Origin: an uncultured Chloroflexia bacterium | Lineage (GTDB): Bacteria > Chloroflexota > Limnocylindria > Limnocylindrales > CSP1-4 | Direction of reading: 5' to 3' | Length of the DNA: 64,000 nucleotides | Assembly (NCBI GenBank): GCA_963728745.1 | Contig: CAVSKY010000006.1 | Coordinates: forward strand, 389,015 to 453,014 | Shown here: positions 1 through 64,000 of the stretch, in pieces | Layout of the letters: the number at the start of each line of letters is the position of its first letter | Position numbering within the stretch: the first letter of the stretch is position 1 | Notes under the pieces: model-generated | Told to the model about the DNA's origin: nothing | Databases searched by the model: none | What the model saw: only the letters and a program-made list of their open reading frames with translations | Translations under genes and position numbers: made by a program

Positions 1-476
1 TTGCTGCGACCTTCTGCCACGAGCCTCACCACGTCGTGCTCGCGGGCCGACAGACGGACCCCACCGCCCGACGGTCGGACCGTGAATGCCAGCTCGCCGG
101 CGGCCACGCGCCGGATCGCATGGACCAGGTCGGTCACCGGGGCGGTCTTGAGGACGAACCCGGCGGCCCCGAGCCGCAACGCCGCTTCCGCGTACTGCGG
201 ATAGTCGTAGGCCGTCAGCACGATGATCGCCGGCCGGCCGGCAGCGGTGCGCTCGGCGTCGAGCGCGTGCAGGCCGCTCTCGGTCCCCAGTCGGATATCG
301 AGGAGCAGCACGTCGGTGGCGCCGGGGTCGAACAGGCCCGCGGCGTCGGCCGCCGCGACGGACGGCGCCACCCCGACGATGTCGAGATCAGGCTCCGCGC
401 GGAGGATCGCCGCGGTCCCGTCCGCGACGACCGGATGATCGTCGACGATCGCGACCCGGATCAGGTCGCGCGCCAC
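1..476 (-). CDS. NarL/LuxR-family response regulator (partial; C-terminal HTH runs off the window edge)
   Basis: The reverse-complement translation begins VARDLIRVAIVDDHPVVADG...DLDIVG, a receiver domain. The window's first bases encode LSAREHDVVRLVAEGRSN, a LuxR-type HTH. It sits downstream of, and overlaps by about 16 nt, a HisKA_3 kinase. The start is taken as GTG at 476. Confidence 0.75.
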   Translation of the reverse strand, partial: MARDLIRVAIVDDHPVVADGTAAILRAEPDLDIVGVAPSVAAADAAGLFDPGATDVLLLDIRLGTESGLHALDAERTAAGRPAIIVLTAYDYPQYAEAALRLGAAGFVLKTAPVTDLVHAIRRVAAGELAFTVRPSGGGVRLSAREHDVVRLVAEGRS

Positions 477-2206
477 TCGAGCGCGACGTGCGTGCCACCC
501 GCCGGCCAGCGCTGCACGTCGAGGATCGCCCCGATGGCCTCCGCCCGCTGCTGCATGTTGAGGAGACCGAAGTGGCCGGCCCGGTCGGCGCCCTCGCCGG
601 CGTCAGGCTCGATGCCCGGCCCGGCGTCATCGATCGACAAGCTGGCGCCATTGGCGGTCGTCGCATAGCGGACGACGATCGGCGGCTGGCCGTGGCGGAC
701 GGCATTGGACAGCGCCTCCTGGGCGACCCGGAAGAACGCCAGCTCGACATCCGCCGGGGGCCGCGTCACGTCCGAGCGCTCCAGGCGGACCTCGCCGCCG
801 GCCAGCCGCTCGATCCGCAGGACGAGCCAGTCGAGCGCCGGCCCGACCCCCAGATCGTCGAGGATCGGCAGCCGCAGGTCGCCGCAGATCGCCCGCAGGC
901 GGTCGGACACGGTCCTCGCCATGTCGGCCCCTTCGGTGTCGCCGGCCGCATCGAGTCGATGGACGAGCAGTGTCAGCTCCTGGAGGGCGTCGTCGTGGAT
1001 GTCGGCAGCGACGCGCGCCCGTTCCGCCTCCGTTGCCGCGACCACCAGGTCCCGCTGGAGCGTGGCGCGTGTGGCGATGCGGGCGAGCGGACGGATCGTG
1101 AACCGGCCGGCGAGCAGGATGAGCGCGAACCAAACCCAGATCGGTTGGAGGTACGCCCCGGCCCATGGGTCAGAAGCGAGAGCGACCGCGGGGGTGGCGC
1201 CGATGACCGCGTATTCGGCGGACTCGAGGAGACGCCGACTCGCAGGCGCCGCTGACGCGCCCTCGGTGGCTCGCCGATCGATCGGTCCGGCGGCGGCCAG
1301 CCCGGGGAGCAGCGGGATCGCGGCGACGATCGCCCACCTGCCGATGCCTTCGTCATACCCAGGGCCGTTGAATGCAGCGAGGACGAACAGCGCGCTCGCT
1401 GCGATGACGCAACCCGCAGTCCCGAAGGCCACCAGCCGTCGATCTTGCGGCTCGCCGATCCGCTCGAGGAGCGCGAGTGCGAGCGGGGTCATCGAAACCA
1501 CGATGAGCAGACCGCCCAGCACCGCCAGTGGCGGTGAATAGGTCGCCAGGATCGGCCGAGCGAGGAATGGTCCCGCAGTTGCGAGCGCCAAGGGACCCGC
1601 GAGGCCCCGGACGCTTTCGCCGGCACGGCCGCTGGCTAGCCACCACGCGACGAGTACCAGCAGGACGACGCCCATCGCGAAGGACGGCGTTGTCAGCCGG
1701 ATGCCGTCCATCCCGTCGTCGTAGAGGCTGATCTCGCCGATGGGCTCTTCGAAAGGACCAGGTTGCTCGAGGTCCCAGGACTGGACGGCCGATATCTGCA
1801 TCACCGGGCGCGAGAGGAGGTCCATGATCACTACCGGGTCGATCGGGACCGGGGTCGGTCTCTCGGGCTGGATGGTCGGCCGGTACTCGGGCATCTCGCC
1901 GGTCCGCGGATCGGGCGTGGGCATTGCCGGATCGGGCTCGACGTAATGCGGCATGTCGATCAGGGTCACGTACTGGAGTTGCGTCACGACCATGCCGGAC
2001 TGGAGGCCGTACTGTGCGGCGATGCTCCCGGGCAGCACATCGAGGACGACGACTCGGTCGCCGGTCCACGACAGGCGCACCCCGCTTTCGAACCGACCGA
2101 GCAGCAGGGTCGCCCAGCCGGCGGCGATGATCACTGCGGCGAGAACGAGTGTCAGGCGCCTGCGGACCTGGTCGTCGAGGCGGAGGTGCATCGATCCGAC
2201 ATCCAT
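461..2206 (-). CDS. Sensor histidine kinase (HisKA_3 + HATPase_c) with N-terminal TM, extracytoplasmic PDZ-like domain and a multi-TM block
   Basis: 581-aa ORF. The HDDALQELTLL dimerisation/phosphoacceptor box is typical of NarL-partner kinases. The C-terminal block VRYATTANGASLSIDDAGPGI is an ATPase G-box. VVVLDVLPGSIAAQYGLQSGMVV resembles a PDZ domain. Several hydrophobic helices are present. Confidence 0.75.
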   Translation of the reverse strand: MDVGSMHLRLDDQVRRRLTLVLAAVIIAAGWATLLLGRFESGVRLSWTGDRVVVLDVLPGSIAAQYGLQSGMVVTQLQYVTLIDMPHYVEPDPAMPTPDPRTGEMPEYRPTIQPERPTPVPIDPVVIMDLLSRPVMQISAVQSWDLEQPGPFEEPIGEISLYDDGMDGIRLTTPSFAMGVVLLVLVAWWLASGRAGESVRGLAGPLALATAGPFLARPILATYSPPLAVLGGLLIVVSMTPLALALLERIGEPQDRRLVAFGTAGCVIAASALFVLAAFNGPGYDEGIGRWAIVAAIPLLPGLAAAGPIDRRATEGASAAPASRRLLESAEYAVIGATPAVALASDPWAGAYLQPIWVWFALILLAGRFTIRPLARIATRATLQRDLVVAATEAERARVAADIHDDALQELTLLVHRLDAAGDTEGADMARTVSDRLRAICGDLRLPILDDLGVGPALDWLVLRIERLAGGEVRLERSDVTRPPADVELAFFRVAQEALSNAVRHGQPPIVVRYATTANGASLSIDDAGPGIEPDAGEGADRAGHFGLLNMQQRAEAIGAILDVQRWPAGGTHVALEWRAT

Positions 2207-2424
2207 CGATCCGACACTAACAGGGGGTCGATGCCCCGAGGGTCAGGGATTTCCCGGAACGTCCGGACGGGATGCGACGGCTTGGCCGCAGGTCATCCGT
2301 CGTTGACGCTGCTGCGTATCGACGGGTGAAACGCGATTGCTTCCTTGCGCCGACGCGTCGTCTGGGGGACGTCCGTCGGCGCATCTGTTCCTGTAGCGAT
2401 CGCCTGGGCTCGGTCGCTTCCCCG

Positions 2425-3681
2425 TCAGGCGACCGCGGGCTGTGACGCGGCACCGCGGCGTGCCGCGATCACGACCGCGCCGACCACGAACACCGCGGCG
2501 CCGAGCAGGAAGGGTGCCGGCAGACCCCCAACGCCCACCACGACCGCGCCGAACGCTGGACCGATGATGCCCGCCGCGTACAGCGGCAGGTAGACCAGGT
2601 TCAGCGTCGCGGATCGGCGCTCGGCCGCGACCTCGGTCGCGAGCATGCCGAATACCATCGCGCTGACGGTCGATGTGGTGGTGGCCAGGACCACGGCCAG
2701 GCCAGCCAGGGCGGCGACGCTCGGCACGAACGGCATGAGCCCGAGGACCACACCACCGCCGGCGAGCGCCGCCACGAGCACGGGCCGGAAGCCGATCTGG
2801 TCGCCGAGCCAGCCACCGAACGGGGCGATGACGCCGCCGACCAGGGCTGCGGTGCCCATCACCAGCGCGATCGCCGACGCGAGCCCTGGCCCCGTCCCGG
2901 CGAGCCCTTCGACCACGACGGGCAGGTACGGGCGACTCATCTGGTTGGCCAGGAACGAGACGCCGAAGATCAGGAAGATCCGGCGGACGGTCGGGTCGGT
3001 CAGGACGCCGCGCATCGCGCCGAACGCGAGCGCCACGATCCGACCCTGCGGGATCACCGAGGGCCGGACCTCGCGTGACCCGAAGGTAACGAGCAACGCA
3101 GTCGCGACCGACAGCGCCGCCGACAGCCAGAAGACGCCGGCGAGCGACCAGCCGAAGCCATCGATGAGGAGCCCGGCCAGCGCCGGCCCGAGGGCCATGC
3201 CGACGGCGGTCGAGGCACCGAAGATCCCCATCACCGTCCCGAGCCGAGCTCGTGGCGTGACGTCACGGATGCCGGCCAACATCACACCCGTGTTCCCGAG
3301 CTGGAAGCCGATCAGCAGCATGCTCGCCGCGAGCTGCCACGGCTCGCGCGACAGGGCGACACCGGCGAACACGACCGCCTCGACCACCGCGCTCCGGACG
3401 ATCACTGCCTTGCGGCTGTATTTGTCGGCCCACACGCCCCACAGCGGCACGAGCGGCATGCCGACCACGAAGATGAGCGCGGTGAACAACCCGACGAATG
3501 CGAGCCGGTCTTCCTGGGCCACGCCCATCTCGCGCAGGTAGCTCGGGACGAGGGCGAAGATCTGGCTGACGCCGAGACCTTCGACCATCGAGGTGAGCCA
3601 GAAGACGACGAGGAGCGCGCGCCAGTCCTGACCGGGCCGGGTTCCCGCCGCGGTCGAGGTGGTTGGAGGGGTCTGGGTCAC
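2425..3681 (-). CDS. MFS transporter
   Basis: 418 aa with about 12 hydrophobic helices and MFS-like loop motifs (GWLGDQIGFRP, RPYLP). Confidence 0.8.
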   Translation of the reverse strand: MTQTPPTTSTAAGTRPGQDWRALLVVFWLTSMVEGLGVSQIFALVPSYLREMGVAQEDRLAFVGLFTALIFVVGMPLVPLWGVWADKYSRKAVIVRSAVVEAVVFAGVALSREPWQLAASMLLIGFQLGNTGVMLAGIRDVTPRARLGTVMGIFGASTAVGMALGPALAGLLIDGFGWSLAGVFWLSAALSVATALLVTFGSREVRPSVIPQGRIVALAFGAMRGVLTDPTVRRIFLIFGVSFLANQMSRPYLPVVVEGLAGTGPGLASAIALVMGTAALVGGVIAPFGGWLGDQIGFRPVLVAALAGGGVVLGLMPFVPSVAALAGLAVVLATTTSTVSAMVFGMLATEVAAERRSATLNLVYLPLYAAGIIGPAFGAVVVGVGGLPAPFLLGAAVFVVGAVVIAARRGAASQPAVA

Positions 3682-4294
3682 CGGCCGCAGCGTACCGGAG
3701 GCACGGGCACGGTTCCCGGTCTGGTCAGGGGGTGTGCTTCACAGGCGGCAGATGATCGCCGAAGCGCGTCTCGAGATGCCGTCCGGCAGCGAAGCGTGCC
3801 TGCCAGCCACACGATCGGGTCGAGGAAGGACGGGCTGGCGGCTTCGACCTGCTCGTGCAGTCCAGCAAGCACACCGCACGAGGCACCCGGCGAACGTGGC
3901 GGCGCACAGCATGGCGCCGCGCACGAAAGCGCCCGAAGGAACTGGTGGGAGGACCGGCCAGTCGTCTCGCAACGGCTCCGAACAAGTCCGGAGTCCTTGC
4001 GCTCCGCCCGGGACCCTCGCTCGGTGGCCTTGCGGCCATCGAACCCGGTTCCCGGGACCGTCCCGAGGATCGCTCCCCGGTGCGGTCTGGCGGTTCGCAC
4101 CTGCCCCTTCGGGCAAGACGAAATGTACTTTCCACGGGTCGGCCGCCACAACCGCCTTATCCACGAACTTGGCCCAAATCACCTGGGCGTTATCCCCGAC
4201 TTTCCTGGCGATGTGGACGGAATGTGGACGGGCCCACCTGCAACATCCGCGCAAGGTCTGCGGGGCGTAGATTCAATCGACTGGAGGTGGGTGG

Positions 4295-5167
4295 ATGGCA
4301 CGACTGCTGGCGAGCCTCGTCGCGATGAACGACGGGTGGGCGCGGCCATTCGGGGAGTTCAACAGACGCTGGGCCGCTGCCCTGTTCCGGCCGATGAAGC
4401 CGATCCGGGACCTGCTCAACGGGCGCTGGCTCGGTCATCCGCTCCACGCCGCGGTGACCGACGTCCCGATCGGCCTGCTCGTGGGCGTCGTCATCCTCGA
4501 TGTGCTCGGACAGCCTGCCGCGGCGGATATCGCGCTGGTCGGGACGATCATCTTCATGGCGGCCTCGGCCGTTGTCGGGCTCGCGGACTACAGCGAGACC
4601 GATGGGCGCGCACTCACGCGCGCGACCCTGCACGCCTCGCTGATGACGGTCGGGCTCCTGGTGCTCATCGTCTCGGCACTGCTGCGTTCCGGCGCGCCGG
4701 TCGACCGTACGGCGCCGATCGTGCTCTCGATCGTCGGGCTCTTGATCGTGAGCGCCGGCGCGTTCGTCGGCGGCGACGTGGCCTACGTCTTCGGCAACAT
4801 GGTCAGCCGCCACGCCTTCCGCGGCCCGGGAACGAAATGGGTTCGCCTCGACACCGGTGACGTCACCGACCTCGGGACGCTCGCCGAGGCCACGCCGACG
4901 AAGATGAAGGCCGGCAGCAACGACCTCGTGGTCGTCCGGATCGGCGAAACCGTCCACGCCATGCACAGCGTCTGCGCCCATGCAGGCGGGCCACTGAATG
5001 AGGGCCGGGTCGTCGATGGCTGCATCGAGTGCCCATGGCACTTCTCGCGGTACCGGTTGACCGACGGCCTCGCGAAGCAGGGGCCCACGGTGTACGACCA
5101 GCCGAGCTACGAGGTCCGCGCTGCCGAGGGCGGCGGCTACGAGGTTCGCCGAAGCGGAGCGGCCTGA
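4295..5167 (+). CDS. DUF2231-like membrane domain fused to a Rieske [2Fe-2S] domain
   Basis: RBS GGAGGTGGG precedes the ATG at 4295. The N-terminal half has four TM helices. The C-terminal half carries CAHAGGPL...CIECPWHFS, the Rieske CXH...CXXH signature. Confidence 0.75.
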   Translation: MARLLASLVAMNDGWARPFGEFNRRWAAALFRPMKPIRDLLNGRWLGHPLHAAVTDVPIGLLVGVVILDVLGQPAAADIALVGTIIFMAASAVVGLADYSETDGRALTRATLHASLMTVGLLVLIVSALLRSGAPVDRTAPIVLSIVGLLIVSAGAFVGGDVAYVFGNMVSRHAFRGPGTKWVRLDTGDVTDLGTLAEATPTKMKAGSNDLVVVRIGETVHAMHSVCAHAGGPLNEGRVVDGCIECPWHFSRYRLTDGLAKQGPTVYDQPSYEVRAAEGGGYEVRRSGAA

Positions 5168-5206
5168 CCCCCGCAACACCACCGCCGGGGCGGCATCATC
5201 GACTCG

Positions 5207-5749
5207 ATGCCGATCGTCACCATCCCGGATCCGTCACTCGTGCTCTTCGTCGGGGCAGCGGGCTCAGGCAAGTCGACCCTCGCCGCTCGTCTCTTTGCGC
5301 CGGACGAGATCGTGTCGTCCGACGCACTCCGCGCCGTCGTGTCCGGCGACGAGGCCGATCAGACCGTGTCGGGGGTGGCGTTCAAGATCCTCCATCGCAC
5401 CGTCGACCGGCGCTTGGGCGAGGGTCGCTTGACTGTCGTCGACGCCACGAACGCCGCGTCGACCGTCCGGCGTCCGCTGCTCCAGCGGGCGCGTCTCCAC
5501 GGCGTGCCGTCGGTGGCGATCGTGCTCGACCTCGGCCCTCGCGTCGTCCATGCCCGGAACGCGACAAGATCCCGAGTCGTCGATCCTGATGTCATCGATC
5601 GCCATCTGGCCGCGATCCGTCAGACCGTCGATGGCGGTGCCCTGTCGGGCGAGGGCATCGACCAGATCGTGATCCTGCGGGACCCGCTCGAGGCCGCCGC
5701 GCTCGTGATCGAACGCCGACCGCTCGGGCCCGCTTCGACACCCGGCTAG
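5207..5749 (+). CDS. P-loop kinase-like ATPase (AAA_33 / polynucleotide-kinase/zeta-like fold)
   Basis: Walker A GAAGSGKST sits near the N-terminus. The 180-aa size and overall pattern match small P-loop kinases. Confidence 0.6.
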   Translation: MPIVTIPDPSLVLFVGAAGSGKSTLAARLFAPDEIVSSDALRAVVSGDEADQTVSGVAFKILHRTVDRRLGEGRLTVVDATNAASTVRRPLLQRARLHGVPSVAIVLDLGPRVVHARNATRSRVVDPDVIDRHLAAIRQTVDGGALSGEGIDQIVILRDPLEAAALVIERRPLGPASTPG

Positions 5750-6573
5750 GCGCTGCCGAAACCGATCAGCGCGATGGCTGTCACCGCCAGGACGATCCCG
5801 ACGACATGATCACGGGCGACACGCTCACGGAGCACCACCGCCGCGAGGATGACCGTCGCGACCGGGTACATCGCGGAGAGGACCGACGCGATCGCCAGCT
5901 GACCGGTCTGCACGGCCCCGAGATAGAACGCGTTCCCGGCTGTATCCAGGATCCCGATGATGACGAGTGGGAGTAGCCACGATCGACCGGGTCGCCACGA
6001 CGCGCGCGTCACGAGCACCGCCGCGACGACCAGGATCCCCTGCACGAGACGGATGACGGCAAGGTCGGCGATCACGTCGCCCTCGCTCAGGTACGCGATC
6101 GCGACCCCGAACAGACCGATCGCCGTCCCGCCGGCCAATGCCTCGGGGAGACCCGCGCGGCCACCCGTGTCATCGGCCACGCGCGAGACCAGCACCACGG
6201 CCACGACCGCCACCACGATCCCGAGGATGACGAGCGGGGGCGGGACACCCTCGATCAGGAACCCGGCGACGACCGGGATGACCGCCGCGAGCACACCGGT
6301 CACGGGCGCGACGATGCCCATCCGACCGATCGCCAGGCCGCGGTACAGCATCGTGATCCCGAACGCGCCGAGTGCGCCGCCGATCGCACAGATCAGCAGG
6401 TCGACACCGGTCGGCAGTGTCTGATCCACCGCCATCGCCAGCGCGAACGAGCCCACGAAGCCGGTCACCTGCGAGACGAGCACCACCCCGAAGACCGGCA
6501 CGCGACGGCTCGCCACGCCACCCCCGAAGTCCCCGCCGCCCCAGGCGACAGCCGCGGCAAGACCGAGGATCAC
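5746..6573 (-). CDS. EamA/DMT-family transporter
   Basis: 275 aa, 10 TM helices in two halves, glycine-rich and typical of the drug/metabolite exporter family. Confidence 0.75.
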   Translation of the reverse strand: MILGLAAAVAWGGGDFGGGVASRRVPVFGVVLVSQVTGFVGSFALAMAVDQTLPTGVDLLICAIGGALGAFGITMLYRGLAIGRMGIVAPVTGVLAAVIPVVAGFLIEGVPPPLVILGIVVAVVAVVLVSRVADDTGGRAGLPEALAGGTAIGLFGVAIAYLSEGDVIADLAVIRLVQGILVVAAVLVTRASWRPGRSWLLPLVIIGILDTAGNAFYLGAVQTGQLAIASVLSAMYPVATVILAAVVLRERVARDHVVGIVLAVTAIALIGFGSA

Positions 6574-6602
6574 CGTGAGGGTGCCAGCCGGGAGCCCGTC
6601 GA

Positions 6603-8813
6603 TCAGGCCCTGGCTCCGCTCGCGCTCTCGACCGGACTGAGGGACGGGTCATCGACGCCGTCGTCGATGGTCGCCGGACCGGGCAGCTCCACGACGGCAT
6701 GCGCTGCGCCGTCGTAGCGATCCGACGTCGTGAGATAGATGATCTGGAAGTCGTCCGCGACGCGCTTCAGTAGCGCCAGCGCGCGCGTGGCCCGCTCGTC
6801 GTCGAGCGTCACGAACGGGTCGTCCAGCACCAGGGGTGGACGGCGGTCGCCGGTCACGAGGCGCACGAGCCCGAGCCGCGCGGTCAGGTACACGAGGTCG
6901 AGCGTGCCCTGGCTGAGGGTGCCGACCGGGACCCAGTCGCCGCGTTCGGGGGCGTGGACGTCGATGTCCAGCGACTTGTCATCCACGCGTACGCGCCGGT
7001 AGCGGCCGCCAGTCACCGTCGATACGTCGCGGACCATGTGGCCCTCGAGGTAGCGGGTGGCCGTCTTCATCGTCGTCGTCTCCGCCCGCTCGATCGCGCG
7101 CAGGGTGGCCTCGAGGACGCGATGCCGCCGTTGCAGGACGGCGAGCTGCTCCCGCCACATCGCCAGACGCTCGCCCTCTGCCGCGACCTCCTCCGCGTCG
7201 ACCCGATTGTTCTCCACCCGTGCGCGAGCGTTGGCCTCGTCGTCGCGTGCGCGATCCAGTGCCGCCTCGCCGTCGCGCACCTCGACCTCGAGGCGCTCGC
7301 GTGCGCGCGGTTCCTTGGCGATCGGTCCCAGGGCATCGAGCGCGCTGGTCTTCTGCTCGATCTCGAGGGCGGCCCCGTCACGCAGCGACGGGAGTGTCTC
7401 GCGCGGCTCCTTGCCGACCAGGCCGTCCAGCTGGGCGGTCATCTGGTCCATCCGTGCGACATGCGCCTCCTCGCGTGCGAGGAGCTCCTCGGCCGCGGCC
7501 AGGTCGTCGAGCCCGAGCGTGCCGAGCTGCTGCTCCACATCGGTCTCCGCCTGGTGCAGCTCCGCCTCCATCTCCGACCGGCCACGAAGCCGCCGATCGA
7601 TCTCGTCGCCTCGGAGCAGCTCCTGCATGCTCGACGACCGCCGGAGCCACAACGCCACGGCGCTCAGGATCCCGCCGATCAGCGCCACTGCCGCGCCGAC
7701 GTACAGCGGCGGCATGCCCAGGTCGAGGATGCCCAGCGTGTCGGCGACGAAGCTGCCGCCGGCGATCAGCACGCCGACAAGGACGGCGAGCAGCCCCCAG
7801 CGGGACAGCGGCCGCCACGTCGGTTCCGGCGCGACGTCGAAGTTGACATCGACCTCGCCGGCCAAAGCCGCTCGCAGCTCACGGATGCGCGTATCGAGCG
7901 ACCGAAGCCGCTCTACGGCCTGGCGGATGACTGGCAGCGGATTCGGCGATGGATGAGTCTGGGCGAGCTCGTCGAGCTCGGTCGAGACCTCGACGGCCTC
8001 GCGGAACCGCTCGTACCGTTCGCGGGCAGCTGACCGCTCCGCCTCGAGTCGTTCGGCCTGGCGCGCCTTCTCGAGCATCGCGCGGTGTTCGGCGAGGCCG
8101 CGTTCGGCATCCGTCCGGCGCTCGCGCGACCCGGACAGCGTGTCGCGATCACGCTCGAGCTGGGCGAGGTCGAGCTCACCCTTCTCGACCATCCCGACCG
8201 TCTGGGCGACGGCGGCCTCGGCGACCTTGAGCCGGCCCGGGTTCTTGTCGCCCTTGGTCGTGAGCTCGAAGATCGCCCGCTCGAGCTTCTTCTTCGCGCG
8301 ACCGGTGCCACGGTCGGCGCCGCTGATGCTGGCCTGGAGCCGGTCGCGCAGCGCGGCCTCGTCGCGCGCGACATCGCTCAGCTCGTGATGGCGGACCGAC
8401 GCCGTGGACCGGAAGAACGCCTCGTTCGGGATGCCCGACAGCTCGGCCAGGACCTGGTCCGCCAGTGCTGGGTCGGTGACGCGCTGTCCGTCGTATACGA
8501 GGTCGACCGTGCCCTTCTGGCCGGCGAACCACTTCTCGAGGGTGCCCGTCGCGACCCGGCCGTCCTCCTCCTCCTGCTCGAACTCGAGGGCGACCCACGG
8601 CCGTGCGTCGGCCGCCGCATCCCATGGTCGGAGCGTCTCGAGGTCCCCGGCGTTGCTCGTGACCCGTCGCGTGAGTGCGAGCTCGATCGCGCGCTGGATC
8701 GTGCTCTTGCCGGCTTCGTTGGGACCGCGCACGACGGTGACGCCGGGCGCAAGGTCGATGTCGAGCTCGCGATAGCGGCGCAGGTCCCGCACCTGGAGTC
8801 GACGGATCCTCAC
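6603..8813 (-). CDS. SbcC/Rad50-like SMC-family ATPase with a central transmembrane hairpin (YhaN-like)
   Basis: N-terminal Walker A GPNEAGKST. The long Glu/Arg/Leu-rich stretches are predicted coiled coil. Two hydrophobic helices (WGLLAVLVGVLIAGG..., PPLYVGAAVALIGGILSAVALWL) lie in the middle of the coiled coil. C-terminal Walker B/D-loop LVLDDPFVTLDDERA. There is a 4-nt overlap with the upstream phosphoesterase gene. Confidence 0.7.
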   Translation of the reverse strand: MRIRRLQVRDLRRYRELDIDLAPGVTVVRGPNEAGKSTIQRAIELALTRRVTSNAGDLETLRPWDAAADARPWVALEFEQEEEDGRVATGTLEKWFAGQKGTVDLVYDGQRVTDPALADQVLAELSGIPNEAFFRSTASVRHHELSDVARDEAALRDRLQASISGADRGTGRAKKKLERAIFELTTKGDKNPGRLKVAEAAVAQTVGMVEKGELDLAQLERDRDTLSGSRERRTDAERGLAEHRAMLEKARQAERLEAERSAARERYERFREAVEVSTELDELAQTHPSPNPLPVIRQAVERLRSLDTRIRELRAALAGEVDVNFDVAPEPTWRPLSRWGLLAVLVGVLIAGGSFVADTLGILDLGMPPLYVGAAVALIGGILSAVALWLRRSSSMQELLRGDEIDRRLRGRSEMEAELHQAETDVEQQLGTLGLDDLAAAEELLAREEAHVARMDQMTAQLDGLVGKEPRETLPSLRDGAALEIEQKTSALDALGPIAKEPRARERLEVEVRDGEAALDRARDDEANARARVENNRVDAEEVAAEGERLAMWREQLAVLQRRHRVLEATLRAIERAETTTMKTATRYLEGHMVRDVSTVTGGRYRRVRVDDKSLDIDVHAPERGDWVPVGTLSQGTLDLVYLTARLGLVRLVTGDRRPPLVLDDPFVTLDDERATRALALLKRVADDFQIIYLTTSDRYDGAAHAVVELPGPATIDDGVDDPSLSPVESASGARA

Positions 8814-10000
8814 AGCGAGACCTCGTGGCCGGCCAGCAACAGGCGACCCAGCCGCAGGGCGTCTCGCAGTTCGGCCGCCTCCGCAGCCGCTTCGACGCCG
8901 CCATCTGCGGCAGTCGACGCCTCGAGCTCCGCGATCCGTGCCTCGAGGTCGCGGATGAACGCGCCCGAGACGGTGTCAGGCGAGGGCAGGGTGCCCTCCG
9001 TGAGCGCGGGCGTGCTGAGGTCGCGGACGCGGACCTTGAGGAACCGCGTGGCGAGGGCGGACTCGATCTCGTCGGGATGCAGGTCCAGCTCATCGGGTCG
9101 GACGCCGACGATGCTCGCGTCGAGCACGAGGTCTGGGTCGCCCTTGCGCGCGAGGCTGTCGATGAGCGCCGGTTGCGTCGTGATACCGGCGGCATCGAGC
9201 TCGAGCCGCTCGAAGCGGGTCTTACCGACCTGGCGGTCGGCCACCGTGACGGTCTTGCCGGTCCCTGTCTGCTCCAGCTGGACCAGCAGGACCTTGCCGG
9301 CCCGATCCTGGTTCAGGGCGATGGGTTCCGGCGCACCGGCATAGGCGTACGTGGTGGTGCCGTTCTTGGCCTGCCGGGCGGAGTGCCAGTGGCCGAGCGC
9401 GAGATAGTCGAGCCCGCTGGCGCCGATCTCTTCCGTGGTGATGACGACATCGTCGCGATCGGTCTTGCCCGGGATCGCGACCGATCCGTGCAGCACACCG
9501 ACCTGCCAGGTGGCCGTGCCCCGATGGGCGGGGACATCGACGTCCCGGAGCGGGCTATGCGGCGCTCGCTTGGTGGCGAACACCGGTCCGTGGACGACGA
9601 CGTCGCACGACGGCAGGTGGATACGCGGGCGATCCGGGGTGAGGACCGTCACCCAGTCATCGTCCGGTGCGCTGTCGGCGAGCGCCTTGAGATCGTAGGC
9701 CCGATAGATCGACGATCGATCGTAGACGTCGTGCGTGCCGGGCACGATGACCGTGCGGATGCGGCCCGTCGTTAGCCGCTTGAGCTGCGCGGCGACACGC
9801 TCCACGGAGCGCCGCGGCTGCACGTTGCTGTCGAACAGATCGCCCGCGATCAGGACCAGATCGGCCTTCTCTGCGATGGCCAGGTCGACGGTAGCTGCGA
9901 AGGCCGCGAATTGGCGCTCGCGCTGGGCGCTGGCCTGCTCACCGAGGTCGTCATGGCGCGCGCCAAGATGGACGTCCGCGGTGTGGATGATCCGTAGCAT
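8810..10000 (-). CDS. SbcD/Mre11-like metallophosphoesterase (DNA repair exonuclease family)
   Basis: MLRIIHTADVHLG ... LVLIAGDLFD ... VIVPGTHDVYD are calcineurin-like phosphoesterase motifs I-III. The ORF track extends to 10120, but the conserved N-terminus starts at MLRII (ATG at about 10000). Confidence 0.75.
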   Translation of the reverse strand: MLRIIHTADVHLGARHDDLGEQASAQRERQFAAFAATVDLAIAEKADLVLIAGDLFDSNVQPRRSVERVAAQLKRLTTGRIRTVIVPGTHDVYDRSSIYRAYDLKALADSAPDDDWVTVLTPDRPRIHLPSCDVVVHGPVFATKRAPHSPLRDVDVPAHRGTATWQVGVLHGSVAIPGKTDRDDVVITTEEIGASGLDYLALGHWHSARQAKNGTTTYAYAGAPEPIALNQDRAGKVLLVQLEQTGTGKTVTVADRQVGKTRFERLELDAAGITTQPALIDSLARKGDPDLVLDASIVGVRPDELDLHPDEIESALATRFLKVRVRDLSTPALTEGTLPSPDTVSGAFIRDLEARIAELEASTAADGGVEAAAEAAELRDALRLGRLLLAGHEVSL

Positions 10001-10380
10001 CCGCTCGGGTCTGGCCTCCCAGTGATGACGGTCGGGCGATCCGGCTACCCCTGGGTGGTATGGCGCGAGCGAGGCGCCCCCATGACTCCCCGCTCGCCAG
10101 CCCGGATCCTCGCGCGCCATTGTGACAGGTACGTTGTCACGGTTGCCAGCCCACGACCGGGGGCAGCGCGACCTCCCGGGACGCCCGCGATGTCCGTTTC
10201 CTGGAGCCGTTGTATCCTGCGCCGCACGAATTGACCGGTGCGCCCGCAGACAGGGACTCCAACATCGGCACCTGGGTCGCTGGGCCCGGCTTCGCTCGCC
10301 AGACCCTCGCCTTCCCGACCGCCGATGTGGTCGCCCTCCGCTGGCGCACCCCGCCGACCATCGCGCCCCGGAGGAGCATC

Positions 10381-10725
10381 GTGACCTACGCTGATCGGAC
10401 CCTCAACTGCGTCGACTGTGGCGTCGATTTCATCCATTCGGCCGCCGATCAGGAGTATTACGTCCAGAAAGGGTTCGCCTCGGATCCCAAGCGCTGCACG
10501 AGCTGCCGGGCAAGCCGTCGAGCAGCGCGCGAGGGCGGTTACCCAGGCGAGGTTCGCGACATCGGCGGCCCGCGCGGCTACGAGCGAAGCGTCGAGCGTC
10601 CCGACCGCGAGTACTTCGCCGTCGTCTGCTCGTCATGCGGCAACCAGGCACAGGTCCCGTTCCGTCCGCGCATGGACCGCCCGGTCTACTGCTCCGACTG
10701 CTTCCGGACCGTCCGCCCGGACTGA
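10381..10725 (+). CDS. Zinc-ribbon protein with four CxxC pairs
   Basis: GGAGGA-N6-GTG at 10381. The protein carries CVDCG..(17)..CTSCR and CSSCG..(17)..CSDCF, a tandem CxxC-x17-CxxC module. It is about 114 aa and basic. Confidence 0.55.
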   Translation: MTYADRTLNCVDCGVDFIHSAADQEYYVQKGFASDPKRCTSCRASRRAAREGGYPGEVRDIGGPRGYERSVERPDREYFAVVCSSCGNQAQVPFRPRMDRPVYCSDCFRTVRPD

Positions 10726-10930
10726 TCGCTACCCGGCGACGGCGGGCGGGGCCGGCGGGCGTGGACTGACACGCCACGCCGGAATGCCCAGGCGTCTGGT
10801 TGCCTTCCTCCGGCCGGTCGTCGTGGACTCGTGCTCCACAAGATCACTCGAGCGCGGTGACATGGGATCCTCGACGTTCTGGCGTGGATTCAGAGTCCAC
10901 ATGCACGAGTCCTGGACATGTCCCGATCGT

Positions 10931-11120
10931 GCCGTCGCCTGGGGGCGACACGGATAAGCCGAGGCCGATGTCCAAGGCGCCTCGCCACGCTGGCGACGCC
11001 TGGGAAGCGACAAGGCGGGGTCGAGGCGGCAGTGGAAGGCACCTCGGCATCTGAGCGTCGCCTGGGAGGCGACAGAGGAGGTCGCCGCCGGCTCCAGGGC
11101 CTTCACCAGCAGGTGGCCGC
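10931..11120. repeat. Degenerate tandem repeat (about 63 bp x about 3) with GTCGCC-TGGGR-GGCGAC hairpins
   Basis: Units start at about 10931, 10994 and 11057. They share cgcctggg[ga][ga]gcgaca and gaggc.g..gt..aaggc.cctcg.ca.ctg. The region lies in a convergent intergenic space. Confidence 0.5.
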
Positions 11121-11828
11121 CTAGATCCGGAACACCTCGCCGGCGCGGAAGCGCTCGCGGCGTCGGCCGCGCCACACGGTGACCCGCGAGGCACCGTGGA
11201 CCTGCCAGCCCCCGTCGCGACCGACGACGGCCGTGTCCTCGTCGATCCCCAGGACGACCGAGCCGCGCGGCGCCTGGAACGCGATCAACGCCGACAGCGG
11301 CTCGGGCCACGCGTCGTAGTGCGGCACGACCGACAAGCCCGGCGCGAACCCGAGGCCGCTCCCCCATCGCAGCGGGAACGGGACCAGGCGGACCCGGAAA
11401 TCGAAGGCGAAACCGGCAAGCGCCATCGCGCCGGCCGAGCACCCGGCCAGGGCCGCCCCGCGCGCATGCGCCCCCGCCAGCGCCCGCCCGACGGCGCTGC
11501 CCGACAGTGCGGCGAGGAGGTGGGCGGGCTTCCCGCCCGAGAGATACACCAGGTCGGCCTCACCGACAGCTTGCGCGGCAGCCGGGTCGTCGGCGTCGTC
11601 GCGATCGCGGACGAACACAGGCTCCACTTCCGCGCCGAGGTCCGCGAAGTGGCTCACGCCCATCGCCGCCCATCGCTGGAAGACCGCCTCGCCATCGGGG
11701 TACGAGGCGGTCGGCAGGATGACCACCCGCGGCCGCGCGACCCCGGTCGCCGCGAGCAGATCCGCATCGAAGGTGGCCATCGTCGGGAGGAACTCGCCAG
11801 CGCCGACGAGGGCGACAGGTCCGGGCAT
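11121..11828 (-). CDS. Peptidase S51 family protein (cyanophycinase/peptidase E-like, class I glutamine amidotransferase-like fold)
   Basis: 235 aa. The block LVYLSGGKPAHLL ... GCSAGAMAL is typical of the S51 nucleophile-elbow region. Confidence 0.65.
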   Translation of the reverse strand: MPGPVALVGAGEFLPTMATFDADLLAATGVARPRVVILPTASYPDGEAVFQRWAAMGVSHFADLGAEVEPVFVRDRDDADDPAAAQAVGEADLVYLSGGKPAHLLAALSGSAVGRALAGAHARGAALAGCSAGAMALAGFAFDFRVRLVPFPLRWGSGLGFAPGLSVVPHYDAWPEPLSALIAFQAPRGSVVLGIDEDTAVVGRDGGWQVHGASRVTVWRGRRRERFRAGEVFRI

Positions 11829-11860
11829 AGCGCCGAGAGTCTATCTGCGACACTGCCGCG

Positions 11861-13426
11861 ATGACGCCGCGCCAGCGATGGACCCTCATCGCGACGATCA
11901 TCGGGTCCGGCGCGGTGTTCCTCGACGGCACGATCGTCAACGCCGCCCTGCCGCGCATCGGCCGGGAATTGCCGGCCACGATGGTCGGCGTCCTCGAGGG
12001 TCAGACCTACGTCGTCAGCGGCTACCTGGCGGTCCTCGCCGCGCTGTTGATCCTGGCCGGCGCCCTCTCGGATCGGTACGGGCGACGGCGCATCTACGCG
12101 CTCGGGCTGGCCGGCTTCGCCATCACATCCGCGTTCTGCGGCCTCGCACCGAGCCTCGAGATCCTGGTCGTCTCGCGACTGCTCCAGGGCGCGGCCGGGG
12201 CGTTGATGGTGCCGGGCGCGCTCTCGATCATCACCCAGACGTTCGCCGCGGAGGAGCGCGGTCGTGCGTTCGGACTGTGGACGTCGGCGACATCTGCCCT
12301 GGCCCTGGTCGGGCCGCTGGCCGGCGGATTGCTCGTCGACTCGATCGGCTGGCGGATCGCCTTCCTCGTCAACGTGCCGATCCTCGCGCTCGCGCTGGTC
12401 ATCACCCTGCGCCATGTGGCCGAGTCGCGCGATCTCGATTCGAAACGGCCCTTCGACTGGCTCGGCTCGCTGGTCGCCGCGATCGCGGTGGGCGGCCTGT
12501 CGTTCGGGGTCATCCGTGGCGGCGAACACGAGTGGCGGGACACCGCGGCCTGGGTGGCCGTCGCCGTCGGGACGGTCGCGCTGGTGGCATTCCCCGTCCT
12601 GATGGCGAAGCGCCCCGATCCCCTCGTGCCGCTCGGCCTGTTCCGGTCGCGGGCGTTCACGACGATCAACCTAGCGACGTTCTTCGTGTACGGCGGTCTG
12701 TATGTGATGTTGAGCTACCTGAGCATCGTGCTCCAGGGTGCGCTCGGGTATACGGCCATGGGAGCCGGCGCCGTCGTCCTGCCGGTCGGCGTCTGCCTCG
12801 TCACGCTGTCGCCACGGATCGGCATGATCGCGGGCCGCGACGGACAGGCCGGGGCGCGCCGCTTCCTGACGCTCGGCCCGGCGTTGATGGCGGCCGGCCT
12901 CCTGTGGTTCACCCGACTGCCGGCATCCTCCGCGCCGTGGCGCGCCAGCCCCGAGCAGCCCGCATCGCTGATCCCGCCCGCGTCGGCGCTCGTCGACATC
13001 CTCCCGGCGGTCGTGCTGTTCGGCATCGGGATCGCATGCGTTGTGGCGCCACTCACGAACACGCTGATGGGTTCGATCCCAGAGCGGTCCTCGGGTCTCG
13101 GGTCGGCGATCAACAACGCCATCGCGCGGGTCGGTCAGCCGTTGCTCGGGGCGCTGATCTTCGTGGCGCTGAGCGCCACGTTCTATGCGCAGCTTGCCGC
13201 GATCGCTCCCGACATCGACACGACCTCGGCCACGGTTCGCGCGATGTTCCCGCCGCTGAACCCGCCGCGCGGCGACGCGACGCCAGACCAGGTCGCCGCG
13301 GCGGCTCGGGCATCGATCGAGGCGTTCCACCTGGCGATGGGTTTCGCGGCGGCGTTGGTCGCCATCGGCGCCGCCATCTCGTGGATCGGGCTGCGGCCCG
13401 AGCGAGCCAGCCGATCGCCCGACTGA
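11861..13426 (+). CDS. MFS transporter, DHA2 (EmrB/QacA) 14-TM type
   Basis: 521 aa. The N-terminus reads IGSGAVFLDGTIVNAALPRI. Both SDRYGRRR and GPLAGGLLVD motifs are present, with about 14 helices. Confidence 0.8.
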   Translation: MTPRQRWTLIATIIGSGAVFLDGTIVNAALPRIGRELPATMVGVLEGQTYVVSGYLAVLAALLILAGALSDRYGRRRIYALGLAGFAITSAFCGLAPSLEILVVSRLLQGAAGALMVPGALSIITQTFAAEERGRAFGLWTSATSALALVGPLAGGLLVDSIGWRIAFLVNVPILALALVITLRHVAESRDLDSKRPFDWLGSLVAAIAVGGLSFGVIRGGEHEWRDTAAWVAVAVGTVALVAFPVLMAKRPDPLVPLGLFRSRAFTTINLATFFVYGGLYVMLSYLSIVLQGALGYTAMGAGAVVLPVGVCLVTLSPRIGMIAGRDGQAGARRFLTLGPALMAAGLLWFTRLPASSAPWRASPEQPASLIPPASALVDILPAVVLFGIGIACVVAPLTNTLMGSIPERSSGLGSAINNAIARVGQPLLGALIFVALSATFYAQLAAIAPDIDTTSATVRAMFPPLNPPRGDATPDQVAAAARASIEAFHLAMGFAAALVAIGAAISWIGLRPERASRSPD

Positions 13427-14181
13427 TGGCACGCGACTGGGACGCCCGCTCCTACGACAGGGTCGCCGACCCGATGACGCGCTGGGGCGTGGCCGTCCTC
13501 GATCGGTTGCAGCTCGACGGCGACGAGCGCGTACTCGACGCGGGCTGTGGCACGGGCCGCGTCACCGAGGAGCTCGCCGGACGGCTGCCGCGCGGCCGGG
13601 TCATCGCCCTCGATGGATCGCCGGCGATGATCGAGGCCGCCCGAGACCGGCTCGCCGCCTTCGGTGACCGGGTGCAGTACGTCGTCGCCGACCTCGGTCG
13701 GCCGCTCCCGATCGACGAACCGGTCGATGCCATCGTGTCGACGGCGACCTTTCACTGGGTTCCCGACCACGACGCACTGTTCGCGAACCTGGCCGCCGTC
13801 ATCCGGCCAGGCGGTTGGCTGGTCGCCCAGTGCGGCGGTGCCGGCAACATCGGGCGGATCAAGCGTGCGCTCGCGACGATCGGCGATGGCTGGCTCGGGC
13901 CTGCCCATTACGAGACACCGCAGGCGACGACGCGCCGGCTCGAGACCGCCGGCTTCGTCGATGTCGAATGCTGGTTGACCGAGGAGCCCACGACATTCGA
14001 ACCGGGGGCGCCGTTCGAGACATATCTGCGCACGGTCGTGCTCGGTGCCCATCTCGAGCGGCTGCCAACCGATGCGCACGATGCCTTCGTCCGCGCCGTC
14101 GCCGACGCAGTCGGCGAGCCGCTGATCGACTACGTCCGGCTGAACATCACGGCGCGACGAGGCGGATCGCGGCAATCTTGA
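13426..14181 (+). CDS. Class I SAM-dependent methyltransferase (trans-aconitate/Tam-like)
   Basis: An ATGA overlap joins it to the MFS stop. Motif I VLDAGCGTGRVT and motif II RVIALDGSPAMIE are present. Confidence 0.8.
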   Translation: MARDWDARSYDRVADPMTRWGVAVLDRLQLDGDERVLDAGCGTGRVTEELAGRLPRGRVIALDGSPAMIEAARDRLAAFGDRVQYVVADLGRPLPIDEPVDAIVSTATFHWVPDHDALFANLAAVIRPGGWLVAQCGGAGNIGRIKRALATIGDGWLGPAHYETPQATTRRLETAGFVDVECWLTEEPTTFEPGAPFETYLRTVVLGAHLERLPTDAHDAFVRAVADAVGEPLIDYVRLNITARRGGSRQS

Positions 14182-14578
14182 TCGTCGGGGCTCCACCAGA
14201 CGTATCGAGGGTGCCGATGACCTCGACCCAGCCCCACATCGCCTTCGCCAGGCCGGGCTCCGTCGTCTTGTCGAGGCCGGCCGCGACGTCCGCTGGGATC
14301 TCACCGGACACGCCCACCCCGCCGCCGCATTGCGGCGGATATGACTCGAGCAGGAGCGAGCACATGCTCGCGCCCGCATCGGTGGCCAGCAGGTAGCCCT
14401 TCACCCGGACCGTCTGGCCGTCCAGCGTGGCGGCGTCTGCCGCCAGCTCGTCGACGGTGATCGCCGCGGCCGGCGCGCTCGGCGCGGCGGGTGCACTCGG
14501 CCCGGTCGAGGGCGTGCTCGTGGGCCCGCAGGCGAGCAGGGTCAGTGCGACGAGGACCGAGCCTGCGAGTAGGCGCAT
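14147..14578 (-). CDS. Secreted lipoprotein of unknown function
   Basis: The signal peptide ends in the lipobox LLACG. The mature part is Ala/Pro-rich with no recognisable catalytic motif. Confidence 0.5.
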   Translation of the reverse strand: MRLLAGSVLVALTLLACGPTSTPSTGPSAPAAPSAPAAAITVDELAADAATLDGQTVRVKGYLLATDAGASMCSLLLESYPPQCGGGVGVSGEIPADVAAGLDKTTEPGLAKAMWGWVEVIGTLDTSGGAPTIKIAAIRLVAP

Positions 14579-14647
14579 GGATGAGACCTCCGCGATCCGA
14601 TCACGATCGATGGTGCGGTCTCGACGCGGTCGTATGCGAGCCGGTTC

Positions 14648-15196
14648 CTAGCGCTCGACGCGGAAGGGGCCACCGTGACCAGGGATGACGACGTCGGCGA
14701 CAGCCAGGACGCGCTGGCGTCCGGCGTCGATGGCGGCCTGGTCGACGCAGTACGGGTCCTGGTCCGGCGACCGGTCCGCGTGCCACCACAGGTGGGTCAT
14801 CGCGTACACGCCATCGTCCGCCTCGACGATGAGCGACGCGTCCTCGTGCGTGTGTCCGGGCGTCAACCAGAGCTGAGCCCGGTCGGACAATCGATAGCCG
14901 TCACCCGGCATATCGAGCCACAGATCGTCCTTGTAGCGCGCCCAGAAGTCGACCACCTCGGCGTTCGGAAAGAGCGCGACATTCATGGTGTGGTCGGGGT
15001 GGTGATGGCTCAGGAAGACGTGGGTGACATCGTCCGGCGCGACGCCGAGGTCGGCCAGCGGGTCGAGGATGCGCGACCGGTGGGCCACCATCCCCGGGTC
15101 GGCCACGATCAGGGCGTCGCCGTCGCGCACCAACGCGACCGACGACGCCGTGCGCTCGCCGGTGTAGCCGGCGTGGAGGAGGTGCACGGATGTCAT
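14648..15196 (-). CDS. MBL-fold metallo-hydrolase
   Basis: HVFLSHHHPDHTMN is the HxHxDH motif. The size is 182 aa. Confidence 0.7.
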   Translation of the reverse strand: MTSVHLLHAGYTGERTASSVALVRDGDALIVADPGMVAHRSRILDPLADLGVAPDDVTHVFLSHHHPDHTMNVALFPNAEVVDFWARYKDDLWLDMPGDGYRLSDRAQLWLTPGHTHEDASLIVEADDGVYAMTHLWWHADRSPDQDPYCVDQAAIDAGRQRVLAVADVVIPGHGGPFRVER

Positions 15197-15272
15197 AGCC
15201 GGCGATGCTAGCGCGTCGCGTGGTGCGGGATGACGCTCGGTCGCAGCGGATGACGCTGCGAGACTCCCGCAG

Positions 15273-16925
15273 ATGACGACCGACGTTCATGCCGACCTCG
15301 TCCTGCTGGGCGGTCGGATCGCCACGATGGACCCGGCCCGCTCATGGGCGACCGCGCTCGCGGTGCGCGACGGTCGAGTCGCGGCGGTCGGGACGGATGC
15401 CGCCGCGCGCGAGCACGTCGGCCCGCAGACTCGCGTCATCGACCTTCGCGGCCGGACCGTCACCCCGGGGTTCCAGGACGCGCACGTCCACCCCGTGCAC
15501 GGCGGCCTGGCGATGCTTCGCTGCGACCTCCACGCCGATGCCCAATCAGGCGCCCCGCTCGACACCATCGATGCCTATGTGCGGTCCCACCCGGACGAGG
15601 CGTGGATCCGCGGCGGCGGCTGGTACATGGCTGCATTCCCCGGCGGCGCGCCGCGCCGCGAGGTCCTCGACCAGGTGGTCTCGGACCGCCCCGCCTACCT
15701 CACCAGCCGGGATGGTCACAGCGTGTGGGTCAACACGAAAGCCCTGGAGCTCGCGGGCGTGACAGCGGCGACACCGGATCCACCCGACGGGCGCATCGAA
15801 CGCGATGCGGACGGCAACCCGAGCGGCACGCTCCACGAAGGCGCGATGGACCTGGTCGAGCGGCTGCTGCCCGACGACACGCCCGCCGAGCTCGAGGAAG
15901 CCCTCCGCCTGGGCCAGCGGCATCTGCACGGCCTCGGGATCACCGCCTGGCAGGACGCCATCGTCCGACCCGAGGCGGAGGAGGTCGCGTACGTCGCGCT
16001 CGCCTCGAGTGGCGCGCTCACGGGACGGGTCGTCGGTGCGATGTGGTGGGAGCGTGTTCGGGGCGCCGAGCAGATCGAGGAGTTCATCGAACGCCGCCGC
16101 GCCACATCGATCGGCCGCTACCAGGCGACCAGCGTGAAGCTGATGATGGATGGCGTCCTCGAGAACTTCACCGGCGCCATGCTCGAGCCGTACGGCGACG
16201 GCCACGGTGGCACGACGGACAATCGCGGCCTGCTCCAGATCGACCCGGAGGGGCTTTCGACCTGGGTGCCCCAGCTCGATGCGCTCGGCTTCCAGCCGCA
16301 TTTCCACGCGATCGGCGATCGGGCGGTGCGCGCGTCCCTCGATGCCGTGGAGGCCGCTCGGCGCGCCAACGGTCCATCCGATACGCGGCCGCACATCGCG
16401 CACATCCAGCTCATCCACCCGGACGACATCCCGCGTTTCCGACAACTCGATGTCGCGGCCAACGCACAACCGCTGTGGGCGGCCCACGACGATCAGATGG
16501 ACGTGCTGACGATCCCGTTCATCGGGGAGCGCTGGCGGTGGCAGTACCCGTTCCGTTCGCTCAGAGCCACGGGCGCCGTGCTCGCCATGGGTTCCGACTG
16601 GAGCGTATCCAGCGCGAATCCGATCTGGGAGATGCACATCGCGGTGGAGCGCCAGGCACCCGGGTGGTACGCAGGCGATCGGGACGTCCTCCTACCGGAG
16701 GAGCGGATCGACCTGATCGATGCCCTGGCAGCGTTCACGTCCGGCTCGGCATACGTGAATCACCTCGATGACACGGGCTCGCTCGAGGTCGGGAAGCTGG
16801 CCGATCTCGCGATCCTCGACCGCGACCTGTTCGATCGCGCCGCTGGAGCGATCGTCGAGGCGAAGGTCGTGGGCACGTTCGTCGAGGGCGTGCCCGTCTA
16901 CGAGACCGCTGATCTGGGCGGTTGA
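15273..16925 (+). CDS. Amidohydrolase family protein (amidohydrolase_3-like)
   Basis: 550 aa. It begins DLVLLGGRIATMD...ALAVRDGRVAAVG and carries the metal-binding FQDAHVHP. Confidence 0.8.
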   Translation: MTTDVHADLVLLGGRIATMDPARSWATALAVRDGRVAAVGTDAAAREHVGPQTRVIDLRGRTVTPGFQDAHVHPVHGGLAMLRCDLHADAQSGAPLDTIDAYVRSHPDEAWIRGGGWYMAAFPGGAPRREVLDQVVSDRPAYLTSRDGHSVWVNTKALELAGVTAATPDPPDGRIERDADGNPSGTLHEGAMDLVERLLPDDTPAELEEALRLGQRHLHGLGITAWQDAIVRPEAEEVAYVALASSGALTGRVVGAMWWERVRGAEQIEEFIERRRATSIGRYQATSVKLMMDGVLENFTGAMLEPYGDGHGGTTDNRGLLQIDPEGLSTWVPQLDALGFQPHFHAIGDRAVRASLDAVEAARRANGPSDTRPHIAHIQLIHPDDIPRFRQLDVAANAQPLWAAHDDQMDVLTIPFIGERWRWQYPFRSLRATGAVLAMGSDWSVSSANPIWEMHIAVERQAPGWYAGDRDVLLPEERIDLIDALAAFTSGSAYVNHLDDTGSLEVGKLADLAILDRDLFDRAAGAIVEAKVVGTFVEGVPVYETADLGG

Positions 16926-17059
16926 GGGCCTTGTCCCGACATGGACGGATGACGATGCCGAATTCGGCATCTGACGTCGATGTCCGGGCGAGCGGCCAAG
17001 GGCGATGCTTCTCATGCGCACCGGACAGACCGGATGACGCAGAAAGGAGCGATCAAGCG

Positions 17060-17266
17060 ATGAACGCACTCGCGATCCTGTACGTGAACGCACATCTGCA
17101 GGACCTGCTCGACGAAGCCGCCGAGGCTCGCCTCCTGGCCGACCGCCCGTCGGTGTTCGAGCGGATCAGCTCCGCTGCGTCGAACGCGCTGGCCGCGCTG
17201 GCCATGCCGCTCGATAACCGGGGCACGATGTTCCCGAAGCTCGACGACTCGCCCAACCGGAGCTGA
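17060..17266 (+). CDS. Small hypothetical protein (68 aa)
   Basis: AAAGGAG-N11-ATG. It is followed at 17297-17340 by a strong hairpin and a T-tract. There is no recognisable domain. Confidence 0.35.
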   Translation: MNALAILYVNAHLQDLLDEAAEARLLADRPSVFERISSAASNALAALAMPLDNRGTMFPKLDDSPNRS

Positions 17267-17290
17267 GGCCTCCTCCCTCAGCTTCGTCCA

Positions 17291-17926
17291 TCACCGCGAC
17301 GACCCCCGTCCCTCCGACGGGGGTCGTCGTGTTTTCTGCGTCGGGTCCGGCAGGTCTGCCGGCGTGTCGATGTCGGTGAGCGTGGCGCCGGCAAGGTCGT
17401 CACGGCGCCAGATCGAGGCAGAGATGACCTTGGCGTCAAGCTCGCCGATCAGCGCTCGCAGGCGTCGCTCGCCGCTCGCGATCAACCGCTCGACCGCGGG
17501 TCGCGCCACGGACGGACGGATCGCCATCGGAAGCGGGCGAGGCCTCGTCTCGTCCGCCAGGACAGCCGCGTCGTGGTCGTCGAGCGCGACGATCAGCCGT
17601 TCGAGGACGGCCGGAACGAGGCCAGGCATATCGGCACCGACGACCACGACCCGATCGACCGTTGGATCCAGGGCCTCCAAACCGGAGGCCAAGCCGGACA
17701 AGGGCCCCTCGAACGGGAGCGCGTCGTGGACGATGGTGACGCCGTCACGGGCGCCTGCGGTAGCCCTCGGTGAGGTCACGACCAGGATGTTGCTCGTCAC
17801 CAACCGCACGGCGTCGATCGCGTGGTCGAGCATCGGCCGGCCGTCGATCGGCTCGACCAGCTTGTCGCGGCCGAACCGAGACGAGCGGCCGCCGGCCAGG
17901 ACGATCGCCGCCGTACGCTCGGTCAT
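17291..17926 (-). CDS. mobA: Molybdenum cofactor guanylyltransferase
   Basis: AAIVLAGGRSSRFGRDKL ... VVVGADMP are the MobA nucleotide-binding signatures. There is a 4-nt overlap with selB. Confidence 0.75.
   Translation of the reverse strand: MTERTAAIVLAGGRSSRFGRDKLVEPIDGRPMLDHAIDAVRLVTSNILVVTSPRATAGARDGVTIVHDALPFEGPLSGLASGLEALDPTVDRVVVVGADMPGLVPAVLERLIVALDDHDAAVLADETRPRPLPMAIRPSVARPAVERLIASGERRLRALIGELDAKVISASIWRRDDLAGATLTDIDTPADLPDPTQKTRRPPSEGRGSSR
17297..17340 (+). terminator. Rho-independent terminator-like hairpin, embedded in the 3' coding end of mobA on the opposite strand
   Basis: CGACGACCCCCGTC-CCTCC-GACGGGGGTCGTCG gives a 14-bp perfect stem. It is followed by TGTTTTCTG. Confidence 0.5.
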
Positions 17927-19686
17927 CGACCGGCGGCGGTGGGCGCCTTCGCTCCCGGGACGTGCCCGGCCGGCGTGCGGCGCAGGATCGCCCGCCGGTC
18001 GAGATCCTCGAGGATGGCCATCACGTACTTGCGGCTGGTCCCGGTGGCGTCGCGCAAGGCGGCAGGCGTCAGCGGCCCCCGCGTGGCCATCGTCAGGGCC
18101 CGTTCGGTCAGGGTCCGGTAGGTGGTGGCTGCGTAGGCCAGGTCCGCCTCGACGACGATGATCCGGCCGCTGCGCTCAAGATCGCGGATGCCTGCGGGCG
18201 AGCACCCAGCGACCCGTGCGGCCTCTGCCAGCGATGGCGGGGCGAGGACGTCGAGCATGGATTCAAGGCGGTCCATGGCGGCGACCATGGCCTGATCGGG
18301 GCCAGCCGGCGCCCGGCCGGCACGCCGTACGACGTCCCCGTCGCGTGCGAGGCGACCGTCGGCGACCAGCCGATCGATGACAGCGTTCGCAGCGGCTGAA
18401 GCGTCGTCGCGGCGGGTGGTCACGGCACGGCGCAGGGCTCGTGCCGCCGCGCTCCGCGCAGTCGATAGCGATGCCTCGCCGGGCACCGCGGCAAGGACCG
18501 CGTCGGCGGCGGCCGCTGTGACGTCCGGTGCCAGCTCTCCGTCCAGCATCCCGTGGAGGTCCAACCGCGCCGCCCGGTCGCCCGCGGCCAGGGCGGCGAC
18601 GCGCTCGGGCGTCTGCCGGCGGCGCGAGACCCCGCGCGCCGGGGTGCTATCGAGCACGACGCCGCCGACCGGCGCCCCCTGCGCTCCGCGGCGCACCACG
18701 AAGCGATCGCCCTGGCGGAGGGCGATCGGCTGACTGAGCCGGAGGATCCCAGCCGGTCGCCCGTCCGGCAGCGCGAGGGCATCGCGGCCGCTGCGGCCGA
18801 TCGTGCCGTCCACCGCTGCGGTCCCTGCGTGCACCCGCCCGCTGGCCCGGTCCCCGACGGGATCGCGGAACGCGACCAGGGCACGCTCCGCCGCGACGAC
18901 CGCCGGATCGGCGGTGAGCACCATCCCGCGATGCAGCTCCCGGGCGTCGATCCCGGCGACGTTCAGGGCGGTCCGACCACCCGTCTCGACGGCGTCGACC
19001 GGCGTCCCGTGGACCTGGATCTCGCGGATCCGTGCCGTCCGATCGCCCGGGACCAGCCTGAGCGTCTCCCCTCGTCTGAGCGGTCCGCCCCGCAAGGTGC
19101 CGGTAACCACCACGCCGCGACCCTTCACGGAGAAGACGCGATCGATCGCAAGGGTCGGTGGTCGAAGGGAAAGGCGGACGCGGTCTCGGAGGTCGATGAG
19201 CGCCTCGCGCAGGGCGTCCACGCCCGCCCCGGTCAACCCTGACGCGGCGACAACCGGCGCGCCGGCCATCGATGTCGCGGCCAGCAACGCGGCAACGTCC
19301 GCCCGAACGGCCTCGACCCGCTCGCGCGGGACCGCGTCGATCTTGTTCACGACCGCGATCGCGCGGCCGATCCCGAGCGCATCGAGCAGCGCGACGTGCT
19401 CGTGCGTTTGCGCGCGGAGTCCATCGTCCGCAGCCACGACGAGCAATGCAGCATCGATCTCGCCGGCACCGACGAGCATGTTGCCGACCAGCTTGTCGTG
19501 CCCCGGCACGTCGACGAAGTCGATCGTCGTGCCGTCGTCGAGATCGAGATGGGCATACCCGACATCGATCGTCATGCCGCGCCGACGCTCCTCGGGGAGG
19601 CGGTCCGCATCGATCCCGGTGAGCGCGCGGAGCAACGTCGTCTTGCCGTGATCGATGTGGCCGGCCGTGCCCACGACGATGGTCAT
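17923..19686 (-). CDS. selB: Selenocysteine-specific translation elongation factor
   Basis: G-domain motifs [17 protein letters not shown] and NKID. It is 587 aa with a long C-terminal winged-helix region. It lies immediately downstream of selA. Confidence 0.85.
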
Positions 19687-21050
19687 CGCCCGGCGAGCGC
19701 GATCCTGACCGTGGCGGCCAACCGCCGATCCTGATCAGGATGGACGGTTCGAAGGTCGAGCAGCACGCGATCGTCCTCGATCCGGCCGATCACCGCCTGG
19801 CGACCGCATCGTCGGATCCGAGCCAGCAGACCGTCGGCGGACGAGCTCGCGACCGCAACGCCGACCGACGGGATCGTCTCGCCAGGAAGGCTGCCGCCGC
19901 CGATGGTGGATGCCATCTCGGCGACTGACGCTGCAGACCCGATCCTGGCTGCAACCCGCTCAGCGCGGGCTCGCAGGGCATCGACCGGCGTCGCGATCAT
20001 GACCCACACAGGGATCTGCGACATGGCCAGGCCAGCCCGGTACAACCCCAACGTCGCCGCCACGCCCAGCAGCGTCGCCTTGTCAGGGCGCATGGCCCGC
20101 GCCAGCGGATCGCGCCGCATCCGGGCAATGAGGTCCCCTCGACCGACGACCAGACCGGCCTGCGGTCCACCGACGAGCTTGTCGCCACTGAACGTGACGA
20201 TGTCGGACCCTATCGCCAGGCGCTCGGCCGGGGTCGGTTCGTGGGCAAGCCCGAACTGCTCGGTCGGGAGCAGTGCCCCTGATCCGAGATCGTCGATGAC
20301 GAACGCGCCGTGTCGATGCGCGAGCTCCGCCACACGGCTGGGATCGGGGGACTCGGTGAAACCGGCCATCGAGAAATTCGACGGGTGCACCCGAAGCACG
20401 GCACGAGCCTTGCCTTCAGCCAGCGGGGCCTCGAAGTCCTCGGCGCGTGTCCGGTTGGTCGTCCCTACCTCGATGAGCTTCGCGCCGACACGCCGGATGA
20501 TGTCCGGGATGCGCACGCCGCCGCCGATCTCGACGAGCTCGCCGCGCGACACGACGACGCCGCCGCGGCCCGCCAGGCCGACGGCCAGCACGAGAGCGGC
20601 CGCGTTGTTGTTCGTGACCAAGGCATCGTCGGCGCCGGTCAGCGCGATGAGGAGCTCCTCGGCGCGTCGATAGCGGTGCCCTCGACGACCGGTCTCCCGA
20701 TCGATCTCCAGCAGCAGGTAGTCGGTCGCACCTGCGGCGTGGATCGAAGCGATCCTGGGCCACGGCGCGCGACCGAGATTGGTATGGACGATCACCCCGG
20801 TCGCATTGATGACGTAGTCATCCTCGAACGGGACCTGTGCGTCCAGCCTTTTGAGGACGTCATCGATGAGATCGCGGACGAGCCGCGGATCGTTCCCCGC
20901 GGCGATCCGCACCCGTTCCTCCTCGATCACCGCACGGGCCGCGTCGACGACAACATCGTGCTGGCGCTCGAAGCCTTCGCGCAGTCGCACCGACGTCAAC
21001 AGGCCGTCGACGCTGGGTGGACGCGGATGCACGACCGGCTTCGACGTCAT
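19683..21050 (-). CDS. selA: L-seryl-tRNA(Sec) selenium transferase
   Basis: Signature FSGDKLVGGPQAGLVVGR with the PLP lysine context. The start is taken as ATG at 21050 behind GGAGGA. This removes the overlap with tRNA-Sec that the track's 21092 start would create. Confidence 0.85.
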   Translation of the reverse strand: MTSKPVVHPRPPSVDGLLTSVRLREGFERQHDVVVDAARAVIEEERVRIAAGNDPRLVRDLIDDVLKRLDAQVPFEDDYVINATGVIVHTNLGRAPWPRIASIHAAGATDYLLLEIDRETGRRGHRYRRAEELLIALTGADDALVTNNNAAALVLAVGLAGRGGVVVSRGELVEIGGGVRIPDIIRRVGAKLIEVGTTNRTRAEDFEAPLAEGKARAVLRVHPSNFSMAGFTESPDPSRVAELAHRHGAFVIDDLGSGALLPTEQFGLAHEPTPAERLAIGSDIVTFSGDKLVGGPQAGLVVGRGDLIARMRRDPLARAMRPDKATLLGVAATLGLYRAGLAMSQIPVWVMIATPVDALRARAERVAARIGSAASVAEMASTIGGGSLPGETIPSVGVAVASSSADGLLARIRRCGRQAVIGRIEDDRVLLDLRTVHPDQDRRLAATVRIALAGR

Positions 21051-21060
21051 CAGTCCTCCG

Positions 21061-21157
21061 TGGCGGGAACGCGTGGGAGTCGAACCCACCACGCCACGCC
21101 GAGCGCGGCGTCACCGGTTTTGAAGACCGGGGAACCCACCGGGGCCCAACCGCTCCC
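21061..21157 (-). tRNA. selC: tRNA-Sec (anticodon TCA)
   Basis: The reverse complement folds with an 8-nt acceptor (7 pairs), a 6-bp D-stem with 4-nt loop, and an anticodon stem-loop CCGGT-CTTCAAA-ACCGG. It also has a long variable arm, T-arm GTGGG-TTCGACT-CCCAC, and genomic CCA. It lies directly upstream of selA. Confidence 0.75.
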
Positions 21158-21213
21158 GCACGGATGGTAATGCGGGGGTCGTGGAATGGCCCGGGCGCAC
21201 CAACCCAGCAAAG

Positions 21214-21283
21214 CCTTCGAAATCGAAGGATCGCGTTCGGCGATGGGTGATCGCCGTGAGAGAAAACCTTCGAAATCGAAGGA
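21214..21283 (+). promoter_or_regulatory. Twin 16-bp perfect palindromes CCTTCGAAATCGAAGG (at 21214-21229 and 21267-21282), 53 bp apart, in the selC/selD divergent region
   Basis: A 17-bp exact direct repeat, CCTTCGAAATCGAAGGA. Each copy is a 7-2-7 inverted repeat. The second copy overlaps the selD ribosome-binding site and start. Confidence 0.4.
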
Positions 21284-21284
21284 G

Positions 21285-22391
21285 ATGCTGGCGGCAATGC
21301 CGCCGGCGGAGCCGGAACGCGGGCCCGCCTATCATCGTCTCGTGGCGACCCTGTCCGACGTCCCGAGCCTGCGGCTCACAAGCCTCACCGATTGCGGCGG
21401 CTGCGCGGCGAAGCTTGGTGCCGACCTGCTCTCCGAGGCGCTCGCAGGACTCGGCGCCGAGGCGGCACCCGACGAGCTCATCGCCGGGCTCCAGCCACCG
21501 GACGACGCCGCGGCCTATCGCGTCAGCGATGACCTCGCGATCATCGGCACGGTCGACTTCTTCCCGCCGCTGGTCGATGACGCGCGGACGTTCGGCGAGA
21601 TCGCGGCCGCGAACGCGATGAGCGACGTCTTCGCGATGGGCGGCCGCGTCCTCTTCGCCCTGTCGATCGCGGCGTTCCCCGAAGAGCTGCCGCGGAACGT
21701 GCTGGCGGAGGTGTTCGGTGGGGCGTCGGACAAGGTCCGCGAAGCCGGCGGGACCCTGGCGGGCGGCCATACGATCCGCGACCCGGAGCCCAAGTACGGG
21801 CTGGCGGTCATCGGCGCCGCGCACCCGAATCGACTCCTGCGCAAGGGTGCGGCCAGACCCGGCGACCAGCTCCTGCTCACCAAGCCGCTCGGCACCGGCC
21901 TGCTGGTGAGCGGCGCGCGAGCGGGCCGGACCGAACCTGCGGACCTCGCCGCGGCCATCGAGGGGATGCGGACCCTCAACCGCGCGGCGGCCGACGTCCT
22001 GGTCGGCCATGGGGTGACGGCTGCGACGGATATCACCGGCTTCGGCCTGCTCGGCCACGGCCTCGAGATGGCGCGCGCATCGGGCGCGCGGCTCATCTTC
22101 GACGCGCGGAGCATCCCGCCGCTGGACGGAGCGCTCGACCTCGCGCGCGCAGGCGTCGAGACCGGCGGTGCCGCGCACAATCGACGATTCGTCGCCGACG
22201 AGCTGGCTGTCGCGGCGGGCGTGCCGGCGGAGCTCGTGACACTCGCCTTCGACCCGCAGACGAGTGGCGGCCTGCTCGCAGCGATCGATCCGGATCGGGT
22301 GGAGGGGGTCGTCGCCGGCCTGCAGGGCGCAGGCGTCGACGTCTGGCGGATCGGCCGCGTGGAGGCGGGCTCGGGCGTCGCGCTGGCCTAG
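21285..22391 (+). CDS. selD: Selenide, water dikinase (selenophosphate synthetase), Cys-type
   Basis: RLTSLTDCGGCAAKLG is the SelD active-site loop with Cys, not Sec. AIR-synthase-related fold motifs are present. The start could be 21285 or 21297. Confidence 0.85.
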   Translation: MLAAMPPAEPERGPAYHRLVATLSDVPSLRLTSLTDCGGCAAKLGADLLSEALAGLGAEAAPDELIAGLQPPDDAAAYRVSDDLAIIGTVDFFPPLVDDARTFGEIAAANAMSDVFAMGGRVLFALSIAAFPEELPRNVLAEVFGGASDKVREAGGTLAGGHTIRDPEPKYGLAVIGAAHPNRLLRKGAARPGDQLLLTKPLGTGLLVSGARAGRTEPADLAAAIEGMRTLNRAAADVLVGHGVTAATDITGFGLLGHGLEMARASGARLIFDARSIPPLDGALDLARAGVETGGAAHNRRFVADELAVAAGVPAELVTLAFDPQTSGGLLAAIDPDRVEGVVAGLQGAGVDVWRIGRVEAGSGVALA

Positions 22392-22978
22392 CGGAGTCGG
22401 ACGTACGCGCCGACGATGGTGGCGCCGATGCTGATCAGCACGGATGGCACGTACTGGAGCAGGAAGGCGTCAAGCGCGAGGGCTGGATAGCCGGTCTCTC
22501 CAGCGGCCTCGGCCATCGCCGCATACCCCAGCAGCTCCCGCCACAGCCCGACCAGCGACAGTGACGCGCCCAGCAGCCCGCCGATCGCGATCCCGGCGAT
22601 CGCGAGCGCGAGGATCCGTGGGCCGCGCTTGATGCCGATCGTCCGGTCGAGCGCCTCGGCGATGATCGTGCCGGCGAAGAAGCCGAGGACGAGCATGAAG
22701 AACCCGAACTGCGCCCCGAAATAGCCCACCACAGCCCCGAGACCCGTGGCGACGGCCAGCCCGATCGCGAGCTGCCTCGTGCTCAGCGACGCAAGGGCAT
22801 CGCGCGACGGCTTGCCGCACGTCCTGCAACGCAGCCCGACCGGACCCTGCATGGAGCAGCGGGTGCAGATCGGTTGATCGCAGCGACCGCAGCGGACCCA
22901 CGTCTCACGGTCCGGATGGCGGTAGCAGTAGAGCGGCGGCGGCTCGCTGAGATCCGCAGTCGCGGCGTCGGTGGTCAT
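22388..22978 (-). CDS. Membrane protein with N-terminal zinc ribbon (CYRHPDRETWVRCGRCDQPICTRC) and glycine-rich TM helices
   Basis: Start is ATG at 22978 behind GAGGGGA. Four cysteines form a ribbon, followed by about 4 TM helices. It is a paralogue of the 30754-31455 gene. Confidence 0.5.
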   Translation of the reverse strand: MTTDAATADLSEPPPLYCYRHPDRETWVRCGRCDQPICTRCSMQGPVGLRCRTCGKPSRDALASLSTRQLAIGLAVATGLGAVVGYFGAQFGFFMLVLGFFAGTIIAEALDRTIGIKRGPRILALAIAGIAIGGLLGASLSLVGLWRELLGYAAMAEAAGETGYPALALDAFLLQYVPSVLISIGATIVGAYVRLR

Positions 22979-23073
22979 GTGTCCCCTCGCATGAACGATG
23001 CGGAGGTTGCCGTTCGAACGGCCCGTCGTCAAGCGGTACACTCGGGCGGTCGTCATCCGCAGGAGTCCACCGA

Positions 23074-24987
23074 GTGGCACGACCCTACGTACGACTGACC
23101 CAGCCCCTCGTGCGCGACGAGAAGGGCGGCGAGCTTCGACCAGCGACCTGGGATGAAGCGCTGGACCGCGTGGTCGCCGGGTTCCAGGCCGCGAGGGCGG
23201 CCCACGGCCCGACGACATTCGGCACCTTCAGCTGTAGCAAGGCGACCAACGAGGTCAACTTCGCGGCACAGAAGTTCAGCCGGGTGGTCCTGGGCAGCAA
23301 CAACATCGACAGCTGCAACCGCACCTGACACGCCCCGAGCGTCGCCGGTCTGGCGACCGTGTTCGGTGCCGGTGGGGGGACCAGCTCATATCGTGAGGTC
23401 GAGGACACCGATCTGATCGTCCTCTGGGGCAGCAATGCCCGCGAGACGCATCCGATCTTCTTCCACCACGTCCTCAAAGCCGTGCACAAGGGAGCGCGGC
23501 TGTATGCGGTCGACCCGCGCCGGACGTCCAGCGCGGAATGGGCCGACACGTGGCTTGGCCTCGACGTGGGCAGCGACATCGCGCTGGCCAATGCCATCGC
23601 CCGCGAGATCATCGCGTCGGGCCTGGAGCATCGCGAGTTCATCGAGCGGGCGACCGCCGACTTCGACGCCTACAAGGCCAAGGTCGAGTCGTACACGCTC
23701 GACTATGCCGAGCGCGAGACGGGCGTCCCGGCCGACGTCATCAAGGAGCTGGCGCACGCGCTGGCGACCGCGCCGCGGGCGATGATCTGCTGGACGTTGG
23801 GGATCACCGAGCACCACAACGCGGTCGACAACGTCCTGTCCCTGATCGACCTCGTCCTGCTCACCGGACACGTCGGTCGCTACGGGAGCGGCGTCAACCC
23901 GCTCCGTGGCCAGAACAACGTCCAGGGCGGCGGCGATATGGGCGCCCTGCCCGATCGTTTGCCTGGCTTCCAGCATGTCGAGAACGACACGCTCCGAGCG
24001 AAGTTCGACGCCGCCTGGGGCGTCACCGTCCCGCCGCAGCGTGGCTGGCACCTGTCGGGCATGTTCGACGCCATGGAACGGGGTGACCTGACCGCCGTGT
24101 ACTGCATCGGCGAGAACCCCGTCCAGTCGGAGGCCGACCAGCACCGCGCCATCCGGCTCCTCGAGGGCCTCGACATGCTCGTCGTCCAGGACCTGTTCCT
24201 GACGAAGACCGCCGAACTGGCGGACGTCGTCCTGCCGGCGAGCGCCGCATGGGCCGAGGGCGAGGGGACGGTCACCAACTCGGAGCGACGCGTCCAACGC
24301 GTCCGCAAAGCGGTCGAGCCGCCTGCGGGTGCCCGGGACGACCTGGCGATCATCTTCGACCTCGCGCGGCGGATGGGCGCCGACTGGGGCGACGCTGGCG
24401 CCGAACGCGTGTGGGACGAGGTCCGCGCGCTGTCGCCCGTCCATGCCGGGATGAGCTACCAGCGCCTCGAGGAGCTCGGCGGCATCCAGTGGCCGTGCTA
24501 CGACGAGGACCATCCCGGCGAGCTATTCCTCCACAGCCGGCTCTGGGAGGATCCGGTCCCGGGCAACCGCGTCCCGTTCGTTCCCGTCGACCACGACCCG
24601 CCGGTCGACAAGCTCACCGACGAGTACCCCATCCGGCTGACGACGGGCCGCCGGCTCGATTCCTACAACACCGGGGTCCAGACGGCCGGGTACACCTCGC
24701 CGCTGCGGCGTGGCGAGTCACTCGACATCTCGCCCGAGGACGCCGAGGCATACGGTCTGGCGGATGGCGAGGTCGTGTGCGCGATCTCGCGGCGCGGGCG
24801 GGTCGAGGTACCGGTCAGGATCGATCCGTCGCTGCGCCCGGGTCTCACGTTCATGACGCTCCATTTCCAGGACGACGTCGCCACGAACCTGCTGACGATC
24901 GACGCCACGGACCCGAAATCCGGCACCGCCGAGTTCAAGGCGACCGCGATCCGGATCGAGAAGCTCGCACAGCCCGTCTCGGCCTGA
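23074..24987 (+). CDS. fdhF: Formate dehydrogenase catalytic subunit (FdhF-like bis-MGD molybdo/tungstoenzyme), selenocysteine-containing, lacking the N-terminal Fe-S domain
   Basis: GTG at 23074 behind AGGAG. The in-frame TGA at 23326-23328 sits inside the conserved FDH active-site block NNIDSCNRT-U-HAPSVAGL. The same reading frame continues through 24987 and is strongly FdhF-like. Confidence 0.85.
23338..23360 (+). promoter_or_regulatory. SECIS-like mRNA hairpin GUCGCC-GGUCU-GGCGAC, 12 nt downstream of the UGA
   Basis: It mirrors the E. coli fdhF SECIS apical stem-loop (GGUCUG loop, encoding VAGL). Confidence 0.6.
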
Positions 24988-24992
24988 CCAAG

Positions 24993-25370
24993 GTGGCCGC
25001 CTCATCCGGGATCACCATCGTTGCCGCAGGCGACCTCGTCGATAACGTTCCGACACTTGGCATGCAGCGCCGCGAGGCAGCGGCTGGTGGGGCACGTATC
25101 ATCGCCGTGCGGACGCGACCGGGACTCGTATCGGGCTGGCACCATCATGCTGGATACGCGACCTACGGCTATGTCATCGCCGGACACCTCCGACTCGAGA
25201 GCGGGTCGCACGGCGCAACGGTGGTCGAGGCTGGGCCAGGCGACTTTTTCATCGTCCCGCCGGAAACGGTCCATCGAGAGAGCAACCCGTCTGACGAGGA
25301 GCAGGTGATCGTCGGGTTTCGGATCGGCGAGGGCGAAACGGTCGTGAACGTGGAAGGTCCCGATGGCTGA
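24993..25370 (+). CDS. Cupin-domain protein
   Basis: SGWHHHAGYATYGYVIAGHLRLE and GDFFIVPPETVHRESN are cupin motifs 1 and 2. The start could be GTG at 24993 or ATG at 25062. An 8-nt overlap joins it to the next gene. Confidence 0.6.
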   Translation: MAASSGITIVAAGDLVDNVPTLGMQRREAAAGGARIIAVRTRPGLVSGWHHHAGYATYGYVIAGHLRLESGSHGATVVEAGPGDFFIVPPETVHRESNPSDEEQVIVGFRIGEGETVVNVEGPDG

Positions 25371-26184
25371 GATCCCGGCGCAGCAGCAAGCTGACGATCA
25401 AGAGGACGGCGGGACGGAATTCGTCTCCGACCCCATGTGGGAGCGGCTGCTGAACGACCCCAATTCGGGGTTCGCCGCGGGCCGTGGGTTCCTCCGCATG
25501 CTCCCGAGTGATCCCCGCTGCAAGATGTGCGCCGCTCCGTTCGCAGGGCCCAGCGCGCCATTCATGCGGATGATCGACCGTGGTCGGTGGGACAAGAATC
25601 CCTCGATCTGCGGCCTGTGCTTCAAGCAGCTCGAGAAGGCTCGGGGCGGCGCCGAGATCGAGCTGAGCATGCTCTTTGCCGACGTGCGCGGATCGACCGG
25701 CCTTGCGGAGCGGATGGGCCCGGGCGCCTTCCAGAACCTCCTGGCCCGGTTCTACAAGGCAGCCACGAATGCCCTCGTGGCACGCGACGGCATCATCGAC
25801 AAGTTCGTCGGCGACGAGGTCGTCGCGCTCTTCCTGCCCGTCCTGGCGGGTCACGACCACGCGGCACACGCGATCGACGCAGCTCAGGAGTTGCTGCGCG
25901 CGACCGGGCATGCGACCGAGGGTGGACCGTGGATCCCCGTCGGCGCCGGTGTCCACACCGGGGTCGCGTACGTCGGGGCCATCGGCGACACCGTGACCGA
26001 CTTCACCGCGCTCGGCGACAGCGTCAACGTCACGGCGCGGCTCGCCTCGGCGGCGGGACCCGGGGAGATCCTCGTCAGCGCCGCCTCGGCGACCGCCGCC
26101 GGGCTCGACCAAAGCCTCGAGCTGCGCACGCTCACGCTGCGCGGTCGCGCGGAGCCCCTAGACGTCCGCGTCCTACGGGTCTGA
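25363..26184 (+). CDS. Class III adenylate/guanylate cyclase with N-terminal zinc ribbon
   Basis: Zinc ribbon CKMC...(16)...CGLC. Cyclase-homology-domain blocks MLFADVRGST, FVGDEVVALF, HTGVAYVGAIG and LGDSVNVTARL. Confidence 0.8.
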   Translation: MAEIPAQQQADDQEDGGTEFVSDPMWERLLNDPNSGFAAGRGFLRMLPSDPRCKMCAAPFAGPSAPFMRMIDRGRWDKNPSICGLCFKQLEKARGGAEIELSMLFADVRGSTGLAERMGPGAFQNLLARFYKAATNALVARDGIIDKFVGDEVVALFLPVLAGHDHAAHAIDAAQELLRATGHATEGGPWIPVGAGVHTGVAYVGAIGDTVTDFTALGDSVNVTARLASAAGPGEILVSAASATAAGLDQSLELRTLTLRGRAEPLDVRVLRV

Positions 26185-26232
26185 CCCGCCGGGGGCCGGT
26201 TCGACGCCCGAGCGGCGCTACACTCGAACGCG

Positions 26233-28080
26233 ATGGACCTGCACGTCATCGGGCCCCTCGCCTCCCCGGCCGAACGCGCCGCGGTCGACAGCGTCCTTGG
26301 CCCGCCCGAGTCCGGCTGGGTCGGCGGACCGCGCCGAGCCGGCGTGGAGGGACACGCCGCCCGCGGCGGTCACGCGATCCGCGCGAAACGGTCGCAGCTG
26401 CTGCCCGCCCTCCATGCCGTCCAGGACCGCATCGGTTGGATCAGCCAGCCAGCGCTGAACTACATCTCGCGCCGGTTGGCAGTCCCGCCGGCCGAGGCGT
26501 ACGGCGTGGCGACGTTCTACGCCCTGTATGCCACCGATCCGCGACCGCCGGTCATGGCGCACGTCTGCGACGACATCGCGTGCCGACTGGCCGGGGCGGA
26601 GCGGATCTGCGAGGACCTGGCGCGGTCGGTCGGGCCTGAAGGAGCAGCGACGGGCGACGGGCGACGGGGCTGGCTACGCTCCCCGTGTCTCGGGCTGTGC
26701 GAGCTGGCCCCGGCCGCGCTGATCACCAGCGCGGGCGAGTCGGGCTCGGTCATGAGCGCGGCCCCGGTCGATGCCGCCGGGATCGTCGCGCGGCTCGATG
26801 CCGGCGCGACCGTACGCGCGCCGCGCCCGGTGCCGCAGGCCGGTGACGGATCAGTCCGGCTCCTGCGCCGCATCGGCCTGGTCGATCCGACGTCGCTCGA
26901 CGACTATCGCGCGCACGGCGGGTACAGCGCGCTCCCAACGGCGCTCGAGATGGGCGCCGAGGCGGTGATCGGCGAGGTCACGGCCTCGAAGCTGATGGGC
27001 CGCGGTGGCGCGGCATTCCCGACTGGTCGTAAGTGGGCCGCCGTCGCCACCCAGCCCGCCCAGCCGCACTACATCGTGTGCAACGCGGACGAGTCGGAGC
27101 CGGGCACCTTCAAGGACCGCGTGATCCTCGAGGGCGATCCGTTCGCGGTCGTCGAGGCGATGACGATCGCCGCATTCGCGACGGGCGCCAGCCAGGGCTA
27201 CATCTACATCCGGGGCGAGTATCCCGAGGCGGAGTCGGCAGTCCGTAACGCGCTCGCCGCCGCGCGCACGGCCGGCCTGCTTGGCGGGGACATCCTCGCG
27301 TCGGGTTTCGCGTTCGACATCGAGGTCCGCCGAGGCGCGGGCGCGTACATCTGCGGCGAGGAGACGGCGCTCTTCGAGTCGATCGAGGGCAAGCGCGGCG
27401 AGCCGCGCAACAAGCCGCCGTTCCCGGTCGAGGTCGGGCTGTTCGGGAAGCCGACCGTCGTCAACAACGTCGAGACGCTGATCAACGTGCCGCTCGTGCT
27501 GGAGATGGGCGGCGAGGCGTACGCCCGTATCGGGACGGAGGGCTCGACCGGGCCGCGGCTGTTCTGCCTGTCGGGCAACGTCGCACGGCCGGGCGTGTAT
27601 GAGGTCGAATTCGGCGCGACCCTCGCCGAGCTGATCGAGCGCGCCGGCGGCGTTCCGGGTGGGCGAGCGATCCGCGCGATCCTGCTCGGCGGCGCGGCGG
27701 GCGTGTTCGTGGGTCCCGATTCGTTGGACATGCCGCTCACGTTCGAGGCGACCAGGGCGGCCGGGGCGACGCTCGGATCAGGCGTGATCATGGTCTTCGA
27801 CGAGACCGTCGACCTCGTCGACACGCTTCGCCGGATCGCACAGTTCTTCCGGGATGAGTCGTGCGGTCAGTGTGTCCCCTGCCGCGTCGGGAGCGTCCGC
27901 CAGGAGGAGCTGCTGGCTCGGCTCGCGGCGGGATCGCCGGTCCGGTCGCGGGACGATGAGCTGGTACTCCTGCGCGAGGTCGGCCAGGCGATGCGCGATG
28001 CGTCGATCTGCGGGCTCGGTCAGACCGCCTCGTCCGCCATCGAATCGGCCCTCCGGCGACCGGGACTGGTGGCGCTATGA
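26233..28080 (+). CDS. NuoE-NuoF fusion (NAD(P)H-binding flavoprotein, FdsG+FdsB / HylC+HylB-like)
   Basis: The N-terminus is a thioredoxin-like 2Fe-2S domain (HVCDDIAC...SPCLGLCE). After that come GRGGAAFPTGRKW (FMN site) and GAGAYICGEETAL (NADH site). The C-terminus has ESCGQCVPCR...ICGLGQ (4Fe-4S). Confidence 0.85.
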   Translation: MDLHVIGPLASPAERAAVDSVLGPPESGWVGGPRRAGVEGHAARGGHAIRAKRSQLLPALHAVQDRIGWISQPALNYISRRLAVPPAEAYGVATFYALYATDPRPPVMAHVCDDIACRLAGAERICEDLARSVGPEGAATGDGRRGWLRSPCLGLCELAPAALITSAGESGSVMSAAPVDAAGIVARLDAGATVRAPRPVPQAGDGSVRLLRRIGLVDPTSLDDYRAHGGYSALPTALEMGAEAVIGEVTASKLMGRGGAAFPTGRKWAAVATQPAQPHYIVCNADESEPGTFKDRVILEGDPFAVVEAMTIAAFATGASQGYIYIRGEYPEAESAVRNALAAARTAGLLGGDILASGFAFDIEVRRGAGAYICGEETALFESIEGKRGEPRNKPPFPVEVGLFGKPTVVNNVETLINVPLVLEMGGEAYARIGTEGSTGPRLFCLSGNVARPGVYEVEFGATLAELIERAGGVPGGRAIRAILLGGAAGVFVGPDSLDMPLTFEATRAAGATLGSGVIMVFDETVDLVDTLRRIAQFFRDESCGQCVPCRVGSVRQEELLARLAAGSPVRSRDDELVLLREVGQAMRDASICGLGQTASSAIESALRRPGLVAL

Positions 28081-29183
28081 CCGAGGACACGACCGGCCTG
28101 TCGATGACGCGCGACCCCGCGCCCGACCCGCAGTCGCCGCACGCGGGCCAGCCGCCGGCCGCGCAGCCACTGACCGAGATCGTCCTGTCGCCGCCGGCGC
28201 GCCCGTCGAAGCCGCCGGTGCCGCCGCCGGTCGACGCGCCGCCGCAGGTCGAGCTGACCATCGACGGGCGACCGGTGTCGGTGCCCGCCGGGACCACCAT
28301 CCTCGATGCCTGCCGCGAGCTCGGCATCGACACGCCGACGCTCTGCTACGCGGAGAACCTGACCCCCGTGAACGTCTGCCGCGTGTGCGTGGTCGAGGTC
28401 ACCGGCGCACGAGTGCTCGCACCGGCCTGCTCGCGCGCGGTCGAGCCGGGCATGGACGTCCAGACCGACACCGAGCGTGTCCGCACATCGCGCAAGGTGG
28501 TGCTCGAGTTCCTCGGCTCGTCGGTCGACGTGTCGCTGACGGGCCCCGCCGTACCCGACGGCACGATCCACGCATACATGGAGCGGTACGGCGCGGATCC
28601 ATCGCGGTTCGGCCCGCCGGCCGAACCCGCGGCCGCGGGGGAGCGCGACGCACACCAGCCCGGCCACCATCACGCGCCGAGTGCGGGGGAGGCGGCGTTC
28701 GCGGCGACGGTCGCCCAGCCGACCAAGGTCGACAACGACCTCTATGTCCGCGACTACTCGAAATGCATCCTCTGCTACAAGTGCGTCGAGGCGTGTGGGG
28801 AGGACGCACAGAACACGTTCGCCATCGCCGTCGCCGGGCGCGGCTTCGATGCGCGGATCTCGACCGAGCAGGCCGTCCCGCTGCCGGAGTCGGCGTGTGT
28901 GTACTGCGGCAACTGCATCGGCGTTTGTCCGACCGGCGCACTGATGGCCAAGCCCGAATACGACATGCGCGCGGCCGGCACGTGGGACGAGTCCGCCCAG
29001 ACCGTGACCTCGACGATCTGCCCGTACTGCGGCGTCGGTTGTGTGGTCGACCTGCACGTCCAGGACGACCGCATCCTCAAGGTGACGTCGCCGCTCAATT
29101 CGTCCGTGACGGACGGCCATCTGTGCATCAAGGGCAGGTTCGGCTTCGAATTCGTGAACGAGCGACCGAAGCCCCCGGCGTGA
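28077..29183 (+). CDS. NuoG-like Fe-S subunit: 2Fe-2S ferredoxin + 4Fe-4S clusters + Mo-bisMGD-type Fe4S4 domain (N-terminal module of FdhA, HylA-like)
   Basis: ATGA overlap with the previous gene. There is a Pro-rich N-terminal linker. Cysteine motifs are CRVCVVE, CILCYKCVEACGE, CVYCGNCIGVCPTG, ICPYCGVGCVVD and GHLCIKGRFGFEF. Confidence 0.8.
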   Translation: MTEDTTGLSMTRDPAPDPQSPHAGQPPAAQPLTEIVLSPPARPSKPPVPPPVDAPPQVELTIDGRPVSVPAGTTILDACRELGIDTPTLCYAENLTPVNVCRVCVVEVTGARVLAPACSRAVEPGMDVQTDTERVRTSRKVVLEFLGSSVDVSLTGPAVPDGTIHAYMERYGADPSRFGPPAEPAAAGERDAHQPGHHHAPSAGEAAFAATVAQPTKVDNDLYVRDYSKCILCYKCVEACGEDAQNTFAIAVAGRGFDARISTEQAVPLPESACVYCGNCIGVCPTGALMAKPEYDMRAAGTWDESAQTVTSTICPYCGVGCVVDLHVQDDRILKVTSPLNSSVTDGHLCIKGRFGFEFVNERPKPPA

Positions 29184-29611
29184 ACCTCACGCCGGCCGAA
29201 GGCGACCTGCTGACCAAGGCGCGCCGCGCGACGCTTGCGACGATCGCCCCGACCGGCCGGGCACGTCTCGTGCCGATCTGCTTCATCACGATCGACGACG
29301 TCCTGTGGTCGCCCATCGACCAGAAACCCAAGGCGACCGGGGATCCCCACGGGCTCGCGCGGGTCCGCGACATCCAGGCTCGGCCTGAGGTGACGGTGCT
29401 GGTCGACCAGTGGTCCGAGGACTGGTCGGACCTGGCGTGGCTCCGGCTCCACGCTCGTGCCGTCCTGATCGAGCCCTCCGATGTCCCGACCGCCACCGTG
29501 GAGGCGCTGCGCCAGCGCTATCCGCAGTACCGGGAGCACGACCTCGAGCACCGACCCATGCTCAAGATCACGCTCGAACGCGCGACGAGCTGGTTCGCCG
29601 CAGATCGGTGA
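29180..29611 (+). CDS. Pyridoxamine 5'-phosphate oxidase family protein (PPOX-class, probable F420/FMN-dependent)
   Basis: GTGA overlap with the upstream gene. 143 aa, with the PNPOx-like split-barrel pattern (ATLATIAPTGRARLVPICF). Confidence 0.65.
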   Translation: MNLTPAEGDLLTKARRATLATIAPTGRARLVPICFITIDDVLWSPIDQKPKATGDPHGLARVRDIQARPEVTVLVDQWSEDWSDLAWLRLHARAVLIEPSDVPTATVEALRQRYPQYREHDLEHRPMLKITLERATSWFAADR

Positions 29612-29777
29612 CCTGACAGGTCAAACCGACGTGTCAGGACATAAGGCGGTATGAACAAGCGTGGGCCGGCTTGACTTCGTGCCCATCGATGCGGGATCCG
29701 ACGGTCGAGCGTGCATGTTCATCCGAATCCGTGACCCTACGGGTCGATTTGACCCACCAGGTCACTTCGCGGAAAGA

Positions 29778-30650
29778 TCAGCCCCAGCCGGTCAGGTCGC
29801 GCAGGTCGATCCGGCGGTCGTGGCTGTACACATTGAAGCCGTCGCCACGCAGGAAACCGACCAGCGTCACCCCCAGGCGCTCCGCGGTCTCGACGGCCAG
29901 GTCCGAGGGCGCCGACACCGCCGCCACGATCGGCGCACCGGCGACGGCGGCCTTCTGGATGATCTCGAAGCTGACGCGGCCCGACACCATCACGATCCGG
30001 TCGTGCAGTGGCAACGACTTCGCCAGCAGCTGCGATCCGACCAGCTTGTCGAGCGCGTTGTGGCGGCCGACGTCCTCGCGCAGCGCCAGCAACTCGCCCG
30101 CCGGGGTGAACAGCGCGGCCGCGTGGAGTCCGCCGGTCTCATCGAACGCCTTCTGGGCCGCACGCAGCAGGTCGGGCAGGGCGACGATCACCGCGCGCGG
30201 CACGACCGGCCCGTCGGGGAGCGGATCGCAGCGCATCACCACCTCGTCGATCGACGCCTTGCCGCAGATCCCACAGGAAGCCGTCGCCACGAAGTGGCGC
30301 TCGGCGATGGCCGATGCGTCGAACGAGGTCGAGAGGCGAACGACGATGGTGTCGTCCGGCTGGTTGAGCGTGACCGGGTCGCCGGTCTCGGTCCCGACGA
30401 CCTCGGGACCCGTGATCAGACCCTCGGTATGCAGGAAACCGACCGCCAGTTCAGCCTCATGGCCGGGGGTCCGCATCGTGACCGCGACGGCCACGGGATC
30501 CTGATCGGGACCCGCGGCACGGATCTCGAGCGGCGCTTCCCCGACGACACGGTCGGAGCGGACCTCGAGCGAGCCGCCGCGCACCGCCACGATCGAGCGC
30601 GTCGTGATGTGCCGAGTGGGCGGAGCCGTCCCTTGCGCGTGCTGGGCCAT
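29778..30650 (-). CDS. fdhD: Formate dehydrogenase accessory sulfurtransferase
   Basis: CGICGKASID (active-site Cys loop) and GRHNALDKL. The start is probably ATG at 30650; the track's first ATG is 30716. Confidence 0.85.
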   Translation of the reverse strand: MAQHAQGTAPPTRHITTRSIVAVRGGSLEVRSDRVVGEAPLEIRAAGPDQDPVAVAVTMRTPGHEAELAVGFLHTEGLITGPEVVGTETGDPVTLNQPDDTIVVRLSTSFDASAIAERHFVATASCGICGKASIDEVVMRCDPLPDGPVVPRAVIVALPDLLRAAQKAFDETGGLHAAALFTPAGELLALREDVGRHNALDKLVGSQLLAKSLPLHDRIVMVSGRVSFEIIQKAAVAGAPIVAAVSAPSDLAVETAERLGVTLVGFLRGDGFNVYSHDRRIDLRDLTGWG

Positions 30651-30753
30651 GTCCGGCGAGTGTACTGGTGTACCCCGGACCGTCGGCGGGTCGTCCGCGG
30701 AGCCGACCATCGCCATACTCGCGCCGCCGGTCGACCGCCTGTCGACGGCTGGT

Positions 30754-31455
30754 ATGAAGGGGTCCTACTCCGTGAACGATTGGGTCTGCGGCAACTGCAA
30801 GTCGATCAACCGCGGCGCGGCGAACGCGTGTTACAGCTGTGGTGGCGCCCGGGAGATCGTGGCTGCCTCAGCACCGATCATCCCGATGACCGGGCAGTCG
30901 ACCGTTTCGAGCGGGGATGGTGGCGTCGGCGTCGCCGCCCTCGCATCACCGTTCGATCCGGCGATGGTTGCTGGTGGCGCCGCCGTGGCTCCTGCTGCGG
31001 CGACAGCTCCGGGGCAGCCGGCCGGCGCGAGCAACATCCTCGGCGGGTTCGTGGGTGGCCTTGTCGCAGCGGCCCTGGCGACCGCCGTGTGGTACGGCGT
31101 CGTGGCCGTCACCCAGTATCAGATCGGCCTGGTCGCCATCGCGGTCGGCTTCATCGTCGGCTACGGCGTCGTCCTGGGCGCGAACCGGCGTGGGTCCGTG
31201 CTGCTCGTGCCGATCTCGGTCATCTTCACGCTGCTGGCGCTCGTCATCAGCGAATACCTCATCGTCGCCCACTTCGTGAGCCAGGAGTTCGCGGCCGAGG
31301 GCCTGACGATCGACCTGGTCCAGCCACCCGACTTCGTCATCAGTGTGGTGATGGACTCGCTCCAGGCGGACCCGCTGACGCTAGTCTTCTGGGCGATCGC
31401 CCTGTTCCAGGCATTCGTGATCCCCTCGCGGACGATCGGCCGCAGCAACAGCTAG
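30754..31455 (+). CDS. Membrane protein with N-terminal RanBP2-like zinc ribbon (WVCGNCKSINRGAANACYSCGG) and glycine-rich TM helices
   Basis: A four-Cys ribbon is followed by an Ala/Gly-rich linker and about 4 TM helices. It is a paralogue of the 22388-22978 gene. Confidence 0.5.
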   Translation: MKGSYSVNDWVCGNCKSINRGAANACYSCGGAREIVAASAPIIPMTGQSTVSSGDGGVGVAALASPFDPAMVAGGAAVAPAAATAPGQPAGASNILGGFVGGLVAAALATAVWYGVVAVTQYQIGLVAIAVGFIVGYGVVLGANRRGSVLLVPISVIFTLLALVISEYLIVAHFVSQEFAAEGLTIDLVQPPDFVISVVMDSLQADPLTLVFWAIALFQAFVIPSRTIGRSNS

Positions 31456-32699
31456 CGACCCGCCTCCTCGCGGTCCAGGAACAGCGCGGTCCCGGTGGGC
31501 CGCAGGCAGTGGGTCGAGCTCATCGCTTGGTGGTAACCACCGGCGTTGAGCAGGGCGACGATATCGCCTTCGGCTACCTCGGCCATCGCGTAGTCCTCCG
31601 CGAAGACGTCGCTCGCTTCGTTGATGTGGCCGGCCACCGTCACCCGCTGCGTGCGCGCGGCGGCAGGGTCGCGGCACGGGACGATCTCCTGCGCGAAGCC
31701 GTAGATGAAGTACGCGCAGTTCACATTCCAGCCGATGTCGAGGCCGACGAACGTCACGCCTCGGCGCGTTTCGACGGTGACCACCTCGGCGAGCAGGATC
31801 GCGGCGTCCTTCGTGAGCGCGTCGCCGGGCTCCGCCGTGACGGTGACGCCGAGCGGGTCGAGGTGACGCGCCACGGCCGCGGCATAGGCGGCGAGATCCA
31901 CGCCTGACTCGTCCGCGCGTGCCGGCACGCCGAGCCCGCCGCCCACGTTGACCTCGATGATGCGGTGGCCAGCGGCGTGGGCCCGCGCGACGGCTTCGAC
32001 CGCCACCGGCAGTGCGCGCTCAAACGCCGGCAGCCCGTCGGCCAGCCACCCCGAGCCGGCGTGGAAATGGATCGTGTCGATCGCAAGCCGATGCTGCGCT
32101 GCCACGGCGAGCGCCTCGTCGAATCGCTCGAGTCCGATCCCGAACTTCGTGGGGCGCGACCCGCTGTACTCGAGCTGCTCGTTGTAGCCGGCACCCGTCG
32201 CGGGGTCGATCCGGATCCCGATCGAGGACCCCCGGGCTCGCCGCCCATAGCGCGCGATCTGGCTGATCGCGTCGAGGTTGCAGTGGATGCCGTGCTCGAG
32301 GATGACGTCGAGGTCACGCTCCGAGACATTGGTGCCGGTGTAGCTGATCTCGTCCGATCGCCAGCCGCATTCCAGTGCCCGTAGCACCTCCCCGGGCGAG
32401 CAGGCATCGATGCCGACGCTGGCCGGCGTGCCGGGCGCACCGAGGGCACGGAACACGCTGAGGATCTCGGGAAACGGATCGGCCTTGAGCGCGAACCGGA
32501 GCCGGAATGGGATGCCGGTCGGGGCGAAGGCCGCCTGGATCGCGCGCGCGTTCTCGCCGAACCGCGCGAGGTCGTAGGCGAAGAGCGGTGTCCCGTGCTC
32601 CCGGGCGAGCGCCTCGGCGTCTCGCCCCGCGATCGTCAGCCGGCCGTCAACGACGTCGAGTCCGGGTCTGACCCACCACGGGGCGACGACCGTGGTCAC
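31452..32699 (-). CDS. PLP-dependent decarboxylase, fold III (diaminopimelate decarboxylase-like)
   Basis: 415 aa. FAYDLARFGENARAIQ...FALKA is the PLP-lysine region. EPGDAL and GGYHQAM motifs are present. Confidence 0.75.
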   Translation of the reverse strand: MTTVVAPWWVRPGLDVVDGRLTIAGRDAEALAREHGTPLFAYDLARFGENARAIQAAFAPTGIPFRLRFALKADPFPEILSVFRALGAPGTPASVGIDACSPGEVLRALECGWRSDEISYTGTNVSERDLDVILEHGIHCNLDAISQIARYGRRARGSSIGIRIDPATGAGYNEQLEYSGSRPTKFGIGLERFDEALAVAAQHRLAIDTIHFHAGSGWLADGLPAFERALPVAVEAVARAHAAGHRIIEVNVGGGLGVPARADESGVDLAAYAAAVARHLDPLGVTVTAEPGDALTKDAAILLAEVVTVETRRGVTFVGLDIGWNVNCAYFIYGFAQEIVPCRDPAAARTQRVTVAGHINEASDVFAEDYAMAEVAEGDIVALLNAGGYHQAMSSTHCLRPTGTALFLDREEAGR

Positions 32700-32953
32700 G
32701 CCCCGCTGTGCAGCACGCCGTCACGACCCAACCATCGGTTCGGGCCGACCTCGACGTCGACGCCGATGGCCTCGACGAGTCGACGGCTGGCTTCCGTCAC
32801 GTCGCGGATCGCGGCGTCGAAGGCCTCCTGATTGCGAGCGCTCGGCTCGCGGTAGCCGCTGATCTTGCGGACGAACTGGCGGGCGGCCGCCTCCAATTCG
32901 CCGGTCGTCGCCGCTTCACCCGGACGACGGAGGGTCTTGATGCTCCGGCACAT
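32696..32953 (-). CDS. Small conserved hypothetical protein (DUF2277-like)
   Basis: 85 aa. Its start overlaps the decarboxylase stop by 4 nt. Confidence 0.5.
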   Translation of the reverse strand: MCRSIKTLRRPGEAATTGELEAAARQFVRKISGYREPSARNQEAFDAAIRDVTEASRRLVEAIGVDVEVGPNRWLGRDGVLHSGA

Positions 32954-32971
32954 GCCGCTACGGTAGGGCGC

Positions 32972-33928
32972 ATGGCCAACCTTCGCCAGCCCGCCCGCCT
33001 CCTCCTCGCGGTGGCGGTCGGTCTATGCGTGGCGCTCGGCATCGATATCGCCCGTGTCGGCGGACCCGAGATCTGGCTCACTCGTCATCGGGCCGTATCG
33101 GGATCCGGCGCGCAGGGACGCGCGGTCGATGTCGGCGGGCGCTCGCTCTACCTCGATTGCCGGGGGACGGGCTCGCCGACGATCGTGCTCGAGGCCGGCA
33201 TGGGCGACGGCGTCGCCGGCTGGGCGCCGGTCCACGACGGCATGGCTGCCATCACCCGGACCTGTGCCTACGATCGGCCCGGTCGCGGTTCGAGCGATCC
33301 GCGTGGCCGGCATACGGTCGCGGACGCGGCAGACGACCTGCGCCAGCTGCTACGGATCGCCGGGGAGTCCCCGCCGTTCGTCGTCGTAGGCCATTCGCTC
33401 GGCGAGGTGTACGCACGCGTCTTCGCCGGCCGGCACGGCGCGGACGTCGTCGGTCTCGTCCTGGTCGATGGGTTCAGCGTCGACCTGGAAGCGGATCGGA
33501 TCCATCCGCTGCTGGGCGAGCTGCAACCCGAGTACGAGGCACAGGCGCAGGGCTTCCGAGACCTGATCACTGCCGTCGAGGACCTCGACTGGCCGGCGTC
33601 GGAGGCGCAACTCCGAGCCGCCGACGTGTCTGCGTTCCCGATCGTCGTGCTCCGAGCTCCGCGCGCCGACCCGCGGCTGGACGAGCCGACCAACGTGGCG
33701 ATCGCCGACGCGTGGCAGGAGGCCTACGAGTCGCTGGCGCCCGGACGGGTCCGCTACGAGATCGCTTGGGGCGCCGGGCACATCATCCAGGCGGACCGCC
33801 CGGACGCAGTGATCGAGGCCGCTCGCGAGCTGGTCGACGCGGCGGCGCGACCCACTTGGCGTTGCCGTTCGTCACCGAAAACGGCCTCGTCGAGGACCCA
33901 TCCGGAATGGCTCGCGTATCCTGACTGA
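32972..33928 (+). CDS. Alpha/beta hydrolase
   Basis: Signal-like N-terminus and nucleophile elbow VVGHSLGEV. The start is placed at ATG 32972; the track ORF begins earlier in the same frame. Confidence 0.7.
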   Translation: MANLRQPARLLLAVAVGLCVALGIDIARVGGPEIWLTRHRAVSGSGAQGRAVDVGGRSLYLDCRGTGSPTIVLEAGMGDGVAGWAPVHDGMAAITRTCAYDRPGRGSSDPRGRHTVADAADDLRQLLRIAGESPPFVVVGHSLGEVYARVFAGRHGADVVGLVLVDGFSVDLEADRIHPLLGELQPEYEAQAQGFRDLITAVEDLDWPASEAQLRAADVSAFPIVVLRAPRADPRLDEPTNVAIADAWQEAYESLAPGRVRYEIAWGAGHIIQADRPDAVIEAARELVDAAARPTWRCRSSPKTASSRTHPEWLAYPD

Positions 33929-34012
33929 CCCAGCCGTCCTAGTCCCGACGGTGACCAAGGTCCTGCGCAAGGACCTGGGACGCATGCCAAACCTGTGGGG
34001 GTTCCTCGATCC

Positions 34013-36412
34013 ATGACGTACTCGCCACGCTCCCCTCGTCGACTGGCGACGATCCTGCTGTCCATCGGCCTTGCGGCCATCATGGCGACGGGCTCGGTCC
34101 TCGCCGGCACCCCGGTCACGAACGGCTATCGCGACCACGTCTACGGGGGCGGTGCCTTCCGGCCCTCCGGCGACAAGCCGCAGTCGAAGCTCTGGTACAC
34201 CGACGAGGGCGGCGGCGCGGTCCAGTGGTGGGCGGGCATGTTCCGCTACACCACGACCGCCCCGGTAGCCTCTGATCACCGGATCTTCAAGCTCAGCGCG
34301 GACAAGACCGACTGGAACGCCACGACGACGGTCGCCGACGCGCGCGACGCGTCGCACGGCGATTACCTGTGGGACGAGGGGACGAACACGCTGTACGTGG
34401 CTTCGGTGGTCACGCCGAACGCCAGTGACCCGTTCGTCGTCGACGCGACCCCTGACGGCATCCGGGTCTTCAAATACAGCTATGACAACGCGACCGATGT
34501 GTACACGGCCGCGGCCGGCTTCCCGAAGACTATCCAGGGCACGTCAAGCACCGCGAGCCCGGAATTCCGCGGCGGATCGTGGACGGTCACCATCGCCAAG
34601 GACTCGACGAACCGGCTGTGGATGGCCTGGCCGAAGCTGGCCGACGTTCTCTACAGCTATTCCGATGACGACGGTGCGACCTGGACGGACCCTGCCGCGA
34701 TCCCGCTGCAGGCCGCCAATCCGATCAATACCGGCACGCTGTCGCAGAGCGACTCGGCCGCTGTCATCGCCTTCGGTAACGGTTCGCCGAGCACGGTCGG
34801 CGTGATGTGGAGCGACCAGAGCAGCACGCCCGATCCGGCATCCAATGGCTACTACTTCGCGACCATCGCCGCCGGCGGCGACCCCACGGTCGCCGGGAAT
34901 TGGTCCATGCAGGCGCTGCCCGCGATCACCGGGACCACCTTCGATGATGCCGACAACCACATCAACCTCAAGGCGACGAGCGACGGCACGCTCTACATGG
35001 TCGGCAAGACCAGGACGGACACCGTCGCGTGTGCGACCAACAAGCAGCGGCCGCTGATCCCGTTCTACGTGCGGCCCGCGGGCGGCACCTTCGGGGCGCC
35101 ACACCTGGCCGGCACGGTCGGCGACTGCAATACCCGTCCGCAAATGGTCATCAGCGAGCAGCTCGACGTGGCGTACCTGTTCATGACCTCACCGAACGGA
35201 GGCGGGTCCATCTACATGAAATCAGCGCCCCTCAGCGGAGCCGACGCATTCGACTTCCGTGGCGTCGCTGACCAGACCATCCAGCGCGGTATCCCATTCA
35301 TCCGCAGCGCGACCGAGACGCTCATCGATGATGCCACCACGACCAAGCAGGTCGTGACCGACGCGAGCGAGATCGTCGTCAATTCGAACAATCTGACGTC
35401 GTCGGCGGGCGGCAACATCAAGGTCTTCCTGCACAACTTCATGGACATCCCGGCCACCGACAGCACCGATCCGACCGGGACCGTGTCGATCAACGCTGGC
35501 GCCGCGATGACCAACAGCACCACCGTGTCCGTGGCCGTGCCCGGCAGCGACGCCGGGAGCGGGCTGAGCCTCGTCGAGGTTTCGAACGCCGCCGACATGA
35601 GTGGCAGCACCACGTTCGTCTACACGACGCCGATCGCCTGGGCGCTGACGGCAGGCGCCGATGGGCCGCGAACCGTCTACGCTCGCTGGCGCGACGCGGC
35701 CGGCAACTGGTCGGCGATCCAGAGCGATGACATCACCCTGAACACAACGTCGGAGATCACCCCACCGACGCTGCCCGGCATCCCCACGCATCGGTTCCTT
35801 GGCTCCGGGCAATTCGGCTTCCCGGTCCGGCTCGACTGGACGGCCAGCACGGATGCCAGCCCACCGATCACCTACGAGCTCCAGCGGTCGCTCAACGGCG
35901 CGGCATTCGCGCCCTTCGCGACGACCACGTCGGCTGGCTACTCGCTCGATCTGAGCCATTCGACCTTCTCGTACCGGTTCCGGGTCCGCGCGTGCAATTC
36001 GTTCAGTAATTGCAGCGCCTACCGCACCGGGCCCACGTTCACGACGAAGAGCTACAGCGAGTCCAATGCCGCGACCAAGTACAGCGGCACTTGGACGCTG
36101 GCGTCCTCAAGCGTGTACGCGGGCGGCAAGGCCCGCCTCACGGGCACGGCCAATCGGAGCGTGAGCCTCACGTTCGTGGGCAACCAGGTCGCCTGGCTCA
36201 GCCGGTCCGGACCGACCTTCGGTTCGGCCAGGGTGTACATCGACGGGACCCTCGTTAAGACCGTCAGCCTGTTCGCAAGCACACCGGTGGATCGCAAGCT
36301 GGCCTACGTCAAGACGTGGTCGACGGCCGGCACCCACACGATCCGAGTCGTGGTCGTCGGGACGGCCGGCCACCCACGCGTCACGCACGACCAGTTCTAC
36401 GTCATCCGCTGA
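34013..36412 (+). CDS. Large secreted BNR/Asp-box repeat protein with FN3-like and beta-sandwich C-terminal domains (sialidase/glycosidase-like)
   Basis: Signal peptide. The Asp-box is SYSDDDGATWTD. The FN3-like segment is YELQRSLNGAAFAP...FRVRACNS. Confidence 0.6.
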   Translation: MTYSPRSPRRLATILLSIGLAAIMATGSVLAGTPVTNGYRDHVYGGGAFRPSGDKPQSKLWYTDEGGGAVQWWAGMFRYTTTAPVASDHRIFKLSADKTDWNATTTVADARDASHGDYLWDEGTNTLYVASVVTPNASDPFVVDATPDGIRVFKYSYDNATDVYTAAAGFPKTIQGTSSTASPEFRGGSWTVTIAKDSTNRLWMAWPKLADVLYSYSDDDGATWTDPAAIPLQAANPINTGTLSQSDSAAVIAFGNGSPSTVGVMWSDQSSTPDPASNGYYFATIAAGGDPTVAGNWSMQALPAITGTTFDDADNHINLKATSDGTLYMVGKTRTDTVACATNKQRPLIPFYVRPAGGTFGAPHLAGTVGDCNTRPQMVISEQLDVAYLFMTSPNGGGSIYMKSAPLSGADAFDFRGVADQTIQRGIPFIRSATETLIDDATTTKQVVTDASEIVVNSNNLTSSAGGNIKVFLHNFMDIPATDSTDPTGTVSINAGAAMTNSTTVSVAVPGSDAGSGLSLVEVSNAADMSGSTTFVYTTPIAWALTAGADGPRTVYARWRDAAGNWSAIQSDDITLNTTSEITPPTLPGIPTHRFLGSGQFGFPVRLDWTASTDASPPITYELQRSLNGAAFAPFATTTSAGYSLDLSHSTFSYRFRVRACNSFSNCSAYRTGPTFTTKSYSESNAATKYSGTWTLASSSVYAGGKARLTGTANRSVSLTFVGNQVAWLSRSGPTFGSARVYIDGTLVKTVSLFASTPVDRKLAYVKTWSTAGTHTIRVVVVGTAGHPRVTHDQFYVIR

Positions 36413-36433
36413 CCCAAACCGCCTCCTGCCCAG

Positions 36434-36456
36434 GGGATAGCCGTCCCACGGCTATC
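36434..36456. terminator. Bidirectional terminator-like hairpin GGATAGCCG-TCCCA-CGGCTATCC between convergent genes
   Basis: A 9-bp perfect stem with a 5-nt loop, in the 94-bp convergent gap. Confidence 0.45.
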
Positions 36457-36506
36457 CTCGGGCGGTGGCGCGTCTCGGCACCGATCTGGGTCGGCGCGCT
36501 GACCGG

Positions 36507-37082
36507 TCAGCCCTTGGCCATCCGCCAGTACAGCGCGCCGGTCTGACAGAAATCGAGCCGTGTACACAACCCGCCTGTCAGGTCCCACTCGCGCCCGCTG
36601 ACATACGGACCACGGTCCACGACGGGGGCAGTCACGATCCGGCCGTTGCTGGGATTCTTGAAGGTGACCTTCGTGCCGCACGGCAGACTGCGATGGGCGA
36701 CCCCGATGAGCGTCGTCGTCATCGCCAGGCCACATGCCGTCCGCTTGCCGTAGAACCCTGGGCCGTACCAAGACACGTTGCGGTCGCGGTGCCAGGTCGG
36801 CTTCAGAACGACGTCCGGTCGAGCCTGGGGCTGGGCAGCCTTCGGCCGAGCCTGAGGCGGCTCGTTCGCTGTGTTGGGCTCGAAGAGTCTCGAGCCTTGA
36901 TCCAGGACCCCGTCGGAACGGGCCCCCGGATCCAGGGGCAAGGTCGTCGACACCGGCCCACGGACAGCCGTCATCTCCACGTCCGCGAAGAGATCGACGG
37001 AGGGGGTTCGCTCGGGGCTTGATGCCCATGAACCCACCGGTCCGGGGACGGCGACCGTGGCGAACGCGGCGATGAGCGCCAT
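36507..37082 (-). CDS. rlpA: RlpA-like double-psi beta-barrel (septal ring lytic transglycosylase family) protein
   Basis: VSWYGPGFYGKRTACG...LPCGTKVTF...VVDRGPYVSGREWDL match the DPBB_1 pattern. The start is probably ATG at 37082. Confidence 0.7.
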   Translation of the reverse strand: MALIAAFATVAVPGPVGSWASSPERTPSVDLFADVEMTAVRGPVSTTLPLDPGARSDGVLDQGSRLFEPNTANEPPQARPKAAQPQARPDVVLKPTWHRDRNVSWYGPGFYGKRTACGLAMTTTLIGVAHRSLPCGTKVTFKNPSNGRIVTAPVVDRGPYVSGREWDLTGGLCTRLDFCQTGALYWRMAKG

Positions 37083-37195
37083 GTTCGCGACGACCCTGGG
37101 GCGTCGCACGTCTGTTCGACAGTACCATCGTTCGAGATTTCGTGGCCTGCCCGTACCACCTCGCAGCCGTATCGGAACCGTGACAGACTCGTGCC

Positions 37196-38107
37196 GTGCT
37201 GCGGCCTGACGCCACCCTCGAGATCGCCCTGGACGGGCCGCTCGACCTCATCGCATCGCTCGGCCCGCTCGTGCGCGGCAACGGCGATCGGACGATCCGA
37301 CTGACGTCGAAACGGGCGTGGCTGGCAACACGGACGCCGGCTGGGACGGCGACGCTCGGGCTCACGGTGACGGGTGGCGGTGTGACCGCCGAGGCGTGGG
37401 GAGCCGGGGCGGACCACGTCCTTGACCGGGTCCCGGCGCTGTTCGCTGACGGCACGGAGCGACTGGTGGACGCGGCAGACCCACGGATCGCGGACCTCGC
37501 CCATCGGCGCCCAGGCGTCCGCGTCCTGCGGACCGGTGCCGTCCTCGAATCGCTGGTGCCGGCGATCCTCGAGCAGAAGGTCACGGGCACCGAGGCACAT
37601 CGCGCGTGGCATGCCCTGGTCCGCCGGTACGGCGAACCGGCGCCCGGGCCGCAGGAGCTCGGCCTGCGCGTCATGCCCGCGCCGGCGACGTTGGCCGCCA
37701 TGCCGTACTGGACCTACCACGAGTTCGGGGTCGAGCGTCGGCGGGCCGACCTGATCCGTGCGATCGCCAGCCGCGCGGCGACGTTCGAGGCCATCGTCGG
37801 CATGCCGTTCGACGACGGCTATCGGCGGCTGCGGGCCATCCCCGGCATCGGGCCGTGGACCGCGGCCGAAGTCGGTGTCCGGGCGCTCGGCGACGTGGAC
37901 GCGGTGAGCGTCGGCGACTTCCACCTGCCGCATCTCGTTGCGTTCGCGCTCGCCGGTGAGCCGCGTGCCACCGACACCCGGATGCTCGAGCTGCTCGAGC
38001 CGTACCGCGGGCGGCGCGCGCTGGTGGTCCGATTGCTGGAGCTCAGCGGCGTGCGCGCGCCGCGCTACGGTCCGCGGCTCGCGCCGCGCCGGATCGAAGG
38101 GATCTGA
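37196..38107 (+). CDS. DNA-3-methyladenine glycosylase II-like (AlkA, HhH-GPD family)
   Basis: HhH-GPD region IPGIGPWTAAEVGVRALGDVDAVSVGD, with the catalytic Asp context. Confidence 0.7.
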   Translation: MLRPDATLEIALDGPLDLIASLGPLVRGNGDRTIRLTSKRAWLATRTPAGTATLGLTVTGGGVTAEAWGAGADHVLDRVPALFADGTERLVDAADPRIADLAHRRPGVRVLRTGAVLESLVPAILEQKVTGTEAHRAWHALVRRYGEPAPGPQELGLRVMPAPATLAAMPYWTYHEFGVERRRADLIRAIASRAATFEAIVGMPFDDGYRRLRAIPGIGPWTAAEVGVRALGDVDAVSVGDFHLPHLVAFALAGEPRATDTRMLELLEPYRGRRALVVRLLELSGVRAPRYGPRLAPRRIEGI

Positions 38108-38109
38108 CG

Positions 38110-38454
38110 ATGCCCAAGTTCGAGAAGTCAGCACCCGAGCTCGTCGCCCGGTTCGACGAGGCCGCGGCCCGCTTCCCGGAGGCCGAGCGACGCAAGATGT
38201 TTGGGTACCCGGCGCTGTTCGTCGGTGGGAACCTCATCACCGGGCTGTTCGCACAGTCATGGATGATCCGGCTGGGCGATGAGGATCGGGCGGCCCTGCA
38301 GGCGCTGCCCGGCGCCGGCCCGTTCGAGCCGATGCCGGGCAAGCCGATGAAGGGCTATGCCGTTCTGCCGGGCGACGTCGTCGCCGACGACGCGCAGCTC
38401 GACGACTGGGTTCGTCGTGCGATCGCGTTCGGACGATCGCTGCCGCCCAAATAG
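38110..38454 (+). CDS. TfoX N-terminal domain protein
   Basis: 114 aa. MFGYPALFVGGNLITG is typical of TfoX_N. Confidence 0.6.
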   Translation: MPKFEKSAPELVARFDEAAARFPEAERRKMFGYPALFVGGNLITGLFAQSWMIRLGDEDRAALQALPGAGPFEPMPGKPMKGYAVLPGDVVADDAQLDDWVRRAIAFGRSLPPK

Positions 38455-38463
38455 GCTCGCGTC

Positions 38464-39870
38464 TCAGCCGGTGGCTGCGGGCACGATGTTCTGGTTGCGG
38501 CGGAACAGGTTGGTCGGGTCGTAGCGGCGCTTGATGTCGGCCAGCCGCCGGTAGGTCCGCTCGGGGTACGCCTCGTGGATGCGCGCCTCGCCCTCGGCCT
38601 CGAGGAAGTTCGAGTACACGCCCATCGACCGCGGTCGCAGCGCCTCGTAATAGGCGTGCGTCCAGGCCGCGTGGATCGGCGCCTGGGTCACGTCCTCGAA
38701 CGGCGTGACGATCGTGACCATGACGGGCGCCGCGCGATGGGCGAACGCCGTCGCCTCGGCATCGACGCGTGCCATCGCGCCACCCAGGATGCGGATCTGG
38801 GTCATCGCGATAGGCGAGCTCGGGGCCGCCATCCGCTCGAGGATGGTGTCGACCGCCGCGTCGTCGAGCGTCTCGAGGAACAACGATCGGTGGGAGGCAG
38901 GGCTGCGCTGCTCGGCGTCCTTGAGCATCGCGTAGATGCCCGGGTACGGCATCGGCGCGATGAGTTCCGCCATCGGCGTGGCCAGCTGACGGAATGGCTC
39001 GAGGGCCGCCTGGCCGGCGGCGACATCGCCGTCGAAGACGAACATCACGGCGAGCGTCGGCTGGCCGTGGATCGCCTCGGGGATGAACGGGGCCGGCGGG
39101 GCCGGCATGAGGAACGAGATCGTCGTCAGGGCCTCAGGGGCGGCCGCGGCGACCGACTCCAGGCCACGCAGCACCTCGCGCGTCGGCGGCAGGAACAGCG
39201 CCCCGCCGAGGATCATCGAAACCGGGTACAGGCGGAACTGGAACCGTGTCACGACCCCGAAGTTGCCGCCGCCGCCGCGGACCGCCCAGAACAGGTCGGG
39301 ATGTTCGTGCTCGCTGGCGATGACGATCCGGCCGTCGGCTGTCACCAGCTCGACCGAGACGAGCGCGTCGATGGCCAGGCCGTACTTGCGCGCGAGCCAG
39401 CCGATGCCGCCACCGAGCGTCAGCCCGGCGATGCCGACACTGCCCGTGTCACCGAACGGCGTCGCGAGCCCGTGCTCAGCGGCCGCCGCGGTGTACTCGC
39501 CGGCGCGCAACCCGGCCTGTGCCCAGGCCAGCCGTCGGATGGGGTCGATGTGGAGGCCCTTCATCGTTCCGAGGTCGAGCACGATGCCACCCTCGCTGGT
39601 GCCGTAGCCGGCCACGCTGTGGGCGCCGCCCCGCACAGCCAGCTCGAGCCCGGTCTGTCGGGCGAACGTCACGGTCCTCGCGACGTCGACGGCCGATGCC
39701 GCCTGGACGATGCAGAGCGGATGCAGGTCGGTATTGGCGTGGTGGACCTGGCGGGCGAGCTCATAGCCCTCGTCCTCGGGGCGGATGACGGTACCGCTGA
39801 TGCCGGCGGCAAAGGCGGCGAGATCGTGCGGGGCGGTGGGGTCGAGGTCGGCGATACGGGCGAGGGCCAT
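38464..39870 (-). CDS. FAD-binding oxidoreductase (FAD_binding_4 / BBE-like)
   Basis: FAD-PCMH domain VRGGAHSVAGY..., GIAGLTLGGGIGWL and a BBE-like C-terminus. Confidence 0.8.
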   Translation of the reverse strand: MALARIADLDPTAPHDLAAFAAGISGTVIRPEDEGYELARQVHHANTDLHPLCIVQAASAVDVARTVTFARQTGLELAVRGGAHSVAGYGTSEGGIVLDLGTMKGLHIDPIRRLAWAQAGLRAGEYTAAAAEHGLATPFGDTGSVGIAGLTLGGGIGWLARKYGLAIDALVSVELVTADGRIVIASEHEHPDLFWAVRGGGGNFGVVTRFQFRLYPVSMILGGALFLPPTREVLRGLESVAAAAPEALTTISFLMPAPPAPFIPEAIHGQPTLAVMFVFDGDVAAGQAALEPFRQLATPMAELIAPMPYPGIYAMLKDAEQRSPASHRSLFLETLDDAAVDTILERMAAPSSPIAMTQIRILGGAMARVDAEATAFAHRAAPVMVTIVTPFEDVTQAPIHAAWTHAYYEALRPRSMGVYSNFLEAEGEARIHEAYPERTYRRLADIKRRYDPTNLFRRNQNIVPAATG

Positions 39871-40071
39871 CGGTCTTCCTTTCGCGTGTCGGCGAACGCA
39901 GGTGATCTGGGGGTGACGCGATGGTCGAGCCCCAGCCGGGGCGACACAGCGGGCAAGGGTCGGCCTGGCGTGACTGTCGGATGACGAGGCCGATACGACG
40001 GATGACGATGCGGATGCCGCCGCGGCCGGCCGCTACACTGGCGCCTCCAAACCCGTAGCGCTGCACATCCT

Positions 40072-41145
40072 GTGGGACACCCTCGACGACTTCACCGGCT
40101 CGGCCACCGGCGCGAACGTGGCATGCCAGCGGACCCGTTTCAGGATGTCGACGGCCCGCTGCGAGGCGCGATCCTGCGGGGGGCCGCCGGGCAGCACCCG
40201 GAGACCTCGACCCGAGTCACGAACGTGCCCGCGATGCGCCTCGAGGCCGGCACCCGCTACTTCGAGCGCGATACGGCGGTCGCGATCTTCGTCGCCCACC
40301 ACTTCCCGACGATCGGATGGCACGAGCACGACTTCTACGAGCTCGCCGTCGTCGCGACCGGGCGGGGCCTGCACGAGAGCGACCACGGGGTCATCCCGGT
40401 CGAGGCAGGCAGCGTTGTCTTCATGCCGCCGGGGGTGGGCCACGAGTACCGAGCCTGCGAGGACCTCATCGTCTACAACTGCCTGTTTCGGGCGGACCTC
40501 GACGAATCCGAGCTCATGTGGGCTTTCCGCGACGGGCACCTCGGCGTCCTTTTCAACCCCGATAACCAGTCGAGCAGCCGATCGCGCCGGCCGCCCGTGG
40601 TGGTGCAGCTCGACGACGACGAACTCCGGGCCGTGCTCGCCGCACTTGAGCCCATCCGCAGTGGGACGCCGGACGCCCACACTCGTACCGGCCAGCTCGC
40701 ACACCTGCTGCTGGCCCTGGACGTGGTGGCCAGCGCGCGTCGGGCGAGCGATCCGACCGACCGACGATCCACGGCCCCGGCCGTCGTCGCAGCGGCGCTC
40801 GAGGTGATGTCGCGCGACGTTGCCCACCCGTGGACCCTCGATGAGCTGAGCCGGCGGACGTACGTCGGCCAATTCCACCTGTCACGAACCTTCGCCAGGT
40901 ATGTCGGATCGCCCCCGATGCACTATCTCGCGCGCCTCCGCGCGGAGCGCGCCGCGGCGATGCTCACATCGACCGACCTACCGATCGCCTCCATCGGGGC
41001 GGCAGTCGGGTGGACTGACCCTCCCTACTTCTCACGACGGTTTCGAGCGGCGTTCGGTATCAGCCCGCGCGTCTATCGCACACGTCATCGACAGGAGGCG
41101 GGCAGGCGCCAGCCAGCCCACGAGCCAGCCACGCCTTCGCAATGA
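40072..41145 (+). CDS. AraC-family transcriptional regulator with N-terminal cupin
   Basis: The N-terminal half is cupin-like (HEHDFYEL...GHEY). The C-terminus has tandem AraC HTHs (LSRTFARYVGSPPMHYL, YFSRRFRAAFGISP). The start is uncertain, with 40123 as an alternative. Confidence 0.75.
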   Translation: MGHPRRLHRLGHRRERGMPADPFQDVDGPLRGAILRGAAGQHPETSTRVTNVPAMRLEAGTRYFERDTAVAIFVAHHFPTIGWHEHDFYELAVVATGRGLHESDHGVIPVEAGSVVFMPPGVGHEYRACEDLIVYNCLFRADLDESELMWAFRDGHLGVLFNPDNQSSSRSRRPPVVVQLDDDELRAVLAALEPIRSGTPDAHTRTGQLAHLLLALDVVASARRASDPTDRRSTAPAVVAAALEVMSRDVAHPWTLDELSRRTYVGQFHLSRTFARYVGSPPMHYLARLRAERAAAMLTSTDLPIASIGAAVGWTDPPYFSRRFRAAFGISPRVYRTRHRQEAGRRQPAHEPATPSQ

Positions 41146-41268
41146 CGTCCAAGAACAAGTCAACAGAGGTCAAGTCCGTCCACCTCGAGTGAGCCATCGT
41201 GACCTGACCGGCCCCTCGCCTATCGGCGCCCCGGCGAGTGGCCGGATCGGGTTACGAGGAGGCTTTCC

Positions 41269-42630
41269 ATGCGTTCCTTTGATCTAAGACGGGCCTCCGT
41301 CCTCGTGGTGATCGCTGCGTTCGTCGCTTCGGCGTGCAGCGGCGGCTTCGGGGGTGGGAGCGCTGCACCACCAGCGGCGAGCGCGGCCGCCAGCGAAGCC
41401 GCACCGTCGGCAAGCGAGGCCGCCGAGCCGGTCACGCTGACCTACCTGGTGGACGACACTGAGGCGACGCAGGCGCGGGCACAGGCCCTCGCCGACGCGT
41501 ACACGGCCAAGCATCCGAACGTCACGTTCGACATCGAGACCCGGCCGGGTGGCACGGACGGCGACAACATCGTCAAGACGCGGCTCTCGACGGGCGAGAT
41601 GACGGACATCTTCTGGTACAACTCGGGCTCACTGCTCCAGGCATTGAACCCGTCAGAGACGCTCGTCGACATCTCCGGCGAGCCGTACATCGCCAACATC
41701 GAGGAGTCCTACCTGCCGACCGTGTCGCAGGGCGGCGCGATCTTCGGCGTGCCCAGCGAAACCGCGATGGGCGGCGGCATCCTCTACAACAAGAAGGTGT
41801 TCGCCGATCAGGGTCTGCAGGTCCCCAAGTCATGGTCCGAGTTCGGCGCGAACAACGACAAGCTCAAGGCCGCCGGCATCGCGCCGATCGGGGCGACCTA
41901 TGCCGACACCTGGACGTCGCAGCTGTTCGTCCTGGCAGACTTCTACAACGTGCAGCAGGCCGTCCCCGACTTTGCCGAGCAATACACCGCCAACAAGGTC
42001 CACTACTCGGACACGCCGGCGGCCCTGGCCGGCTTCAAGCGCCTCCAGGAGGGCTTCGAGAAGGGCTGGTACCAGAAGGACTTCGGCGCCGCCAAGCTCG
42101 ATGACGGGCTCAACGCGCTCGCCGAGGGCACGATCGCGCAGTACCCGATGTTGACGTTCACGCTCGGCACGATCAACGAGAACCACCCGGAAGCGATCCA
42201 GGACATCGGCTTCTTCGGCCAGCCGGGTGATGATGCGGCCAAGAACGGCGCCACGATCTGGATGCCCGCCGCGACCTACATCGCGAAGTCCAGCGAGAAC
42301 CAGGATGTGGCCAAGGATTTCCTCGGCTTCATCGCCTCCGTCGAGGGGACCGAGGTCCTGACCGCGGCGATCGCACCGTCCGGCCCGTACGTGATCAACG
42401 GCTCGAAGCTGCCCGATGACGCGCTGCCGGCGGTGAAGGACATCCAGACATACCTTGACAGCGACACGGCGGGGCCGGCCCTGGAATTCCTGTCGCCGGT
42501 GAAGGGTCCCTCGCTGGAGAACATCACGGTCGCCGTGGGCTCCGGGCTGAACTCGGCCGAAGAGGGTGCCACGTTGTACGACCAGGACGTCGAGAAGCAA
42601 GCGAAGCAGCTCGGCCTCCCGGGCTGGTAA
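41269..42630 (+). CDS. Sugar ABC transporter substrate-binding lipoprotein (SBP family 1)
   Basis: RBS GAGGAGG. The lipobox is VASACSG. 453 aa, typical of extracellular solute-binding proteins. Confidence 0.8.
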   Translation: MRSFDLRRASVLVVIAAFVASACSGGFGGGSAAPPAASAAASEAAPSASEAAEPVTLTYLVDDTEATQARAQALADAYTAKHPNVTFDIETRPGGTDGDNIVKTRLSTGEMTDIFWYNSGSLLQALNPSETLVDISGEPYIANIEESYLPTVSQGGAIFGVPSETAMGGGILYNKKVFADQGLQVPKSWSEFGANNDKLKAAGIAPIGATYADTWTSQLFVLADFYNVQQAVPDFAEQYTANKVHYSDTPAALAGFKRLQEGFEKGWYQKDFGAAKLDDGLNALAEGTIAQYPMLTFTLGTINENHPEAIQDIGFFGQPGDDAAKNGATIWMPAATYIAKSSENQDVAKDFLGFIASVEGTEVLTAAIAPSGPYVINGSKLPDDALPAVKDIQTYLDSDTAGPALEFLSPVKGPSLENITVAVGSGLNSAEEGATLYDQDVEKQAKQLGLPGW

Positions 42631-42639
42631 GCCGGCGGC

Positions 42640-43614
42640 GTGGGCGTACTCCGCACGGAGCACGACCAGGGAGTCGATCCAGCAGGGTCGACTCCCGCCG
42701 CCACTCTCGTCGCGCGGCGGTCGGACGACTCCATCGCCGGCCGTCGCCTTAGCTCCGTCTCGGCGCTCGGAGCCTATCCGTATTGGTTCTACCTGCCAGC
42801 GGCGATCGTCTTCGGCGTCATCTTCGTAGTGCCGACGCTCCTATCGTTCTACTACAGCCTGACCCGCTGGACCCTCTTCGATACGACGTTCATCGGGCTC
42901 GATAACTTCGCCCAGTTCATGCGCGAGCCGTCATTGACCAACGGGCTTCGCAACACGTTCGTGTATGCGTTCGTGACGAGCGCGCTGAAGGTCGTCGTCG
43001 GCCTGTCGCTGGCGGTCCTGCTAACGTCGAGCATCCGTACCCGGAACGCGCTTCGCGCGGTCGTGTTCTTCCCCGCGCTCGTCAGCACGGTCGCGGTCGG
43101 CATCACATTCGCGGTATTGATGCACCCGTCGCGCGGCCTCATCAACACCGCGCTCGCCGCGGTCGGGATCGACGGGCCGGCATGGCTCATCGATACGGAC
43201 ATCGCCCTCCTGTCGGTGGCGATGGTCGACGTCTGGAAGGGTGTCGGGATCGCCCTCGTGATCTTCATCGCCGGGATCCTGTCGATCCCGGAGGAGTACA
43301 CCGATGCCGTCCGGCTCGAGGGCGGCGCCTGGGTGCGGTTCCGGCACGTCATCGTGCCCCTGAGCCGGAATGCGACGTTCGCCGTGATCCTGCTCTCCTT
43401 CATCAGCGGCTTGCGCACGTTCGATCTCATCTGGACGATGACGCGTGGGGGACCGGGCTTCACCACCGACGTCCTCACATCGACGATCTACAAGCAGTAC
43501 CAGGCGGGCTTCTACGGCCTGGCCACGGCAGGGAACGTGATCCTGTTCATCGCGGTCACGGCGCTCGTCTATCCCCTCCAGCGCTTCCTCTCCAAACGGG
43601 AGATCGAGCTATGA
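42640..43614 (+). CDS. Sugar ABC transporter permease (MalF/UgpA type)
   Basis: 6 TM helices and the EAA loop region GGAWVRFRHVIVPL. The start is uncertain. Confidence 0.75.
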   Translation: MGVLRTEHDQGVDPAGSTPAATLVARRSDDSIAGRRLSSVSALGAYPYWFYLPAAIVFGVIFVVPTLLSFYYSLTRWTLFDTTFIGLDNFAQFMREPSLTNGLRNTFVYAFVTSALKVVVGLSLAVLLTSSIRTRNALRAVVFFPALVSTVAVGITFAVLMHPSRGLINTALAAVGIDGPAWLIDTDIALLSVAMVDVWKGVGIALVIFIAGILSIPEEYTDAVRLEGGAWVRFRHVIVPLSRNATFAVILLSFISGLRTFDLIWTMTRGGPGFTTDVLTSTIYKQYQAGFYGLATAGNVILFIAVTALVYPLQRFLSKREIEL

Positions 43615-44447
43615 GGATCGCCCGGTTCATCCGTAGCTGGTCGCTGGATGTCGTCGCGTGGGTCGTGGCCGGCATCGTGTTCGTCGTGCCGTTCGTGTTC
43701 ATCGTCTTCACCGCGGCGAAGGACCGGGCCACAGCGTCACGGCTCGAATTCACCCCTCCCAGGGAGTGGCAACTGGTCCAGAACCTCCTCGACGTCGTCG
43801 GATTCCGTAACGACCTGATGGTCACGGCCCTGCGCAACAGCCTGATCCTGACCGTCCTGTCGGTGACGCTCATCGTGCTGTTCGCGGCGATGGTCGGGTT
43901 CGTGCTGCAGCGCCGTCGCGATCGCATGGCGCGCGTCGTCAGTGCGCTGGTGCTGGCCGGGTTGATCATCCCGCCGGCGGTGGTCCCGACGATCTACGTG
44001 TTGCAAACGATCGGCCTGTTCAAGACCTTGATCGGCCTCACGCTCGTCGAGGTCGCGTTCCTGCTCCCGTTCTCCGTACTGATCTTCCGGGCCTTCGTCG
44101 CGAGCATCCCGCGCGAGCTCGATGAGGCGGCGATCATCGACGGCGCGACCCCGATCCGGCTGTTCGTCCACGTCATCTTCCCGCTGCTCCGGCCGGCGGT
44201 GATCACGGTGATCGTCGTAGCCTCGGTCGCGATCTACAACGACTTCGTGAATCCGCTCTACTTCCTGCCGGGCAACGAGAATGCGACCGCCCAATTGACG
44301 CTGTTCGCGTTCCAGAGCCAGTTCAACACCCGCTGGAACCTGCTGTTCGCCGACGTCCTGCTCATCACGATCCCGCCGCTGATCATGTTCATCTTCTTCC
44401 AGCGCCAGATCGTGTCCGGCATGGCGGCAGGGGCGGTCAAGGGATGA
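43611..44447 (+). CDS. Sugar ABC transporter permease (MalG/UgpE type)
   Basis: ATGA overlap with the previous gene. EAA motif DEAAIIDGATPIRLFVHVIFPL. Confidence 0.8.
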   Translation: MRIARFIRSWSLDVVAWVVAGIVFVVPFVFIVFTAAKDRATASRLEFTPPREWQLVQNLLDVVGFRNDLMVTALRNSLILTVLSVTLIVLFAAMVGFVLQRRRDRMARVVSALVLAGLIIPPAVVPTIYVLQTIGLFKTLIGLTLVEVAFLLPFSVLIFRAFVASIPRELDEAAIIDGATPIRLFVHVIFPLLRPAVITVIVVASVAIYNDFVNPLYFLPGNENATAQLTLFAFQSQFNTRWNLLFADVLLITIPPLIMFIFFQRQIVSGMAAGAVKG

Positions 44448-47155
44448 CCCTCCGTGTCGAGCGGCTCCGCTGCCAGGTGCCCGACGGCGTCCTTGCGATC
44501 GGTACCGAGCCGGTGCGCCTGTCGTGGCAGCTCGTGGGCGCGACGCCCCATGCTGTGGCGGACGCGAGGCAGGTCGGCTATCGAGTCGACGTCGCCGCCT
44601 CGCCGACGTTCGGCGAGCTGCTCGCGACGTCTGGGGACGTCGACGGGGACGAGCAGGTCGCGGTGACCGCGCCCGGTGGGTCGCTCGGCAGCCGCGAGGT
44701 TCGCCACATCCGCGTCCGCGTGCGCGATCGGGAGGGCTGGTCGGGTTGGAGCGAGTCGCTGCGAGTCGAGGCGGGTCTGCTTCGGCCCGACGACTGGCTC
44801 GCCGCAGCCATCACGCTGCCCGATGATCCGGGTGACCAGGGCCAGTCACCGGCGCCACTGGTACGCCGCGAATTTGACGTGTCTGGATCGATCGCGCGCG
44901 CACGGCTACATGTCAGCGCGCTCGGGCTGCACCACGTCAGGATCAACGGCTGGGCGGTGTCGGAGGACCTGCTCGAACCGGGCTGGACCACCTACCACCA
45001 CCGCCTCCTCGCCGACACGTACGACGTGACTGCCCTGCTGCGGCCGGGGCGAAACGCGATCGCGGCCAGTATCGGCGATGGCTGGTATCGCGGGCGCCTC
45101 GGCTGGCTCCCGGCTCGCGAGCGGTGCCGCTACGGCGACCAGGTCGGGCTCATCGCCCAGCTCGAGATCGAGCGCAGCGACGGCAAGCGGACCATCATCG
45201 CGACGGACGGCGACTGGCGAGCGTCGATCGGCGAGATCCGATCGGCTGACCTATATGACGGGAGCCACGTCGACCTGCGCAAGCGTCAGGTCGGCTGGGA
45301 CGCGCCGGGTTTCGACGATGGGGCGTGGCTCCCTGTCGACACGGTCCCGTTCGATGCCGGCACCCTGGAGATGCGCATGGCGCCACCGGTCCGGGTCGTA
45401 AAGCGGCTGGGGATCGATCCGACCCAGCGCGACGACGGGCGCTGGATGCTCGACGGCGGCCAGAACGTGTCTGGCTGGGTCAGGCTCACGGTGCGTGGTC
45501 GATCCGGGGACACAGTGACGGTCCGCCATGCCGAAGTCCTGGAGCCCGACGGTTCGCTCCACACGCGGTCACTGCGCACTGCCCGGGCGACCGACACGTA
45601 CGTCCTTGCCGACGATGAGGCGGCCATCCTGGAGCCAGCCTTCACGTTCCATGGCTTTCGCTACGCCGAGGTGGAGACGACCGCCGAGCTGCTCGAGGCC
45701 CAGGTCGTGGCGATCAGCAGCGACACCCCGCGGCGGGGCACCTTCGCGTGTTCGCACGACGCGTTGAACCAGCTCCATGAGAACGTGCTGTGGTCGCAGC
45801 GCGACAACTTCGTCTCGGTGCCGACGGACTGTCCGCAACGCGACGAGCGGCTCGGCTGGACCGGGGACGCGCAGGCCTTCGCGAACACCGCGTCGGTGCT
45901 GTTCGATGCGCATGCCTTCTGGCGGAGCTGGCTGCGCGACCTGGCCCTCGACCAGGACCCGAAGCTGGGCGTCTCGACGGTCGTACCCGACGTCGTCATC
46001 GCCGGGGAGCCGCGCTACGGACGCGCGGGCTGGGCCGACGCAGCGACGATCGTGCCATGGTCGGTGTACGAGGCGTACGGCGATCCGAGTGTGCTCGCCG
46101 ACCAGCGCGCCAGCATGGTGGCCTGGCTGGATTCACTGGTGGCGCGCCGCGGTCCCGACGGCCTGCTCCCACCATCGATGCAGTTCGGCGACTGGCTCGA
46201 CCCTGATGCGCCCTCCGACCGGCCGTGGGAAGCCAAGGCCGATTCCGACTACATCGCGAATGCCTTCCTGGTGCATAGCGCGCGACTGACGGCCGATGCA
46301 GCTCGACGCCTCGGCGACCCGGCACTCGAGACGCGTGCCCGGGACATCGCAGACGAGGTCGCGCCGCTGACGTGGGACCGCTGGCGGGCGCACGCCATCA
46401 CGACCCAGACGGGCTGCGCCATCGCCATCCTGCTCGGCGTCGCCCCGGAGGGCGAGCGCGCGAGCGTCGCAGGGACGCTCGCTCGCCTCGTGCGAGATGC
46501 CAACGGGCGGGTGGCGACCGGCTTCCTCGGCACGCCGCTGGTCCTGCCGGCGCTCGCGTCGTTCGGCCACTTCGACGAGTGCTACCAGATGCTGCTCCGG
46601 CGCGAGGACCCGTCCTGGCTCTACCAGGTCAGCCAGGGTGCCACGACCGTCTGGGAACGCTGGGACGCGATCCGGCCAGACGGTTCGATCCATCCCGGGA
46701 CGATGGCGCCGCCACCGGACATGACCGGTTCGAAGGAAGAGCACATGCTGTCCTTCAACCATTACGCGTACGGCGCGGTCATCGACTGGGTCTACCGGCA
46801 CCTCCCCGGGCTCGCACCCGACCGCGATCGTCCGGGCTACCGGCACGTGCTGTTCGCTCCCAAGCCGTGCGTCGGCATCGACTGGGCACGGGCGTCGGTC
46901 GACTCAGCGTACGGGCCGGTCGGGATCTCGTGGCGCCTCGCCGGTGACGAACTGACCGTCGAGATCGAGCTGCCGATCGGGACGACCGGCACCTTCGTAG
47001 CACCGATGACCTCGACGTCAAGCGTCGCGCTCGACGGTGCCCCAGCCGGCCGTCGCATCGATCTTGGGCCGGGTCGCCACGTCCTCCTCGTGACCGATCC
47101 GGCCCTGGCCGATCCGTCCGAGCATCGATCGAGCCGAGTGGCGGCGAGCGCCTGA
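44444..47155 (+). CDS. Alpha-L-rhamnosidase (GH78)
   Basis: 903 aa. The N-terminal rhamnosidase beta-sandwich (LRVERLRCQ...) and the six-hairpin catalytic region (DCPQRDERLGWTGD) are present. The start overlaps the permease stop. Confidence 0.8.
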   Translation: MTLRVERLRCQVPDGVLAIGTEPVRLSWQLVGATPHAVADARQVGYRVDVAASPTFGELLATSGDVDGDEQVAVTAPGGSLGSREVRHIRVRVRDREGWSGWSESLRVEAGLLRPDDWLAAAITLPDDPGDQGQSPAPLVRREFDVSGSIARARLHVSALGLHHVRINGWAVSEDLLEPGWTTYHHRLLADTYDVTALLRPGRNAIAASIGDGWYRGRLGWLPARERCRYGDQVGLIAQLEIERSDGKRTIIATDGDWRASIGEIRSADLYDGSHVDLRKRQVGWDAPGFDDGAWLPVDTVPFDAGTLEMRMAPPVRVVKRLGIDPTQRDDGRWMLDGGQNVSGWVRLTVRGRSGDTVTVRHAEVLEPDGSLHTRSLRTARATDTYVLADDEAAILEPAFTFHGFRYAEVETTAELLEAQVVAISSDTPRRGTFACSHDALNQLHENVLWSQRDNFVSVPTDCPQRDERLGWTGDAQAFANTASVLFDAHAFWRSWLRDLALDQDPKLGVSTVVPDVVIAGEPRYGRAGWADAATIVPWSVYEAYGDPSVLADQRASMVAWLDSLVARRGPDGLLPPSMQFGDWLDPDAPSDRPWEAKADSDYIANAFLVHSARLTADAARRLGDPALETRARDIADEVAPLTWDRWRAHAITTQTGCAIAILLGVAPEGERASVAGTLARLVRDANGRVATGFLGTPLVLPALASFGHFDECYQMLLRREDPSWLYQVSQGATTVWERWDAIRPDGSIHPGTMAPPPDMTGSKEEHMLSFNHYAYGAVIDWVYRHLPGLAPDRDRPGYRHVLFAPKPCVGIDWARASVDSAYGPVGISWRLAGDELTVEIELPIGTTGTFVAPMTSTSSVALDGAPAGRRIDLGPGRHVLLVTDPALADPSEHRSSRVAASA

Positions 47156-47200
47156 CGGCCTGGCATCGGCGGCCAGATCCGCGTCGGGCCGTCCCTGGGG

Positions 47201-48094
47201 TCAGGGCGCCGAGGCGGCTCCCAGCAGCCCGACTGCGGCGCAGTCGTCGGCGATCCGCTCGAGCAGTCCGGGGTCCGACACCGTCCCGAAGCCCTGCAGC
47301 ATCACCCGAGCGACCCCGACATCACGGAACGCCCGCAGTCGCTCCCGACGCGGTACCCCGGCTGGTGCATCCGGTCGCCCCCAGACGTGGACCGACACCC
47401 GCAGCGTCGACGGGTCGCGACCGATCTCCTCGCAGCGCGATGCGATGACCGGCATCGCCCGCTCGACCTCATCAGGCAGCATCGCATCGAGGTTCAGCTC
47501 GTCGGCGAAGCGCGCCGCGAGCCGCCACGTCACCTTCTGGCCGTTGCCGCCGATCAGTACCGGGATGCGGCCGCCAGCGGATTTGGGTTCATGGATCGCG
47601 TCGTCGACCGAGGCATGCCGGCCGGCCCACGTCGCGTGACCAGGTCCCAGCATCCGGCTGATGACCTCGAGATGATCGGCCAGGATGGCAAGTCGCTCCG
47701 GCGCGTCCGGGAACCCGTAGCCGTACGCCCGCCACTCGTCCTCCTTCCAGCCCGCACCGATGCCGAGCTCGGCACGGCCACCAGTGATCACGTCGAGCGT
47801 CGAGATCATCTTGGCCGTCAAGCCGGCGGGCCGATAGGCGGCGGCCAGAACCAGGTGCCCGAGCCGTGCGCGCGACGTCACGGCCGCGATCCCCGTCAGC
47901 TCGACGAACGGCTCGAAGACCGGCGCATCGACGAGCGGTGGATCGACCTGGAAGTGGTCGTACAGCCACAGCGACTCGAAGCCCAGTGTCTCGGCCCGCC
48001 GTGCCGCCTCGACGGTCCGCGCCCAGGCCGCGGGCCCGTCGAGGCCGAGGTACTCGCGATCGCAGCCCTGCGGCAGCGTGATCCCGACCTTCAC
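47201..48094 (-). CDS. LLM-class (luciferase-like) F420-dependent oxidoreductase
   Basis: The TIM-barrel LLM pattern (GFESLWLYDH..., GIGAGW) is present. The start is taken at GTG 48094 (VKVGITLP), overlapping the upstream stop as GTGA. Confidence 0.75.
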   Translation of the reverse strand: MKVGITLPQGCDREYLGLDGPAAWARTVEAARRAETLGFESLWLYDHFQVDPPLVDAPVFEPFVELTGIAAVTSRARLGHLVLAAAYRPAGLTAKMISTLDVITGGRAELGIGAGWKEDEWRAYGYGFPDAPERLAILADHLEVISRMLGPGHATWAGRHASVDDAIHEPKSAGGRIPVLIGGNGQKVTWRLAARFADELNLDAMLPDEVERAMPVIASRCEEIGRDPSTLRVSVHVWGRPDAPAGVPRRERLRAFRDVGVARVMLQGFGTVSDPGLLERIADDCAAVGLLGAASAP

Positions 48095-49133
48095 GAGGGG
48101 CCCGCCCACGGCCCATAGGCCGCGTCGATCCGATCGCGCACCTCGGCCACGATCGCGTCGTCGACCGCCCGCTCGTCCGCGATCGAGTGCCACAGCCCCG
48201 CCGATCGCACGAACTCTCCGAGTGAGCGCATCGCTGCCTCCGCATCGGCCCACGTCACGCCCATCGCTTCGGGCCGGATATCGACGCCGGCTCGCGCAAG
48301 CGCGGCGACCATCTCGTCTGCGCCGCTCGCGTGCATGACGGTTCCGAGGACGATCCCGAACCCGACCGGCTGGCCGTGGATGAAGTGCCGACCGGTCCGT
48401 CGCTCCAGGTTGTAGAAGAAGAAGTGCTCGACTCCCTCGATGTGGCGCGGGTTCCAGCCGGCGGCATGGAACGTCTGGCCGCCCCAGCGGTGGGCGTCCA
48501 TCAAGCTCCTGACACCTGCATCGGTTACGTCGTGGATGTCGTCGAGCGCCCCCAGGACGGCGTCGAGCCGGAGTCGTGCTTCAGCAACCAGCCGCTCGTC
48601 ATAGGGCCACTGGCGCTCCTCCTTCGCGACGTCACGCGTCAGCCGCCAGTCGAGGTGGGCGGTGTGGTAGCACAGGATGTCGCCGACACCGGCGCGGTTG
48701 AGGGACGCGGGCGCGCTCGAGATGATGTCGAAATCGACGTACACCGCTTCCGGGATCGCGTACCCGAGATAACGCACGAGACCGTCCCTCCGGAGTCCGG
48801 CGCGATGCCCGAACGGGGCGTTGACGGTCATGGCGGTGGGCACCTGGAACAACGGCAGCTGACGTCGCCAGGCCACGAACTTGGCGACATCCACGGCCTG
48901 CCCGCCGCCGAGCCCGATGACGCTGGCGCAGTCCGGCAGCCCCGACAGCGCTGCCTCGAGCTCCTCGACCTCAAGTGTCGTGACGCACTCGACGCCGGCC
49001 AGCCCAGGGCCGGAGAGCTGCGCCTCGAACAGCGGCCAGAGGTCCTCCATGGTGACCACGAGATATGGTCGATGGACGAACGCCGGGAGCTCGCCGACGA
49101 GGTTCCGGCCGTAGACGGTCGTGAAGCCCTCGG

Positions 49134-49137
<4 letters not shown>
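48091..49137 (-). CDS. Iron-containing alcohol dehydrogenase family (glycerol-1-phosphate/glycerol dehydrogenase-like)
   Basis: 348 aa with GLGGGQAVDVAKF (NAD site) and His-rich metal ligands (HTAHLDW, HRWGGQTFHAAG). Confidence 0.7.
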
Positions 49138-50648
<1,511 letters not shown>

Positions 50649-50723
50649 GGTGGGGGAGCGGGGACGCGGCGGAGGAGTGTGCCACGTCCCCGGACCCTGT
50701 TCCGACTCGGTGAGCCGGGTGAC

Positions 50724-51674
50724 CTAGAAGCCCTTGCCGAGCCACTCGTCGACGTTCGCGGCGTCGATCGTGTTCGTCGGCAGGACCCACGTCTTCTCGA
50801 CCGTCTCGCCCTTGAGCAACTTGGCTGCCGTCTGGCAAGCCTCGATCCCGGCGTTGTCGTACGTGAACGTCACGACGATCTCGCCGTCCTTGATCGCCTG
50901 GATCGCTTCGTTCTGGCCGTCGATCCCGACGACCTTGAACTCGTCGAGCCGATTGGCGGTCTTCAGCGCCGCCACGACGCCCAGCGCCATCGCGTCGTTG
51001 TGCGTGTACACGACGTCGACCTCGCCCGGCCCGTGCTTTTGGAGCAGGTCGTTCATCGCGGTCAGCGCGTTCTCGCGCTTGTAGTCGGCGACGACGCTGT
51101 CGACGATCTCGACCTTGGGGTCGTTGGCCGAGAGCCAGGCCACGAACTCGTCGTGACGATCGGTCGTCGCGGATGCGCCGGCCGTGCCCTGGATCTCGAT
51201 GACCTTGCCACCGTTGCCACCAAGGATCGTCTTGCTGACGTACTCGGCCGCTGTCCTGCCGATGAGTTTGTTATCGGCGCCGATGTGCTGGGTGACCTCG
51301 ACGTCGACGCTCCGGTCGAGCGTGATCACCGGGACCTTCTTCTCCAGCGCGCGCTTGGCGGCCTCTGTCAGGCCGGCCGCCGTGTTCGGCGTCAGCAGCA
51401 GCACGTTGACCGGCCGGCTGACGAACTCGTCGACATGACTCGACTGGACGGCGTCGTCGCCGAGCGCGTCCGAGACGAGTGTCTGGGCGACGGGATTGCA
51501 GTTCTCGGCGACCTTCCTGTTCTGGTTGGTCCGCCACTCGTCGCTGCCGTTTGCCTGCGAGAAGCCGATGACCTGCTTCTGGGATCCGCCACCCGGCTGT
51601 GCCTGGGAGCATGCACCGAGCACCGCGATCAACGCGATGACACCGACCACCCCAAGGGATCGCTTCAAAACCAT
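50724..51674 (-). CDS. Sugar ABC transporter periplasmic binding protein (RbsB/PBP1 type), lipoprotein
   Basis: Signal peptide and lipobox LGACS, with a PBP type I fold pattern. The start is placed at MVLKRSL. Confidence 0.75.
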   Translation of the reverse strand: MVLKRSLGVVGVIALIAVLGACSQAQPGGGSQKQVIGFSQANGSDEWRTNQNRKVAENCNPVAQTLVSDALGDDAVQSSHVDEFVSRPVNVLLLTPNTAAGLTEAAKRALEKKVPVITLDRSVDVEVTQHIGADNKLIGRTAAEYVSKTILGGNGGKVIEIQGTAGASATTDRHDEFVAWLSANDPKVEIVDSVVADYKRENALTAMNDLLQKHGPGEVDVVYTHNDAMALGVVAALKTANRLDEFKVVGIDGQNEAIQAIKDGEIVVTFTYDNAGIEACQTAAKLLKGETVEKTWVLPTNTIDAANVDEWLGKGF

Positions 51675-51797
51675 CCGACCGTTCCTCCTGCCTCGTTCCA
51701 CTCCTACGTCCACCGTTCCCGGATCTGGCTCGTCTCGGCGCGTCGCGCCGCCCTGACGGCAAGCGGTCACCCCGATCCACCTCCCTCGATCAAGGGC

Positions 51798-52850
51798 TCA
51801 CCTGCCTTCCTCCTGGCCTCTCGTCCGCCGTTCCAGGAGGACGGCGCCGAGGATGATCAAGCCCTTGGCGATGCGCTGCGAGAACGGCGGCACGCCAAGC
51901 AGGTTGAGCAGGTTGTTGACCGCGGCCACGATCCCGGCACCGACCAGCGTCCCGCCGATGCCGCCCGATCCGCCGAACAGGCTCGTGCCGCCGATGACGA
52001 CGATCGCGATCGCGTCGAGCTCGAAGCCCTCGCCCTGGGTCGCCTCCGCCGCGCCGAGCCGGGCCACCACGATCAACGCCGACACCGCCGCACACAGGCC
52101 GCTGATCACGTAGACGCTGAAGATCACGCGGCGCGTGGGGATACCCGACAGCCGCGCGGCCTCGGGGTTGTCGCCGACCGCGTACACCTGGCGTCCGAAT
52201 GTCGTGTACTTGAGCGTGAACCACGCGAGCGCGGCGATGCCGATGAACAGCACGAATGGCACCGGCAGCCAGAGGACCGAGCCCGTCCCGATCCACGAGA
52301 TGTCGGGCGCCGCCGCGCCGGCGCGGATCGGCTTCGCGTCCGAGAACGTCAGCGTCACGCCGCGGGCGATGACGAGCATGCCCAAGGTCATGATGAACGG
52401 CTGGATGCCGCCCCGGGTGATGCCGAGGCCGTTGATCGCGCCGACCACGGCCCCCAAGGCGAGTGCCAGCAGGACCGCCAGCGGCCAGGCCACGCCAGCG
52501 GCCAGCATCGCCGCATAGCCGATCGCCACGACCCCGAGGATCGAGCCGACCGACAGGTCGATGCCCGCGGTCAGGATCACGAACGTCATCCCGATGCCGA
52601 GGATCCCGGCGATGGATGCCTGGCGCGCGACGTTGGTGAAGTTCTCGAACGTCAGGAAGTGCTCGGACTGGAGTGCCCCGAGCGCGATCAGCAGGATGAA
52701 CGCGAGCAGGATCCCGCTGTTGCGCACGATCCGGGCCGCCCGCTCGCGGGCGGCCCGGGCTCGGCTCGCGCGAGTGACCGGGTCGACGGCGTCGGTCGCT
52801 GCGGGTCTGGCGTCGGTCACATCGGGTCCATCGCTCAACGGGCCGTCCAT
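51798..52850 (-). CDS. Sugar ABC transporter permease (RbsC/branched type)
   Basis: About 10 TM helices. The motif TAGIDLSVGSI is typical of RbsC-like permeases. Confidence 0.75.
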   Translation of the reverse strand: MDGPLSDGPDVTDARPAATDAVDPVTRASRARAARERAARIVRNSGILLAFILLIALGALQSEHFLTFENFTNVARQASIAGILGIGMTFVILTAGIDLSVGSILGVVAIGYAAMLAAGVAWPLAVLLALALGAVVGAINGLGITRGGIQPFIMTLGMLVIARGVTLTFSDAKPIRAGAAAPDISWIGTGSVLWLPVPFVLFIGIAALAWFTLKYTTFGRQVYAVGDNPEAARLSGIPTRRVIFSVYVISGLCAAVSALIVVARLGAAEATQGEGFELDAIAIVVIGGTSLFGGSGGIGGTLVGAGIVAAVNNLLNLLGVPPFSQRIAKGLIILGAVLLERRTRGQEEGR

Positions 52851-53605
52851 CCACCGTCGACCATGAGCGTCGCGCCGGTGATCAGGCTCGCCGCGGGCGA
52901 CGCGAGGAACACCACGGCGCCGGCGACGTCCATCGGCTCCCCGATCCGGTGGAGTGCGGCGATCCGTTCGCGCACGTCCGCCTCGAACTCCGGGTCGGCG
53001 AGCGCTTCGGCCGTCCCGTCGGTGCGGATGAAGGTCGGCGCGACGGCGTTGACCGTGATGCCGTGGCTACCCCACTCGACGGCGAGGCACTTCGTGAGGT
53101 GCGCGACGGCGGCCTTCGAGGCGCAGTAGATCGCCTCGGAGGGCAGGGCGATGAAGCCCGCTTGCGAGCTGAGGTTGACGATCCGACCCGAGCCCTGCCG
53201 GATCATCACGCGTCCGACCGCCTGACTCGTGAAGAACAGGCCCTTCACGTTGACGTCCATCGTCAGGTCGAAGTCGGCCTCGGTGACCTCCTCGGCGAGG
53301 TTGCTCGGCCCGAGGCCCGCGTTGTTGACGAGGATGTCCAGTCGACCGAACCGCTCGACGACGGCATCGACTGCAGGGCCGATCTGGGTGAGGTCGGTGA
53401 CATCCAGCTCGACGGCGAGTGCCTGGCGGCCCATCGACTCGATCTCGCGGACGAGGTCGTCGGCCGTCCCCGACCGGCGCAAACCGAGCGCGACATCCGC
53501 GCCGGCGTCAGCCAGCGCGAGGGCGATCGCGCGGCCGAGGCCACGCGCTGCGCCGGTCACGAGTGCCACGTGCCCGTCGAGCGTGAAGCTCGGGAAGTCC
53601 GGCAC
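52835..53605 (-). CDS. SDR-family oxidoreductase
   Basis: GAGGAGGA RBS then GTG at 53605. TGAARGLG (NAD site), NNAG and the catalytic YCASK are present. Confidence 0.8.
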   Translation of the reverse strand: MPDFPSFTLDGHVALVTGAARGLGRAIALALADAGADVALGLRRSGTADDLVREIESMGRQALAVELDVTDLTQIGPAVDAVVERFGRLDILVNNAGLGPSNLAEEVTEADFDLTMDVNVKGLFFTSQAVGRVMIRQGSGRIVNLSSQAGFIALPSEAIYCASKAAVAHLTKCLAVEWGSHGITVNAVAPTFIRTDGTAEALADPEFEADVRERIAALHRIGEPMDVAGAVVFLASPAASLITGATLMVDGGWTAR

Positions 53606-53628
53606 CGTTCCTCCTCTCGGCCGATGGC

Positions 53629-53681
53629 TCAACGCTTAGGCTTATCGATGGCGCTTAACGTTTGCGCTTGACGCTAAGCGT
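53629..53681. promoter_or_regulatory. Candidate LacI-family operator(s): AACGCTTAGG / perfect palindrome ACGCTAAGCGT (53671-53681) in the SDR/LacI divergent region
   Basis: An 11-bp perfect palindrome plus related half-sites (GCGCTTAACG, GCGCTTGACG) within 110 bp of both starts. Confidence 0.3.
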
Positions 53682-53743
53682 GCGGAGGATATACTCCGCC
53701 CGAACGGCGAGTCAAGAGGGTTTCGGGAGGCCAACGAAGACTG

Positions 53744-54793
53744 GTGGACACGCCCAGGTCCAGCCAAGCGACGGTCACGCTGCGGGACGTCGCCCACGGC
53801 TCGGGCGTCTCGATCACCACCGTTTCGCGGATCCTGAATGGGCGCGAATCAGGGATCCCCATCCGCGAGGAAACGCGTCAGCGCGTCTTGGCCGTCGCCG
53901 CCGAGCTGGGTTACAAGCCGAACCTCCTCGCGCGTGGCTTGCGCGGCAGCAAGAGTTCGTTGCTCGGCGTGATCGCCCGCGACATCTCGGACCCATTCCA
54001 CATCCAGATCTTGCGCGGCATCAACGACGCATCGCGTGCCCGTGACTACCGACTGTTCCTGGGTCACGTCGACTACCGACCCGATGTCGCTCTGTCCTAC
54101 AGCTCGATGTTCGAGAGCTCGCACGCCGACGGCATCATCGTGATCGGAGACATCGAGGGCGGTGACGACACCTTCGACCAGCTCGCCCAACAACACCGCT
54201 ACGTGATCGGGGTCACCGACCGTACGACCCGCCGCCAGATCCCCGGCGTGTACGCCGATGGCGTCGCTGGCACGCAGCTCGCGATGGAGCATCTGTGGGA
54301 GCTCGGCCACCGCTGGATCCAGTGCGTGTCGGACAGCCGGACGTACGACGGACGCCAACGGATCGACCTGTACGAGCGGTTCATGAAGGAACGCGGCATG
54401 GCCGACCGGATCGGCGTCTTCATCACCGACCAGGATCCGGGGCCTGCACTCGAGCTCGGTCGGCGGATGTTCGGGGACTGGACCGACGGTCATCCGACCG
54501 CGATCTACGCGACCTCGGACACGACCGCGATCGGCCTCATGCAGGCCGCGTACGAGGCCGGCATCCGCATCCCGGAAAACCTGTCGATCGTCGGCTTCGA
54601 CGACATCGATGTCGCCGCCTTCACGATCCCGCCGCTCACCACTATCAGCCAGGGCGGGGTCGAGATGGGCCGGGTCGCGGCCGAACTCCTGTTCGAGATG
54701 ATCGACCACGGACGGCACCGATCCGAGGTGTCCGATGTGGTCCTCGAGCCGAGGCTCGTCGTGCGCCGGTCCGCGATCCGGGTGGACGCCTAG
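53744..54793 (+). CDS. LacI-family transcriptional regulator
   Basis: The N-terminal HTH is [23 protein letters not shown]. The C-terminal part is a periplasmic-binding-protein-like domain. Confidence 0.8.
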
Positions 54794-56496
54794 CCGGCGA
54801 GCACCGGCAGTCGCGATCCGGGCGGCGCTGACACGCCGTGGCGGTAGAACTCCAGGGGCTCGGGCGGCAGCGGTGTGTCGCCCTTGATCAGGTCCGCTGC
54901 CTTTTCGGCGAGCATCATCACGGGCGCATAGATATTGGCGTTGGTGACGTATGGCATCGCCGACGCGTCGACGACGCGGAGGCCGTCGACGCCGTGGACG
55001 CGCATGGTCAGCGGGTCGAGGACGGACAGGTCATCGACGCCCATGCGCGCGGTGCACGACGGATGCAGGGCGGTCTCGGCGTCGCGCGCGACCCAGTCGA
55101 GGATCTGCTCTGGGGTCTCGACGGCCGAGCCGGGCGACGTCTCACCGCCGTCGAACTCGTCCATCGCCGGTTGACCAAGGATGTGTCGGGCGACCTGGAT
55201 CGCCTCGACCCATTCGCGCCGGTCCTCGTCGGTCGAGACGTAGTTGAAGCGCAGCGCCGGGTGCTCGCGTGGGTCGCGGCTCTTGAGCGTGAGCGTGCCT
55301 CGCGCGTCCGAGTACATCGGCCCGACGTGGACCTGATAGCCGTGGCCCTTGGCGCCGGCCGACCCGTCGTAGCGGATGGCGAGCGGCAGGAAATGGAACA
55401 TGAGATTCGGATACATGACGTCCTCGTTCGACCGGACGAACCCGCCGCCCTCGAAGTGGTTGGTGGCACCCGGCCCTGATCGAAGGAACATCCACTGCGC
55501 CCCGATGAACGGCCGGCGCCAGCGCTGCGTCGCAGACGGCTGCATCGAGACGGGCTTGACACTCTGGTGCTGGATGTAGACCTCGAGGTGATCCTGCAGG
55601 TTCTGACCGACGCCGGGCAGGTCGGCAGCCAGGTTGATCTCGTGCTCACGGAGGTGGTCGGCCGGACCGATGCCCGACAGCATCAGGAGTTGTGGGCTGT
55701 TGATGGCGCCGCCCGCGAGGATGACCTCGCCGCCCAGGATGTGTTCCGGTACGTCGCGTCCCTGGACCTGCCGCAGGATCTCGACACCGATCGCGCGGCG
55801 ATCCTGGACGAGGACGCGGCTCACGAACCGCCGGGTCCAGACCGACAGGTTGGCTCGTCGCCGAAGGATCGGGTGGAGGTATGCGCGCGACGCGCTCAGC
55901 CGGCGGCCGCGGTGGATGTTGCGGTCGAACGCGGCGAAGCCCTCCTGGCGGTAGCCGTTGACGTCTTCGGTCAGCGGGTAGCCGGCCTCCTGCGCGGCGG
56001 CAAAGAAGGCCGTGAACAACGGGCTCGACGCGGGGCCGCGCTCCAGGACCAGCGGGCCGTGGTGCCCGCGCCACGGATCGTCGGGCGTCGCCGCCAGGGC
56101 CGTCTCCATCTTCTTGAAGTACGGCAGACAGTGGGCGAAGTCCCAGCTGTCCATGCCGGGGTCGGACGCCCAGCGCTCGTAGTCGAGCGGGTTGCCGCGC
56201 TGGAAGATCTGGCCGTTGATGCTGCTGCTGCCGCCGAGGACCTTGCCGCGCGCGTGGTAGATCCGCCGACCGTGCATGGATGGCTCGGGTTCTGACTCGT
56301 ACTTCCAGTCGTAGAGCGAGCTCCCGATCGGGAACGTCAGCGCCGCGGGCATGTGGATGAACGGGTCGATGCGCCAGTCGGACCGGCCGGCCTCCAGGAC
56401 CAGCACGCGCGTGGCAGGGTCCTCGGTCAGCCGGTTGGCCAGCACCGAGCCGGCTGAACCGCCGCCCACGATGATGTAGTCGAACTGCCGGGCCAT
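54790..56496 (-). CDS. GMC-family oxidoreductase (choline dehydrogenase-like)
   Basis: [19 protein letters not shown] is the FAD site. The GMC signatures and a C-terminal His/Asn catalytic pair are present. 568 aa. Confidence 0.85.
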
Positions 56497-56529
56497 GGTG
56501 GCGGCGATGCTAGCGCCGCGGCGTGTCGC

Positions 56530-56964
56530 TCACCTGGGCGTTGCGGATCCTCGACGCGCGTCCTCTCCAGAGATGCCGCGCGCGGCGAGCGCCGCGGTGA
56601 AGCCCTCGGGGTCCGCGACGGTCACGTAGAGCGCCGGCACGCGGAAGAAGCGCATCGTCCTGACCCGCTCACGGAAGTCGACCCGCACGCCACCGCGATG
56701 GCTCCCCCCGAATGTGACATCGCCATGCCGCACGCTCATCCGGATGCCGATCGCGGTGATCCACAGCCACGGCCCCTCGATGCGCCACGACACGACGTTC
56801 GTCAGCGGTGTTCGCAGATGAGCGAAGCCGAACCGGGCCTCGAGCTCTTCGCCGAGATCCACGTATGCCGTCTCGGGTCGGACCCTGAAGAAGATCCGAA
56901 GGAGGAGACGGGAACGCCGACCGATCTCGATCGGGAACCGACGAACGTCAGGCCGCGACGTCAT
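56530..56964 (-). CDS. Hypothetical protein (144 aa)
   Basis: Third gene of an overlapping operon, with a 17-nt overlap on the phosphoesterase gene. No recognisable motif. Confidence 0.4.
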   Translation of the reverse strand: MTSRPDVRRFPIEIGRRSRLLLRIFFRVRPETAYVDLGEELEARFGFAHLRTPLTNVVSWRIEGPWLWITAIGIRMSVRHGDVTFGGSHRGGVRVDFRERVRTMRFFRVPALYVTVADPEGFTAALAARGISGEDARRGSATPR

Positions 56965-57658
56965 CGGTCACAACCTCTGGCGGGACCAGCTCCACGAGGA
57001 TCGAACCGGTGACGTTCGCGACCGTCGACGGCCCGAAGGCGTCGCGCCAGTCGACGACACTCGCGGGAGTCGTGTGGCCGTGCAGCCAGAGCGGCGGCTT
57101 CAGTCGCTGCAGCAGCCAGCGATAAGCGCCATACCCGACGTGGTACGGGTCCGCCGCCGCGTCACCGACGCCGCGTGGCGGGGCGTGGCTCACGACCAGC
57201 ACCGGCGCCGATCGACCGCCCAGGCGGCGCCGCAACAGGCCGGCCTCGGCACGGATGACATCGAGCCATGCGCGCCATTCATCGCGCATCGCTTCGTCGT
57301 GCTCCAGACCGGGCCATTCGAACGGGACGACCGTGATGCCGCCGACGTCGATCGGCTGGCCGCTCGGCAGGGGATGTGGCGCATGGACGAGGGTCTCTGC
57401 CCAGTGACCGCCGCGATCGTGGTTGCCGCGCACGTACACCACGGGTGCACCGAACGCATCGGCGAGGAAGCCGAGGTAGCTCGGCTCGAGGTCGCCGCAT
57501 CCGACGATCGCGTCGATCCGACCGAGCGCTTCGCGGTTCACGGCGTGGTCGAGCGCGGGATCGACTGCATCGGACACCGCCAGGAGTCGGATCGGCGTGC
57601 CGTTGCGAGCGTCGAACGGCCGGCGGTCCGGCCAGGTCACGGTCAGCCGCCGCGTCAC
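56948..57658 (-). CDS. Calcineurin-like metallophosphoesterase
   Basis: Motifs LLAVSDAV(D), GCGDLE, VRGNHD, VVSHAPP and LHGHT. Confidence 0.7.
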   Translation of the reverse strand: MTRRLTVTWPDRRPFDARNGTPIRLLAVSDAVDPALDHAVNREALGRIDAIVGCGDLEPSYLGFLADAFGAPVVYVRGNHDRGGHWAETLVHAPHPLPSGQPIDVGGITVVPFEWPGLEHDEAMRDEWRAWLDVIRAEAGLLRRRLGGRSAPVLVVSHAPPRGVGDAAADPYHVGYGAYRWLLQRLKPPLWLHGHTTPASVVDWRDAFGPSTVANVTGSILVELVPPEVVTDDVAA

Positions 57659-58425
57659 GATCCGTCGTCCTGGGGCAGGTGGTCGATCCTGTCCTCGTGC
57701 GACAGCGCGTCGCTTGGTCGTTGCCCGCTGCCGGCCGTCCGCACGGCGCGCGACCCGCCGATCGTCGGGGCGAGGGAGACGATCGGCTCCGTCCGTCGCC
57801 CGCCGGGCGGCACGAGCTCGGTGATCGTCGCGTCGATCTCGGGCTGCCCGTGATACAGGGCCAGCGCCACGCGGTTGTGGCCATCGACCACCCAGAACCT
57901 GTCGCCGTACTTGACGACCTCGATGGGCGGCAGGATCGCCAGGTCGTCCTGGGCACGGTTCAGCCGCTGCCAGCGGCCTGCCCAGTTCTTGCCGCGGAAC
58001 GACTTGAGCGGCAGGAAGTCACCGCCGCGCTGATCCCCGCCACCGACCGCGGTGCCGGCGATCTCGTCGACCGGGATGGTCCGCAGCCCGACCTGCGCGG
58101 GGAGCGCCGTCCGGGCGTCCGGATGGACGGTGTTCAGGTACTCGAGCGGCGCGGCCCCCATACGCCGGACGCGCCGGACACGCGCGCCCGGTCGCTCCGA
58201 GAACGAACGCCCGGCATCCTCGACGGCCTGGCCGAGCCGCTCGACGATGGGTTCGGCCGCGTGCGCCGCGGCGGCCACCCCGGTCCAGATCGTGTCGAGC
58301 GCCTCGCGGGCAGGTCTCGCCACGCGCTCCATTGCGCCGGCTCGTTCGTCCGTCTCGCGTGGTTCGGGCGATACGTTCGCATCGCGTCGTTCGTGGTCGG
58401 TCATCGCACGAAGAGTGTGCCCCAT
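57655..58425 (-). CDS. ParB/sulfiredoxin-fold (ParB-like nuclease domain) protein
   Basis: LRTIPVDEI...ILPPIEVVKYGDRFWVVDGHNRVALA resembles the ParB N-terminal/Srx fold, with a DGHxR-like motif. The N-terminal roughly 90 aa are low-complexity, so the true start may be internal. Confidence 0.45.
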   Translation of the reverse strand: MGHTLRAMTDHERRDANVSPEPRETDERAGAMERVARPAREALDTIWTGVAAAAHAAEPIVERLGQAVEDAGRSFSERPGARVRRVRRMGAAPLEYLNTVHPDARTALPAQVGLRTIPVDEIAGTAVGGGDQRGGDFLPLKSFRGKNWAGRWQRLNRAQDDLAILPPIEVVKYGDRFWVVDGHNRVALALYHGQPEIDATITELVPPGGRRTEPIVSLAPTIGGSRAVRTAGSGQRPSDALSHEDRIDHLPQDDGS

Positions 58426-58528
58426 CCCGACGCCGAGGCCGTTCGACGGGTTCGAGTGCTACCAGCCGAGCGGTAGCATCAGGGCCGGCGGGTGCGCGCG
58501 ACCTCGCCCGGAGGTGGAGGACTGACCG

Positions 58529-59098
58529 ATGGCGATCGGCATGGCCGCGACGGCCGAGCTCGCGCGATGGTGGTGGACGTTCATCCTGCGCGGGGTGCTC
58601 GCGATCCTCTTCGGGGTCATCGCGTTCATCTCGCCGCCAGCGACGATCGCGGCGTTGGTACTGCTGTTCGGGGCGTGGGCCCTGGTCGACGGCGTCTTCG
58701 ACATCGCCGCGGCATTGATGCATCGGACGATGGACCGGTCGTGGTGGCTGACGATCCTCGAGGGCGTCATCGGGATCATCGTCGGCGTACTTGCCCTGCT
58801 GTTCCCCGACCTCGCCGCGGCCTCGCTGCTCCTGCTGATCTCCGCCTGGTCGATCGTGACCGGCGTGATCGAGATCTTCCTCGCGATACGGCTCCGTGAA
58901 CAGATCACCGGAGAACTGTGGCTAGCGATCGCGGGCATCCTGTCGATCGTCTTCGGCGTGCTGCTGTTCCTGTTCCCGGCGGCCGGCGCACTCACGATCG
59001 TGTGGATCATCGGCGCGTTCGCGATCGCGTTCGGGATCTCGATGATCATCCTGGGCTGGCGCCTGCGCGGGATCCACCGGCGGATGCAGACCGCCTAG
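58529..59098 (+). CDS. HdeD-family (DUF308) membrane protein
   Basis: Six TM helices with the repeated GxxxIxxGxxL pattern (ILFGVIAF..., [13 protein letters not shown]...). Confidence 0.7.
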
Positions 59099-59114
59099 CG
59101 ACGAAGGAAGGAAC

Positions 59115-59191
<77 letters not shown>

Positions 59192-59302
59192 ACCGAATGC
59201 TCGTTTGACAGAGCCTGCGGATGATAGCAAAGAGCCCGGCAAGGCGGCCATAGCCACCTCGCCGGGCAAGAAGGCGTCACCCCCAGTGACGCGTAGCGTT
59301 GC

Positions 59303-60292
59303 CTAGTTCGGCGTCAGCCAGACCGGGTAGTCGCGGATGTCGGTCGGGCTGCCGTCCTTGGCCGACCCGAAGTACACCCTCACGGTGCCCCACTGCGCCT
59401 TCGGAACGTCGTACTGCAACGTGACGTCGAAGGTGCCGCGGCAGCCGGTGCCGCACGTCGCCATCGCCATCTTGTCGGCGAGGACCGTGCGCGACCCGTC
59501 CAGCAGCGCGACGCGGAACGTCGCCTCGAACACGTTCGAGGTGCCGGTGATCCGGGCCGGGTTGCCGGCCGCGGCGCCGAACGCCGGCCGGTCCACGAAC
59601 GTCGACGGCAGCTGGTCCTCGAAGTCGGCTCGCCGCTGCGGCCCGTCGAGGACGATGCCCTCTGGACCGAAGGTCGTGACGGTCCGGCCCTCGACCTGGA
59701 ACAACACGGCACGGACCGTCGAGAACTGGGTCAGCGTGTAGACGACCTGGCCGAGGCGGTACATCGCCGAGGCGCTGCCGCCACCCGTCTCGAAGTCACG
59801 CGACAGATCGACCGTCGCGACACCGTTCCTGATCGCGATGCCGAGCAGCGAGGTGCCGTCCGGGACGGCCGTCGACAACTGCGAGTACTTGCCGAGGATG
59901 GCGTCGCCATCAAGCAAGGCCTCCATCGCGGCACGGGCGACGCCGCTCGTCTTGGGGACGACCCGCAGCGTCGGGACGATCCCCTCCACCCCGGGCTCAC
60001 CATCGAGCACGTAATAGGCGCGGATGACCATCGTCTCGACCGGAGTCGAGGGTGAGGCGCTCGGCGCGGCCGACGGGCCCGACGGCGAGGATGACGGCGA
60101 GCTCGAGGGGGACGGGGATGCCGACGGCGCCGGCGTCTCGTCGGACGGGCCTGGGTCGACGGATGGTGCCTCGGTCGGCGGCACGGTCGGCACCTGGCCG
60201 AGACTCCCTGACGGTGAACAGGCCACGGTGGCGAGCAGCAGCGCGCAGAGAGCGAGGGCCGGAACGAGGCTTCGATGATGGGTGGCGATCAT
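59303..60292 (-). CDS. lpqB: LpqB-like lipoprotein (GerMN + Gmad2 domains)
   Basis: Lipobox ATVACS, then a Pro/Ser-rich linker. It lies directly downstream of the mtrB-like kinase. Confidence 0.75.
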
Positions 60293-60371
60293 GGCGTGGG
60301 CTCCGGATGCGGGAACGATGGGCCCTAGCCTCGATCAGCCAGGTCGCCGTCGCATCGCTGCCAGGTAACGA

Positions 60372-61772
60372 TCAGGCAACATCGCGGGGCAGCACGAGTT
60401 CCAGCCGGAGCCCGCCGTCCTCGCAATTCATCGCCTGCAGGTAGCCGCCCATGAGCGCTGCGTGCTCCGCGGCGATCGCCAGCCCGAGGCCGCTGCTGCC
60501 GCCGGCACGTGACGGATCGACCTTGGTGAATCGGTCGAAGATCATCTCGAGCCGATCGGGTGGGACTCCCGGTCCGCGGTCGGAGACCGCGATGACGACC
60601 TCGTCGCGCCGGGCCGCGAGCTCGATCTCGACGTCCGCGTCGCCGGCGTGTTCCCTGGCGTTGTCGAGGAAGTTGCCGAGGATACGCTCCAATCGCCGCG
60701 GATCCGCCTCGATCATCACGGGACGCTCCGGCTGATCGAAGCGGGCCTTCGGCGAGCGCGCGGCGCGCACGGTCTCGATCAGCCGCCCGACATCCACCCC
60801 CTCGAGCGCTACCTGCTCGGCATTCGCGTCGAACCGCGACAGCTCCATGAGCTCCTCGACGAGGGTGCGCAGCCGGGCGACGTCGTTCACCAGCATCTCC
60901 GCCGCTCGCCGGCTCTCCGGTGGTAGCTCGCCGAGGTGCTCCCGCACGATGGACGCCTCGGCGACCAGCGCCGTCAGCGGCGTGCGCAGCTCATGCGACA
61001 CGTCCGCGACGAACCGGCGGTTCTGATGCTGGGCTGCCTCGAGTCGGCGGATCAATTCGGCCAGCGTGTCGGTCATCCGGTTGAACCGGTCCGCCCAGAT
61101 GCCGAACTCGTCGTGGGACGTCACGGGAACCCGGGCGAGCAGGTCGCCGCGCTCGATGCGCTCGGCGGTCTGCCCGGCTTCCTCGATCGGCGCGAGGATG
61201 CCGCGCGCGAGCATCCGCGCGGTCAGCAGTGCGACCAGGACGAGGAGCAAGGCGCCGATCAACAACACCGTCCGGAGTTGGTCCACGGCGGTCTTGATCG
61301 ACTCGACGTCGCGCACGAAGTAGACCGCCACGCCGCCGCCAGGCGCGAGGCCACCGACCACCAGGGACGGCTTCCCCGCCACGTCGATCCAGGCGAAGGC
61401 CAGCTCGCCGCGGCCTACCCGAGCTGGAACGTCGGCCGGCAGTCGCTCGAGCAGGTCCTCGAGCGTCTCGTTCGACTTGACCGCCTCGCCACCGCCCAGG
61501 TCGATGACCAATTCGACGCCGCGCCGGCGGAACGTCTCGCGCAGACCGCTGTTGATGACGTCCTCGATCGTCGGGTCCTCCGGCAGCTGGCGACCGGGGA
61601 CCGTGATCGCCAGGTCGAAGCGAGCCTGGTCGGCCGCATCGCGGAGCGCCTGGTCGTGGAGCCGCCCATCGACGAAGACGGAGGCACCGAGCCCGAGCAC
61701 GACCGCGGTGACCGCCACGAGGAGGACCAGCGCTCCGGCGAGTCGAGCCCGGACCCCCCGCGGCCAGCGCAT
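60372..61772 (-). CDS. mtrB: Sensor histidine kinase, MtrB-like (TM-HAMP-HisKA-HATPase_c)
   Basis: Two TM helices, a HAMP domain, the H-box VADVSHELRTPL and the G-boxes DRGPGV...GSSGLGLAI. Confidence 0.8.
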   Translation of the reverse strand: MRWPRGVRARLAGALVLLVAVTAVVLGLGASVFVDGRLHDQALRDAADQARFDLAITVPGRQLPEDPTIEDVINSGLRETFRRRGVELVIDLGGGEAVKSNETLEDLLERLPADVPARVGRGELAFAWIDVAGKPSLVVGGLAPGGGVAVYFVRDVESIKTAVDQLRTVLLIGALLLVLVALLTARMLARGILAPIEEAGQTAERIERGDLLARVPVTSHDEFGIWADRFNRMTDTLAELIRRLEAAQHQNRRFVADVSHELRTPLTALVAEASIVREHLGELPPESRRAAEMLVNDVARLRTLVEELMELSRFDANAEQVALEGVDVGRLIETVRAARSPKARFDQPERPVMIEADPRRLERILGNFLDNAREHAGDADVEIELAARRDEVVIAVSDRGPGVPPDRLEMIFDRFTKVDPSRAGGSSGLGLAIAAEHAALMGGYLQAMNCEDGGLRLELVLPRDVA

Positions 61773-61778
61773 CCTGCC

Positions 61779-62465
61779 CTACCGAGCCGCTTTGTAGCCG
61801 GCGCCGCGGACCGTGAGGATCAGCTCGGGCGACGCCGGGTCGGCCTCGACCTTGGCGCGCAGCCGCCCGACGGCCACATCGACCAGCCGCGAGTCGCCGA
61901 GGTAGTCGTAGCCCCAGATCCGGTCGAGCAGCGTGTCACGCGCGAGGACCTGCCCCGGATGTCGGGCGAGATCGACCAACAGCTCGTACTCGGTCCTCGT
62001 CAGCGGGATCTCCTCCGCCGAGCCGTCGCGGGAGACGCTGCGACCTGCGAGGTCGATGACCAGCGGCCCGAGCCGGAGCTGTGCGGGCTCTTCGTCCTTC
62101 CGCCCGACCCGCCGCAGGGCCGCCCGGACCCGGGCCACGAGCTCGGGTACCTCGAACGGCTTGCGCACGTAGTCATCGGCACCGGCCTCCAGCCCGACCA
62201 CGACGTCGATCGTGTCGGCGCGCGCGGTGAGCATCACGATCGGGACGGTCGATGTGCGACGGATCGCGCGGGCCACCTCGAGGCCGTCCATCCGCGGCAG
62301 CATGACGTCGAGGAGCACCAGATCGACGTTCGCGGCCTCGAAGCGGTCGAGCCCGGCTCGGCCGTCGTCCGCGGTCTCGACCGTGAAGCCGGCGTTGCGC
62401 AGCCCGATCGCGGTCACTTCCCGGATCGACGGGTCGTCCTCGATGAGCAGGATCCTGGCATCCAC
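61779..62465 (-). CDS. mtrA: OmpR-family response regulator, MtrA-like
   Basis: Receiver ILLIEDDPSIRE...DLVLLDVMLPRMDG and winged-helix LTRTEYELL...GYKA. Confidence 0.85.
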   Translation of the reverse strand: MDARILLIEDDPSIREVTAIGLRNAGFTVETADDGRAGLDRFEAANVDLVLLDVMLPRMDGLEVARAIRRTSTVPIVMLTARADTIDVVVGLEAGADDYVRKPFEVPELVARVRAALRRVGRKDEEPAQLRLGPLVIDLAGRSVSRDGSAEEIPLTRTEYELLVDLARHPGQVLARDTLLDRIWGYDYLGDSRLVDVAVGRLRAKVEADPASPELILTVRGAGYKAAR

Positions 62466-62480
62466 GCCGGGGAGTATGCC

Positions 62481-63725
62481 CTAGGCTTCAGGCAGCTCCG
62501 TCGCCTGCCGTGGCGTCCCGCTCTCGGATCGTTCGGTTCGGATCGGCAGTGTCGCGAGCGCGGCCGCGATGAATGCCACAGCCATCAGGCCGAACACGAC
62601 TGGTACTCCGGTCGGCTCGCCGAGCTGCTCGATGACGATGCCGTAGAGGGCGGTCCACAGCGACCCGACCCCGAATGCCAGCGTGAAATAGAGCGCGTAC
62701 GAGGCGTCACGGGTCGCCGCCGGCGCGATGTCCGCGAGGAGCGCCTGGAGCTGTGGCGATTCCGCGAACGAGAACAGGCCCATGATCACGATCCCGACCC
62801 ACAGCCACAGCAACGACGACCCGGCGAAGATGAACACGCCGAACCCGATGGCGCCGCCGACGTACGCCAGGATGATCAGCGGCTTGCGACCGAAGCGATC
62901 GGACAGCCAGCCGGCCAGCAGCGGCATGGGCACGCTGAACACGATCAGCGCCCCGTACATCAGCCCGGATGTGGCATCGTCGAGGCCCAGCACACGGGTC
63001 ATGTAGATCAGCGCGAACAGGTTCACCACCCCGAGCCCGCGGCCGCCACCGCCGAGGACCGATGTGAGGAACACCCAGCGCAGGTCCCGGTCGGCGATGA
63101 CGCGTCTGAGGCCGTCGAGGCTACTGCCACCAGCCCGGGCAGCAGCGCGGTCCGTGCCCCATTCCCGGACGAACGCCAGGATGCTGATGGCGATCACGAT
63201 CGCGGCCGCGCCGAACACGATCGAGACGCCTCGCCAGCCGAGAAGCGCGAGCAGCGGAGTGCCGACCACCGCGACGACGACTGTGCCGACGTTGCCGCCC
63301 GCGATGTGGGCGCTGATCGCGAACCCGCGTCGTTCCGGCGGGAACTGCTCGGCAAGCAGGCCGTTGCCGACCGGGTGCTGCGGGGAGCTGCCGATCCTCG
63401 ACACGATGTTCGGGATCGTGAAAGTGAGGAAGTTCGTCGCCAGGGCCATGGCCGCGAAGCCGCCGCCGAACAGGATCCCGCCCATCCCCAGGAGGCGGCG
63501 GCGCGACACGTGACGCGTCAGCTCCGCGTAGCTCAGCTGGACGAGCCCGGCGGCCATCGACCCGGCCGCGGCGAGGAACGCGACCGACTGCACCGTCACG
63601 CCGAACTCGTCGATGATCGCCAGGAAGATCGGTGGCAGCAGGACGGCGAAGGAGTGGTTCACTGCGTGGGCGGCCGACAACAGGCCGAGCGAGCGACCCG
63701 GCCGGACATCCATCACGCGACCCAT
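62481..63725 (-). CDS. MFS transporter
   Basis: 414 aa, 12 TM helices and the MFS loop LSDRFGRKP. Confidence 0.75.
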   Translation of the reverse strand: MGRVMDVRPGRSLGLLSAAHAVNHSFAVLLPPIFLAIIDEFGVTVQSVAFLAAAGSMAAGLVQLSYAELTRHVSRRRLLGMGGILFGGGFAAMALATNFLTFTIPNIVSRIGSSPQHPVGNGLLAEQFPPERRGFAISAHIAGGNVGTVVVAVVGTPLLALLGWRGVSIVFGAAAIVIAISILAFVREWGTDRAAARAGGSSLDGLRRVIADRDLRWVFLTSVLGGGGRGLGVVNLFALIYMTRVLGLDDATSGLMYGALIVFSVPMPLLAGWLSDRFGRKPLIILAYVGGAIGFGVFIFAGSSLLWLWVGIVIMGLFSFAESPQLQALLADIAPAATRDASYALYFTLAFGVGSLWTALYGIVIEQLGEPTGVPVVFGLMAVAFIAAALATLPIRTERSESGTPRQATELPEA

Positions 63726-63787
63726 CTTGCCGGAATCGGTGCCGTATCCTTGGCCCGTTCCCGCGAGGTCACCGCCCGGAGGTCACG

Positions 63788-64000
63788 ATGCCCACCGTCC
63801 TCATCGTCGACGATGAGCAGCACATCCGGTTGCTCATCGAGCAGACGCTCGAGGAGCTCGAGGACGAGGGCGTGGAGCTGCTTACTGCGGCCGATGGTGA
63901 GGCGGCGCTGGACATCGTCGCCAACCACGCCCCCCAGCTCGTGTTCCTGGATGTGTCGATGCCAAAGAAGGATGGTTTCGAAGTGGCCCGGGCGATCAAG
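63788..64000 (+). CDS. Response regulator receiver domain protein (partial, 3' end off the window)
   Basis: MPTVLIVDDEQHIRLL...LVFLDVSMPKKDGFEVARAIK is CheY-like, with phospho-acceptor D and K. Confidence 0.7.
   Translation, partial: MPTVLIVDDEQHIRLLIEQTLEELEDEGVELLTAADGEAALDIVANHAPQLVFLDVSMPKKDGFEVARAIK

Follow-up and report, generated by a model that had tools for sequence, protein, structure and literature searches.

Between the divergent genes for tRNA-Sec (selC) and selenide, water dikinase (selD), the 64-kb stretch of DNA analysed here (the window) carries twin 16-bp sequences that most probably represent an ordinary type of regulatory site in an unusual location. The twin sequences are real, and we propose that they are operators of an autoregulated MarR-like regulator that was recruited to selC and selD, a reading that we draw from the comparison of related loci and to which we assign a probability of roughly 60%. 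The proposal combines an invariant dyad within diverging flanks, an A/T centre that can be flipped, the presence of the site both at a marR gene and at a target in the same genome, a matching spacing between paired sites, and a fixed distance to the -10 boxes, which together point to the operator of an autoregulated transcription factor. That the small MarR-like regulator directly controls, and probably activates, the tRNA-Sec and selD promoters from about 65 bp upstream is a more tentative suggestion, with the odds somewhat against it.

Exactly two copies of CCTTCGAAATCGAAGG are present in the window, 53 bp apart from start to start, as part of an exact direct repeat of 17 bp (CCTTCGAAATCGAAGGA) that can be extended to 21 nt with 20/21 identity (Table 1). 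The original prediction had described this repeat correctly, and had rightly placed the first copy in the region between the tRNA-Sec gene on the minus strand and selD on the plus strand. Its description of the 16-mer as a perfect palindrome needs amending, since the two central bases differ in the reverse complement: the sequence is a 7-2-7 interrupted palindrome whose arms, CCTTCGA and TCGAAGG, are exact complements round a 2-nt A/T centre, here a non-symmetric AA. As a search pattern, the motif can be written CCTTCGAWWTCGAAGG. No third copy of CCTTCGAAATCGAAGG was found in the window with up to 3 mismatches allowed; dinucleotide-shuffled versions of the window contained on average 0.32 matches at this threshold, and none of 100 shuffles reached the observed count. 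We also considered a plain 53-bp tandem duplication and rejected it, as only the site and 2-4 flanking bases are repeated and the remainder of both 53-bp units is unrelated.

Table 1. Features of the selC-selD region in the window, and copies of the site in related selC-selD and marR loci.
Locus	Feature	Position	Strand	Details
Window	selB	17923-19686	minus	
Window	selA	19683 to ~21050	minus	
Window	tRNA-Sec gene (selC)	21061-21157	minus	anticodon TCA; ARAGORN; Rfam RF01852, 72.4 bits
Window	putative selC -10 box	21164-21169	minus	TACCAT; 6 nt upstream of the mature tRNA 5' end; from conservation
Window	site 1	21214-21229		CCTTCGA-AA-TCGAAGG; centre ~-64.5 from putative selC start, ~-120.5 from putative selD start
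Window	inner inverted repeat	21239-21255		GGCGAT-GGGTG-ATCGCC; between site 1 and site 2
Window	site 2	21267-21282		CCTTCGA-AA-TCGAAGG; centre ~-67.5 from putative selD start, ~-117.5 from putative selC start
Window	GC-rich inverted repeat	21287-21307		GCTGGCGGC-AAT-GCCGCCGGC; between site 2 and the putative selD promoter; contains non-conserved ATG 21297
Window	putative selD -10 box	21330-21335	plus	TATCAT; 6 nt before the start codon; from conservation
Window	selD CDS (selenide, water dikinase; Cys form)	21342-22391	plus	GTG start; Pfam AIRS + AIRS_C
L001 (selC-selD)	two copies			52 bp apart; first with TT centre
L002 (selC-selD)	one copy			1 mismatch
L082, L209 (selC-selD)	two copies			80 bp apart
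L210, L211, L212 (selC-selD)	one exact copy each			
L081 (selC-selD)	no copy			SelD 90% identical; 13 bp between its -10 boxes
L203 (marR)	sites	9802, 9880		78 bp apart
L204 / L205 (marR)	sites	9801, 9881		80 bp apart
L206-208 (marR)	sites	29, 98		69 bp apart
L213 (marR)	sites	9849, 9902		53 bp apart
L214 (marR)	sites	907, 959		52 bp apart
marR loci	-10 candidate hexamers			TAGAGT, TACGGT, TACCGT, TAGATT, TACTGT

The position of the two sites relative to the promoters depends on where selC and selD transcription starts, and we placed both promoters and starts by conserved hexamers in related loci, using 86 loci for the start codon and -10 box of selD and 42 for the box of tRNA-Sec. The closest relatives of the window are uncultured Chloroflexota of the class Limnocylindria. 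A promoter consensus scan of positions 20900-21600 found no -35/-10 pair of the sigma-70 type. Most SelD homologues are called with a length of 349 aa, as a start at GTG 21342 would give, and in 80 genome loci the tblastn alignments to the protein read from this GTG start from its residue 1. Upstream of selD, nearly all loci have CCTATCATC-N5-[AG]TG in common, and a TANNNT box stands 6-8 nt before the start codon in 76 of the 86 loci (TATCAT in 59, at exactly 6 nt in 64). With TATCAT only 6 nt from the start, a Shine-Dalgarno sequence does not fit in between, as is characteristic of leaderless mRNAs, and the selD mRNA probably begins, without a leader, at GTG 21342. With either ATG or GTG as the start codon and no Shine-Dalgarno sequence at those 76 loci, a leaderless selD appears to be the case throughout Limnocylindria. 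On the other side of the spacer, a TANNNT box is found 3-8 nt before the tRNA-Sec 5' end in 40 of 42 related loci (TACCAT in 37), and with a conserved TACCAT box at a distance of just 5-6 nt, transcription of selC probably starts at or next to the mature 5' end. The tRNA-Sec transcript may thus be without a 5' leader, so that it might need no RNase P processing. Between the two -10 boxes, the related loci have 4-422 bp (median about 40) and the window has 160 bp; the palindromes therefore lie in extra DNA between the divergent promoters.

These starts bear directly on the claim that the second copy overlaps the selD ribosome-binding site and ATG, which would make the pair a two-operator repressor site of the kind found at E. 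coli marO, in which one operator would lie in the promoter and the other would block the translation start. The GAAGGAG of copy 2 does stand directly before an in-frame ATG at 21285, and some gene callers report N-terminally extended SelD proteins. However, there is no spacing between GGAG and that ATG; the ATGs at 21285 and 21297 are both missing in the close relatives L001 and L082; the extensions are not conserved past 'AYHR', their only common part, which is the translated -10 box; and in most loci the start codon follows 6 nt after the conserved TATCAT. With the real start at GTG 21342, site 2 lies 59 nt upstream and covers neither ribosome-binding site nor start codon, and we consider an operator at the RBS or ATG very improbable. 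What stands of the two-operator claim is that the sites are operator-like, both by their conservation and by their recurrence at marR genes (see below); the geometry does not, the sites being placed about 65 and 120 bp upstream of the putative starts.

Paired hairpins in a 5' UTR, the other structure that had been suggested, fall away with a leaderless selD, as there would be no transcript to hold them. In a wider form, the pair might be an RNA element within a leader or small RNA that controls selD, either as two local hairpins, each with a 6-bp stem and an AAAU loop, or through pairing of copy 1 with copy 2 into one long hairpin. In line with this, positions 21195-21310 fold into a long hairpin of -55 kcal/mol (z = -5.06), the window and L001 lengthen the stem with different flank bases, and the inner inverted repeat, which reads GGCCAT-GGTG-ATGGCC in L001, has one compensatory change relative to the window. 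Yet any pair of palindromic sites folds so, and both putative promoters point out of the spacer. Neither L082 nor the marR loci show the flank complementarity. They also lack the inner inverted repeat, whose significance is therefore doubtful; the loci have unrelated inner sequences, and the compensatory change is not repeated elsewhere. Four selC-selD loci have only a single site, and the flip of the centre between AA and TT suits a site for a DNA-bound dimer. At the gathering threshold, tRNA-Sec was the only Rfam family found in the window; with E-values up to 10 allowed over 21140-21400, all matches other than tRNA-Sec were at chance level (E > 1). We regard an RNA element as improbable. 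A minus-strand intrinsic terminator at copy 2 was likewise rejected, because the T-run that would follow the hairpin is present in the window only and is missing in L001 and L082.

Conservation of the site at selC-selD loci is strong within a narrow range. Seven of the 86 related loci carry it, all in one clade of close relatives that includes the window; among the 80 genome loci, the motif occurs only in L001 and L002, and the close relatives L081, L082 and L209-L212 were obtained by exact protein look-up. The MAGs with selC-selD sites include CAWCEC01 / ERZ25039591 contig_10561 and ERZ25039588 contig_23150. Across the seven site-bearing loci, the pairwise identity is 95% for the 16 columns of the site, as against 51% and 44% for the 30-column flanks. 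The centre varies between copies (AA, TT or AT) and the arms are unchanged, as expected for a symmetric dimer. The distance to the promoters is also kept: in 8 of 8 site-bearing loci, 43-47 nt separate the selC-proximal site from the -10 box of selC. On the selD side, the distance between proximal site and -10 box is 46-51 nt in L002 and the twin-site loci (47 nt in the window), and 54-60 nt in the remaining loci with a single site. Given four loci with a single site and L081 with none, neither a pair nor the site itself can be essential. L211 resembles the window minus one site and a 37-nt inner segment. Conservation at orthologous selD loci, which the original prediction had set as a test, is therefore found in one clade but is absent from most loci.

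Such a patchy presence is also what could be expected from a selfish or neutral palindromic repeat, of the REP/REPIN or MITE type, that sits in a hypervariable spacer without a regulatory role. The site is present in no, one or two copies among close relatives, the spacer between the boxes varies widely in length and holds other repeats in other clades, 25-nt inverted arms (80% match) enclose an 87-bp unit, and in one marR locus, L157, the sites stand among tandem repeats. Short intergenic palindrome pairs that can form a long hairpin, with a pair orientation that varies, are also typical of REP doublets, REPINs and BIMEs. REPs, however, number tens to hundreds per genome, whereas the search for the motif beyond selD, which had been proposed as a check against a dispersed REP or MITE, showed no dispersal: exact copies in the 1.08 Mb of DNA from Limnocylindria are confined to two types of promoter spacer, selC-selD and pth-marR, with two 1-mismatch copies outside them, and the window has no extra copy. 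One of these two, at L058:3331, was rejected as a site and read as selA coding sequence (DFEA). Nor do the loci share an interior, as they are 52-70% identical to one another between their sites, and the locus pairs that include the selD spacer of L082 (58-64%) fall within the range of the marR-marR pairs. We therefore rejected a MITE with 25-nt terminal inverted repeats, which has no further copies and no conserved inner sequence; no target-site duplication was seen. The 16-mer has been kept at selC-selD loci where its flanks have decayed, it has been retained upstream of marR across 45-100% protein identity, and its distance to the -10 box is fixed. A repeat without function is in our view quite improbable.

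A metagenome scan with ANCCTTCGAWWTCGAAGGA returned at least 120 stretches. Among the matches listed, nearly all were single hits attributable to chance, in unrelated contigs with GC contents of 25-65%, and only L130 and L157 were informative; there may be further target loci. Five stretches of about 50% GC, some of them labelled human gut (L097, L110, L156, L171 and L172), contain two exact 16-mers 1.5-1.65 kb apart; these pairs were rejected as a Limnocylindria element, as they are part of a longer duplicated segment, enclose a transporter-like ORF, and are unrelated.

In L130 and L157, which are contigs of about 70% GC, two and three copies of the site respectively are found upstream of a 150-aa gene that is convergent to ybeY and divergent from pth-mfd. 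This arrangement is general: across the marR loci studied (L130, L203, L204/L205, L206-208, L157, L213 and L214), 2-3 sites stand upstream of this marR-family gene in 8 of 8 distinct loci fetched, with proteins that are 45-100% identical. The constant presence of the sites upstream of the regulator's own gene points to autoregulation, and the recurrence of the paired architecture at this gene supplies a candidate regulator. A regulator and a target can also be placed in one genome, as P0151, the MarR ortholog of L213, and the twin-site selD locus L001 are on the same contig of 1,069,638 bp, with spacings of 53 bp at marR and 52 bp at selC-selD. No regulator gene was found in the window or in the selD loci; from the relative represented by L001 and L213, we infer that the source genome of the window has a marR gene of this type.

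Assignment of the candidate to the MarR family is supported by a profile of 13 orthologs, which matched 27 PDB chains over nearly the full length, with a best E-value of 2.8e-6; 24 of these chains are named MarR or MarR/EmrR-family, and none is assigned to another family. The Pfam MarR_2 model scores P0140 at 31.4 bits, versus a cut-off of 27, and two other orthologs below the cut-off. An AlphaFold2 model of the protein is of low confidence (pLDDT 54). Orthologs with site-bearing loci largely keep two segments, AFSD.VRR and DRRTRR, which we read as the recognition helix and the wing. No cysteine was seen in the candidate regulator, nor in the members nearest the L130 protein, and a thiol-based redox switch is therefore unlikely. 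The family has a nearly invariant C-terminal tail, DGLP..TA, that we do not recognise from characterised MarR proteins.

The spacing of the paired sites recurs across loci of both kinds. Spacings of 52-53 bp are found four times within the lineage of the window (in the window, L001, L213 and L214), round unrelated inner sequence, and spacings of 78-80 bp in L082 at selD and in L130, L203 and L204 at marR; in other lineages the spacing is 58-80 bp, out of helical phase. The pairing of sites is probably meaningful. By hand counts, the proximal site stands about 46-47 nt from the marR -10 candidate in L213, L214 and L206, and about 41 nt from it in L130, L203 and L204, a range of ~41-47 nt, similar to the selD distance in the window and L001 (47-48 nt). 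The three sites of L157 (within 1300-1830) lie between two tandem arrays, one of ~29-nt units and one of 18-nt CCGACCGGCTGGTGGCCG units, which have widened their distance from the candidate marR promoter to about 170-240 nt.

Since the assignment of the regulator to the site rests on adjacency, the sites could instead reflect regulation of pth, or the palindrome could bind another protein, either a different regulator or a nucleoid-associated protein, so that its place next to marR would reflect control of pth-mfd or the spacer itself. Conservation and position of a site do not name its binder, the sites are in a divergent spacer shared with pth, and MarR repressors do not typically bind outside the core promoters. 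Against this, the association with marR holds at every distinct marR locus fetched, over a wide range of protein divergence; the distance from the site to the pth -10 box is variable (65-112 nt) where that to the marR -10 candidate, counted by hand, is about 41-47 nt; and the presumed recognition helix and wing are largely conserved alongside an invariant site. We consider a different binder unlikely.

In the model that we favour, that of an autoregulated MarR-like regulator, each CCTTCGA-WW-TCGAAGG unit would be a putative site for a dimeric winged-helix regulator, and the best candidate is the 150-aa MarR-family protein encoded in Limnocylindria by the gene between ybeY and pth-mfd. Most Limnocylindria would transcribe selC and selD from back-to-back promoters that have a conserved -10 box only, with no regulator site between them. 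In the sub-lineage of the window, the spacer has grown to 100-190 bp, with one or two sites inside, each 43-51 nt upstream of a -10 box and centred at about -62 to -72 from the putative start; the marR promoter is apparently similar. Through these sites, the regulator would make the transcription of both genes depend on its own signal.

The direction of this regulation is suggested by the placement of the sites. MarR proteins usually repress from sites over the -35 and -10 boxes, whereas none of the sites here covers a putative -35/-10 region or start; they end 43-60 nt upstream of the putative -10 boxes. A location outside the core promoters, at a fixed distance, leads us to lean towards activation over repression: action from upstream on RNA polymerase, in the manner of class I activators, is given slightly better than even odds, and repression slightly less than even. 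Class I activator sites are known at -61.5 and -71.5 for CRP, and at about -71 for FIS at E. coli tRNA and rRNA promoters. As in those cases, a palindromic dimer site would be placed at a fixed ~60-70 bp upstream of the start, and one of the promoters serves a stable RNA gene; the protein family and the Chloroflexota host are different, and the resemblance is positional only.

Among MarR-family systems, the closest parallel is perhaps sites I and II of E. coli marO, reportedly the autoregulated operator of MarR. Both systems have two similar palindromic sites of ~16-20 bp upstream of the regulator's own gene, a winged-helix dimer of ~150 aa, and an operator that recurs at further target promoters. 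However, the marO sites overlap -35/-10 and the marR RBS, and repress, whereas the sites here are centred at about -62 to -72 and about -120; the additional targets here are a tRNA gene and selD, and binding here is putative. SlyA and RovA offer a second parallel, being MarR-fold regulators with binding sites upstream of core promoters and with the ability to activate and to autoregulate. These proteins mainly counteract H-NS in enterobacteria, whereas we know of no H-NS-like silencing system in the lineage of the window.

If the proposal is correct, the machinery that decodes selenocysteine would here have a transcriptional switch of its own. Bacterial selA, selB, selC and selD are generally treated as constitutive, following work in E. 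coli, and to our knowledge no dedicated transcriptional switch for bacterial selenocysteine decoding is known; the full-text literature searched yielded nothing on such a switch, on MarR control of selD or selC, or on selenocysteine in Limnocylindria. tRNA-Sec and selD would thus apparently be under a specific regulator in a sub-lineage of abundant, uncultured soil Chloroflexota, whose selenocysteine-containing formate dehydrogenase is encoded next door. The control would be a recent gain, in which the twin-operator architecture of the regulator was copied into an otherwise empty spacer. Since the same pair of -10 boxes is found with 0, 1 or 2 sites among close relatives, these loci would offer a view of promoter rewiring in recent evolution.

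Within 23074-23420 of the window, the gene for the formate dehydrogenase alpha subunit has an in-frame TGA (SCNRT*HAPS), a selenocysteine codon, and the sel genes therefore have a local client. Between selD and fdhA, a 276-aa ORF on the minus strand (22388-23218) encodes a CxxH…CxxC…CxxC…CxxC motif and hydrophobic segments; a Pfam match was not found for it, and shorter versions of about 181-222 aa are kept at the same position in relatives. At the marR locus L213, a short GC hairpin, GGCGA-AGGCG-TCGCC, follows the proximal site and is comparable to the GC-rich inverted repeat after site 2 in the window. Selenocysteine loci of other clades have other repeats in their selC-selD spacers (noted in L009, L016, L020, L011, L065, L068 and L070), which may be sites of other regulators: the L009 spacer contains tandem CGCGGCGCGTCT units, and those of L016 and L020 contain two copies each of GAACGCAGTCGG.

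Follow-up and report, generated by a model that had tools for sequence, protein, structure and literature searches.

In the window (the whole stretch of DNA analysed here, 64,000 nucleotides), the frame 23074..24987 is, as judged from its sequence and that of its relatives, a genuine selenocysteine (Sec) formate dehydrogenase gene and encodes an ordinary selenoprotein. The enzyme would be a cytoplasmic NAD-linked Mo/W-bis-MGD formate dehydrogenase (FDH) of the FdsABG or Fdh1AB type, with 23074..24987 as one gene for its 69.5-kDa Sec-containing catalytic polypeptide, a reading to which we give a probability of about 0.9. The one unusual trait of the gene is that the alpha subunit is encoded as two genes, a modestly unusual enzyme architecture.

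The gene frame and its internal UGA

The gene, its Sec codon and the hairpin that follows it are located as follows.

23074..24987, + strand: predicted Sec-containing catalytic (Mo/W-bis-MGD) part of the formate dehydrogenase alpha subunit (Pfam, TIGR01591 and PDB matches)
23326..23328, + strand: UGA selenocysteine codon, residue 85, with the catalytic His next (alignment to U140 of Escherichia coli FdhF)
23341..23357, + strand: minimal SECIS hairpin, 6-bp stem GUCGCC/GGCGAC, loop GGUCU (pairing, synonymous constraint and compensatory changes)

When the + strand was re-read, the 638-codon frame 23074..24987 contained a single internal stop, the TGA 23326-23328 at codon 85 between NIDSCNRT and HAPSVAGL, as the original prediction had stated. 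The frame begins with GTG, has an SD-like AGGAG 8 nt upstream and gives a product of 637 residues with a predicted mass of 69.5 kDa, close to the 70 kDa that had been anticipated. The split in the six-frame track was also found as described, since the ORF list cuts the frame into 23074..23328 (84 aa) and 23359..24987 (542 aa), both with a GTG start. Automated annotation does truncate the gene, as gene callers routinely do with genes of this ordinary kind: the best 120 database relatives are all proteins of about 542 aa that begin just after the TGA.

In the PDB search, for which the read-through translation with Cys substituted for Sec was used as the query, the TGA aligned with the X that stands for U140 in 1aa6 (E. 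coli FdhF) and fell in the column of the catalytic Cys in 7qv7 and 7bkb. Representative sequences were searched with the exact 542-aa ORF, and genome hits for the catalytic domain numbered at least 591. The clade recovered covers at least five phyla at 71-91% amino acid identity, and TGA occupied the Sec column in 84/84 of its non-redundant sequences, the window included, although, as the relatives share phylogeny, such counts suggest more independent events than there were. The more distant relatives L089, L090 and L091 likewise have TGA there. The predicted placement of the TGA at the Sec position of formate dehydrogenases was borne out by this alignment and by this conservation, and a sense codon, which had been named as contrary evidence, was found in this column in none of the 84. 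Six relatives with the split gene arrangement have Cys or Arg at the Sec column; where it is Cys, the frame reads straight through, and some Streptomyces homologues carry Arg at the ligand column. Purifying selection was strong on both sides of the TGA, and the codons between it and GTG 23359 are conserved as protein.

Identity of the enzyme

The product of 23074..24987 matched the Pfam domains Molybdopterin (235.6 bits) and Molydop_binding (88.8 bits), with no other domain found in it. The TIGR01591 model (Fdh-alpha) aligned over profile positions 53-672 with 653.4 bits (cutoff 666.25); positions 1-52 of the same profile were matched by the ORF 28077..29183 with 51.6 bits, so that the rough sum with the catalytic gene is about 705 bits. 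The best PDB matches of the catalytic gene were all formate dehydrogenases (E=1e-120 to 1e-142), among them FdhF 1aa6 (E=1e-139) and residues 308-932 of FdsA (6tg9_A). The canonical motif of class I FDHs is (Sec/Cys)-His ... Arg-Gly-Gln (PMC8808070), and the gene has T-U-H at residues 84-86 and PLRGQNNVQG with Arg278. NAD+ as the acceptor is suggested by subunit homology and by the gene neighbours. The same kinds of evidence point to formate oxidation as the likely physiological direction, because the operons of relatives adjoin formamidase or oxalate-degradation genes.

The original prediction of a formate dehydrogenase gene held for a selenoprotein catalytic part, but 23074..24987 is incomplete as an FdhF or FdhA, and its N-terminal Fe4S4 domain lies in trans at 28077..29183.

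The SECIS hairpin

The 17-nt hairpin GTCGCC-GGTCT-GGCGAC begins 12 nt past the A of the TGA, its first loop G stands 19 nt past that A, and it falls within the codons for V-A-G-L-A-T. Bacterial SECIS elements are described as having a stem of 6-8 base pairs and a conserved G about 20 nucleotides downstream of the UGA (PMC4605307), which the 6-bp stem and the G at 19 nt fit. In E. coli, fdhF reads TGA CAC GGC CCA TCG GTT GCA GGT CTG CAC C (checked against 5,419 genomes), and the GGUCU therefore has the same offset from the UGA and lies in the same V-A-G-L. The likeness to the apical loop of the fdhF element that had been claimed holds in these two respects.

Comparison among relatives provided decisive evidence that the hairpin is under selection as RNA, as far as this can be read from sequences. 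The upper helix is paired in 100% of 63 distinct rows, and its three variable pairs change solely to G.U. Third-position entropy in codons +5 to +9 was 0, 0, 0.32, 0 and 0 bit, against 1.2-1.8 bit in the flanking four-fold codons, so that synonymous sites are frozen only within the 17-nt hairpin. The Gly codon GGT, which makes up 13% of Gly codons in the window's genes, is retained in 79/83 distinct sequences, and the probability of the codon series given the peptide was 0.007. Loop variants were GGGCU in three sequences and GGACU in one. In the distant Sec-type relatives the loop is still GGUCU and the spacing still 12 nt, and the stem shows compensatory changes, from G-C to A-U in L089 and from C-G to G-C in L090. 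Amino acid changes within the stem were wobble-preserving or compensatory only. The hairpin is absent in 6/6 relatives with Cys or Arg at the Sec column, none of which (0/6) has GGT as the Gly codon, and two of them, L087 and L088, form no hairpin even though their VAGLA peptide is the same, written in different codons; L087 has GUGGCA in place of GUCGCC. By chance, the 17-mer hairpin with up to two mismatches would be expected 0.17 times per window.

The covariation evidence comes from the two distant relatives L089 and L090; no double compensatory changes occurred within the close clade, and the shuffle control was therefore flat and uninformative. Folding energy was rejected as support for the hairpin, its difference from shuffles of this 70% G+C sequence being not significant (z = 0.05) and uninformative in DNA of such composition. 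An extended E. coli-like lower stem (CACG/CGUG in the minimum free energy fold) was also rejected, as it was 74% paired, with the outer pairs broken in about half of the relatives. The proposed comparison of the downstream fold with a SECIS came out in favour of the prediction through the conserved 6-bp hairpin; the folding energy and the lower stem gave no support. The Rfam SECIS families gave no match at E<=1 in 17000-27000, nor at the gathering score in the whole window; the lack of an Rfam match does not exclude a SECIS. In its context, however, the hairpin is more than chance would give: a GGU-loop hairpin lies 8-16 nt downstream of only 3/329 TGAs flanked by 40 or more open codons on either side. 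The other two, TGA 45765 (+) and TGA 30418 (-), were rejected as further selenoprotein candidates since they are out of frame with the real genes.

Selenocysteine machinery and genetic code

The following genes lie upstream of the catalytic gene.

17291..17926, - strand: mobA-like molybdenum cofactor guanylyltransferase (Pfam NTP_transf_3, 123.4 bits)
17923..19686, - strand: selB, Sec-specific elongation factor with a C-terminal winged-helix domain (TIGR00475, 307.3 bits, cutoff 242.25)
19683..21050, - strand: selA, L-seryl-tRNA(Sec) selenium transferase (TIGR00474, 435.6 bits, cutoff 267.9; Pfam SelA, 373.8 bits)
21061..21157, - strand: tRNA-Sec (selC), anticodon UCA (ARAGORN; Rfam RF01852, 72.4 bits, gathering score 47)
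21186..22391 (ORF limits), + strand: selD, selenophosphate synthetase (TIGR00476, 343.9 bits, cutoff 125, residues 63-370)

The tRNA-Sec, selA, selB and selD genes are all located within 5.5 kb upstream of 23074..24987, with scores above curated cutoffs. The C-terminal domain of SelB was recognised as Pfam SelB-wing_3 (47.6 bits, residues 534-575). SelD is of the Cys type (DCGGCAAK), and its true start probably lies near codon 55-62. The MobA equivalog models matched the product of 17291..17926 with scores below their cutoffs. TGA terminates 6/6 checked genes other than selD; UGA is therefore a normal stop in this genome, and reassignment of the code was rejected.

Split alpha subunit and operon

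Downstream of the catalytic gene the locus continues as listed.

about 25002-25370, + strand: cupin (Pfam Cupin_2, 44.5 bits)
25363..26184, + strand: class-III cyclase-like gene (Pfam Guanylate_cyc, 50.8 bits)
26233..28080, + strand: NuoE-NuoF fusion, NAD(H)/FMN diaphorase subunit resembling a fused FdsG and FdsB (Pfam 2Fe-2S_thioredx, Complex1_51K, SLBB and NADH_4Fe-4S; NuoF and NuoE models)
28077..29183, + strand: Fe-S part of the alpha subunit, with NuoG-like 2Fe-2S and 4Fe-4S domains and a terminal Molybdop_Fe4S4 domain (Pfam, TIGR01591 and FdsA alignment)
29778..30716, - strand: fdhD, formate dehydrogenase accessory sulfurtransferase (TIGR00129, 164.9 bits, cutoff 140.9; Pfam FdhD-NarQ, 219.1 bits)

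The NuoE-NuoF fusion has 615 aa and a predicted mass of 63.9 kDa. Its stop overlaps the start of 28077..29183 (ATGA), the product of which has 368 aa, a predicted mass of 38.8 kDa, a Pfam Fer2_4 domain and, at residues 309-361 (CPYCGVGC...CIKG), the Molybdop_Fe4S4 domain (64.1 bits). The latter domain, present in cis in all solved relatives, is missing from the catalytic gene. Together the two alpha pieces tile FdsA of Rhodobacter capsulatus (6tg9_A), with residues 18-305 covered by 28077..29183 and residues 308-932 by 23074..24987. For FdhD, the model NF001943 scored 259.4 bits, under its cutoff of 269. The segment 25002..26184, which separates the catalytic gene from NuoEF, is variable cargo and not a conserved part of the system, because relatives have other genes or none there.

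Nearly every locus of sufficient length keeps the order catalytic gene, NuoEF, Fe-S piece and FdhD. The split operon occurs in Chloroflexota, Acidobacteriota, Planctomycetota and Actinomycetes, including cultured Streptomyces and L091, the product of which is named by NCBI for Allonocardiopsis opalescens. Besides A. opalescens with its L091-type operon, Actinoallomurus iriomotensis and Halopolyspora algeriensis are candidate cultured organisms with a Sec-type split operon. No solved structure with this split was found among the PDB matches, and no published description of it was found in full-text literature searches or in the FDH phylogeny paper PMC8808070, which is not proof of absence.

A dependence of the split on the use of Sec was considered and is weakened by two observations: in Streptomyces and Nonomuraea the split is also seen with Cys or Arg, and the Sec-type L089 and L090 have the Fe4S4 domain attached or fully fused. 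That the split is adaptive across the clade, through either of two routes, is a speculation that we consider rather unlikely. By one route, the Fe-S/flavin scaffold may be assembled independently of the inefficient Se-dependent decoding of UGA; where recoding fails, a 9-kDa peptide may then result and not a truncation of about 450 aa that bears Fe-S clusters and could poison NuoEF. By the other, the catalytic domain may serve as an exchangeable cartridge, given that the same operon frame is found with Sec, with Cys and even with Arg. If the split is adaptive, either route would imply a natural electron transfer from Mo to Fe4S4 across a subunit interface in an FDH.

Proposed decoding and catalysis

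From the codon, the constrained hairpin and the four machinery genes, all of which were found in the DNA, we infer that selenium is incorporated and that SelB binds the hairpin. SelA would turn Ser-tRNA(Sec) into Sec-tRNA(Sec) with selenophosphate supplied by SelD. SelB-GTP, which the winged helix at its C-terminus would tether to the 17-nt hairpin with the loop GGUCU, would bring Sec-tRNA(Sec) to the ribosome, where UGA-85 would be read as Sec. In the enzyme, Sec85 would ligate Mo/W, and His86 and Arg278 (U-H...R-G-Q) would complete the formate site, with MGD presumably made by the MobA-like protein and the cofactor sulfurated by FdhD. A separate 38.8-kDa protein, probably co-transcribed with the NuoE-NuoF fusion, would carry the NuoG-like Fe-S chain and the proximal Fe4S4 domain, including the conserved Lys of that domain. 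The three proteins are predicted to assemble, so that electrons would pass from Mo-MGD across the subunit interface to Fe4S4, then along the Fe-S chain to FMN and NAD+.

Alternative explanations

Several other readings of the internal TGA and its surroundings have to be weighed. It could have arisen as a nonsense mutation and left a Cys-type formate dehydrogenase gene inactive. Genes in this genome usually end in UGA, and gene callers treat the gene in this way, with the 120 best relatives all called in truncated form; however, the presence of the same TGA in all 84 clade sequences from several phyla effectively refutes a pseudogene. Purifying selection on either side, a dedicated hairpin and a full set of Sec machinery also argue against it, and the chance left to it is close to nil. 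Translation could alternatively stop at the UGA, giving a 9-kDa peptide, and re-initiate at GTG 23359 to give a 59-kDa protein, with no Sec involved. A GTG 31 nt past the TGA does open the 542-aa ORF, and some termination at UGA is to be expected, recoding being incomplete even in E. coli (30-40%; PMC4513850). But the two products would be without the metal-ligating residue, and they would cut the conserved block NIDSCNRT-U-HAPSVAGLATVFGAGGG, which is continuous and in frame in all relatives. Moreover, Cys relatives read through, and the codons from the TGA to GTG 23359 are conserved as protein. Re-initiation is extremely improbable. The hairpin, for its part, could be a by-product of encoding V-A-G-L-A-T in a G+C-rich genome, with any read-through of UGA independent of it. 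The fold is no more stable than shuffled sequences and has no Rfam SECIS match, the peptide is conserved in Cys-type enzymes too, and the close clade has no double compensatory changes, all of which would agree with such an origin. Against it stand L087 and L088, in which the same VAGLA is written in other codons with no hairpin, and the Cys/Arg relatives, which retain the hairpin in 0/6 cases. The confinement of the synonymous freeze to 17 nt, the keeping of the rare GGT in 79/83 and the restriction of amino acid changes in the stem to wobble-preserving or compensatory ones point the same way, and a by-product is very improbable.

Two further readings accept the selenoprotein. It may be real and yet not a formate:NAD+ oxidoreductase, by using another substrate or another acceptor or by acting mainly as a CO2 reductase. 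This would be consistent with the TIGR01591 score of the catalytic polypeptide slightly under the cutoff, with the JGI labelling of many relatives as just 'YjgC'-type oxidoreductases, with the use of menaquinone and not NAD by YjgC/ForC relatives (PMC8808070), and with Arg at the ligand column in some Streptomyces homologues. On the other hand, the best PDB matches are all formate dehydrogenases, the U-H...R-G-Q motif is canonical and FdhD is adjacent. The NuoE-NuoF fusion and the NuoG-like Fe-S subunit match the NAD-linked FdsABG, and the rough TIGR01591 sum with the Fe-S piece, at about 705 bits, exceeds the cutoff of 666.25. A different function is accordingly regarded as distinctly unlikely. 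Finally, the split could be an assembly error, a frameshift or a rearrangement private to this genome, as might be suspected from the 3 kb and the unrelated genes that separate the catalytic gene from the Fe-S piece. Virtually no credence is left for this, since the same order and domain boundary recur in dozens of independent assemblies, including complete chromosomes and isolate genomes, and an SD-like sequence and a start codon of its own precede the coding sequence of the catalytic piece.

Significance for annotation and enzyme design

The Sec and SECIS part of these results is textbook biology, and its value is practical. A widespread clade of soil-bacterial formate dehydrogenases is mis-annotated, with the catalytic residue missing from the calls, as is evident from the best 120 database entries all being truncated to about 542 aa. 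This mis-annotation distorts reconstructions of formate and C1 cycling in MAGs of Chloroflexota, Acidobacteriota and Planctomycetota. The 17-nt hairpin with its frozen synonymous sites provides a clean, alignable SECIS set that could seed a covariance model, no Rfam model having matched it. If the split alpha subunit is functional as proposed, the Mo site and the proximal Fe4S4 cluster, which every solved FDH connects within one polypeptide, can be connected through a contact between subunits. If true, such a contact would be of interest for engineering FDH modules for CO2 reduction.

Comparison with known systems

In mycobacteria, selC is found directly upstream of selA-selB, and a single SECIS-bearing FDH selenoprotein adjoins the sel genes (PMC13449736). 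The annotation problem there likewise arises from UGA as a common stop (PMC13449736). The mycobacterial selenoprotein is, however, an FdoG/FdnG-type FDH of about 1,060 aa from the TIGR01553-like branch, with a SECIS unlike that of the window.

E. coli FdhF (1aa6/1fdo) belongs to the same family as the window gene, with a homologous Sec column followed by His in both; decoding by SelA, SelB, SelC and SelD, as in E. coli, is predicted for the window gene. The fdhF SECIS has the same arrangement of UGA, 12 nt and a GGUCU-loop hairpin encoding V-A-G-L. In E. coli the stem GUUGCA/UGCAC has a bulged U and is extended by a longer lower stem, whereas the window hairpin is a perfect 6-bp G+C-rich helix whose lower stem is not conserved. 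FdhF also has its own N-terminal Fe4S4 domain, the alignment of the window gene starting at FdhF residue 61, and its partner is hydrogenase 3 and not a NuoEF-type diaphorase.

A closer likeness is seen to the NAD-dependent Mo-FDH FdsABG(D) of R. capsulatus and Cupriavidus necator (6tg9/6tga), which has the same cofactor layout, NuoE-like and NuoF-like modules and an adjacent FdhD-type gene. FdsA, however, is one chain of 958 aa with a Cys ligand, whereas the window enzyme would have a Sec ligand and a chain cut between FdsA residues 305 and 308; in the window the catalytic gene is placed first, and the FdsG- and FdsB-like modules are fused. The tungsten enzyme Fdh1AB of Methylobacterium extorquens (7vw6/7e5z) has, like the window, a NuoE-NuoF fusion, which is its beta subunit, and its alpha subunit matches the window catalytic gene with E=3e-121. 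Fdh1A is a single unsplit chain of about 990 aa, in contrast to the split alpha subunit of the window.

The best PDB match of the window gene was FdhF of HDCR (7qv7, E=2e-142), with the alignment running from residue 63 of 7qv7_S. In the clostridial FdhF-HylABC enzymes, as in the window, the catalytic subunit is a polypeptide separate from a NuoG-like Fe-S subunit. The Fe4S4 domain is on the catalytic gene in L089, a Sec-type relative with 51% identity. In the FdhF-HylABC type and in HDCR, Molybdop_Fe4S4 stays on the catalytic subunit, whereas in the window the cut lies on the other side of this domain.

The UGA codon and reading frame

The frame at 23074..24987 (+), encoding the catalytic part of a formate dehydrogenase (FDH) alpha subunit, comprises 638 codons, and the TGA at 23326-23328 is its sole internal stop (...NIDSCNRT*HAPSVAGLATVFGAGGG... 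in the translation of 23074..24987), as the original prediction had described. A mechanical ORF list gives two parts, 23074..23328 (84 aa) and 23359..24987 (542 aa). It had also been expected that automated annotation would truncate the gene, and the best 120 database relatives were indeed all called at ~542 aa, with 85% coverage of the query; the systematic annotation failure is real.

Cysteine was put in place of the stop for a search against solved structures, and the substituted protein matched solved formate dehydrogenases with E = 1e-120 to 1e-142. In the structure-database alignment, residue 85 pairs with X (Sec140) of E. coli FdhF 1aa6 (ARVXHGPSVAGL), in line with the predicted Sec position, and with the catalytic Cys of 7qv7 and 7bkb. 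The U-H...R-G-Q motif, which PMC8808070 gives as the canonical active site of class I FDHs, is complete with His86 and Arg278 (PLRGQNNVQG).

A comparative scan with one genome per GTDB species yielded 80 loci with 71-91% aa identity, from MAGs labelled Chloroflexota/Limnocylindria, Acidobacteriota, Planctomycetota, Methylomirabilota/Rokubacteria and Actinomycetes, with a few bearing other labels, although MAG binning may misassign contigs. The TGA was present at the Sec column in 84/84 non-redundant sequences, window included. The comparisons show one reading frame with a predicted Sec codon at the metal-ligand position. Leaving selD aside, the 6 genes that were checked all end in TGA; UGA is therefore an ordinary stop, and its recoding needs a local signal.

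The putative SECIS hairpin

23341-23357, putative SECIS hairpin GTCGCC-GGTCT-GGCGAC, 12 nt past the TGA

The first loop G of this hairpin lies 19 nt downstream of UGA. The E. coli fdhF sequence (TGA CAC GGC CCA TCG GTT GCA GGT CTG CAC C; checked against 5,419 genomes) has GGUCU at an equal offset from UGA and encodes the same V-A-G-L, and the likeness originally noted, in apical loop and peptide, was confirmed. The fold energy was no better than that of shuffles (MFE -29.8 vs -30.0 +/- 3.3 kcal/mol, z = 0.05), and none of the Rfam SECIS models matched. With <=2 mismatches allowed, the expected number of occurrences of the 17-mer per window is 0.17. In the window, 329 TGAs are flanked on both sides by >=40 open codons, and only 3 of these are followed by a GGU-loop hairpin at 8-16 nt. 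GGT makes up only 13% of Gly codons in this genome, and for the encoded peptide the exact hairpin codon series has a probability of 0.007. Sequence context discriminates the hairpin TGA from chance, whereas folding energy is uninformative.

The other two TGAs with a GGU-loop hairpin and a long open frame, 45765 (+) and 30418 (-), are in the wrong frame relative to the 903-aa gene 44444..47155 and to fdhD, respectively, and were rejected as chance matches.

Table. Conservation of the hairpin among relatives (codons counted downstream of UGA)
Third-position entropy, codons +5 to +9 (V, A/V, G, L, A): 0, 0, 0.32, 0, 0 bit (83 distinct sequences)
Third-position entropy, flanking four-fold codons (+2, +3, +4, +10, +11, +13...): 1.2-1.8 bit
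Upper 6-bp helix: 100% paired (63 distinct rows)
Variable pairs of upper helix: 3, all solely to G.U (C5 to U in 14 rows, A16 to G in 4, C17 to U in 1)
Lower stem CACG/CGUG: 74% paired, outside the conserved element

The three variable helix positions all alter the amino acid. Double compensatory changes were absent within the close clade, so that the shuffle control was flat, and true covariation is supplied by two distant Sec-type relatives, in which the stem reads GUCACC/GGUGAC (L089, 51% id; a G-C to A-U change) and GUGGCC/GGCCGC (L090, 42% id; a C-G to G-C change), both retaining the 12-nt spacing and an unaltered GGUCU loop. Within the same split clade, the ligand column is occupied by Cys in L086, L087 and L092 and by Arg in L085, L088 and L093, and the hairpin is kept in 0/6 of these relatives; identical VAGLA is written in other codons in L087 (GTG GCA GGG CTC GCG) and L088 (GTC GCG GGG CTC GCC). 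This negative control is clean. Synonymous constraint, covariation and loss in the Cys/Arg forms agree with the recognisable SECIS proposed originally and show selection on the hairpin as RNA.

The conservation data speak alike against a pseudogene, against two separate genes as in the mechanical ORF list, against a hairpin that is merely a by-product of the encoded peptide, and against an assembly artefact, all of which are contradicted. The original prediction of a selenoprotein FDH gene is correct, and what it describes, a genuine selenoprotein gene, is of an already known kind.

Sec machinery

A complete Sec pathway adjoins the gene, all four components lying within ~5.5 kb upstream:

17923..19686, (-), selB (TIGR00475 307.3 bits; SelB-wing_3 47.6 bits)
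19683..21050, (-), selA (TIGR00474 435.6 bits)
21061..21157, (-), tRNA-Sec (ARAGORN; RF01852 72.4 bits vs 47)
21186..22391, (+), selD (TIGR00476 343.9 bits)

A mobA-like gene comes next after selB, and selC-selA-selB-mobA are co-linear in the window, an arrangement also reported in mycobacteria (PMC13449736). The likely selA ATG (21050) is ~10 nt beyond the tRNA-Sec end, while the longest selA ORF (GTG at 21092) would run into tRNA-Sec. At 17236..17332 (+), overlapping the 3' end of the mobA-like gene, hairpins containing CUCCUCCC gave a weak Rfam match to the alphaproteobacterial sRNA ar14 (28.3 bits vs gathering 58.8, E=0.039), probably by chance.

The split alpha subunit and neighbouring genes

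26233..28080, (+), NuoE-NuoF fusion (NuoEF, 615 aa), its stop overlapping the start of the Fe-S piece
28077..29183, (+), Fe-S piece, NuoG-like, with Fer2_4, 4Fe-4S domains and Molybdop_Fe4S4 including CPYCGVGC...CIKG

What had been missed originally is that the gene falls short of a complete FdhF/FdhA, the Fe4S4 domain being encoded on the separate 368-aa ORF 28077..29183. The only Pfam domains of the Sec gene are Molybdopterin and Molydop_binding; TIGR01591 matches it over profile positions 53-672 (653.4 bits, slightly below the cutoff of 666.25), and positions 1-52 match residues 313-364 of the Fe-S piece. Residues 18-305 of R. capsulatus FdsA (6tg9_A) are covered by the Fe-S piece and 308-932 by the Sec gene; the two genes thus add up to a single FdsA-type alpha subunit that is divided precisely at the end of the Fe4S4 domain. 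The Fe-S piece is 3 kb away from the catalytic gene, downstream of NuoEF, with a cupin, a cyclase-like gene and NuoEF between the two, and fdhD follows on the opposite strand.

Nearly every sufficiently long locus has the order catalytic gene, 0-5 kb of variable cargo, NuoEF and Fe-S piece, usually with FdhD nearby. The split order recurs with Cys or Arg forms in Streptomyces isolate genomes, and with TGA and hairpin in L091, an operon whose product is named by NCBI for the cultured actinomycete Allonocardiopsis opalescens. Among clearly fused relatives, P0127 is the nearest (911 aa, 47% id, Cys); the Fe4S4 domain is attached to the catalytic domain in L089 (598-2655), as is the whole NuoG-like N-terminus in the fully fused L090 (1-2304). 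The split is a clade feature. Since Cys/Arg split forms and fused Sec forms both occur, the split as an adaptation to Sec decoding is unsupported. No description of it was found in a literature search or in PMC8808070, which does not prove absence, and it is apparently a modest, undescribed architectural variant, widespread in soil phyla.

Arg (CGT or CGG) stands at the ligand column (DRARHAPS) in L085 near 8001+ and L088 (NCBI Streptomyces isolates) and in L093 (Logan assembly); L085 and L088 also lack the adjacent Cys (SC motif), which L093 retains. This suggests that catalytic function is altered or lost in the Arg forms.

The cargo in the window (25002..26184, +) is a cupin and a class-III cyclase-like gene; in L002/L003 (1838-4261) it is a formamidase (FmdA_AmdA) and an amino-acid permease, and L004 (11632-11914) and Streptomyces-type operons have none before NuoEF. 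L087 (518-9719, Nonomuraea jiangxiensis) has a Cys-type catalytic gene and FdhD beside genes for an oxalyl-CoA decarboxylase-like TPP enzyme, a CoA-transferase of family III, an acyl-CoA synthetase-like protein and MoeA, with NuoEF and the Fe-S piece absent within 8 kb; this set may link oxalate breakdown to formate. A PNPOx-like gene (pyridoxamine 5'-phosphate oxidase family; 29189..29611, +) directly follows the Fe-S piece and holds the same position in L001, L002, L003 and L004. The FDH region is flanked by genes for Cys-rich predicted membrane proteins with a zinc-ribbon-like N-terminus (22388..22978, -, and 30604..31455, +), neither with a Pfam or NCBIfam match; the former diverges from the Sec gene over a 95-nt intergenic region.

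Proposed mechanism and comparison with known enzymes

The three genes, with FdhD and MobA, provide the full set of FDH cofactor-binding modules. SelB would bind the hairpin and insert Sec, and the 69.5-kDa (catalytic), 38.8-kDa (Fe-S) and 63.9-kDa (NuoEF) proteins would assemble as a complex, in which electrons would pass from Mo/W-MGD across the subunit interface to Fe4S4, the Fe-S chain, FMN and NAD+. The reaction could possibly run as formate oxidation, as suggested by the neighbouring genes of relatives: L002 and L003 have one for formamidase nearby, and L087 has those for oxalyl-CoA decarboxylase and formyl-CoA transferase. Use of another substrate or acceptor has a low probability. In every solved homologue the Fe4S4 domain is present in cis, whereas in the enzyme of the window it would be supplied in trans.

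Follow-up and report, generated by a model that had tools for sequence, protein, structure and literature searches.

A probable NAD+-linked, selenocysteine-containing formate dehydrogenase with its α-subunit divided between two genes in Limnocylindria and other soil bacteria

A formate dehydrogenase locus with a divided α-subunit

The window that we analysed (one stretch of 64,000 nucleotides) probably codes for an NAD+-linked formate dehydrogenase of the FdsABG/Fdh1AB kind, a cytoplasmic enzyme of three polypeptides with selenocysteine (Sec) and a Mo/W cofactor, whose α-subunit is fissioned exactly at the FS0/molybdopterin boundary. We found no published description of a split formate dehydrogenase α-subunit, and the split-α Sec enzyme is apparently undescribed so far. 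Every sequence feature listed in the original prediction was recovered in its place. Its “actinobacterial background” has to be replaced, as the host belongs to the Limnocylindria (Chloroflexota), and the closest syntenic relatives are Limnocylindria MAGs with 84–91% identity. The core features of the locus are as follows (window positions).

23061..23065, +: Shine–Dalgarno-like AGGAG, 8 nt upstream of the catalytic GTG start (read from the sequence)
23074..24987, +: catalytic subunit (α-C), Mo/W-bisPGD formate dehydrogenase core without FS0 (translation, Pfam, TIGR01591)
23326..23328, +: in-frame UGA decoded as Sec, CNRT-U-HAPS (TGA conserved throughout the clade, 61/61 catalytic genes)
23341..23357, +: SECIS apical hairpin GUCGCC-GGUCU-GGCGAC, which begins 15 nt past the UGA (folding, covariation)
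26233..28080, +: NuoE-NuoF fusion (β/γ diaphorase) with FMN/NAD site (Pfam, NCBIfam nuoE/nuoF)
28077..29183, +: Fe-S subunit (α-N), start overlapping the nuoEF stop (ATGA) (Pfam, PDB match, TIGR01591, Cys conservation)

The catalytic subunit and its selenocysteine codon

The catalytic gene is one reading frame with a single internal TGA, which lies in the translated motif SCNRT-U-HAPSVAGL. The protein contains the Pfam domains Molybdopterin and Molydop_binding, Molybdop_Fe4S4 being absent from it by the same search, and its alignment with E. coli FdhH begins at FdhH residue 61. In that alignment, the active-site residues Sec85-His86 and Arg278 are equivalent to U140, H141, and R333 of FdhH. 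The gene starts with its own GTG, and the gene upstream is divergently transcribed, so there is no upstream coding sequence that could supply the missing FS0 domain. The catalytic piece scored slightly better against the stand-alone FdhF/FdhH types (470–479 bits) than against FdsA (426 bits), which leaves an origin from an FdsA-type fusion unproven.

Across 45 distinct sequences, the hairpin downstream of the UGA stays fully paired (100%), and two pairs have compensatory changes; it matches Rfam SECIS_3 weakly (19.1 bits against a threshold of 63). With the in-frame UGA, it bears out the prediction of a Sec-containing catalytic subunit.

The Fe-S subunit and the NuoE-NuoF fusion

By Pfam, the Fe-S protein comprises Fer2_4, two ferredoxin-type 4Fe-4S motifs, and Molybdop_Fe4S4 (residues 309–361), and it ends in ...GHLCIKGRFGFEFVNERPKPPA before the stop codon. 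The ligands are C90, C101, C104, and C118 for the [2Fe-2S] cluster, C230-C240 and C274-C284 for the two [4Fe-4S] clusters, and C315, C318, C322, and C350, together with K352, for the FS0 [4Fe-4S] cluster. The spacing of the FS0 residues is that of C8, C11, C15, C42, and K44 in FdhH, where Lys44 is essential (PMC12176258). All 16 Cys are invariant in 80/80 sequences, and the FS0 motif is the only one in the six frames of the window. The best PDB match is RcFdsA residues 18–305 (159 bits), compared with at most about 110 bits for complex I NuoG, so the protein resembles formate dehydrogenase N-termini more than complex I NuoG, which favours a real split. The AlphaFold model of the subunit is poor (pLDDT 54). 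What had been described as a Pro-rich linker (residues 1–55) is a variable N-terminal extension that is missing in most relatives. The ATGA overlap with nuoEF, at 28077–28080, is real.

The NuoE-NuoF fusion does lie between the two halves, as predicted, and its residues 52–608 align end to end with residues 48–557 of the MeFDH1 β-subunit (7e5z_B). Its ligands are C112, C117, C152, and C156 for an N1a-like [2Fe-2S] cluster and C544, C547, C550, and C593 for an N3-like [4Fe-4S] cluster; all are invariant in 60/60 orthologues. In the same 60 sequences, we found no ligand Cys beyond these eight and no CxxCxxCxxxCP ferredoxin motif, and the tail past the last ligand is at most 62 residues. The fusion also keeps a CGEE motif that corresponds, by sequence offset, to Glu258/259 of RcFdsB, which have been linked to NAD+ specificity (PMC10671435), and we infer that NAD+ is the substrate here.

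The break point is conserved across phyla

The α-subunit is cut precisely where predicted: positions 1–52 of TIGR01591 are found in the Fe-S gene and positions 53–672 in the catalytic gene (653 bits). In pairwise alignments with Aureimonas FdsA, the halves join at a single residue, with Fe-S residues 50–365 matching FdsA 12–305 and catalytic residues 7–628 matching FdsA 305–927. The original prediction had proposed looking for the same split in homologous loci, and we compared 80 of them. The Fe-S ORF ends just past KGRFGxxFV in 79/80, and the catalytic ORF begins just ahead of RLTxPLVR in every locus where it was found, a recurrence in independent loci far in excess of what chance would give. 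In 63 of the 80 loci, both the catalytic gene and nuoEF were detected; in the other 17, the catalytic gene was not found within the available DNA, mostly because the contig was short. The order is catalytic gene, nuoEF, Fe-S gene, with the catalytic gene upstream of nuoEF and on the same strand in 63/63 loci, and nuoEF and the Fe-S gene adjacent in 79/79.

The split is carried by many soil bacteria of at least four phyla, the clade spanning Chloroflexota (Limnocylindria), Acidobacteriota, Planctomycetota, and Actinomycetota. These soil lineages are presumably mostly aerobic. In a neighbour-joining tree the split clade is monophyletic; its members share 61–90% identity, and no fused relative exceeds 48%. 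The genes are contiguous in Acidobacteriota, Planctomycetota, and Actinomycetota, while in Limnocylindria the catalytic gene stands 0.06–8 kb from nuoEF and has its own promoter region, so that the catalytic subunit could serve other partners too.

Neighbouring genes

The surrounding genes of the window include the following.

17291..17926, −: MobA-like guanylyltransferase, bis-MGD synthesis (Pfam NTP_transf_3, 123 bits)
17923..19686, −: selB, Sec-specific elongation factor (TIGR00475, 307 bits, over cut-off)
19683..21092, −: selA, selenocysteine synthase, longest ORF (Pfam SelA, 374 bits)
21061..21157, −: tRNA-Sec (selC), anticodon UCA (ARAGORN; Rfam RF01852, 72.4 bits, threshold 47)
21186..22391, +: selD, selenophosphate synthetase, Cys type (TIGR00476, 344 bits, over cut-off)
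24993..25370, +: cupin, inserted passenger gene (Pfam)
25363..26184, +: class III nucleotide cyclase, inserted passenger gene (Pfam)
29180..29611, +: PNPOx/PPOX-class protein, start overlapping the Fe-S stop (GTGA) (Pfam PNPOx_N; TIGR03668)
29778..30716, −: FdhD/FdsC-type sulfurtransferase, Mo/W cofactor maturation factor (Pfam FdhD-NarQ, 219 bits; source-contig gene call)

The true selA start probably lies inside the longest ORF, because that ORF overlaps tRNA-Sec. The FdhD gene adjoins the operon in Chloroflexota. In Actinomycetota it immediately precedes the operon, and a MobA-like gene comes after the Fe-S gene.

The original layout, with nuoEF between the two halves, is correct but incomplete, as the cupin and cyclase genes (24993..26184) also intervene between the catalytic gene and nuoEF. 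They are not part of the conserved system: no homologue of either was found at this position in the related loci, where the insert is zero or 0.06–8 kb. Similarly, the GTGA overlap of the PPOX-like gene with the Fe-S gene (29180–29183) stands, but the F420 or flavin link suggested from it does not, since the protein scores 109.5 bits against TIGR03668 (cut-off 119.15) and the gene occurs in Chloroflexota loci only, at variable positions, and never in other phyla. It is probably a lineage-specific neighbour and not a subunit.

A proposed electron path and its alternatives

The two halves of α co-occur and each lacks what the other carries, which suggests that they form a complex. By homology, electrons would follow the main path of RcFDH, which runs bisMGD-A1-A2-A3-A5-B6-FMN with A4 off pathway (PMC7171172); all of the on-path cluster ligands are kept here, and the His-ligated cluster A4 of FdsA is lost. 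Formate would be oxidised in the catalytic subunit, at its Mo/W-bisPGD centre (Sec85, His86, Arg278), and the electrons would exit through the pterin to FS0 on the Fe-S subunit, which would also supply the essential bridging lysine, K352 (FdhH Lys44). As FS0 and K352 reside on a separate polypeptide, the Fe-S subunit would have to dock non-covalently. Within it, electrons would pass from FS0 through the two ferredoxin-type [4Fe-4S] clusters to the [2Fe-2S] cluster, and from there to the N3-like [4Fe-4S] cluster and FMN of NuoEF and on to NAD+. The UGA would be decoded by means of the adjacent selABCD genes and the SECIS hairpin, and FdhD and MobA would mature the cofactor.

We take formate oxidation to be the likely physiological direction. 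That the same architecture instead works as an NADH-dependent CO2 reductase, making formate, is unlikely, although Sec enzymes are often good at reducing CO2. Enzymes of the FdsABG type are, moreover, reversible (PMC7171172, PMC10671435). The annotated genes of the window include no Wood–Ljungdahl or formate-THF ligase genes, which is absence of evidence only.

It is improbable that the modules are independent, with NuoEF and the Fe-S protein as an NADH-linked module that serves a different partner and the catalytic subunit as an enzyme with another acceptor, such as the PPOX/F420-type protein. The separation of the catalytic gene in Limnocylindria and the overlap of the PPOX-like gene, whose product is close to an F420-dependent family, would fit such an arrangement. 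However, the role of the FS0 domain is known solely beside a pterin, and no FS0 is present in the catalytic subunit itself; furthermore, the constant order in all 63 loci, the contiguity in three phyla, and the below-cut-off score and Chloroflexota-only distribution of the PPOX-like protein all argue against it.

The bifurcating FdhF2-HylABC/Bfu-type enzyme of the original prediction, which would reduce NAD+ and ferredoxin simultaneously, is very improbable. The resemblance is superficial, consisting of a pterin subunit separate from a NuoG-like subunit and of NuoE/NuoF modules, and the best PDB match of the NuoF part, 9bov_B (401 bits; presumably a Bfu-family NfnB), is marginally above FdsB (398 bits). 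In Hyl systems, FdhF2 has its own FS0, whereas here FS0 is on the NuoG-like subunit, and the hosts are soil lineages rather than fermentative Firmicutes. A further point in favour of the Bfu reading may be that type 2 Bfu enzymes lack cluster A3 in BfuA (PMC9304861), possibly the His-ligated cluster lost here. However, clusters B2–B5 of the NuoF-like BfuB are invariably present in Bfu enzymes and needed for bifurcation, which deletion of B3/B4 abolishes (PMC9304861, PMC11829005). The ligand count, missing ferredoxin motif, and short tail of all 60 NuoEF sequences indicate that the B2–B5 sites are absent, which largely refutes bifurcation.

Finally, the comparative data refute a frameshift, misassembly, or decaying pseudogene, despite the metagenomic origin of the contig and an apparent frameshift in one related long-read locus. 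Independent assemblies from several phyla have an identical break point (79/80 loci), and since the halves flank nuoEF, they could not be joined by a single indel. The catalytic gene begins with a start and a ribosome-binding site of its own, the cofactor ligands are all invariant among sequences that are 61–90% identical, and all 360 of the closest protein clusters are 293–392 aa long.

Comparison with known systems

The divided formate dehydrogenase most resembles FdsABG and Methylobacterium Fdh1AB, both non-bifurcating. M. extorquens Fdh1AB (MeFDH1; PDB 7E5Z/7VW6), a tungsten NAD+-dependent enzyme with about 33–36% identity, likewise has a NuoE-NuoF fusion as β, is cytoplasmic, and is without bifurcation clusters. 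Its α joins a NuoG/HoxU-like Fe-S N-terminus to an FdhF-like pterin domain, and the same modules occur here, but as two polypeptides cut past FS0 and encoded on either side of the β gene. In addition, the metal ligand is Cys in MeFDH1 and Sec here, where the His-ligated cluster has been lost.

FdsABG(D) of Rhodobacter capsulatus and Cupriavidus necator (PDB 6TG9, 6VW7) gives the closest structural match to the Fe-S subunit, and clusters A1, A2, A3, A5, and B6, FMN, and an FdhD/FdsC gene are common to both systems. In contrast to the present locus, FdsA is a single 958-aa chain with Cys386 at the metal and cluster A4 kept at the dimer interface, FdsG and FdsB are separate proteins, and the gene order is G-B-A. 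The FdsD subunit of these enzymes has no counterpart among the genes that we annotated here and in the related loci.

The catalytic piece scores highest against E. coli FdhH (FdhF) and HDCR FdhF (PDB 1AA6, 7QV7), with which it has in common the active-site Sec-His pair and Arg as well as a SECIS directly 3′ of the UGA. FdhF, however, has its own FS0 (residues 1–60) and no NuoEFG-like partners, whereas here the equivalent of residues 1–60 sits on another protein. FdhF2-HylABC of Gottschalkia (Clostridium) acidurici and other Fdh-Bfu enzymes also have a pterin subunit separate from the NuoG-like subunit (BfuA/HylA), and NuoE- and NuoF-like modules; they differ in their B2–B5 clusters, their unfused NuoE and NuoF, the position of FS0, and the phyla and lifestyle of their hosts. 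Formylmethanofuran dehydrogenase FwdB/FwdD is also split, but between domains III and IV, towards the C-terminal end, and FS0 stays with the pterin domains, unlike in the enzyme described here.

Gene content of the locus

Around the locus, the base composition is ~70% G+C. The genes in this region are listed below.

Genes of the formate dehydrogenase (FDH) locus (coordinates, strand, gene or product)
17291-17926, -, mobA
17923-19686, -, selB
19683-21092, -, selA (longest ORF)
21061-21157, -, tRNA-Sec (selC)
21186-22391, +, selD
22388-22979, -, Zn-ribbon membrane protein
23074-24987, +, FDH catalytic gene
24993-25370, +, cupin
25363-26184, +, class III cyclase
26233-28080, +, NuoE-NuoF fusion (nuoEF)
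28077-29183, +, NuoG/HoxU-like Fe-S protein
29180-29611, +, PNPOx-class protein
29778-30716, -, fdhD

The original prediction, of an FDH whose catalytic and Fe-S parts are encoded separately on either side of a NuoE-NuoF fusion, was borne out, with the correction that the cupin and cyclase genes also sit between the two halves. The overlaps that it described, ATGA between nuoEF and the Fe-S gene and GTGA between the Fe-S gene and the PNPOx-class gene, are both real. The cyclase encoded in the insert (24993-26184, +) belongs to the class III adenylate/guanylate type, and its N-terminal segment is Cys-rich (Zn-ribbon-like). No homologue of the cupin or of the cyclase was found at this place in the related loci; in other Limnocylindria, the insert differs in length or is missing.

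Several other reading frames deserve comment. The small membrane protein encoded at 22388-22979 (-), divergently from the catalytic gene, has an N-terminal pair of B-box/Zn-ribbon-like CxxC motifs, and no family was found for it. A 748-aa ORF at 29661-31907 (+), the longest in that region, has no family matches and was rejected as a gene: by the gene calls for the source contig it is the shadow of fdhD (29778-30716, -), lies also opposite the 3' end of a decarboxylase gene, and illustrates how untrustworthy long ORFs are in DNA of 70% G+C. A 233-aa ORF (30754-31455, +) with an N-terminal RanBP-type zinc-finger-like motif adjoins fdhD in the closest relatives (loci L001 and L005), and an 805-aa ORF (33995-36412, +) has good coding statistics and no Pfam match.

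The α-subunit is divided between two genes

The catalytic gene is one reading frame that starts with GTG, 8 nt after an AGGAG, and is interrupted by a single internal TGA (23326-28) in the motif SCNRT-U-HAPSVAGL. Residues U85-H86 and R278 of its product align with U140-H141 and R333 of FdhH. Pfam recognizes the Molybdopterin and Molydop_binding domains in this protein, and no Fe4S4 domain (Molybdop_Fe4S4), so that the usual arrangement of TIGR01591-type FDHs, in which the N-terminal [4Fe-4S] domain (FS0; CxxCxxxC...CxK) and the pterin domains share a chain, is not found here. As the gene upstream is transcribed divergently, it offers no source for the missing N-terminus. The protein has no twin-arginine signal, and the enzyme is therefore predicted to be cytoplasmic.

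The missing domain forms the last 55 residues of the Fe-S protein, where it follows a [2Fe-2S] and a 2x[4Fe-4S] ferredoxin domain, and its motif is the only one of its kind in the window in any frame. The proline-rich N-terminal stretch of the protein, previously taken for a linker, is instead a variable extension. In the 672-position TIGR01591 (Fdh-alpha) model, positions 1-52 are matched by the Fe-S protein (51.6 bits) and positions 53-672 by the catalytic protein (653.4 bits, against a curated equivalog cut-off of 666.25); the simple sum is 705 bits, and neither α half alone matches an NCBIfam equivalog at cut-off. In alignment with the fused FdsA of Aureimonas, residues 50-365 of the Fe-S protein fall on FdsA 12-305, and 7-628 of the catalytic protein on FdsA 305-927; on E. 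coli FdhF, the pieces span 6-54 and 61-689, respectively. Judged from these alignments, the split α-subunit has lost no part, and no part of it is doubled.

A frameshift, a misassembly or a pseudogene was considered as the cause of the break. A scan with the Fe-S protein of one genome per GTDB species gave at least 553 relatives, from which 80 loci were fetched. In 79 of the 80, the Fe-S ORF stops 3-30 residues past the motif KGRFG[FWY]xFV. In the exception (L032, 10001-13444), it continues for ~800 Arg/Pro-rich residues, most likely because of a frameshift in a long-read assembly and not through fusion. Wherever the catalytic gene is present, its ORF starts 4-10 residues ahead of RLTxPLVR. 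In all 63 loci that hold both genes, it precedes nuoEF and is read in the same direction, so that in each of them α is encoded as two ORFs parted by nuoEF and not as the single polypeptide of FdsABG or Fdh1AB; nuoEF in turn adjoins or overlaps the Fe-S gene in 79/79 loci. Since the halves flank nuoEF in reversed order, they could not be fused by any indel. With the same break common to 79/80 loci, an assembly error or pseudogene is out as the cause of the split. In addition, the best 360 protein clusters obtained from three seeds (Limnocylindria, Isosphaeraceae and Actinomycetota) are all 293-392 aa long, and no named cultured organism occurs among the homologues from these seeds. When a representative library was searched with the Fe-S piece, the matches were mostly fragments, and fused proteins began only at ≤45% identity. 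A plasmid search returned only proteobacterial fused FdsA proteins (≤35% identity), which served as outgroups.

The catalytic subunit is a selenoprotein

The metal-ligand codon is TGA, within the motif CNRT-U-HAPS, in all 61 catalytic genes. A hairpin (GUCGCC-GGUCU-GGCGAC) lies 15 nt downstream of the UGA. Its stem keeps every pair (100%) in 45 distinct sequences, among which double changes from CG to GC and from CG to UA occur. None of 500 shuffles scored as high for covariation, in bases that are also under coding constraint. Rfam SECIS_3 matches at the right place, with a sub-threshold score of 19.1 bits. The tRNA-Sec (72.4 bits, Rfam), selA, selB, and selD are adjacent and all score above their thresholds. 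The locus consequently has what is expected of a bacterial selenoprotein: an in-frame UGA, a 3' SECIS hairpin, and selA, selB, selC and selD. The longest selA ORF overlaps the tRNA-Sec by ~30 nt, and the real selA start is therefore probably further in. The genes mobA, selB, selA, and selC all point leftward as a single cluster, and selD diverges from it; all of them lie directly beside the sole selenoprotein gene seen in the window.

Fe-S clusters of the α-subunit

In the nomenclature of the Rhodobacter capsulatus enzyme (RcFDH, FdsABG), none of the 16 Cys ligands of clusters A1, A2, A3, and A5 varies among the Fe-S orthologues (80/80). FS0 residues C315, C318, C322, and C350, together with K352, are invariant and have the spacing of C8, C11, C15, C42, and K44 in FdhH. 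The best PDB match of the Fe-S protein is to residues 18-305 of FdsA. The A4 motif, H-x3-C-x2-C-x5-C, is replaced by SSVDVSLTGPAVPDG, and neither Cys nor His occurs in the A4 region of the window protein. Each of the four A4 ligands has given way to another residue in this protein and in the 16 clade representatives inspected across the region; the nearest fused relatives retain the motif. Ahead of the 2x[4Fe-4S] domain, the linker carries a conserved "ERD...PGHHH" motif across the split clade (H198 in 79/80), which could be a putative metal site or docking element; the lost A4 ligands and this motif concern Fe-S residues ~148-160 and 190-199 and the corresponding columns of L001-L080. An AlphaFold2 model of the Fe-S subunit from a 35-sequence alignment was unusable (mean pLDDT 54, cluster-binding regions <30).

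Diaphorase subunit and the question of the electron acceptor

The NuoE-NuoF fusion aligns along its full length to the β-subunit of MeFDH1 and matches both Pfam and NCBIfam families, and the eight Cys ligands of its N1a-like and N3-like clusters are present in 60/60 orthologues. It thereby resembles FdsABG and Fdh1AB, in that its clusters are confined to a NuoF-like FMN/[4Fe-4S] and a NuoE-like [2Fe-2S] module. The CGEE motif is kept and corresponds to RcFdsB Glu258/259, as inferred from sequence offset rather than residue-level alignment; these glutamates enforce NAD+ over NADP+ (PMC10671435).

The original prediction had likened the locus to Hyl/FdhF2-type electron-bifurcating FDHs. The likeness holds in so far as a separate pterin subunit stands beside a NuoG-like subunit. 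However, the bifurcating subunit BfuB carries the additional sites B2-B5, of which B3/B4 (C-terminal 2x[4Fe-4S]) are indispensable (PMC9304861, PMC11829005), and none of these cluster/Zn sites is present in NuoEF. No ferredoxin motif was found among the 60 NuoEF orthologues, whose tails are at most 62 aa; the window protein ends 7 residues past the NADH_4Fe-4S domain. A Hyl/Bfu-type bifurcating enzyme was accordingly rejected. FdhF2 of the Hyl systems, moreover, has an FS0 of its own.

An F420 or flavin link had been suggested from the PNPOx-class gene (29180-29611, +). Its product comes near the Rv0121-type F420-dependent PPOX family, for which it scores 109.5 bits where 119.15 would be needed. 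The gene occurs near ~20 Chloroflexota loci at varying positions, usually beyond fdhD, and never in other phyla; it is a conserved neighbour within one class and probably not a component of the enzyme. The sub-cut-off score and this restricted distribution both speak against F420 coupling of the FDH, and the suggestion was dropped.

We also considered whether nuoEF and the Fe-S gene could be the NuoEFG module of complex I. The Fe-S protein is closer to the FdsA N-terminus (159 bits) than to bona fide NuoG of complex I (at most ~110 bits), the flanks of the locus hold no further nuo genes and a nuoA-N context is missing, and the partner pterin subunit keeps its Sec/His/Arg site, in contrast to the fused, catalytically dead Mo-like domain of NuoG, all of which dismisses this possibility.

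Hosts and origin of the split

The window is part of a 1.28-Mb ENA metagenome contig. Its nearest relatives, 84-91% identical in the Fe-S protein and 88-89% in the catalytic protein, are Candidatus Limnocylindria/Limnocylindrales MAGs, with conserved synteny of mobA, selB, selA, and selD on one side and of fdhD and the decarboxylase gene on the other. The host is therefore a member of the Chloroflexota (class Limnocylindria), and the actinobacterial background first proposed was abandoned. Long contigs place the three-gene unit also in Acidobacteriota (Terriglobia, Bryobacterales, Thermoanaerobaculia), Planctomycetota (Isosphaeraceae, Gemmata), and uncultured Actinomycetota, including Trebonia; we based the phylum spread on long contigs, as the MAG taxon labels of short ones may be mis-binned. 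Actinomycetota have a compact fdhD-cat-nuoEF-FeS-mobA operon (cat, catalytic gene), and Acidobacteriota and Planctomycetota have cat-nuoEF-FeS. In Limnocylindria, 0.06-8 kb separate cat and nuoEF, a space taken up in the window by the cupin and cyclase genes.

In a neighbour-joining tree of the catalytic domain, which is crude and includes few outgroups, the split members form one clade on a long stem, with subclades largely by phylum. Members of the clade are 61-90% identical to one another, and no fused relative exceeds 48% identity to them. This topology points to a single, fairly old fission of the α-subunit. As nearest outgroup, the tree has a fused FdsA-like paralogue with Sec, encoded in the same Limnocylindrales genome as the split operon of locus L042. 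This conventional gene, at ~9517-14600 (-) of L042 and followed by separate nuoE and nuoF genes, has an in-frame TGA at the corresponding position of the active site and a motif resembling that of A4; among the fused relatives found, none is closer (up to 48% identity to members of the split clade). We speculate that the cat-nuoEF-FeS order may have arisen by tandem duplication of an α-nuoEF unit, followed by complementary loss.

Proposed model for the split enzyme

The model that we favour, as the best supported by the gene content, is a soluble three-subunit formate:NAD+ oxidoreductase whose reaction would probably be reversible; we infer the complex, the identity of its metal and its in vivo direction. 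In RcFDH, the productive path runs bisMGD-A1-A2-A3-A5-B6-FMN, and the His-ligated A4 lies off this path at the dimer interface (PMC7171172). The NuoG/HoxU-like module of the split enzyme shares the on-path clusters A1, A2, A3, and A5 with FdsABG and Fdh1AB and is without their His/Cys3-ligated A4.

Lys44 of EcFDH-H bridges cluster and pterin and is essential there, and both FS0 and Lys44 are considered an inherent part of the catalytic subunit and of its maturation (PMC12176258). The NarG work on FS0, in so far as it is cited in PMC12176258, is in the same vein. Given that Lys44 is essential in EcFDH-H, in the split enzyme K352 and the proximal cluster would have to be supplied in trans by the Fe-S subunit, with the FS0 subunit docking non-covalently on the catalytic Sec/pterin subunit. 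The latter might then be a "plug-in" that is translated and matured separately and docks onto a NuoEF/Fe-S wire assembled beforehand.

The presence of Sec in 61/61 catalytic genes, with UGA at codon 85, suggests, speculatively, an advantage of the fission. It would put the UGA into a short independent message, such that failed Sec decoding would yield a harmless 84-residue peptide and not a ~390-residue truncated Fe-S protein that could occupy or poison the diaphorase module; it might also uncouple cofactor insertion from FS0 assembly. That all of this holds together, namely that the locus represents the first recognised Mo/W-bisPGD enzyme with FS0 and the bridging Lys acting in trans, a catalytic plug-in on a NuoEF/Fe-S wire, and an adaptive combination of fission and Sec, is a tentative proposal that we consider rather unlikely as a whole.

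Significance and comparison with known formate dehydrogenases

The split FDH is abundant in soil and groundwater metagenomes and occurs in at least four phyla. Public labels of the Fe-S half read "2Fe-2S cluster-binding protein", "YjgC", or "HndD", and gene callers that end at TGA are expected to truncate the catalytic half. With such labels, such truncation and equivalog scores below cut-off, metabolic reconstructions may therefore miss or misassign formate oxidation and selenium dependence in Limnocylindria, Acidobacteriota, Planctomycetota, and uncultured Actinomycetota. The split FDH is also a natural experiment on molybdoenzyme assembly, and a naturally modular catalytic unit could interest those designing CO2-reduction biocatalysts with exchangeable electron-input modules.

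The chemistry of the enzyme is ordinary; its subunit organisation is unusual, conserved, and widespread. In the full-text literature, including a recent comprehensive review, we found no description of FS0 on a separate polypeptide in an FDH or any other Mo/W-bisPGD enzyme, with coverage that is incomplete, so that an earlier account is possible. A precedent for dividing such enzymes is FwdB/FwdD, but there the cut is at the opposite end of the protein. The catalytic piece is marginally closer to stand-alone FdhF proteins (HDCR FdhF, 479 bits; FdhH, 470 bits) than to FdsA (426 bits). The closest architecture is that of Methylobacterium extorquens Fdh1AB, in which an α-subunit is paired with a NuoE-NuoF fusion, followed by FdsABG. 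Compared with both, the enzyme described here has a fissioned α-subunit, a permuted gene order, Sec in place of Cys, and no A4 cluster.

Follow-up and report, generated by a model that had tools for sequence, protein, structure and literature searches.

Among direct sensors of CO2 and bicarbonate, the class IIIb adenylyl cyclases are the best documented. To our knowledge, what they detect in free-living bacteria, and to what end, is mostly unclear. The class is marked by the replacement of an Asp by Thr, and a response to inorganic carbon has been reported for every prokaryotic IIIb enzyme tested, one of them from Chloroflexus (Townsend et al. 2009, PMC2613629). Among formate dehydrogenases (FDHs), the described system closest to the one considered here is the NAD+-dependent, complex-I-like FdsGBA (FdsABG) enzyme of Rhodobacter capsulatus (6TG9/6TGA). 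In the current study, we analyzed a 64,000-nt stretch of DNA (hereafter, the window; contig CAVSKY010000006.1 of assembly GCA_963728745.1) from an uncultured member of the Limnocylindria (Chloroflexota), in which a predicted class IIIb cyclase is encoded between the two halves of a split FDH alpha subunit. This arrangement is kept in one clade of uncultured soil Limnocylindria; all of the organisms compared are known as uncultured metagenome-assembled genomes.

The alpha subunit is of the FdsA type. Its catalytic (Sec/Moco) half is encoded by fdhA(Moco) (23074..24987, forward strand), which runs from a GTG at 23074 to a stop codon at 24985-24987, carries the Pfam domains Molybdopterin and Molydop_binding, and matches TIGR01591 (Fdh-alpha) at 2e-163; its product aligns with residues 398-932 of R. 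capsulatus FdsA (6TG9_A). The gene contains an in-frame TGA at 23326-23328 (context ..SCNRT-U-HAPSV), which we read as Sec from this context and from the accompanying tRNA-Sec and selABD genes, although a SECIS-like hairpin sought 3′ of the UGA did not exceed shuffled sequence in stability (z=0.51). The gene order that follows, with coordinates and identities checked on the sequence, is cupin, cyclase, and nuoEF. The last of these (26233..28080, forward) encodes a NuoE-NuoF fusion, an FdsG/FdsB-like NAD/FMN flavoprotein with the Pfam domains 2Fe-2S_thioredx, Complex1_51K, SLBB, and NADH_4Fe-4S and a match to TIGR01959 at 7e-139. Read directly off the sequence, the gaps are 5 nt between the fdhA(Moco) stop codon and the cupin and 48 nt between the cyclase and the nuoEF ATG at 26233.

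Overlapping nuoEF by 4 nt is the gene for the N-terminal Fe-S half of the alpha subunit (28077..29183, forward; Pfam 2Fe-2S, 4Fe-4S clusters, and Molybdop_Fe4S4), whose product aligns with residues 18-305 of 6TG9_A. This gene is in turn overlapped by 4 nt by one for a homologue of PPOX-class F420-dependent oxidoreductases (29180..29611, forward; PNPOx_N at 2.8e-9, TIGR03668 at 1.3e-31). The sulfur-transfer chaperone FdhD, recognized by tblastn and by Pfam FdhD-NarQ in orthologous loci, is encoded on the reverse strand (29778..30716); its true start is likely the ATG at 30650, 8 nt past a TACACT at 30664-30659. On the other side of fdhA(Moco), the island continues with genes for cofactor and selenium functions (17291..22391), the order of which is unchanged in orthologous loci: a mobA-like ORF (17291-17926, reverse; NTP_transf_3), the ORFs of selB (17923-19686, reverse) and selA (19683-21092, reverse), tRNA-Sec (21061-21157, reverse; the only Rfam match), and the selD ORF (21186-22391, forward).

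The first of the two intervening genes encodes a small, His-rich monocupin of 125 aa (24993..25370, forward; GTG 24993 to TGA 25368-25370). Both a profile match to Cupin_2 (PF07883; E=1.3e-11; 44.5 bits, cut-off 27.2) and the His-containing motifs GWHHH...PPETVHRESN in its translation place it in that family. The source's own gene call begins at an ATG at 25062 (102 aa), but we favor the longer form because the orthologues begin 4-11 nt past the fdhA stop codon. These orthologues, 68-83% identical, occupy the same position in L012, L089, L090, L091, and the P0042 contig, and dN/dS relative to the window is 0.20-0.22. Given its low GC3 (0.71, versus 0.86-0.90 in its neighbors), we considered a recent acquisition of the cupin; this is not favored, since its orthologues have diverged about as far as those of the cyclase, a finding that fits ancestral presence and repeated loss. 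Only 5 of the 11 cyclase-bearing lineages carry the cupin. Elsewhere its slot is empty or is filled by a Septum_form protein, by a glyoxalase, or by a formamidase together with a permease. Where the cupin meets the cyclase, the two genes overlap by 8 nt (25363-25370), in the form ATGnnTGA that is kept in L089, L090, and L091. The cupin is translationally coupled to the cyclase, to which it is an accessory rather than a necessary partner. An earlier note on this DNA had proposed the cupin as a possible ligand sensor for the cyclase; with a cupin in fewer than half of these lineages, it cannot be an obligatory one.

The second gene (25363..26184, forward; ATG 25363 to TGA 26182-26184) encodes a predicted class IIIb adenylyl cyclase of 273 aa. 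Residues 101-244 match Pfam Guanylate_cyc (PF00211) at E=2e-13 (50.8 bits, cut-off 21.9), and the cyclase homology domain (CHD) spans residues 99-273 (25657..26181, forward) by an AF2 model, Foldseek, and HMMER alignment. The pLDDT of this domain is mostly 82-97 by block and falls to 61-69 over residues 201-220. Forty-three PDB cyclase chains match at E≤1e-3, and Foldseek assigns a probability of 1.00 to many CHDs; the best matches by both sequence and fold are CyaC (1WC0), CyaB (3R5G), and a CyaB1 fusion (6FHT). Alignment to CyaC identifies the metal Asp residues D107 (codon 25681-25683) and D151 (25813-25815), and HMMER alignment to the same protein identifies the substrate residues K147 (25801-25803) and T215 (26005-26007) and the transition-state residues N222 (26026-26028) and R226 (26038-26040), all on the forward strand. 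These six residues, together with C53, C56, C83, and C86, are invariant in 51 orthologues, and each of the ten positions is kept in 76-80 of 80 paralogues. Because a single chain carries all six catalytic residues, a homodimer is expected. dN/dS relative to the window is 0.14-0.26 (0.36 in one comparison) at a dS of 0.4-1.1, indicating purifying selection; taken with the cupin ratios, this marks both genes as genuine.

In CyaC, the counterparts of K147 and T215 are the Lys and Thr of the motifs ..DKFVGD.. and ..DFTAIG.., whereas in the same alignment the guanylyl cyclase Cya2 has Glu and Gly at these positions. On the basis of this pair, and of CyaC and CyaB being the closest structures, we assign the enzyme to class IIIb; judged from its residues, it is apparently catalytically active, and the Lys147/Thr215 pair predicts cAMP as its product. 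Much of what the earlier note had claimed for these two genes was confirmed. Coordinates and Pfam identities agree that a cupin and a cyclase are wedged between the genes for the catalytic subunit of the FDH and for the flavoprotein, the cupin is a cupin, and the 8-nt overlap is there to be read. The cyclase is of class III, with all of the catalytic blocks and both metal Asp residues, and the catalytic Asp, Asn, and Arg residues were all retained when aligned across the orthologues. The note had left the output as cAMP, cGMP, or another cNMP; of these, the substrate-residue alignment predicts cAMP and speaks against cGMP.

Preceding the CHD is a Cys4 module (residues 20-98; 25420..25656, forward) defined by the four invariant Cys residues, C53xxC56...C83xxC86. 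The module is zinc-ribbon-like but belongs to no Pfam family; among zinc-ribbon profiles only DZR_2 was returned, at E=0.04 and 14.2 bits against a cut-off of 27, with one knuckle covered. AF2 pLDDT ranges from 51 to 81 per 10-residue block. The module is predicted to bind metal, the candidates being Zn, Fe, and an Fe-S cluster. It matches 455 clusters (at 50% identity) with E≤0.001 and is N-terminal in almost all of them, and Guanylate_cyc was matched by 24 of 42 such clusters sampled. The Cys4-cyclase family is sizeable and unannotated, and it dominates the potential for cAMP synthesis in the Limnocylindria genomes sampled.

With respect to transcription, a -10-like TACACT (23037..23042, forward) lies upstream of fdhA(Moco), leaving a 31-nt leader with GGAG before the GTG at 23074, and its position is unchanged in all of the orthologous loci covering the promoter region (L001, L004, L006-L008, L010, L012, L089, and L090). 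Another TACACT (26219..26224, forward) lies 8 nt before the nuoEF ATG and is conserved, 6-8 nt from the start codon, in the nine loci that cover this junction, the window included. We predict that the latter is an internal promoter giving rise to a leaderless nuoEF mRNA, in which case the locus would have at least two promoters. Predicted transcription starts fall roughly 7 nt past 23042, at 26233, and at 30650. The nuoEF, Fe-S, and PNPOx genes would then be transcribed separately, and the cupin and cyclase would form the tail of the fdhA(Moco) unit rather than lie in mid-operon. That they are transcribed from the fdhA(Moco) promoter is what we infer from the 5-nt gap, the 8-nt overlap, and the lack of any promoter-like element or terminator in between. 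A search of positions 22000-31000 returned no sigma-70 or terminator consensus. In the interval from the cyclase to nuoEF, we likewise found neither a terminator nor a structured RNA, the 48-nt gap containing no stable structure. With the cotranscription that the earlier note had considered probable, the tight spacing to fdhA(Moco) and the missing terminator are in agreement, but the conserved promoter-like element before nuoEF is not.

The longer form TACACTC occurs only three times in the 64-kb window, each time before an fdh unit. We rejected it as an fdh-specific regulon motif, however, as TACACT and other TAnnnT sequences are found 5-9 nt before long ORFs genome-wide; the hexamer is a -10 element of the ordinary kind, and TAnnnT with a start codon 5-9 nt further on is frequent in these genomes. 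The cyclase of L007 and L008 appears to have a TAGAGT/TAGATT element of its own. Together with the element that precedes nuoEF, this indicates that coregulation with fdh is not obligatory.

Linkage was examined in 11 lineages whose cyclases share at least 66% identity with that of the window. In all 11 the cyclase adjoins one or both of fdhA(Moco) and nuoEF, even though insertions have occurred repeatedly on either side, and the fdh-linked cyclases are monophyletic in a neighbor-joining tree. The clade is fairly narrow, with FdhA proteins that are 89-96% identical. Approximately 68 paralogue loci (≤60% identity) lack fdh genes; the one exception, L085, is explained. L085 carries the same split FDH (NuoEF and Fe-S proteins 81% identical) with an MFS gene in place of the cyclase upstream of nuoEF, and the genome scan returned no cyclase orthologue of at least 60% identity from that genome. 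The cyclase, then, is not found in every related genome that has the operon. We considered whether a second cyclase paralogue had been independently recruited to fdh in L085 and rejected this, since L038, which has no sel-fdh island at this position, keeps the paralogue of the L085 clade roughly 4.6 kb away from the same OrnDC gene; the proximity seen in L085 therefore reflects a preexisting neighborhood. Both of the junctions that flank the cyclase are hot spots that collect unrelated genes, and in sister lineages the cargo comprises Septum_form, glyoxalase, formamidase plus permease, sigma-70/Tricorn/RidA, and acyltransferase/BNR genes.

The arrangement recurs in related genomes, and its portrayal in the earlier note as an integral part of the fdh operon may hold for the cyclase-bearing lineages but does not for L085. 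Our literature searches on cyclases in formate dehydrogenase operons, and on zinc ribbons joined to class III cyclases, found no description of it; within the literature searched, the claim that it was undescribed stands. The cyclase-fdh arrangement is real, conserved, and undescribed.

Our preferred interpretation, to which we would give a probability of roughly 45%, is that a class IIIb cyclase producing cAMP, along with an accessory cupin, is the tail of the fdhA(Moco) unit and serves signaling tied to formate oxidation. The cupin and cyclase would be made from the fdhA(Moco) promoter, and cyclase abundance would follow the expression of the FDH catalytic subunit. The cyclase would make cAMP, and its activity may be tuned by inorganic carbon, as reported for the prokaryotic IIIb enzymes tested. 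Because CO2 is the product of the neighboring FDH, cAMP could report on formate-oxidation flux. Further tuning may come from the redox or metal state of the Cys4 module and, where present, from the cupin. Support for these steps falls in the order of cotranscription, cAMP, and inorganic-carbon tuning. We only infer that cAMP output is linked to FDH expression or to CO2 sensing, and the coupling to formate, redox, or Mo/Se status suggested by the earlier note is purely conjectural. Since T215, K147, and the Cys4 module are family-wide, a response to inorganic carbon or redox state would not set the fdh-linked copy apart. The cNMP_binding family was not among the 25 of 65 families listed for the other 44 proteins of the window. 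A complete product-sensing loop, in which the FDH-coupled cyclase would be activated by the CO2 that FDH releases while the Cys4 module and cupin add a redox or metal (Mo/Se/Fe) input, seems to us rather unlikely.

It is quite possible, on the other hand, that the cyclase is a conserved hitch-hiker, i.e., that a paralogue from a greatly expanded Limnocylindria family landed, with the cupin, in a permissive junction that arose as fdsA was split and the genes were reordered, and was then inherited vertically, its cAMP being unrelated to FDH. Relatives of the cyclase number at least 585, with several per genome in heterogeneous contexts, and all of its distinguishing residues are common to paralogues. 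The cargo of the two junctions in sister lineages, the separate promoter-like elements of nuoEF and of the cyclase in L007 and L008, the split FDH of L085, and the narrowness of the clade all are consistent with such an origin. What tells against it is persistence: the other cargo turns over, whereas the cyclase has been retained in 11 of 11 lineages, at dS values that reach a near-saturated ca. 1.1 and under purifying selection, and it stays with one FDH half even where insertions part the two. Moreover, paralogues from other clades show no comparable fixed metabolic neighborhood.

The cupin invites a different proposal, namely that it and the cyclase form a two-protein sensor, with the cupin recognizing a ligand (a small molecule such as a formate- or oxalate-like acid, or a metal such as Mo/W or Fe) and regulating the cyclase by direct contact. 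Several observations fit: every locus with the cupin keeps the 8-nt overlap, the His residues of both cupin motifs are retained, the cupin accompanies the fdh-linked cyclase but not the paralogues, and the two proteins diverge in step (in L089 and L090, 68-74% identity to the window for the cupin and 68-89% for the cyclase). Nevertheless, 6 of the 11 cyclase-bearing lineages have no cupin, meaning that the cyclase works without one, and the closest PDB relatives of the cupin (E=3e-6) are uncharacterized Cupin_2 proteins; we regard this proposal as unlikely. Very improbable, in our estimation, is that the protein is not a source of cAMP at all but a guanylyl or other cyclase, or a silent CHD that helps to regulate or assemble the split FDH. 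The location of its gene between the halves of an enzyme that must assemble is suggestive in this regard, and the Pfam match is modest. Yet the Lys/Thr pair is that of adenylyl cyclases, the six catalytic residues are invariant in orthologues and nearly so in paralogues, which would be unexpected for a pseudoenzyme, and the paralogues have no FDH partner to serve.

Should the association be that of a hitch-hiker only, these findings would amount to a modest note on gene-cluster evolution. As it stands, the clade-wide retention of a class IIIb cyclase next to an enzyme that converts formate to CO2 and back provides a concrete, testable hypothesis. If the product-sensing loop were true, the locus would offer a bacterial case in which a CO2-responsive cyclase is linked genetically to an enzyme that produces CO2, and the Cys4 module would be a new regulatory domain for class III cyclases. 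The locus also draws attention to an unusual split, permuted, and Sec-dependent FdsA.

In this last regard, the FDH shares much with that of R. capsulatus. NuoE and NuoF correspond to FdsG and FdsB, the Fe-S half and Moco domain together make up FdsA, and FdhD is encoded nearby in the window. However, FdsA is divided after Molybdop_Fe4S4 into two genes in permuted order, the one for the Moco half leading and the one for the Fe-S half coming last; NuoE and NuoF form a single fused protein; we read the active site as Sec (in-frame UGA); and the cyclase, with or without the cupin, lies between the FdsA halves. The cupin resembles small Cupin_2 proteins (PDB 7ZVY and 2O8Q) by its HMM match and by recognizable G-X5-H-X-H and P-X-X-X-X-H-X3-N motifs but differs in that it has no characterized close relative, in that the Glu of motif 1 is not evident, and in its coupling to a cyclase. 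As with the class IIIb adenylyl cyclases Spirulina platensis CyaC (1WC0-1WC6), P. aeruginosa CyaB (3R5G), Anabaena CyaB1, and mammalian sAC, the window cyclase has the six catalytic residues, including the IIIb Lys/Thr pair. It matches the CyaC/CyaB class at up to 2.3e-17, with a Foldseek TM to CyaC of about 0.8 on the target, and shares the one-chain, homodimer-type layout. Identity to that class is only ca. 28-30%, however, and the whole protein is just 273 aa. Where the described class IIIb enzymes carry GAF, PAS, HAMP, CHASE, or MASE-type N termini, the window cyclase has a short Cys4 (2x CxxC) module, and, unlike any of those named here, it is encoded within a formate dehydrogenase gene cluster.

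Packed behind the catalytic gene of a formate dehydrogenase (FDH), we find a conserved cyclase gene that is under selection and encodes a complete set of catalytic residues together with residues of the class IIIb type. Sequence and Pfam searches place it among five closely spaced plus-strand genes: the molybdopterin half of the FDH (the Moco gene, fdhA; 23074-24987, whose reading frame contains a TGA at 23326-23328, within SCNRT-U-HAPSV), a 125-aa Cupin_2 protein (24993-25370; E = 1.3e-11), the 273-aa Guanylate_cyc-domain protein itself (25363-26184; E = 2e-13), a NuoE-NuoF fusion (26233-28080), and a gene with 2Fe-2S, 4Fe-4S and Molybdop_Fe4S4 domains (the Fe-S gene; 28077-29183). The cupin gene begins 5 nt after the fdhA stop and overlaps the cyclase gene by 8 nt (ATGGCTGA), and 48 nt separate the latter from nuoEF. 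The earlier note had described just this: a cupin and a class III cyclase between the catalytic subunit and the flavoprotein, on one strand, with an 8-nt overlap and small gaps. Directly upstream of the fdh genes lie tRNA-Sec, selA, selB, selD and a mobA-like gene.

The mobA-selB-selA-tRNASec-selD-fdh-fdhD block (ca. 17291-31455) behaves as an island of ca. 14 to 16 kb, bordered by an amidohydrolase gene (15273-16925) and an ornithine/DAP decarboxylase gene (31452-32699); in L038, a locus from a relative's genome, these two genes are only ca. 1.1 kb apart (1-3383), without sel or fdh genes. Two conserved island proteins without a Pfam family (22388-23218, minus strand, and 30754-31455, plus strand) have Cys-rich, zinc-ribbon-like N termini (CYRHPDRETWVRCGRCDQPICTRC... 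and VCGNCKSINRGAANACYSCG) followed by hydrophobic segments; the former, transcribed divergently from fdhA, has 186 to 196 aa in relatives and is probably shorter than the longest ORF. A PPOX-class F420-dependent oxidoreductase homologue (29180-29611; TIGR03668, 1.3e-31) shares 4 nt with the Fe-S gene; in most related loci it is likewise found close to the FDH genes, at times moved beside fdhD. Farther along the window, two adjacent plus-strand ORFs (50679-53671; 816 and 190 aa) have a GC3 of 0.69-0.71, against 0.8-0.93 for nearly all other window genes, and may be foreign or recently acquired DNA.

Gene order was read around every 66-92% identical cyclase homologue on a usable contig, which gave eleven distinct lineages; the relatives' genomes are labeled as Candidatus Limnocylindrales/Limnocylindria or Chloroflexota MAGs. 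The order Moco-cupin-cyclase-NuoEF-FeS is found in the window/L094 and L089, and Moco-cyclase-NuoEF-FeS in L001-L003, L006, L008, and L010. Between Moco and the cyclase, L004/L009 carry a Septum_form gene, L092 a glyoxalase gene, and L007/L011 formamidase and (minus-strand) amino-acid permease genes, each followed by cyclase-NuoEF-FeS. Moco-cupin-cyclase is separated from NuoEF-FeS by ECF sigma70, Tricorn-like and RidA genes on the P0042 contig and by acyltransferase and BNR protein genes in L012/L090/L091; in L093, Moco~cupin-cyclase is followed by unrelated genes, with NuoEF-FeS not within 10 kb downstream. (The FdhA and cupin frames of L093 are called as a single 697-aa Molybdopterin + Cupin_2 product at 7906-9999, which is a genuine fusion unless the long-read assembly has a frameshift or a lost stop there.) The junctions flanking the cyclase (24988-24992 and 26185-26232) are thus insertion hot spots in sister lineages (L004, L007, L090, L092, and the P0042 contig). 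The cyclase is kept in 11/11 lineages, each time adjoining one or both FDH halves, and its recurrence inside the fdh cluster of related genomes is in this way confirmed. Divergence within this clade is substantial (dS 0.4-1.1; the cyclase and FdhA are 64-89% and 89-96% identical to those of the window, respectively). The cyclase is under purifying selection: six of the seven comparisons give a dN/dS of 0.14-0.26 and one gives 0.36 (FDH genes, 0.05-0.14).

The closest solved relatives by sequence are Spirulina platensis CyaC (1WC0, 2.3e-17), Synechocystis Cya2, Pseudomonas aeruginosa CyaB and a CyaB1 fusion, and fold comparison of an AlphaFold model built from 51 orthologues ranks them likewise (mean pLDDT 78.7; block values are 82-97 for most of the catalytic domain but 61-69 at residues 201-220). 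HMMER alignment to CyaC identifies the metal-binding Asp residues D107 (FADVRGST) and D151 (KFVGDE), the substrate pair K147 and T215 (the latter within DFTALGD), and the transition-state residues N222 and R226 (VNVTARL). All six are invariant in the 51 orthologues, and each position is conserved in 76-80 of 80 paralogues; the earlier claim that all catalytic blocks, both metal Asp residues included, are present therefore holds. The alignment of substrate-specifying residues, proposed as a check, gives the following: the Lys/Thr pair is the stated hallmark of subclass IIIb (PMC2613629), whereas in the guanylyl cyclase Cya2 these positions are Glu and Gly. We therefore predict that the protein is an adenylyl cyclase. 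As all six residues lie on one chain, it would act as a homodimer.

Two CxxC knuckles lie within the N-terminal 98 residues (C53, C56, C83, and C86, all invariant), and the second runs, in alignment and model, into a short helix before the first catalytic-domain strand. This region matched no Pfam family, DZR_2 reaching only E = 0.04; the label "zinc ribbon" thus lacks a Pfam counterpart, but the invariant knuckles make it a reasonable description of a putative metal-binding Cys4 module. In a phmmer search, 455 clusters (50% identity) matched residues 20-98 (E ≤ 0.001), nearly always at the N terminus of proteins of up to ca. 290 aa; 24 of 42 sampled proteins had a Guanylate_cyc match, and the alignment consensus retains cyclase motifs.

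Limnocylindria have a greatly enlarged complement of this Cys4-cyclase family. When one genome per species was scanned, at least 585 relatives came up, most in Limnocylindria/Chloroflexota MAGs, often several per genome and at times two within 3 kb (L038 and L081); a few come from MAGs labeled Gaiellaceae, Acidimicrobiia, Methylomirabilota, or Burkholderiales, perhaps through transfer or through errors in binning. Cyclases at least 66% identical are fdh linked and monophyletic in an NJ tree. In 68 loci with a cyclase of at most 60% identity, fdh genes were absent within ca. 8 kb, L085 excepted, and same-strand neighbors were heterogeneous (MFS transporters, methyltransferases, and ThiS among them). 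L085 has NuoEF-FeS (81% identical), FdhD and PNPOx genes, with no Moco gene nearby; upstream of nuoEF lies an MFS gene and no cyclase, and a cyclase from a different clade adjoins PNPOx. We considered and rejected a second recruitment of a cyclase to fdh: L038 lacks the sel-fdh island yet keeps a paralogue of the L085 clade near the ornithine-decarboxylase gene, so the adjacency in L085 reflects a preexisting neighborhood. L085 does show that the split FDH can exist without an embedded cyclase.

The cupin is a real gene, with a dN/dS of 0.20-0.22 and recognizable motifs (GWHHH... and PPETVHRESN); its nearest solved relatives are uncharacterized Cupin_2 proteins (E = 3e-6), and its GC3 is 0.71 versus 0.86-0.90 for its neighbors. 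Since it accompanies the fdh-linked cyclase in only 5 of 11 lineages, the suggestion that it serves as a sensor is tenable for that subset alone.

Cotranscription of the cyclase with the fdh genes, as the earlier note proposed, is favored in part. The genes are tightly packed, a consensus scan found no sigma-70 promoter or terminator near the cupin, cyclase, or fdh genes, and the structure of the 48-nt gap is unremarkable (z = 0.79). Against it stands a promoter-like TACACT, within a conserved GCTACACTCG, that precedes the nuoEF start codon by 6-8 nt in intergenic alignments of the window and eight other loci. The 64-kb window has only three TACACTC sites, each before an fdh transcription unit: at 23037-23043 (plus strand; 31 nt before the fdhA GTG, with GGAG in between), at 26219-26225 (plus strand; 8 nt from the nuoEF ATG), and at 30658-30664 (minus strand; 8 nt before ATG 30650, internal to the FdhD ORF). 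These positions recur in the seven orthologous loci that span all three, and FdhD probably starts at ATG 30650 rather than 30716. Because TAnnnT hexamers commonly stand 5-9 nt ahead of a long ORF in 0.9 Mb of related loci (for several hexamers, at 20-38% of their sites), we read the sites as ordinary −10 elements, two of which (nuoEF and FdhD) are predicted to yield leaderless mRNAs. If so, the cupin and cyclase would form the 3′ end of the fdhA unit, nuoEF-FeS-PNPOx would have its own promoter, with read-through possible, and FdhD would have a third. In L007 and L008, a TAGAGT/TAGATT element and a Shine-Dalgarno sequence precede the cyclase.

We put the probability that the cyclase is functionally coupled to FDH at about 0.45. 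It would be cotranscribed with fdhA and make cAMP, and inorganic carbon (Ci) may modulate its activity, given that all prokaryotic class IIIb cyclases tested, a Chloroflexus enzyme included, respond to Ci (PMC2613629) and that CO2 is the FDH product. Only somewhat less likely, in our view, is a hitchhiker whose position is conserved without any functional link to FDH. Several observations weaken the case for coupling: the whole family shares the Thr, the Lys, and the Cys4 module, predicted independent promoters lie at or next to the cyclase, its junctions attract insertions, and the related FDH of L085 does without it.

In alignments to Rhodobacter capsulatus FdsA (6TG9_A), the Fe-S gene matches residues 18-305 and the Moco gene residues 398-932; with the NuoE-NuoF fusion they make up an NAD-linked formate dehydrogenase of the FdsABG type. 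A 6-bp hairpin whose loop reads GGUCU begins 16 nt past the Sec UGA (23326-23385), the expected place of a bacterial SECIS, with a stability no greater than that of shuffled sequence (z = 0.51). Unlike in R. capsulatus, two genes encode the alpha subunit, divided behind the Molybdop_Fe4S4 domain, and the halves are permuted, with Moco first, Fe-S last, and nuoEF between; the cyclase occupies precisely the junction of the halves. All related loci share this split, L085 (with no Moco half close by) among them, and it could plausibly have arisen by tandem duplication followed by reciprocal deletions. A literature search of incomplete coverage turned up no description of a formate dehydrogenase cluster that contains a cyclase, nor of a class III cyclase with a zinc ribbon, in agreement with the earlier note's view that the arrangement is undescribed. 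The enzyme class is a known one; what is new is an unannotated putative regulatory module and its undescribed, clade-conserved genomic setting.
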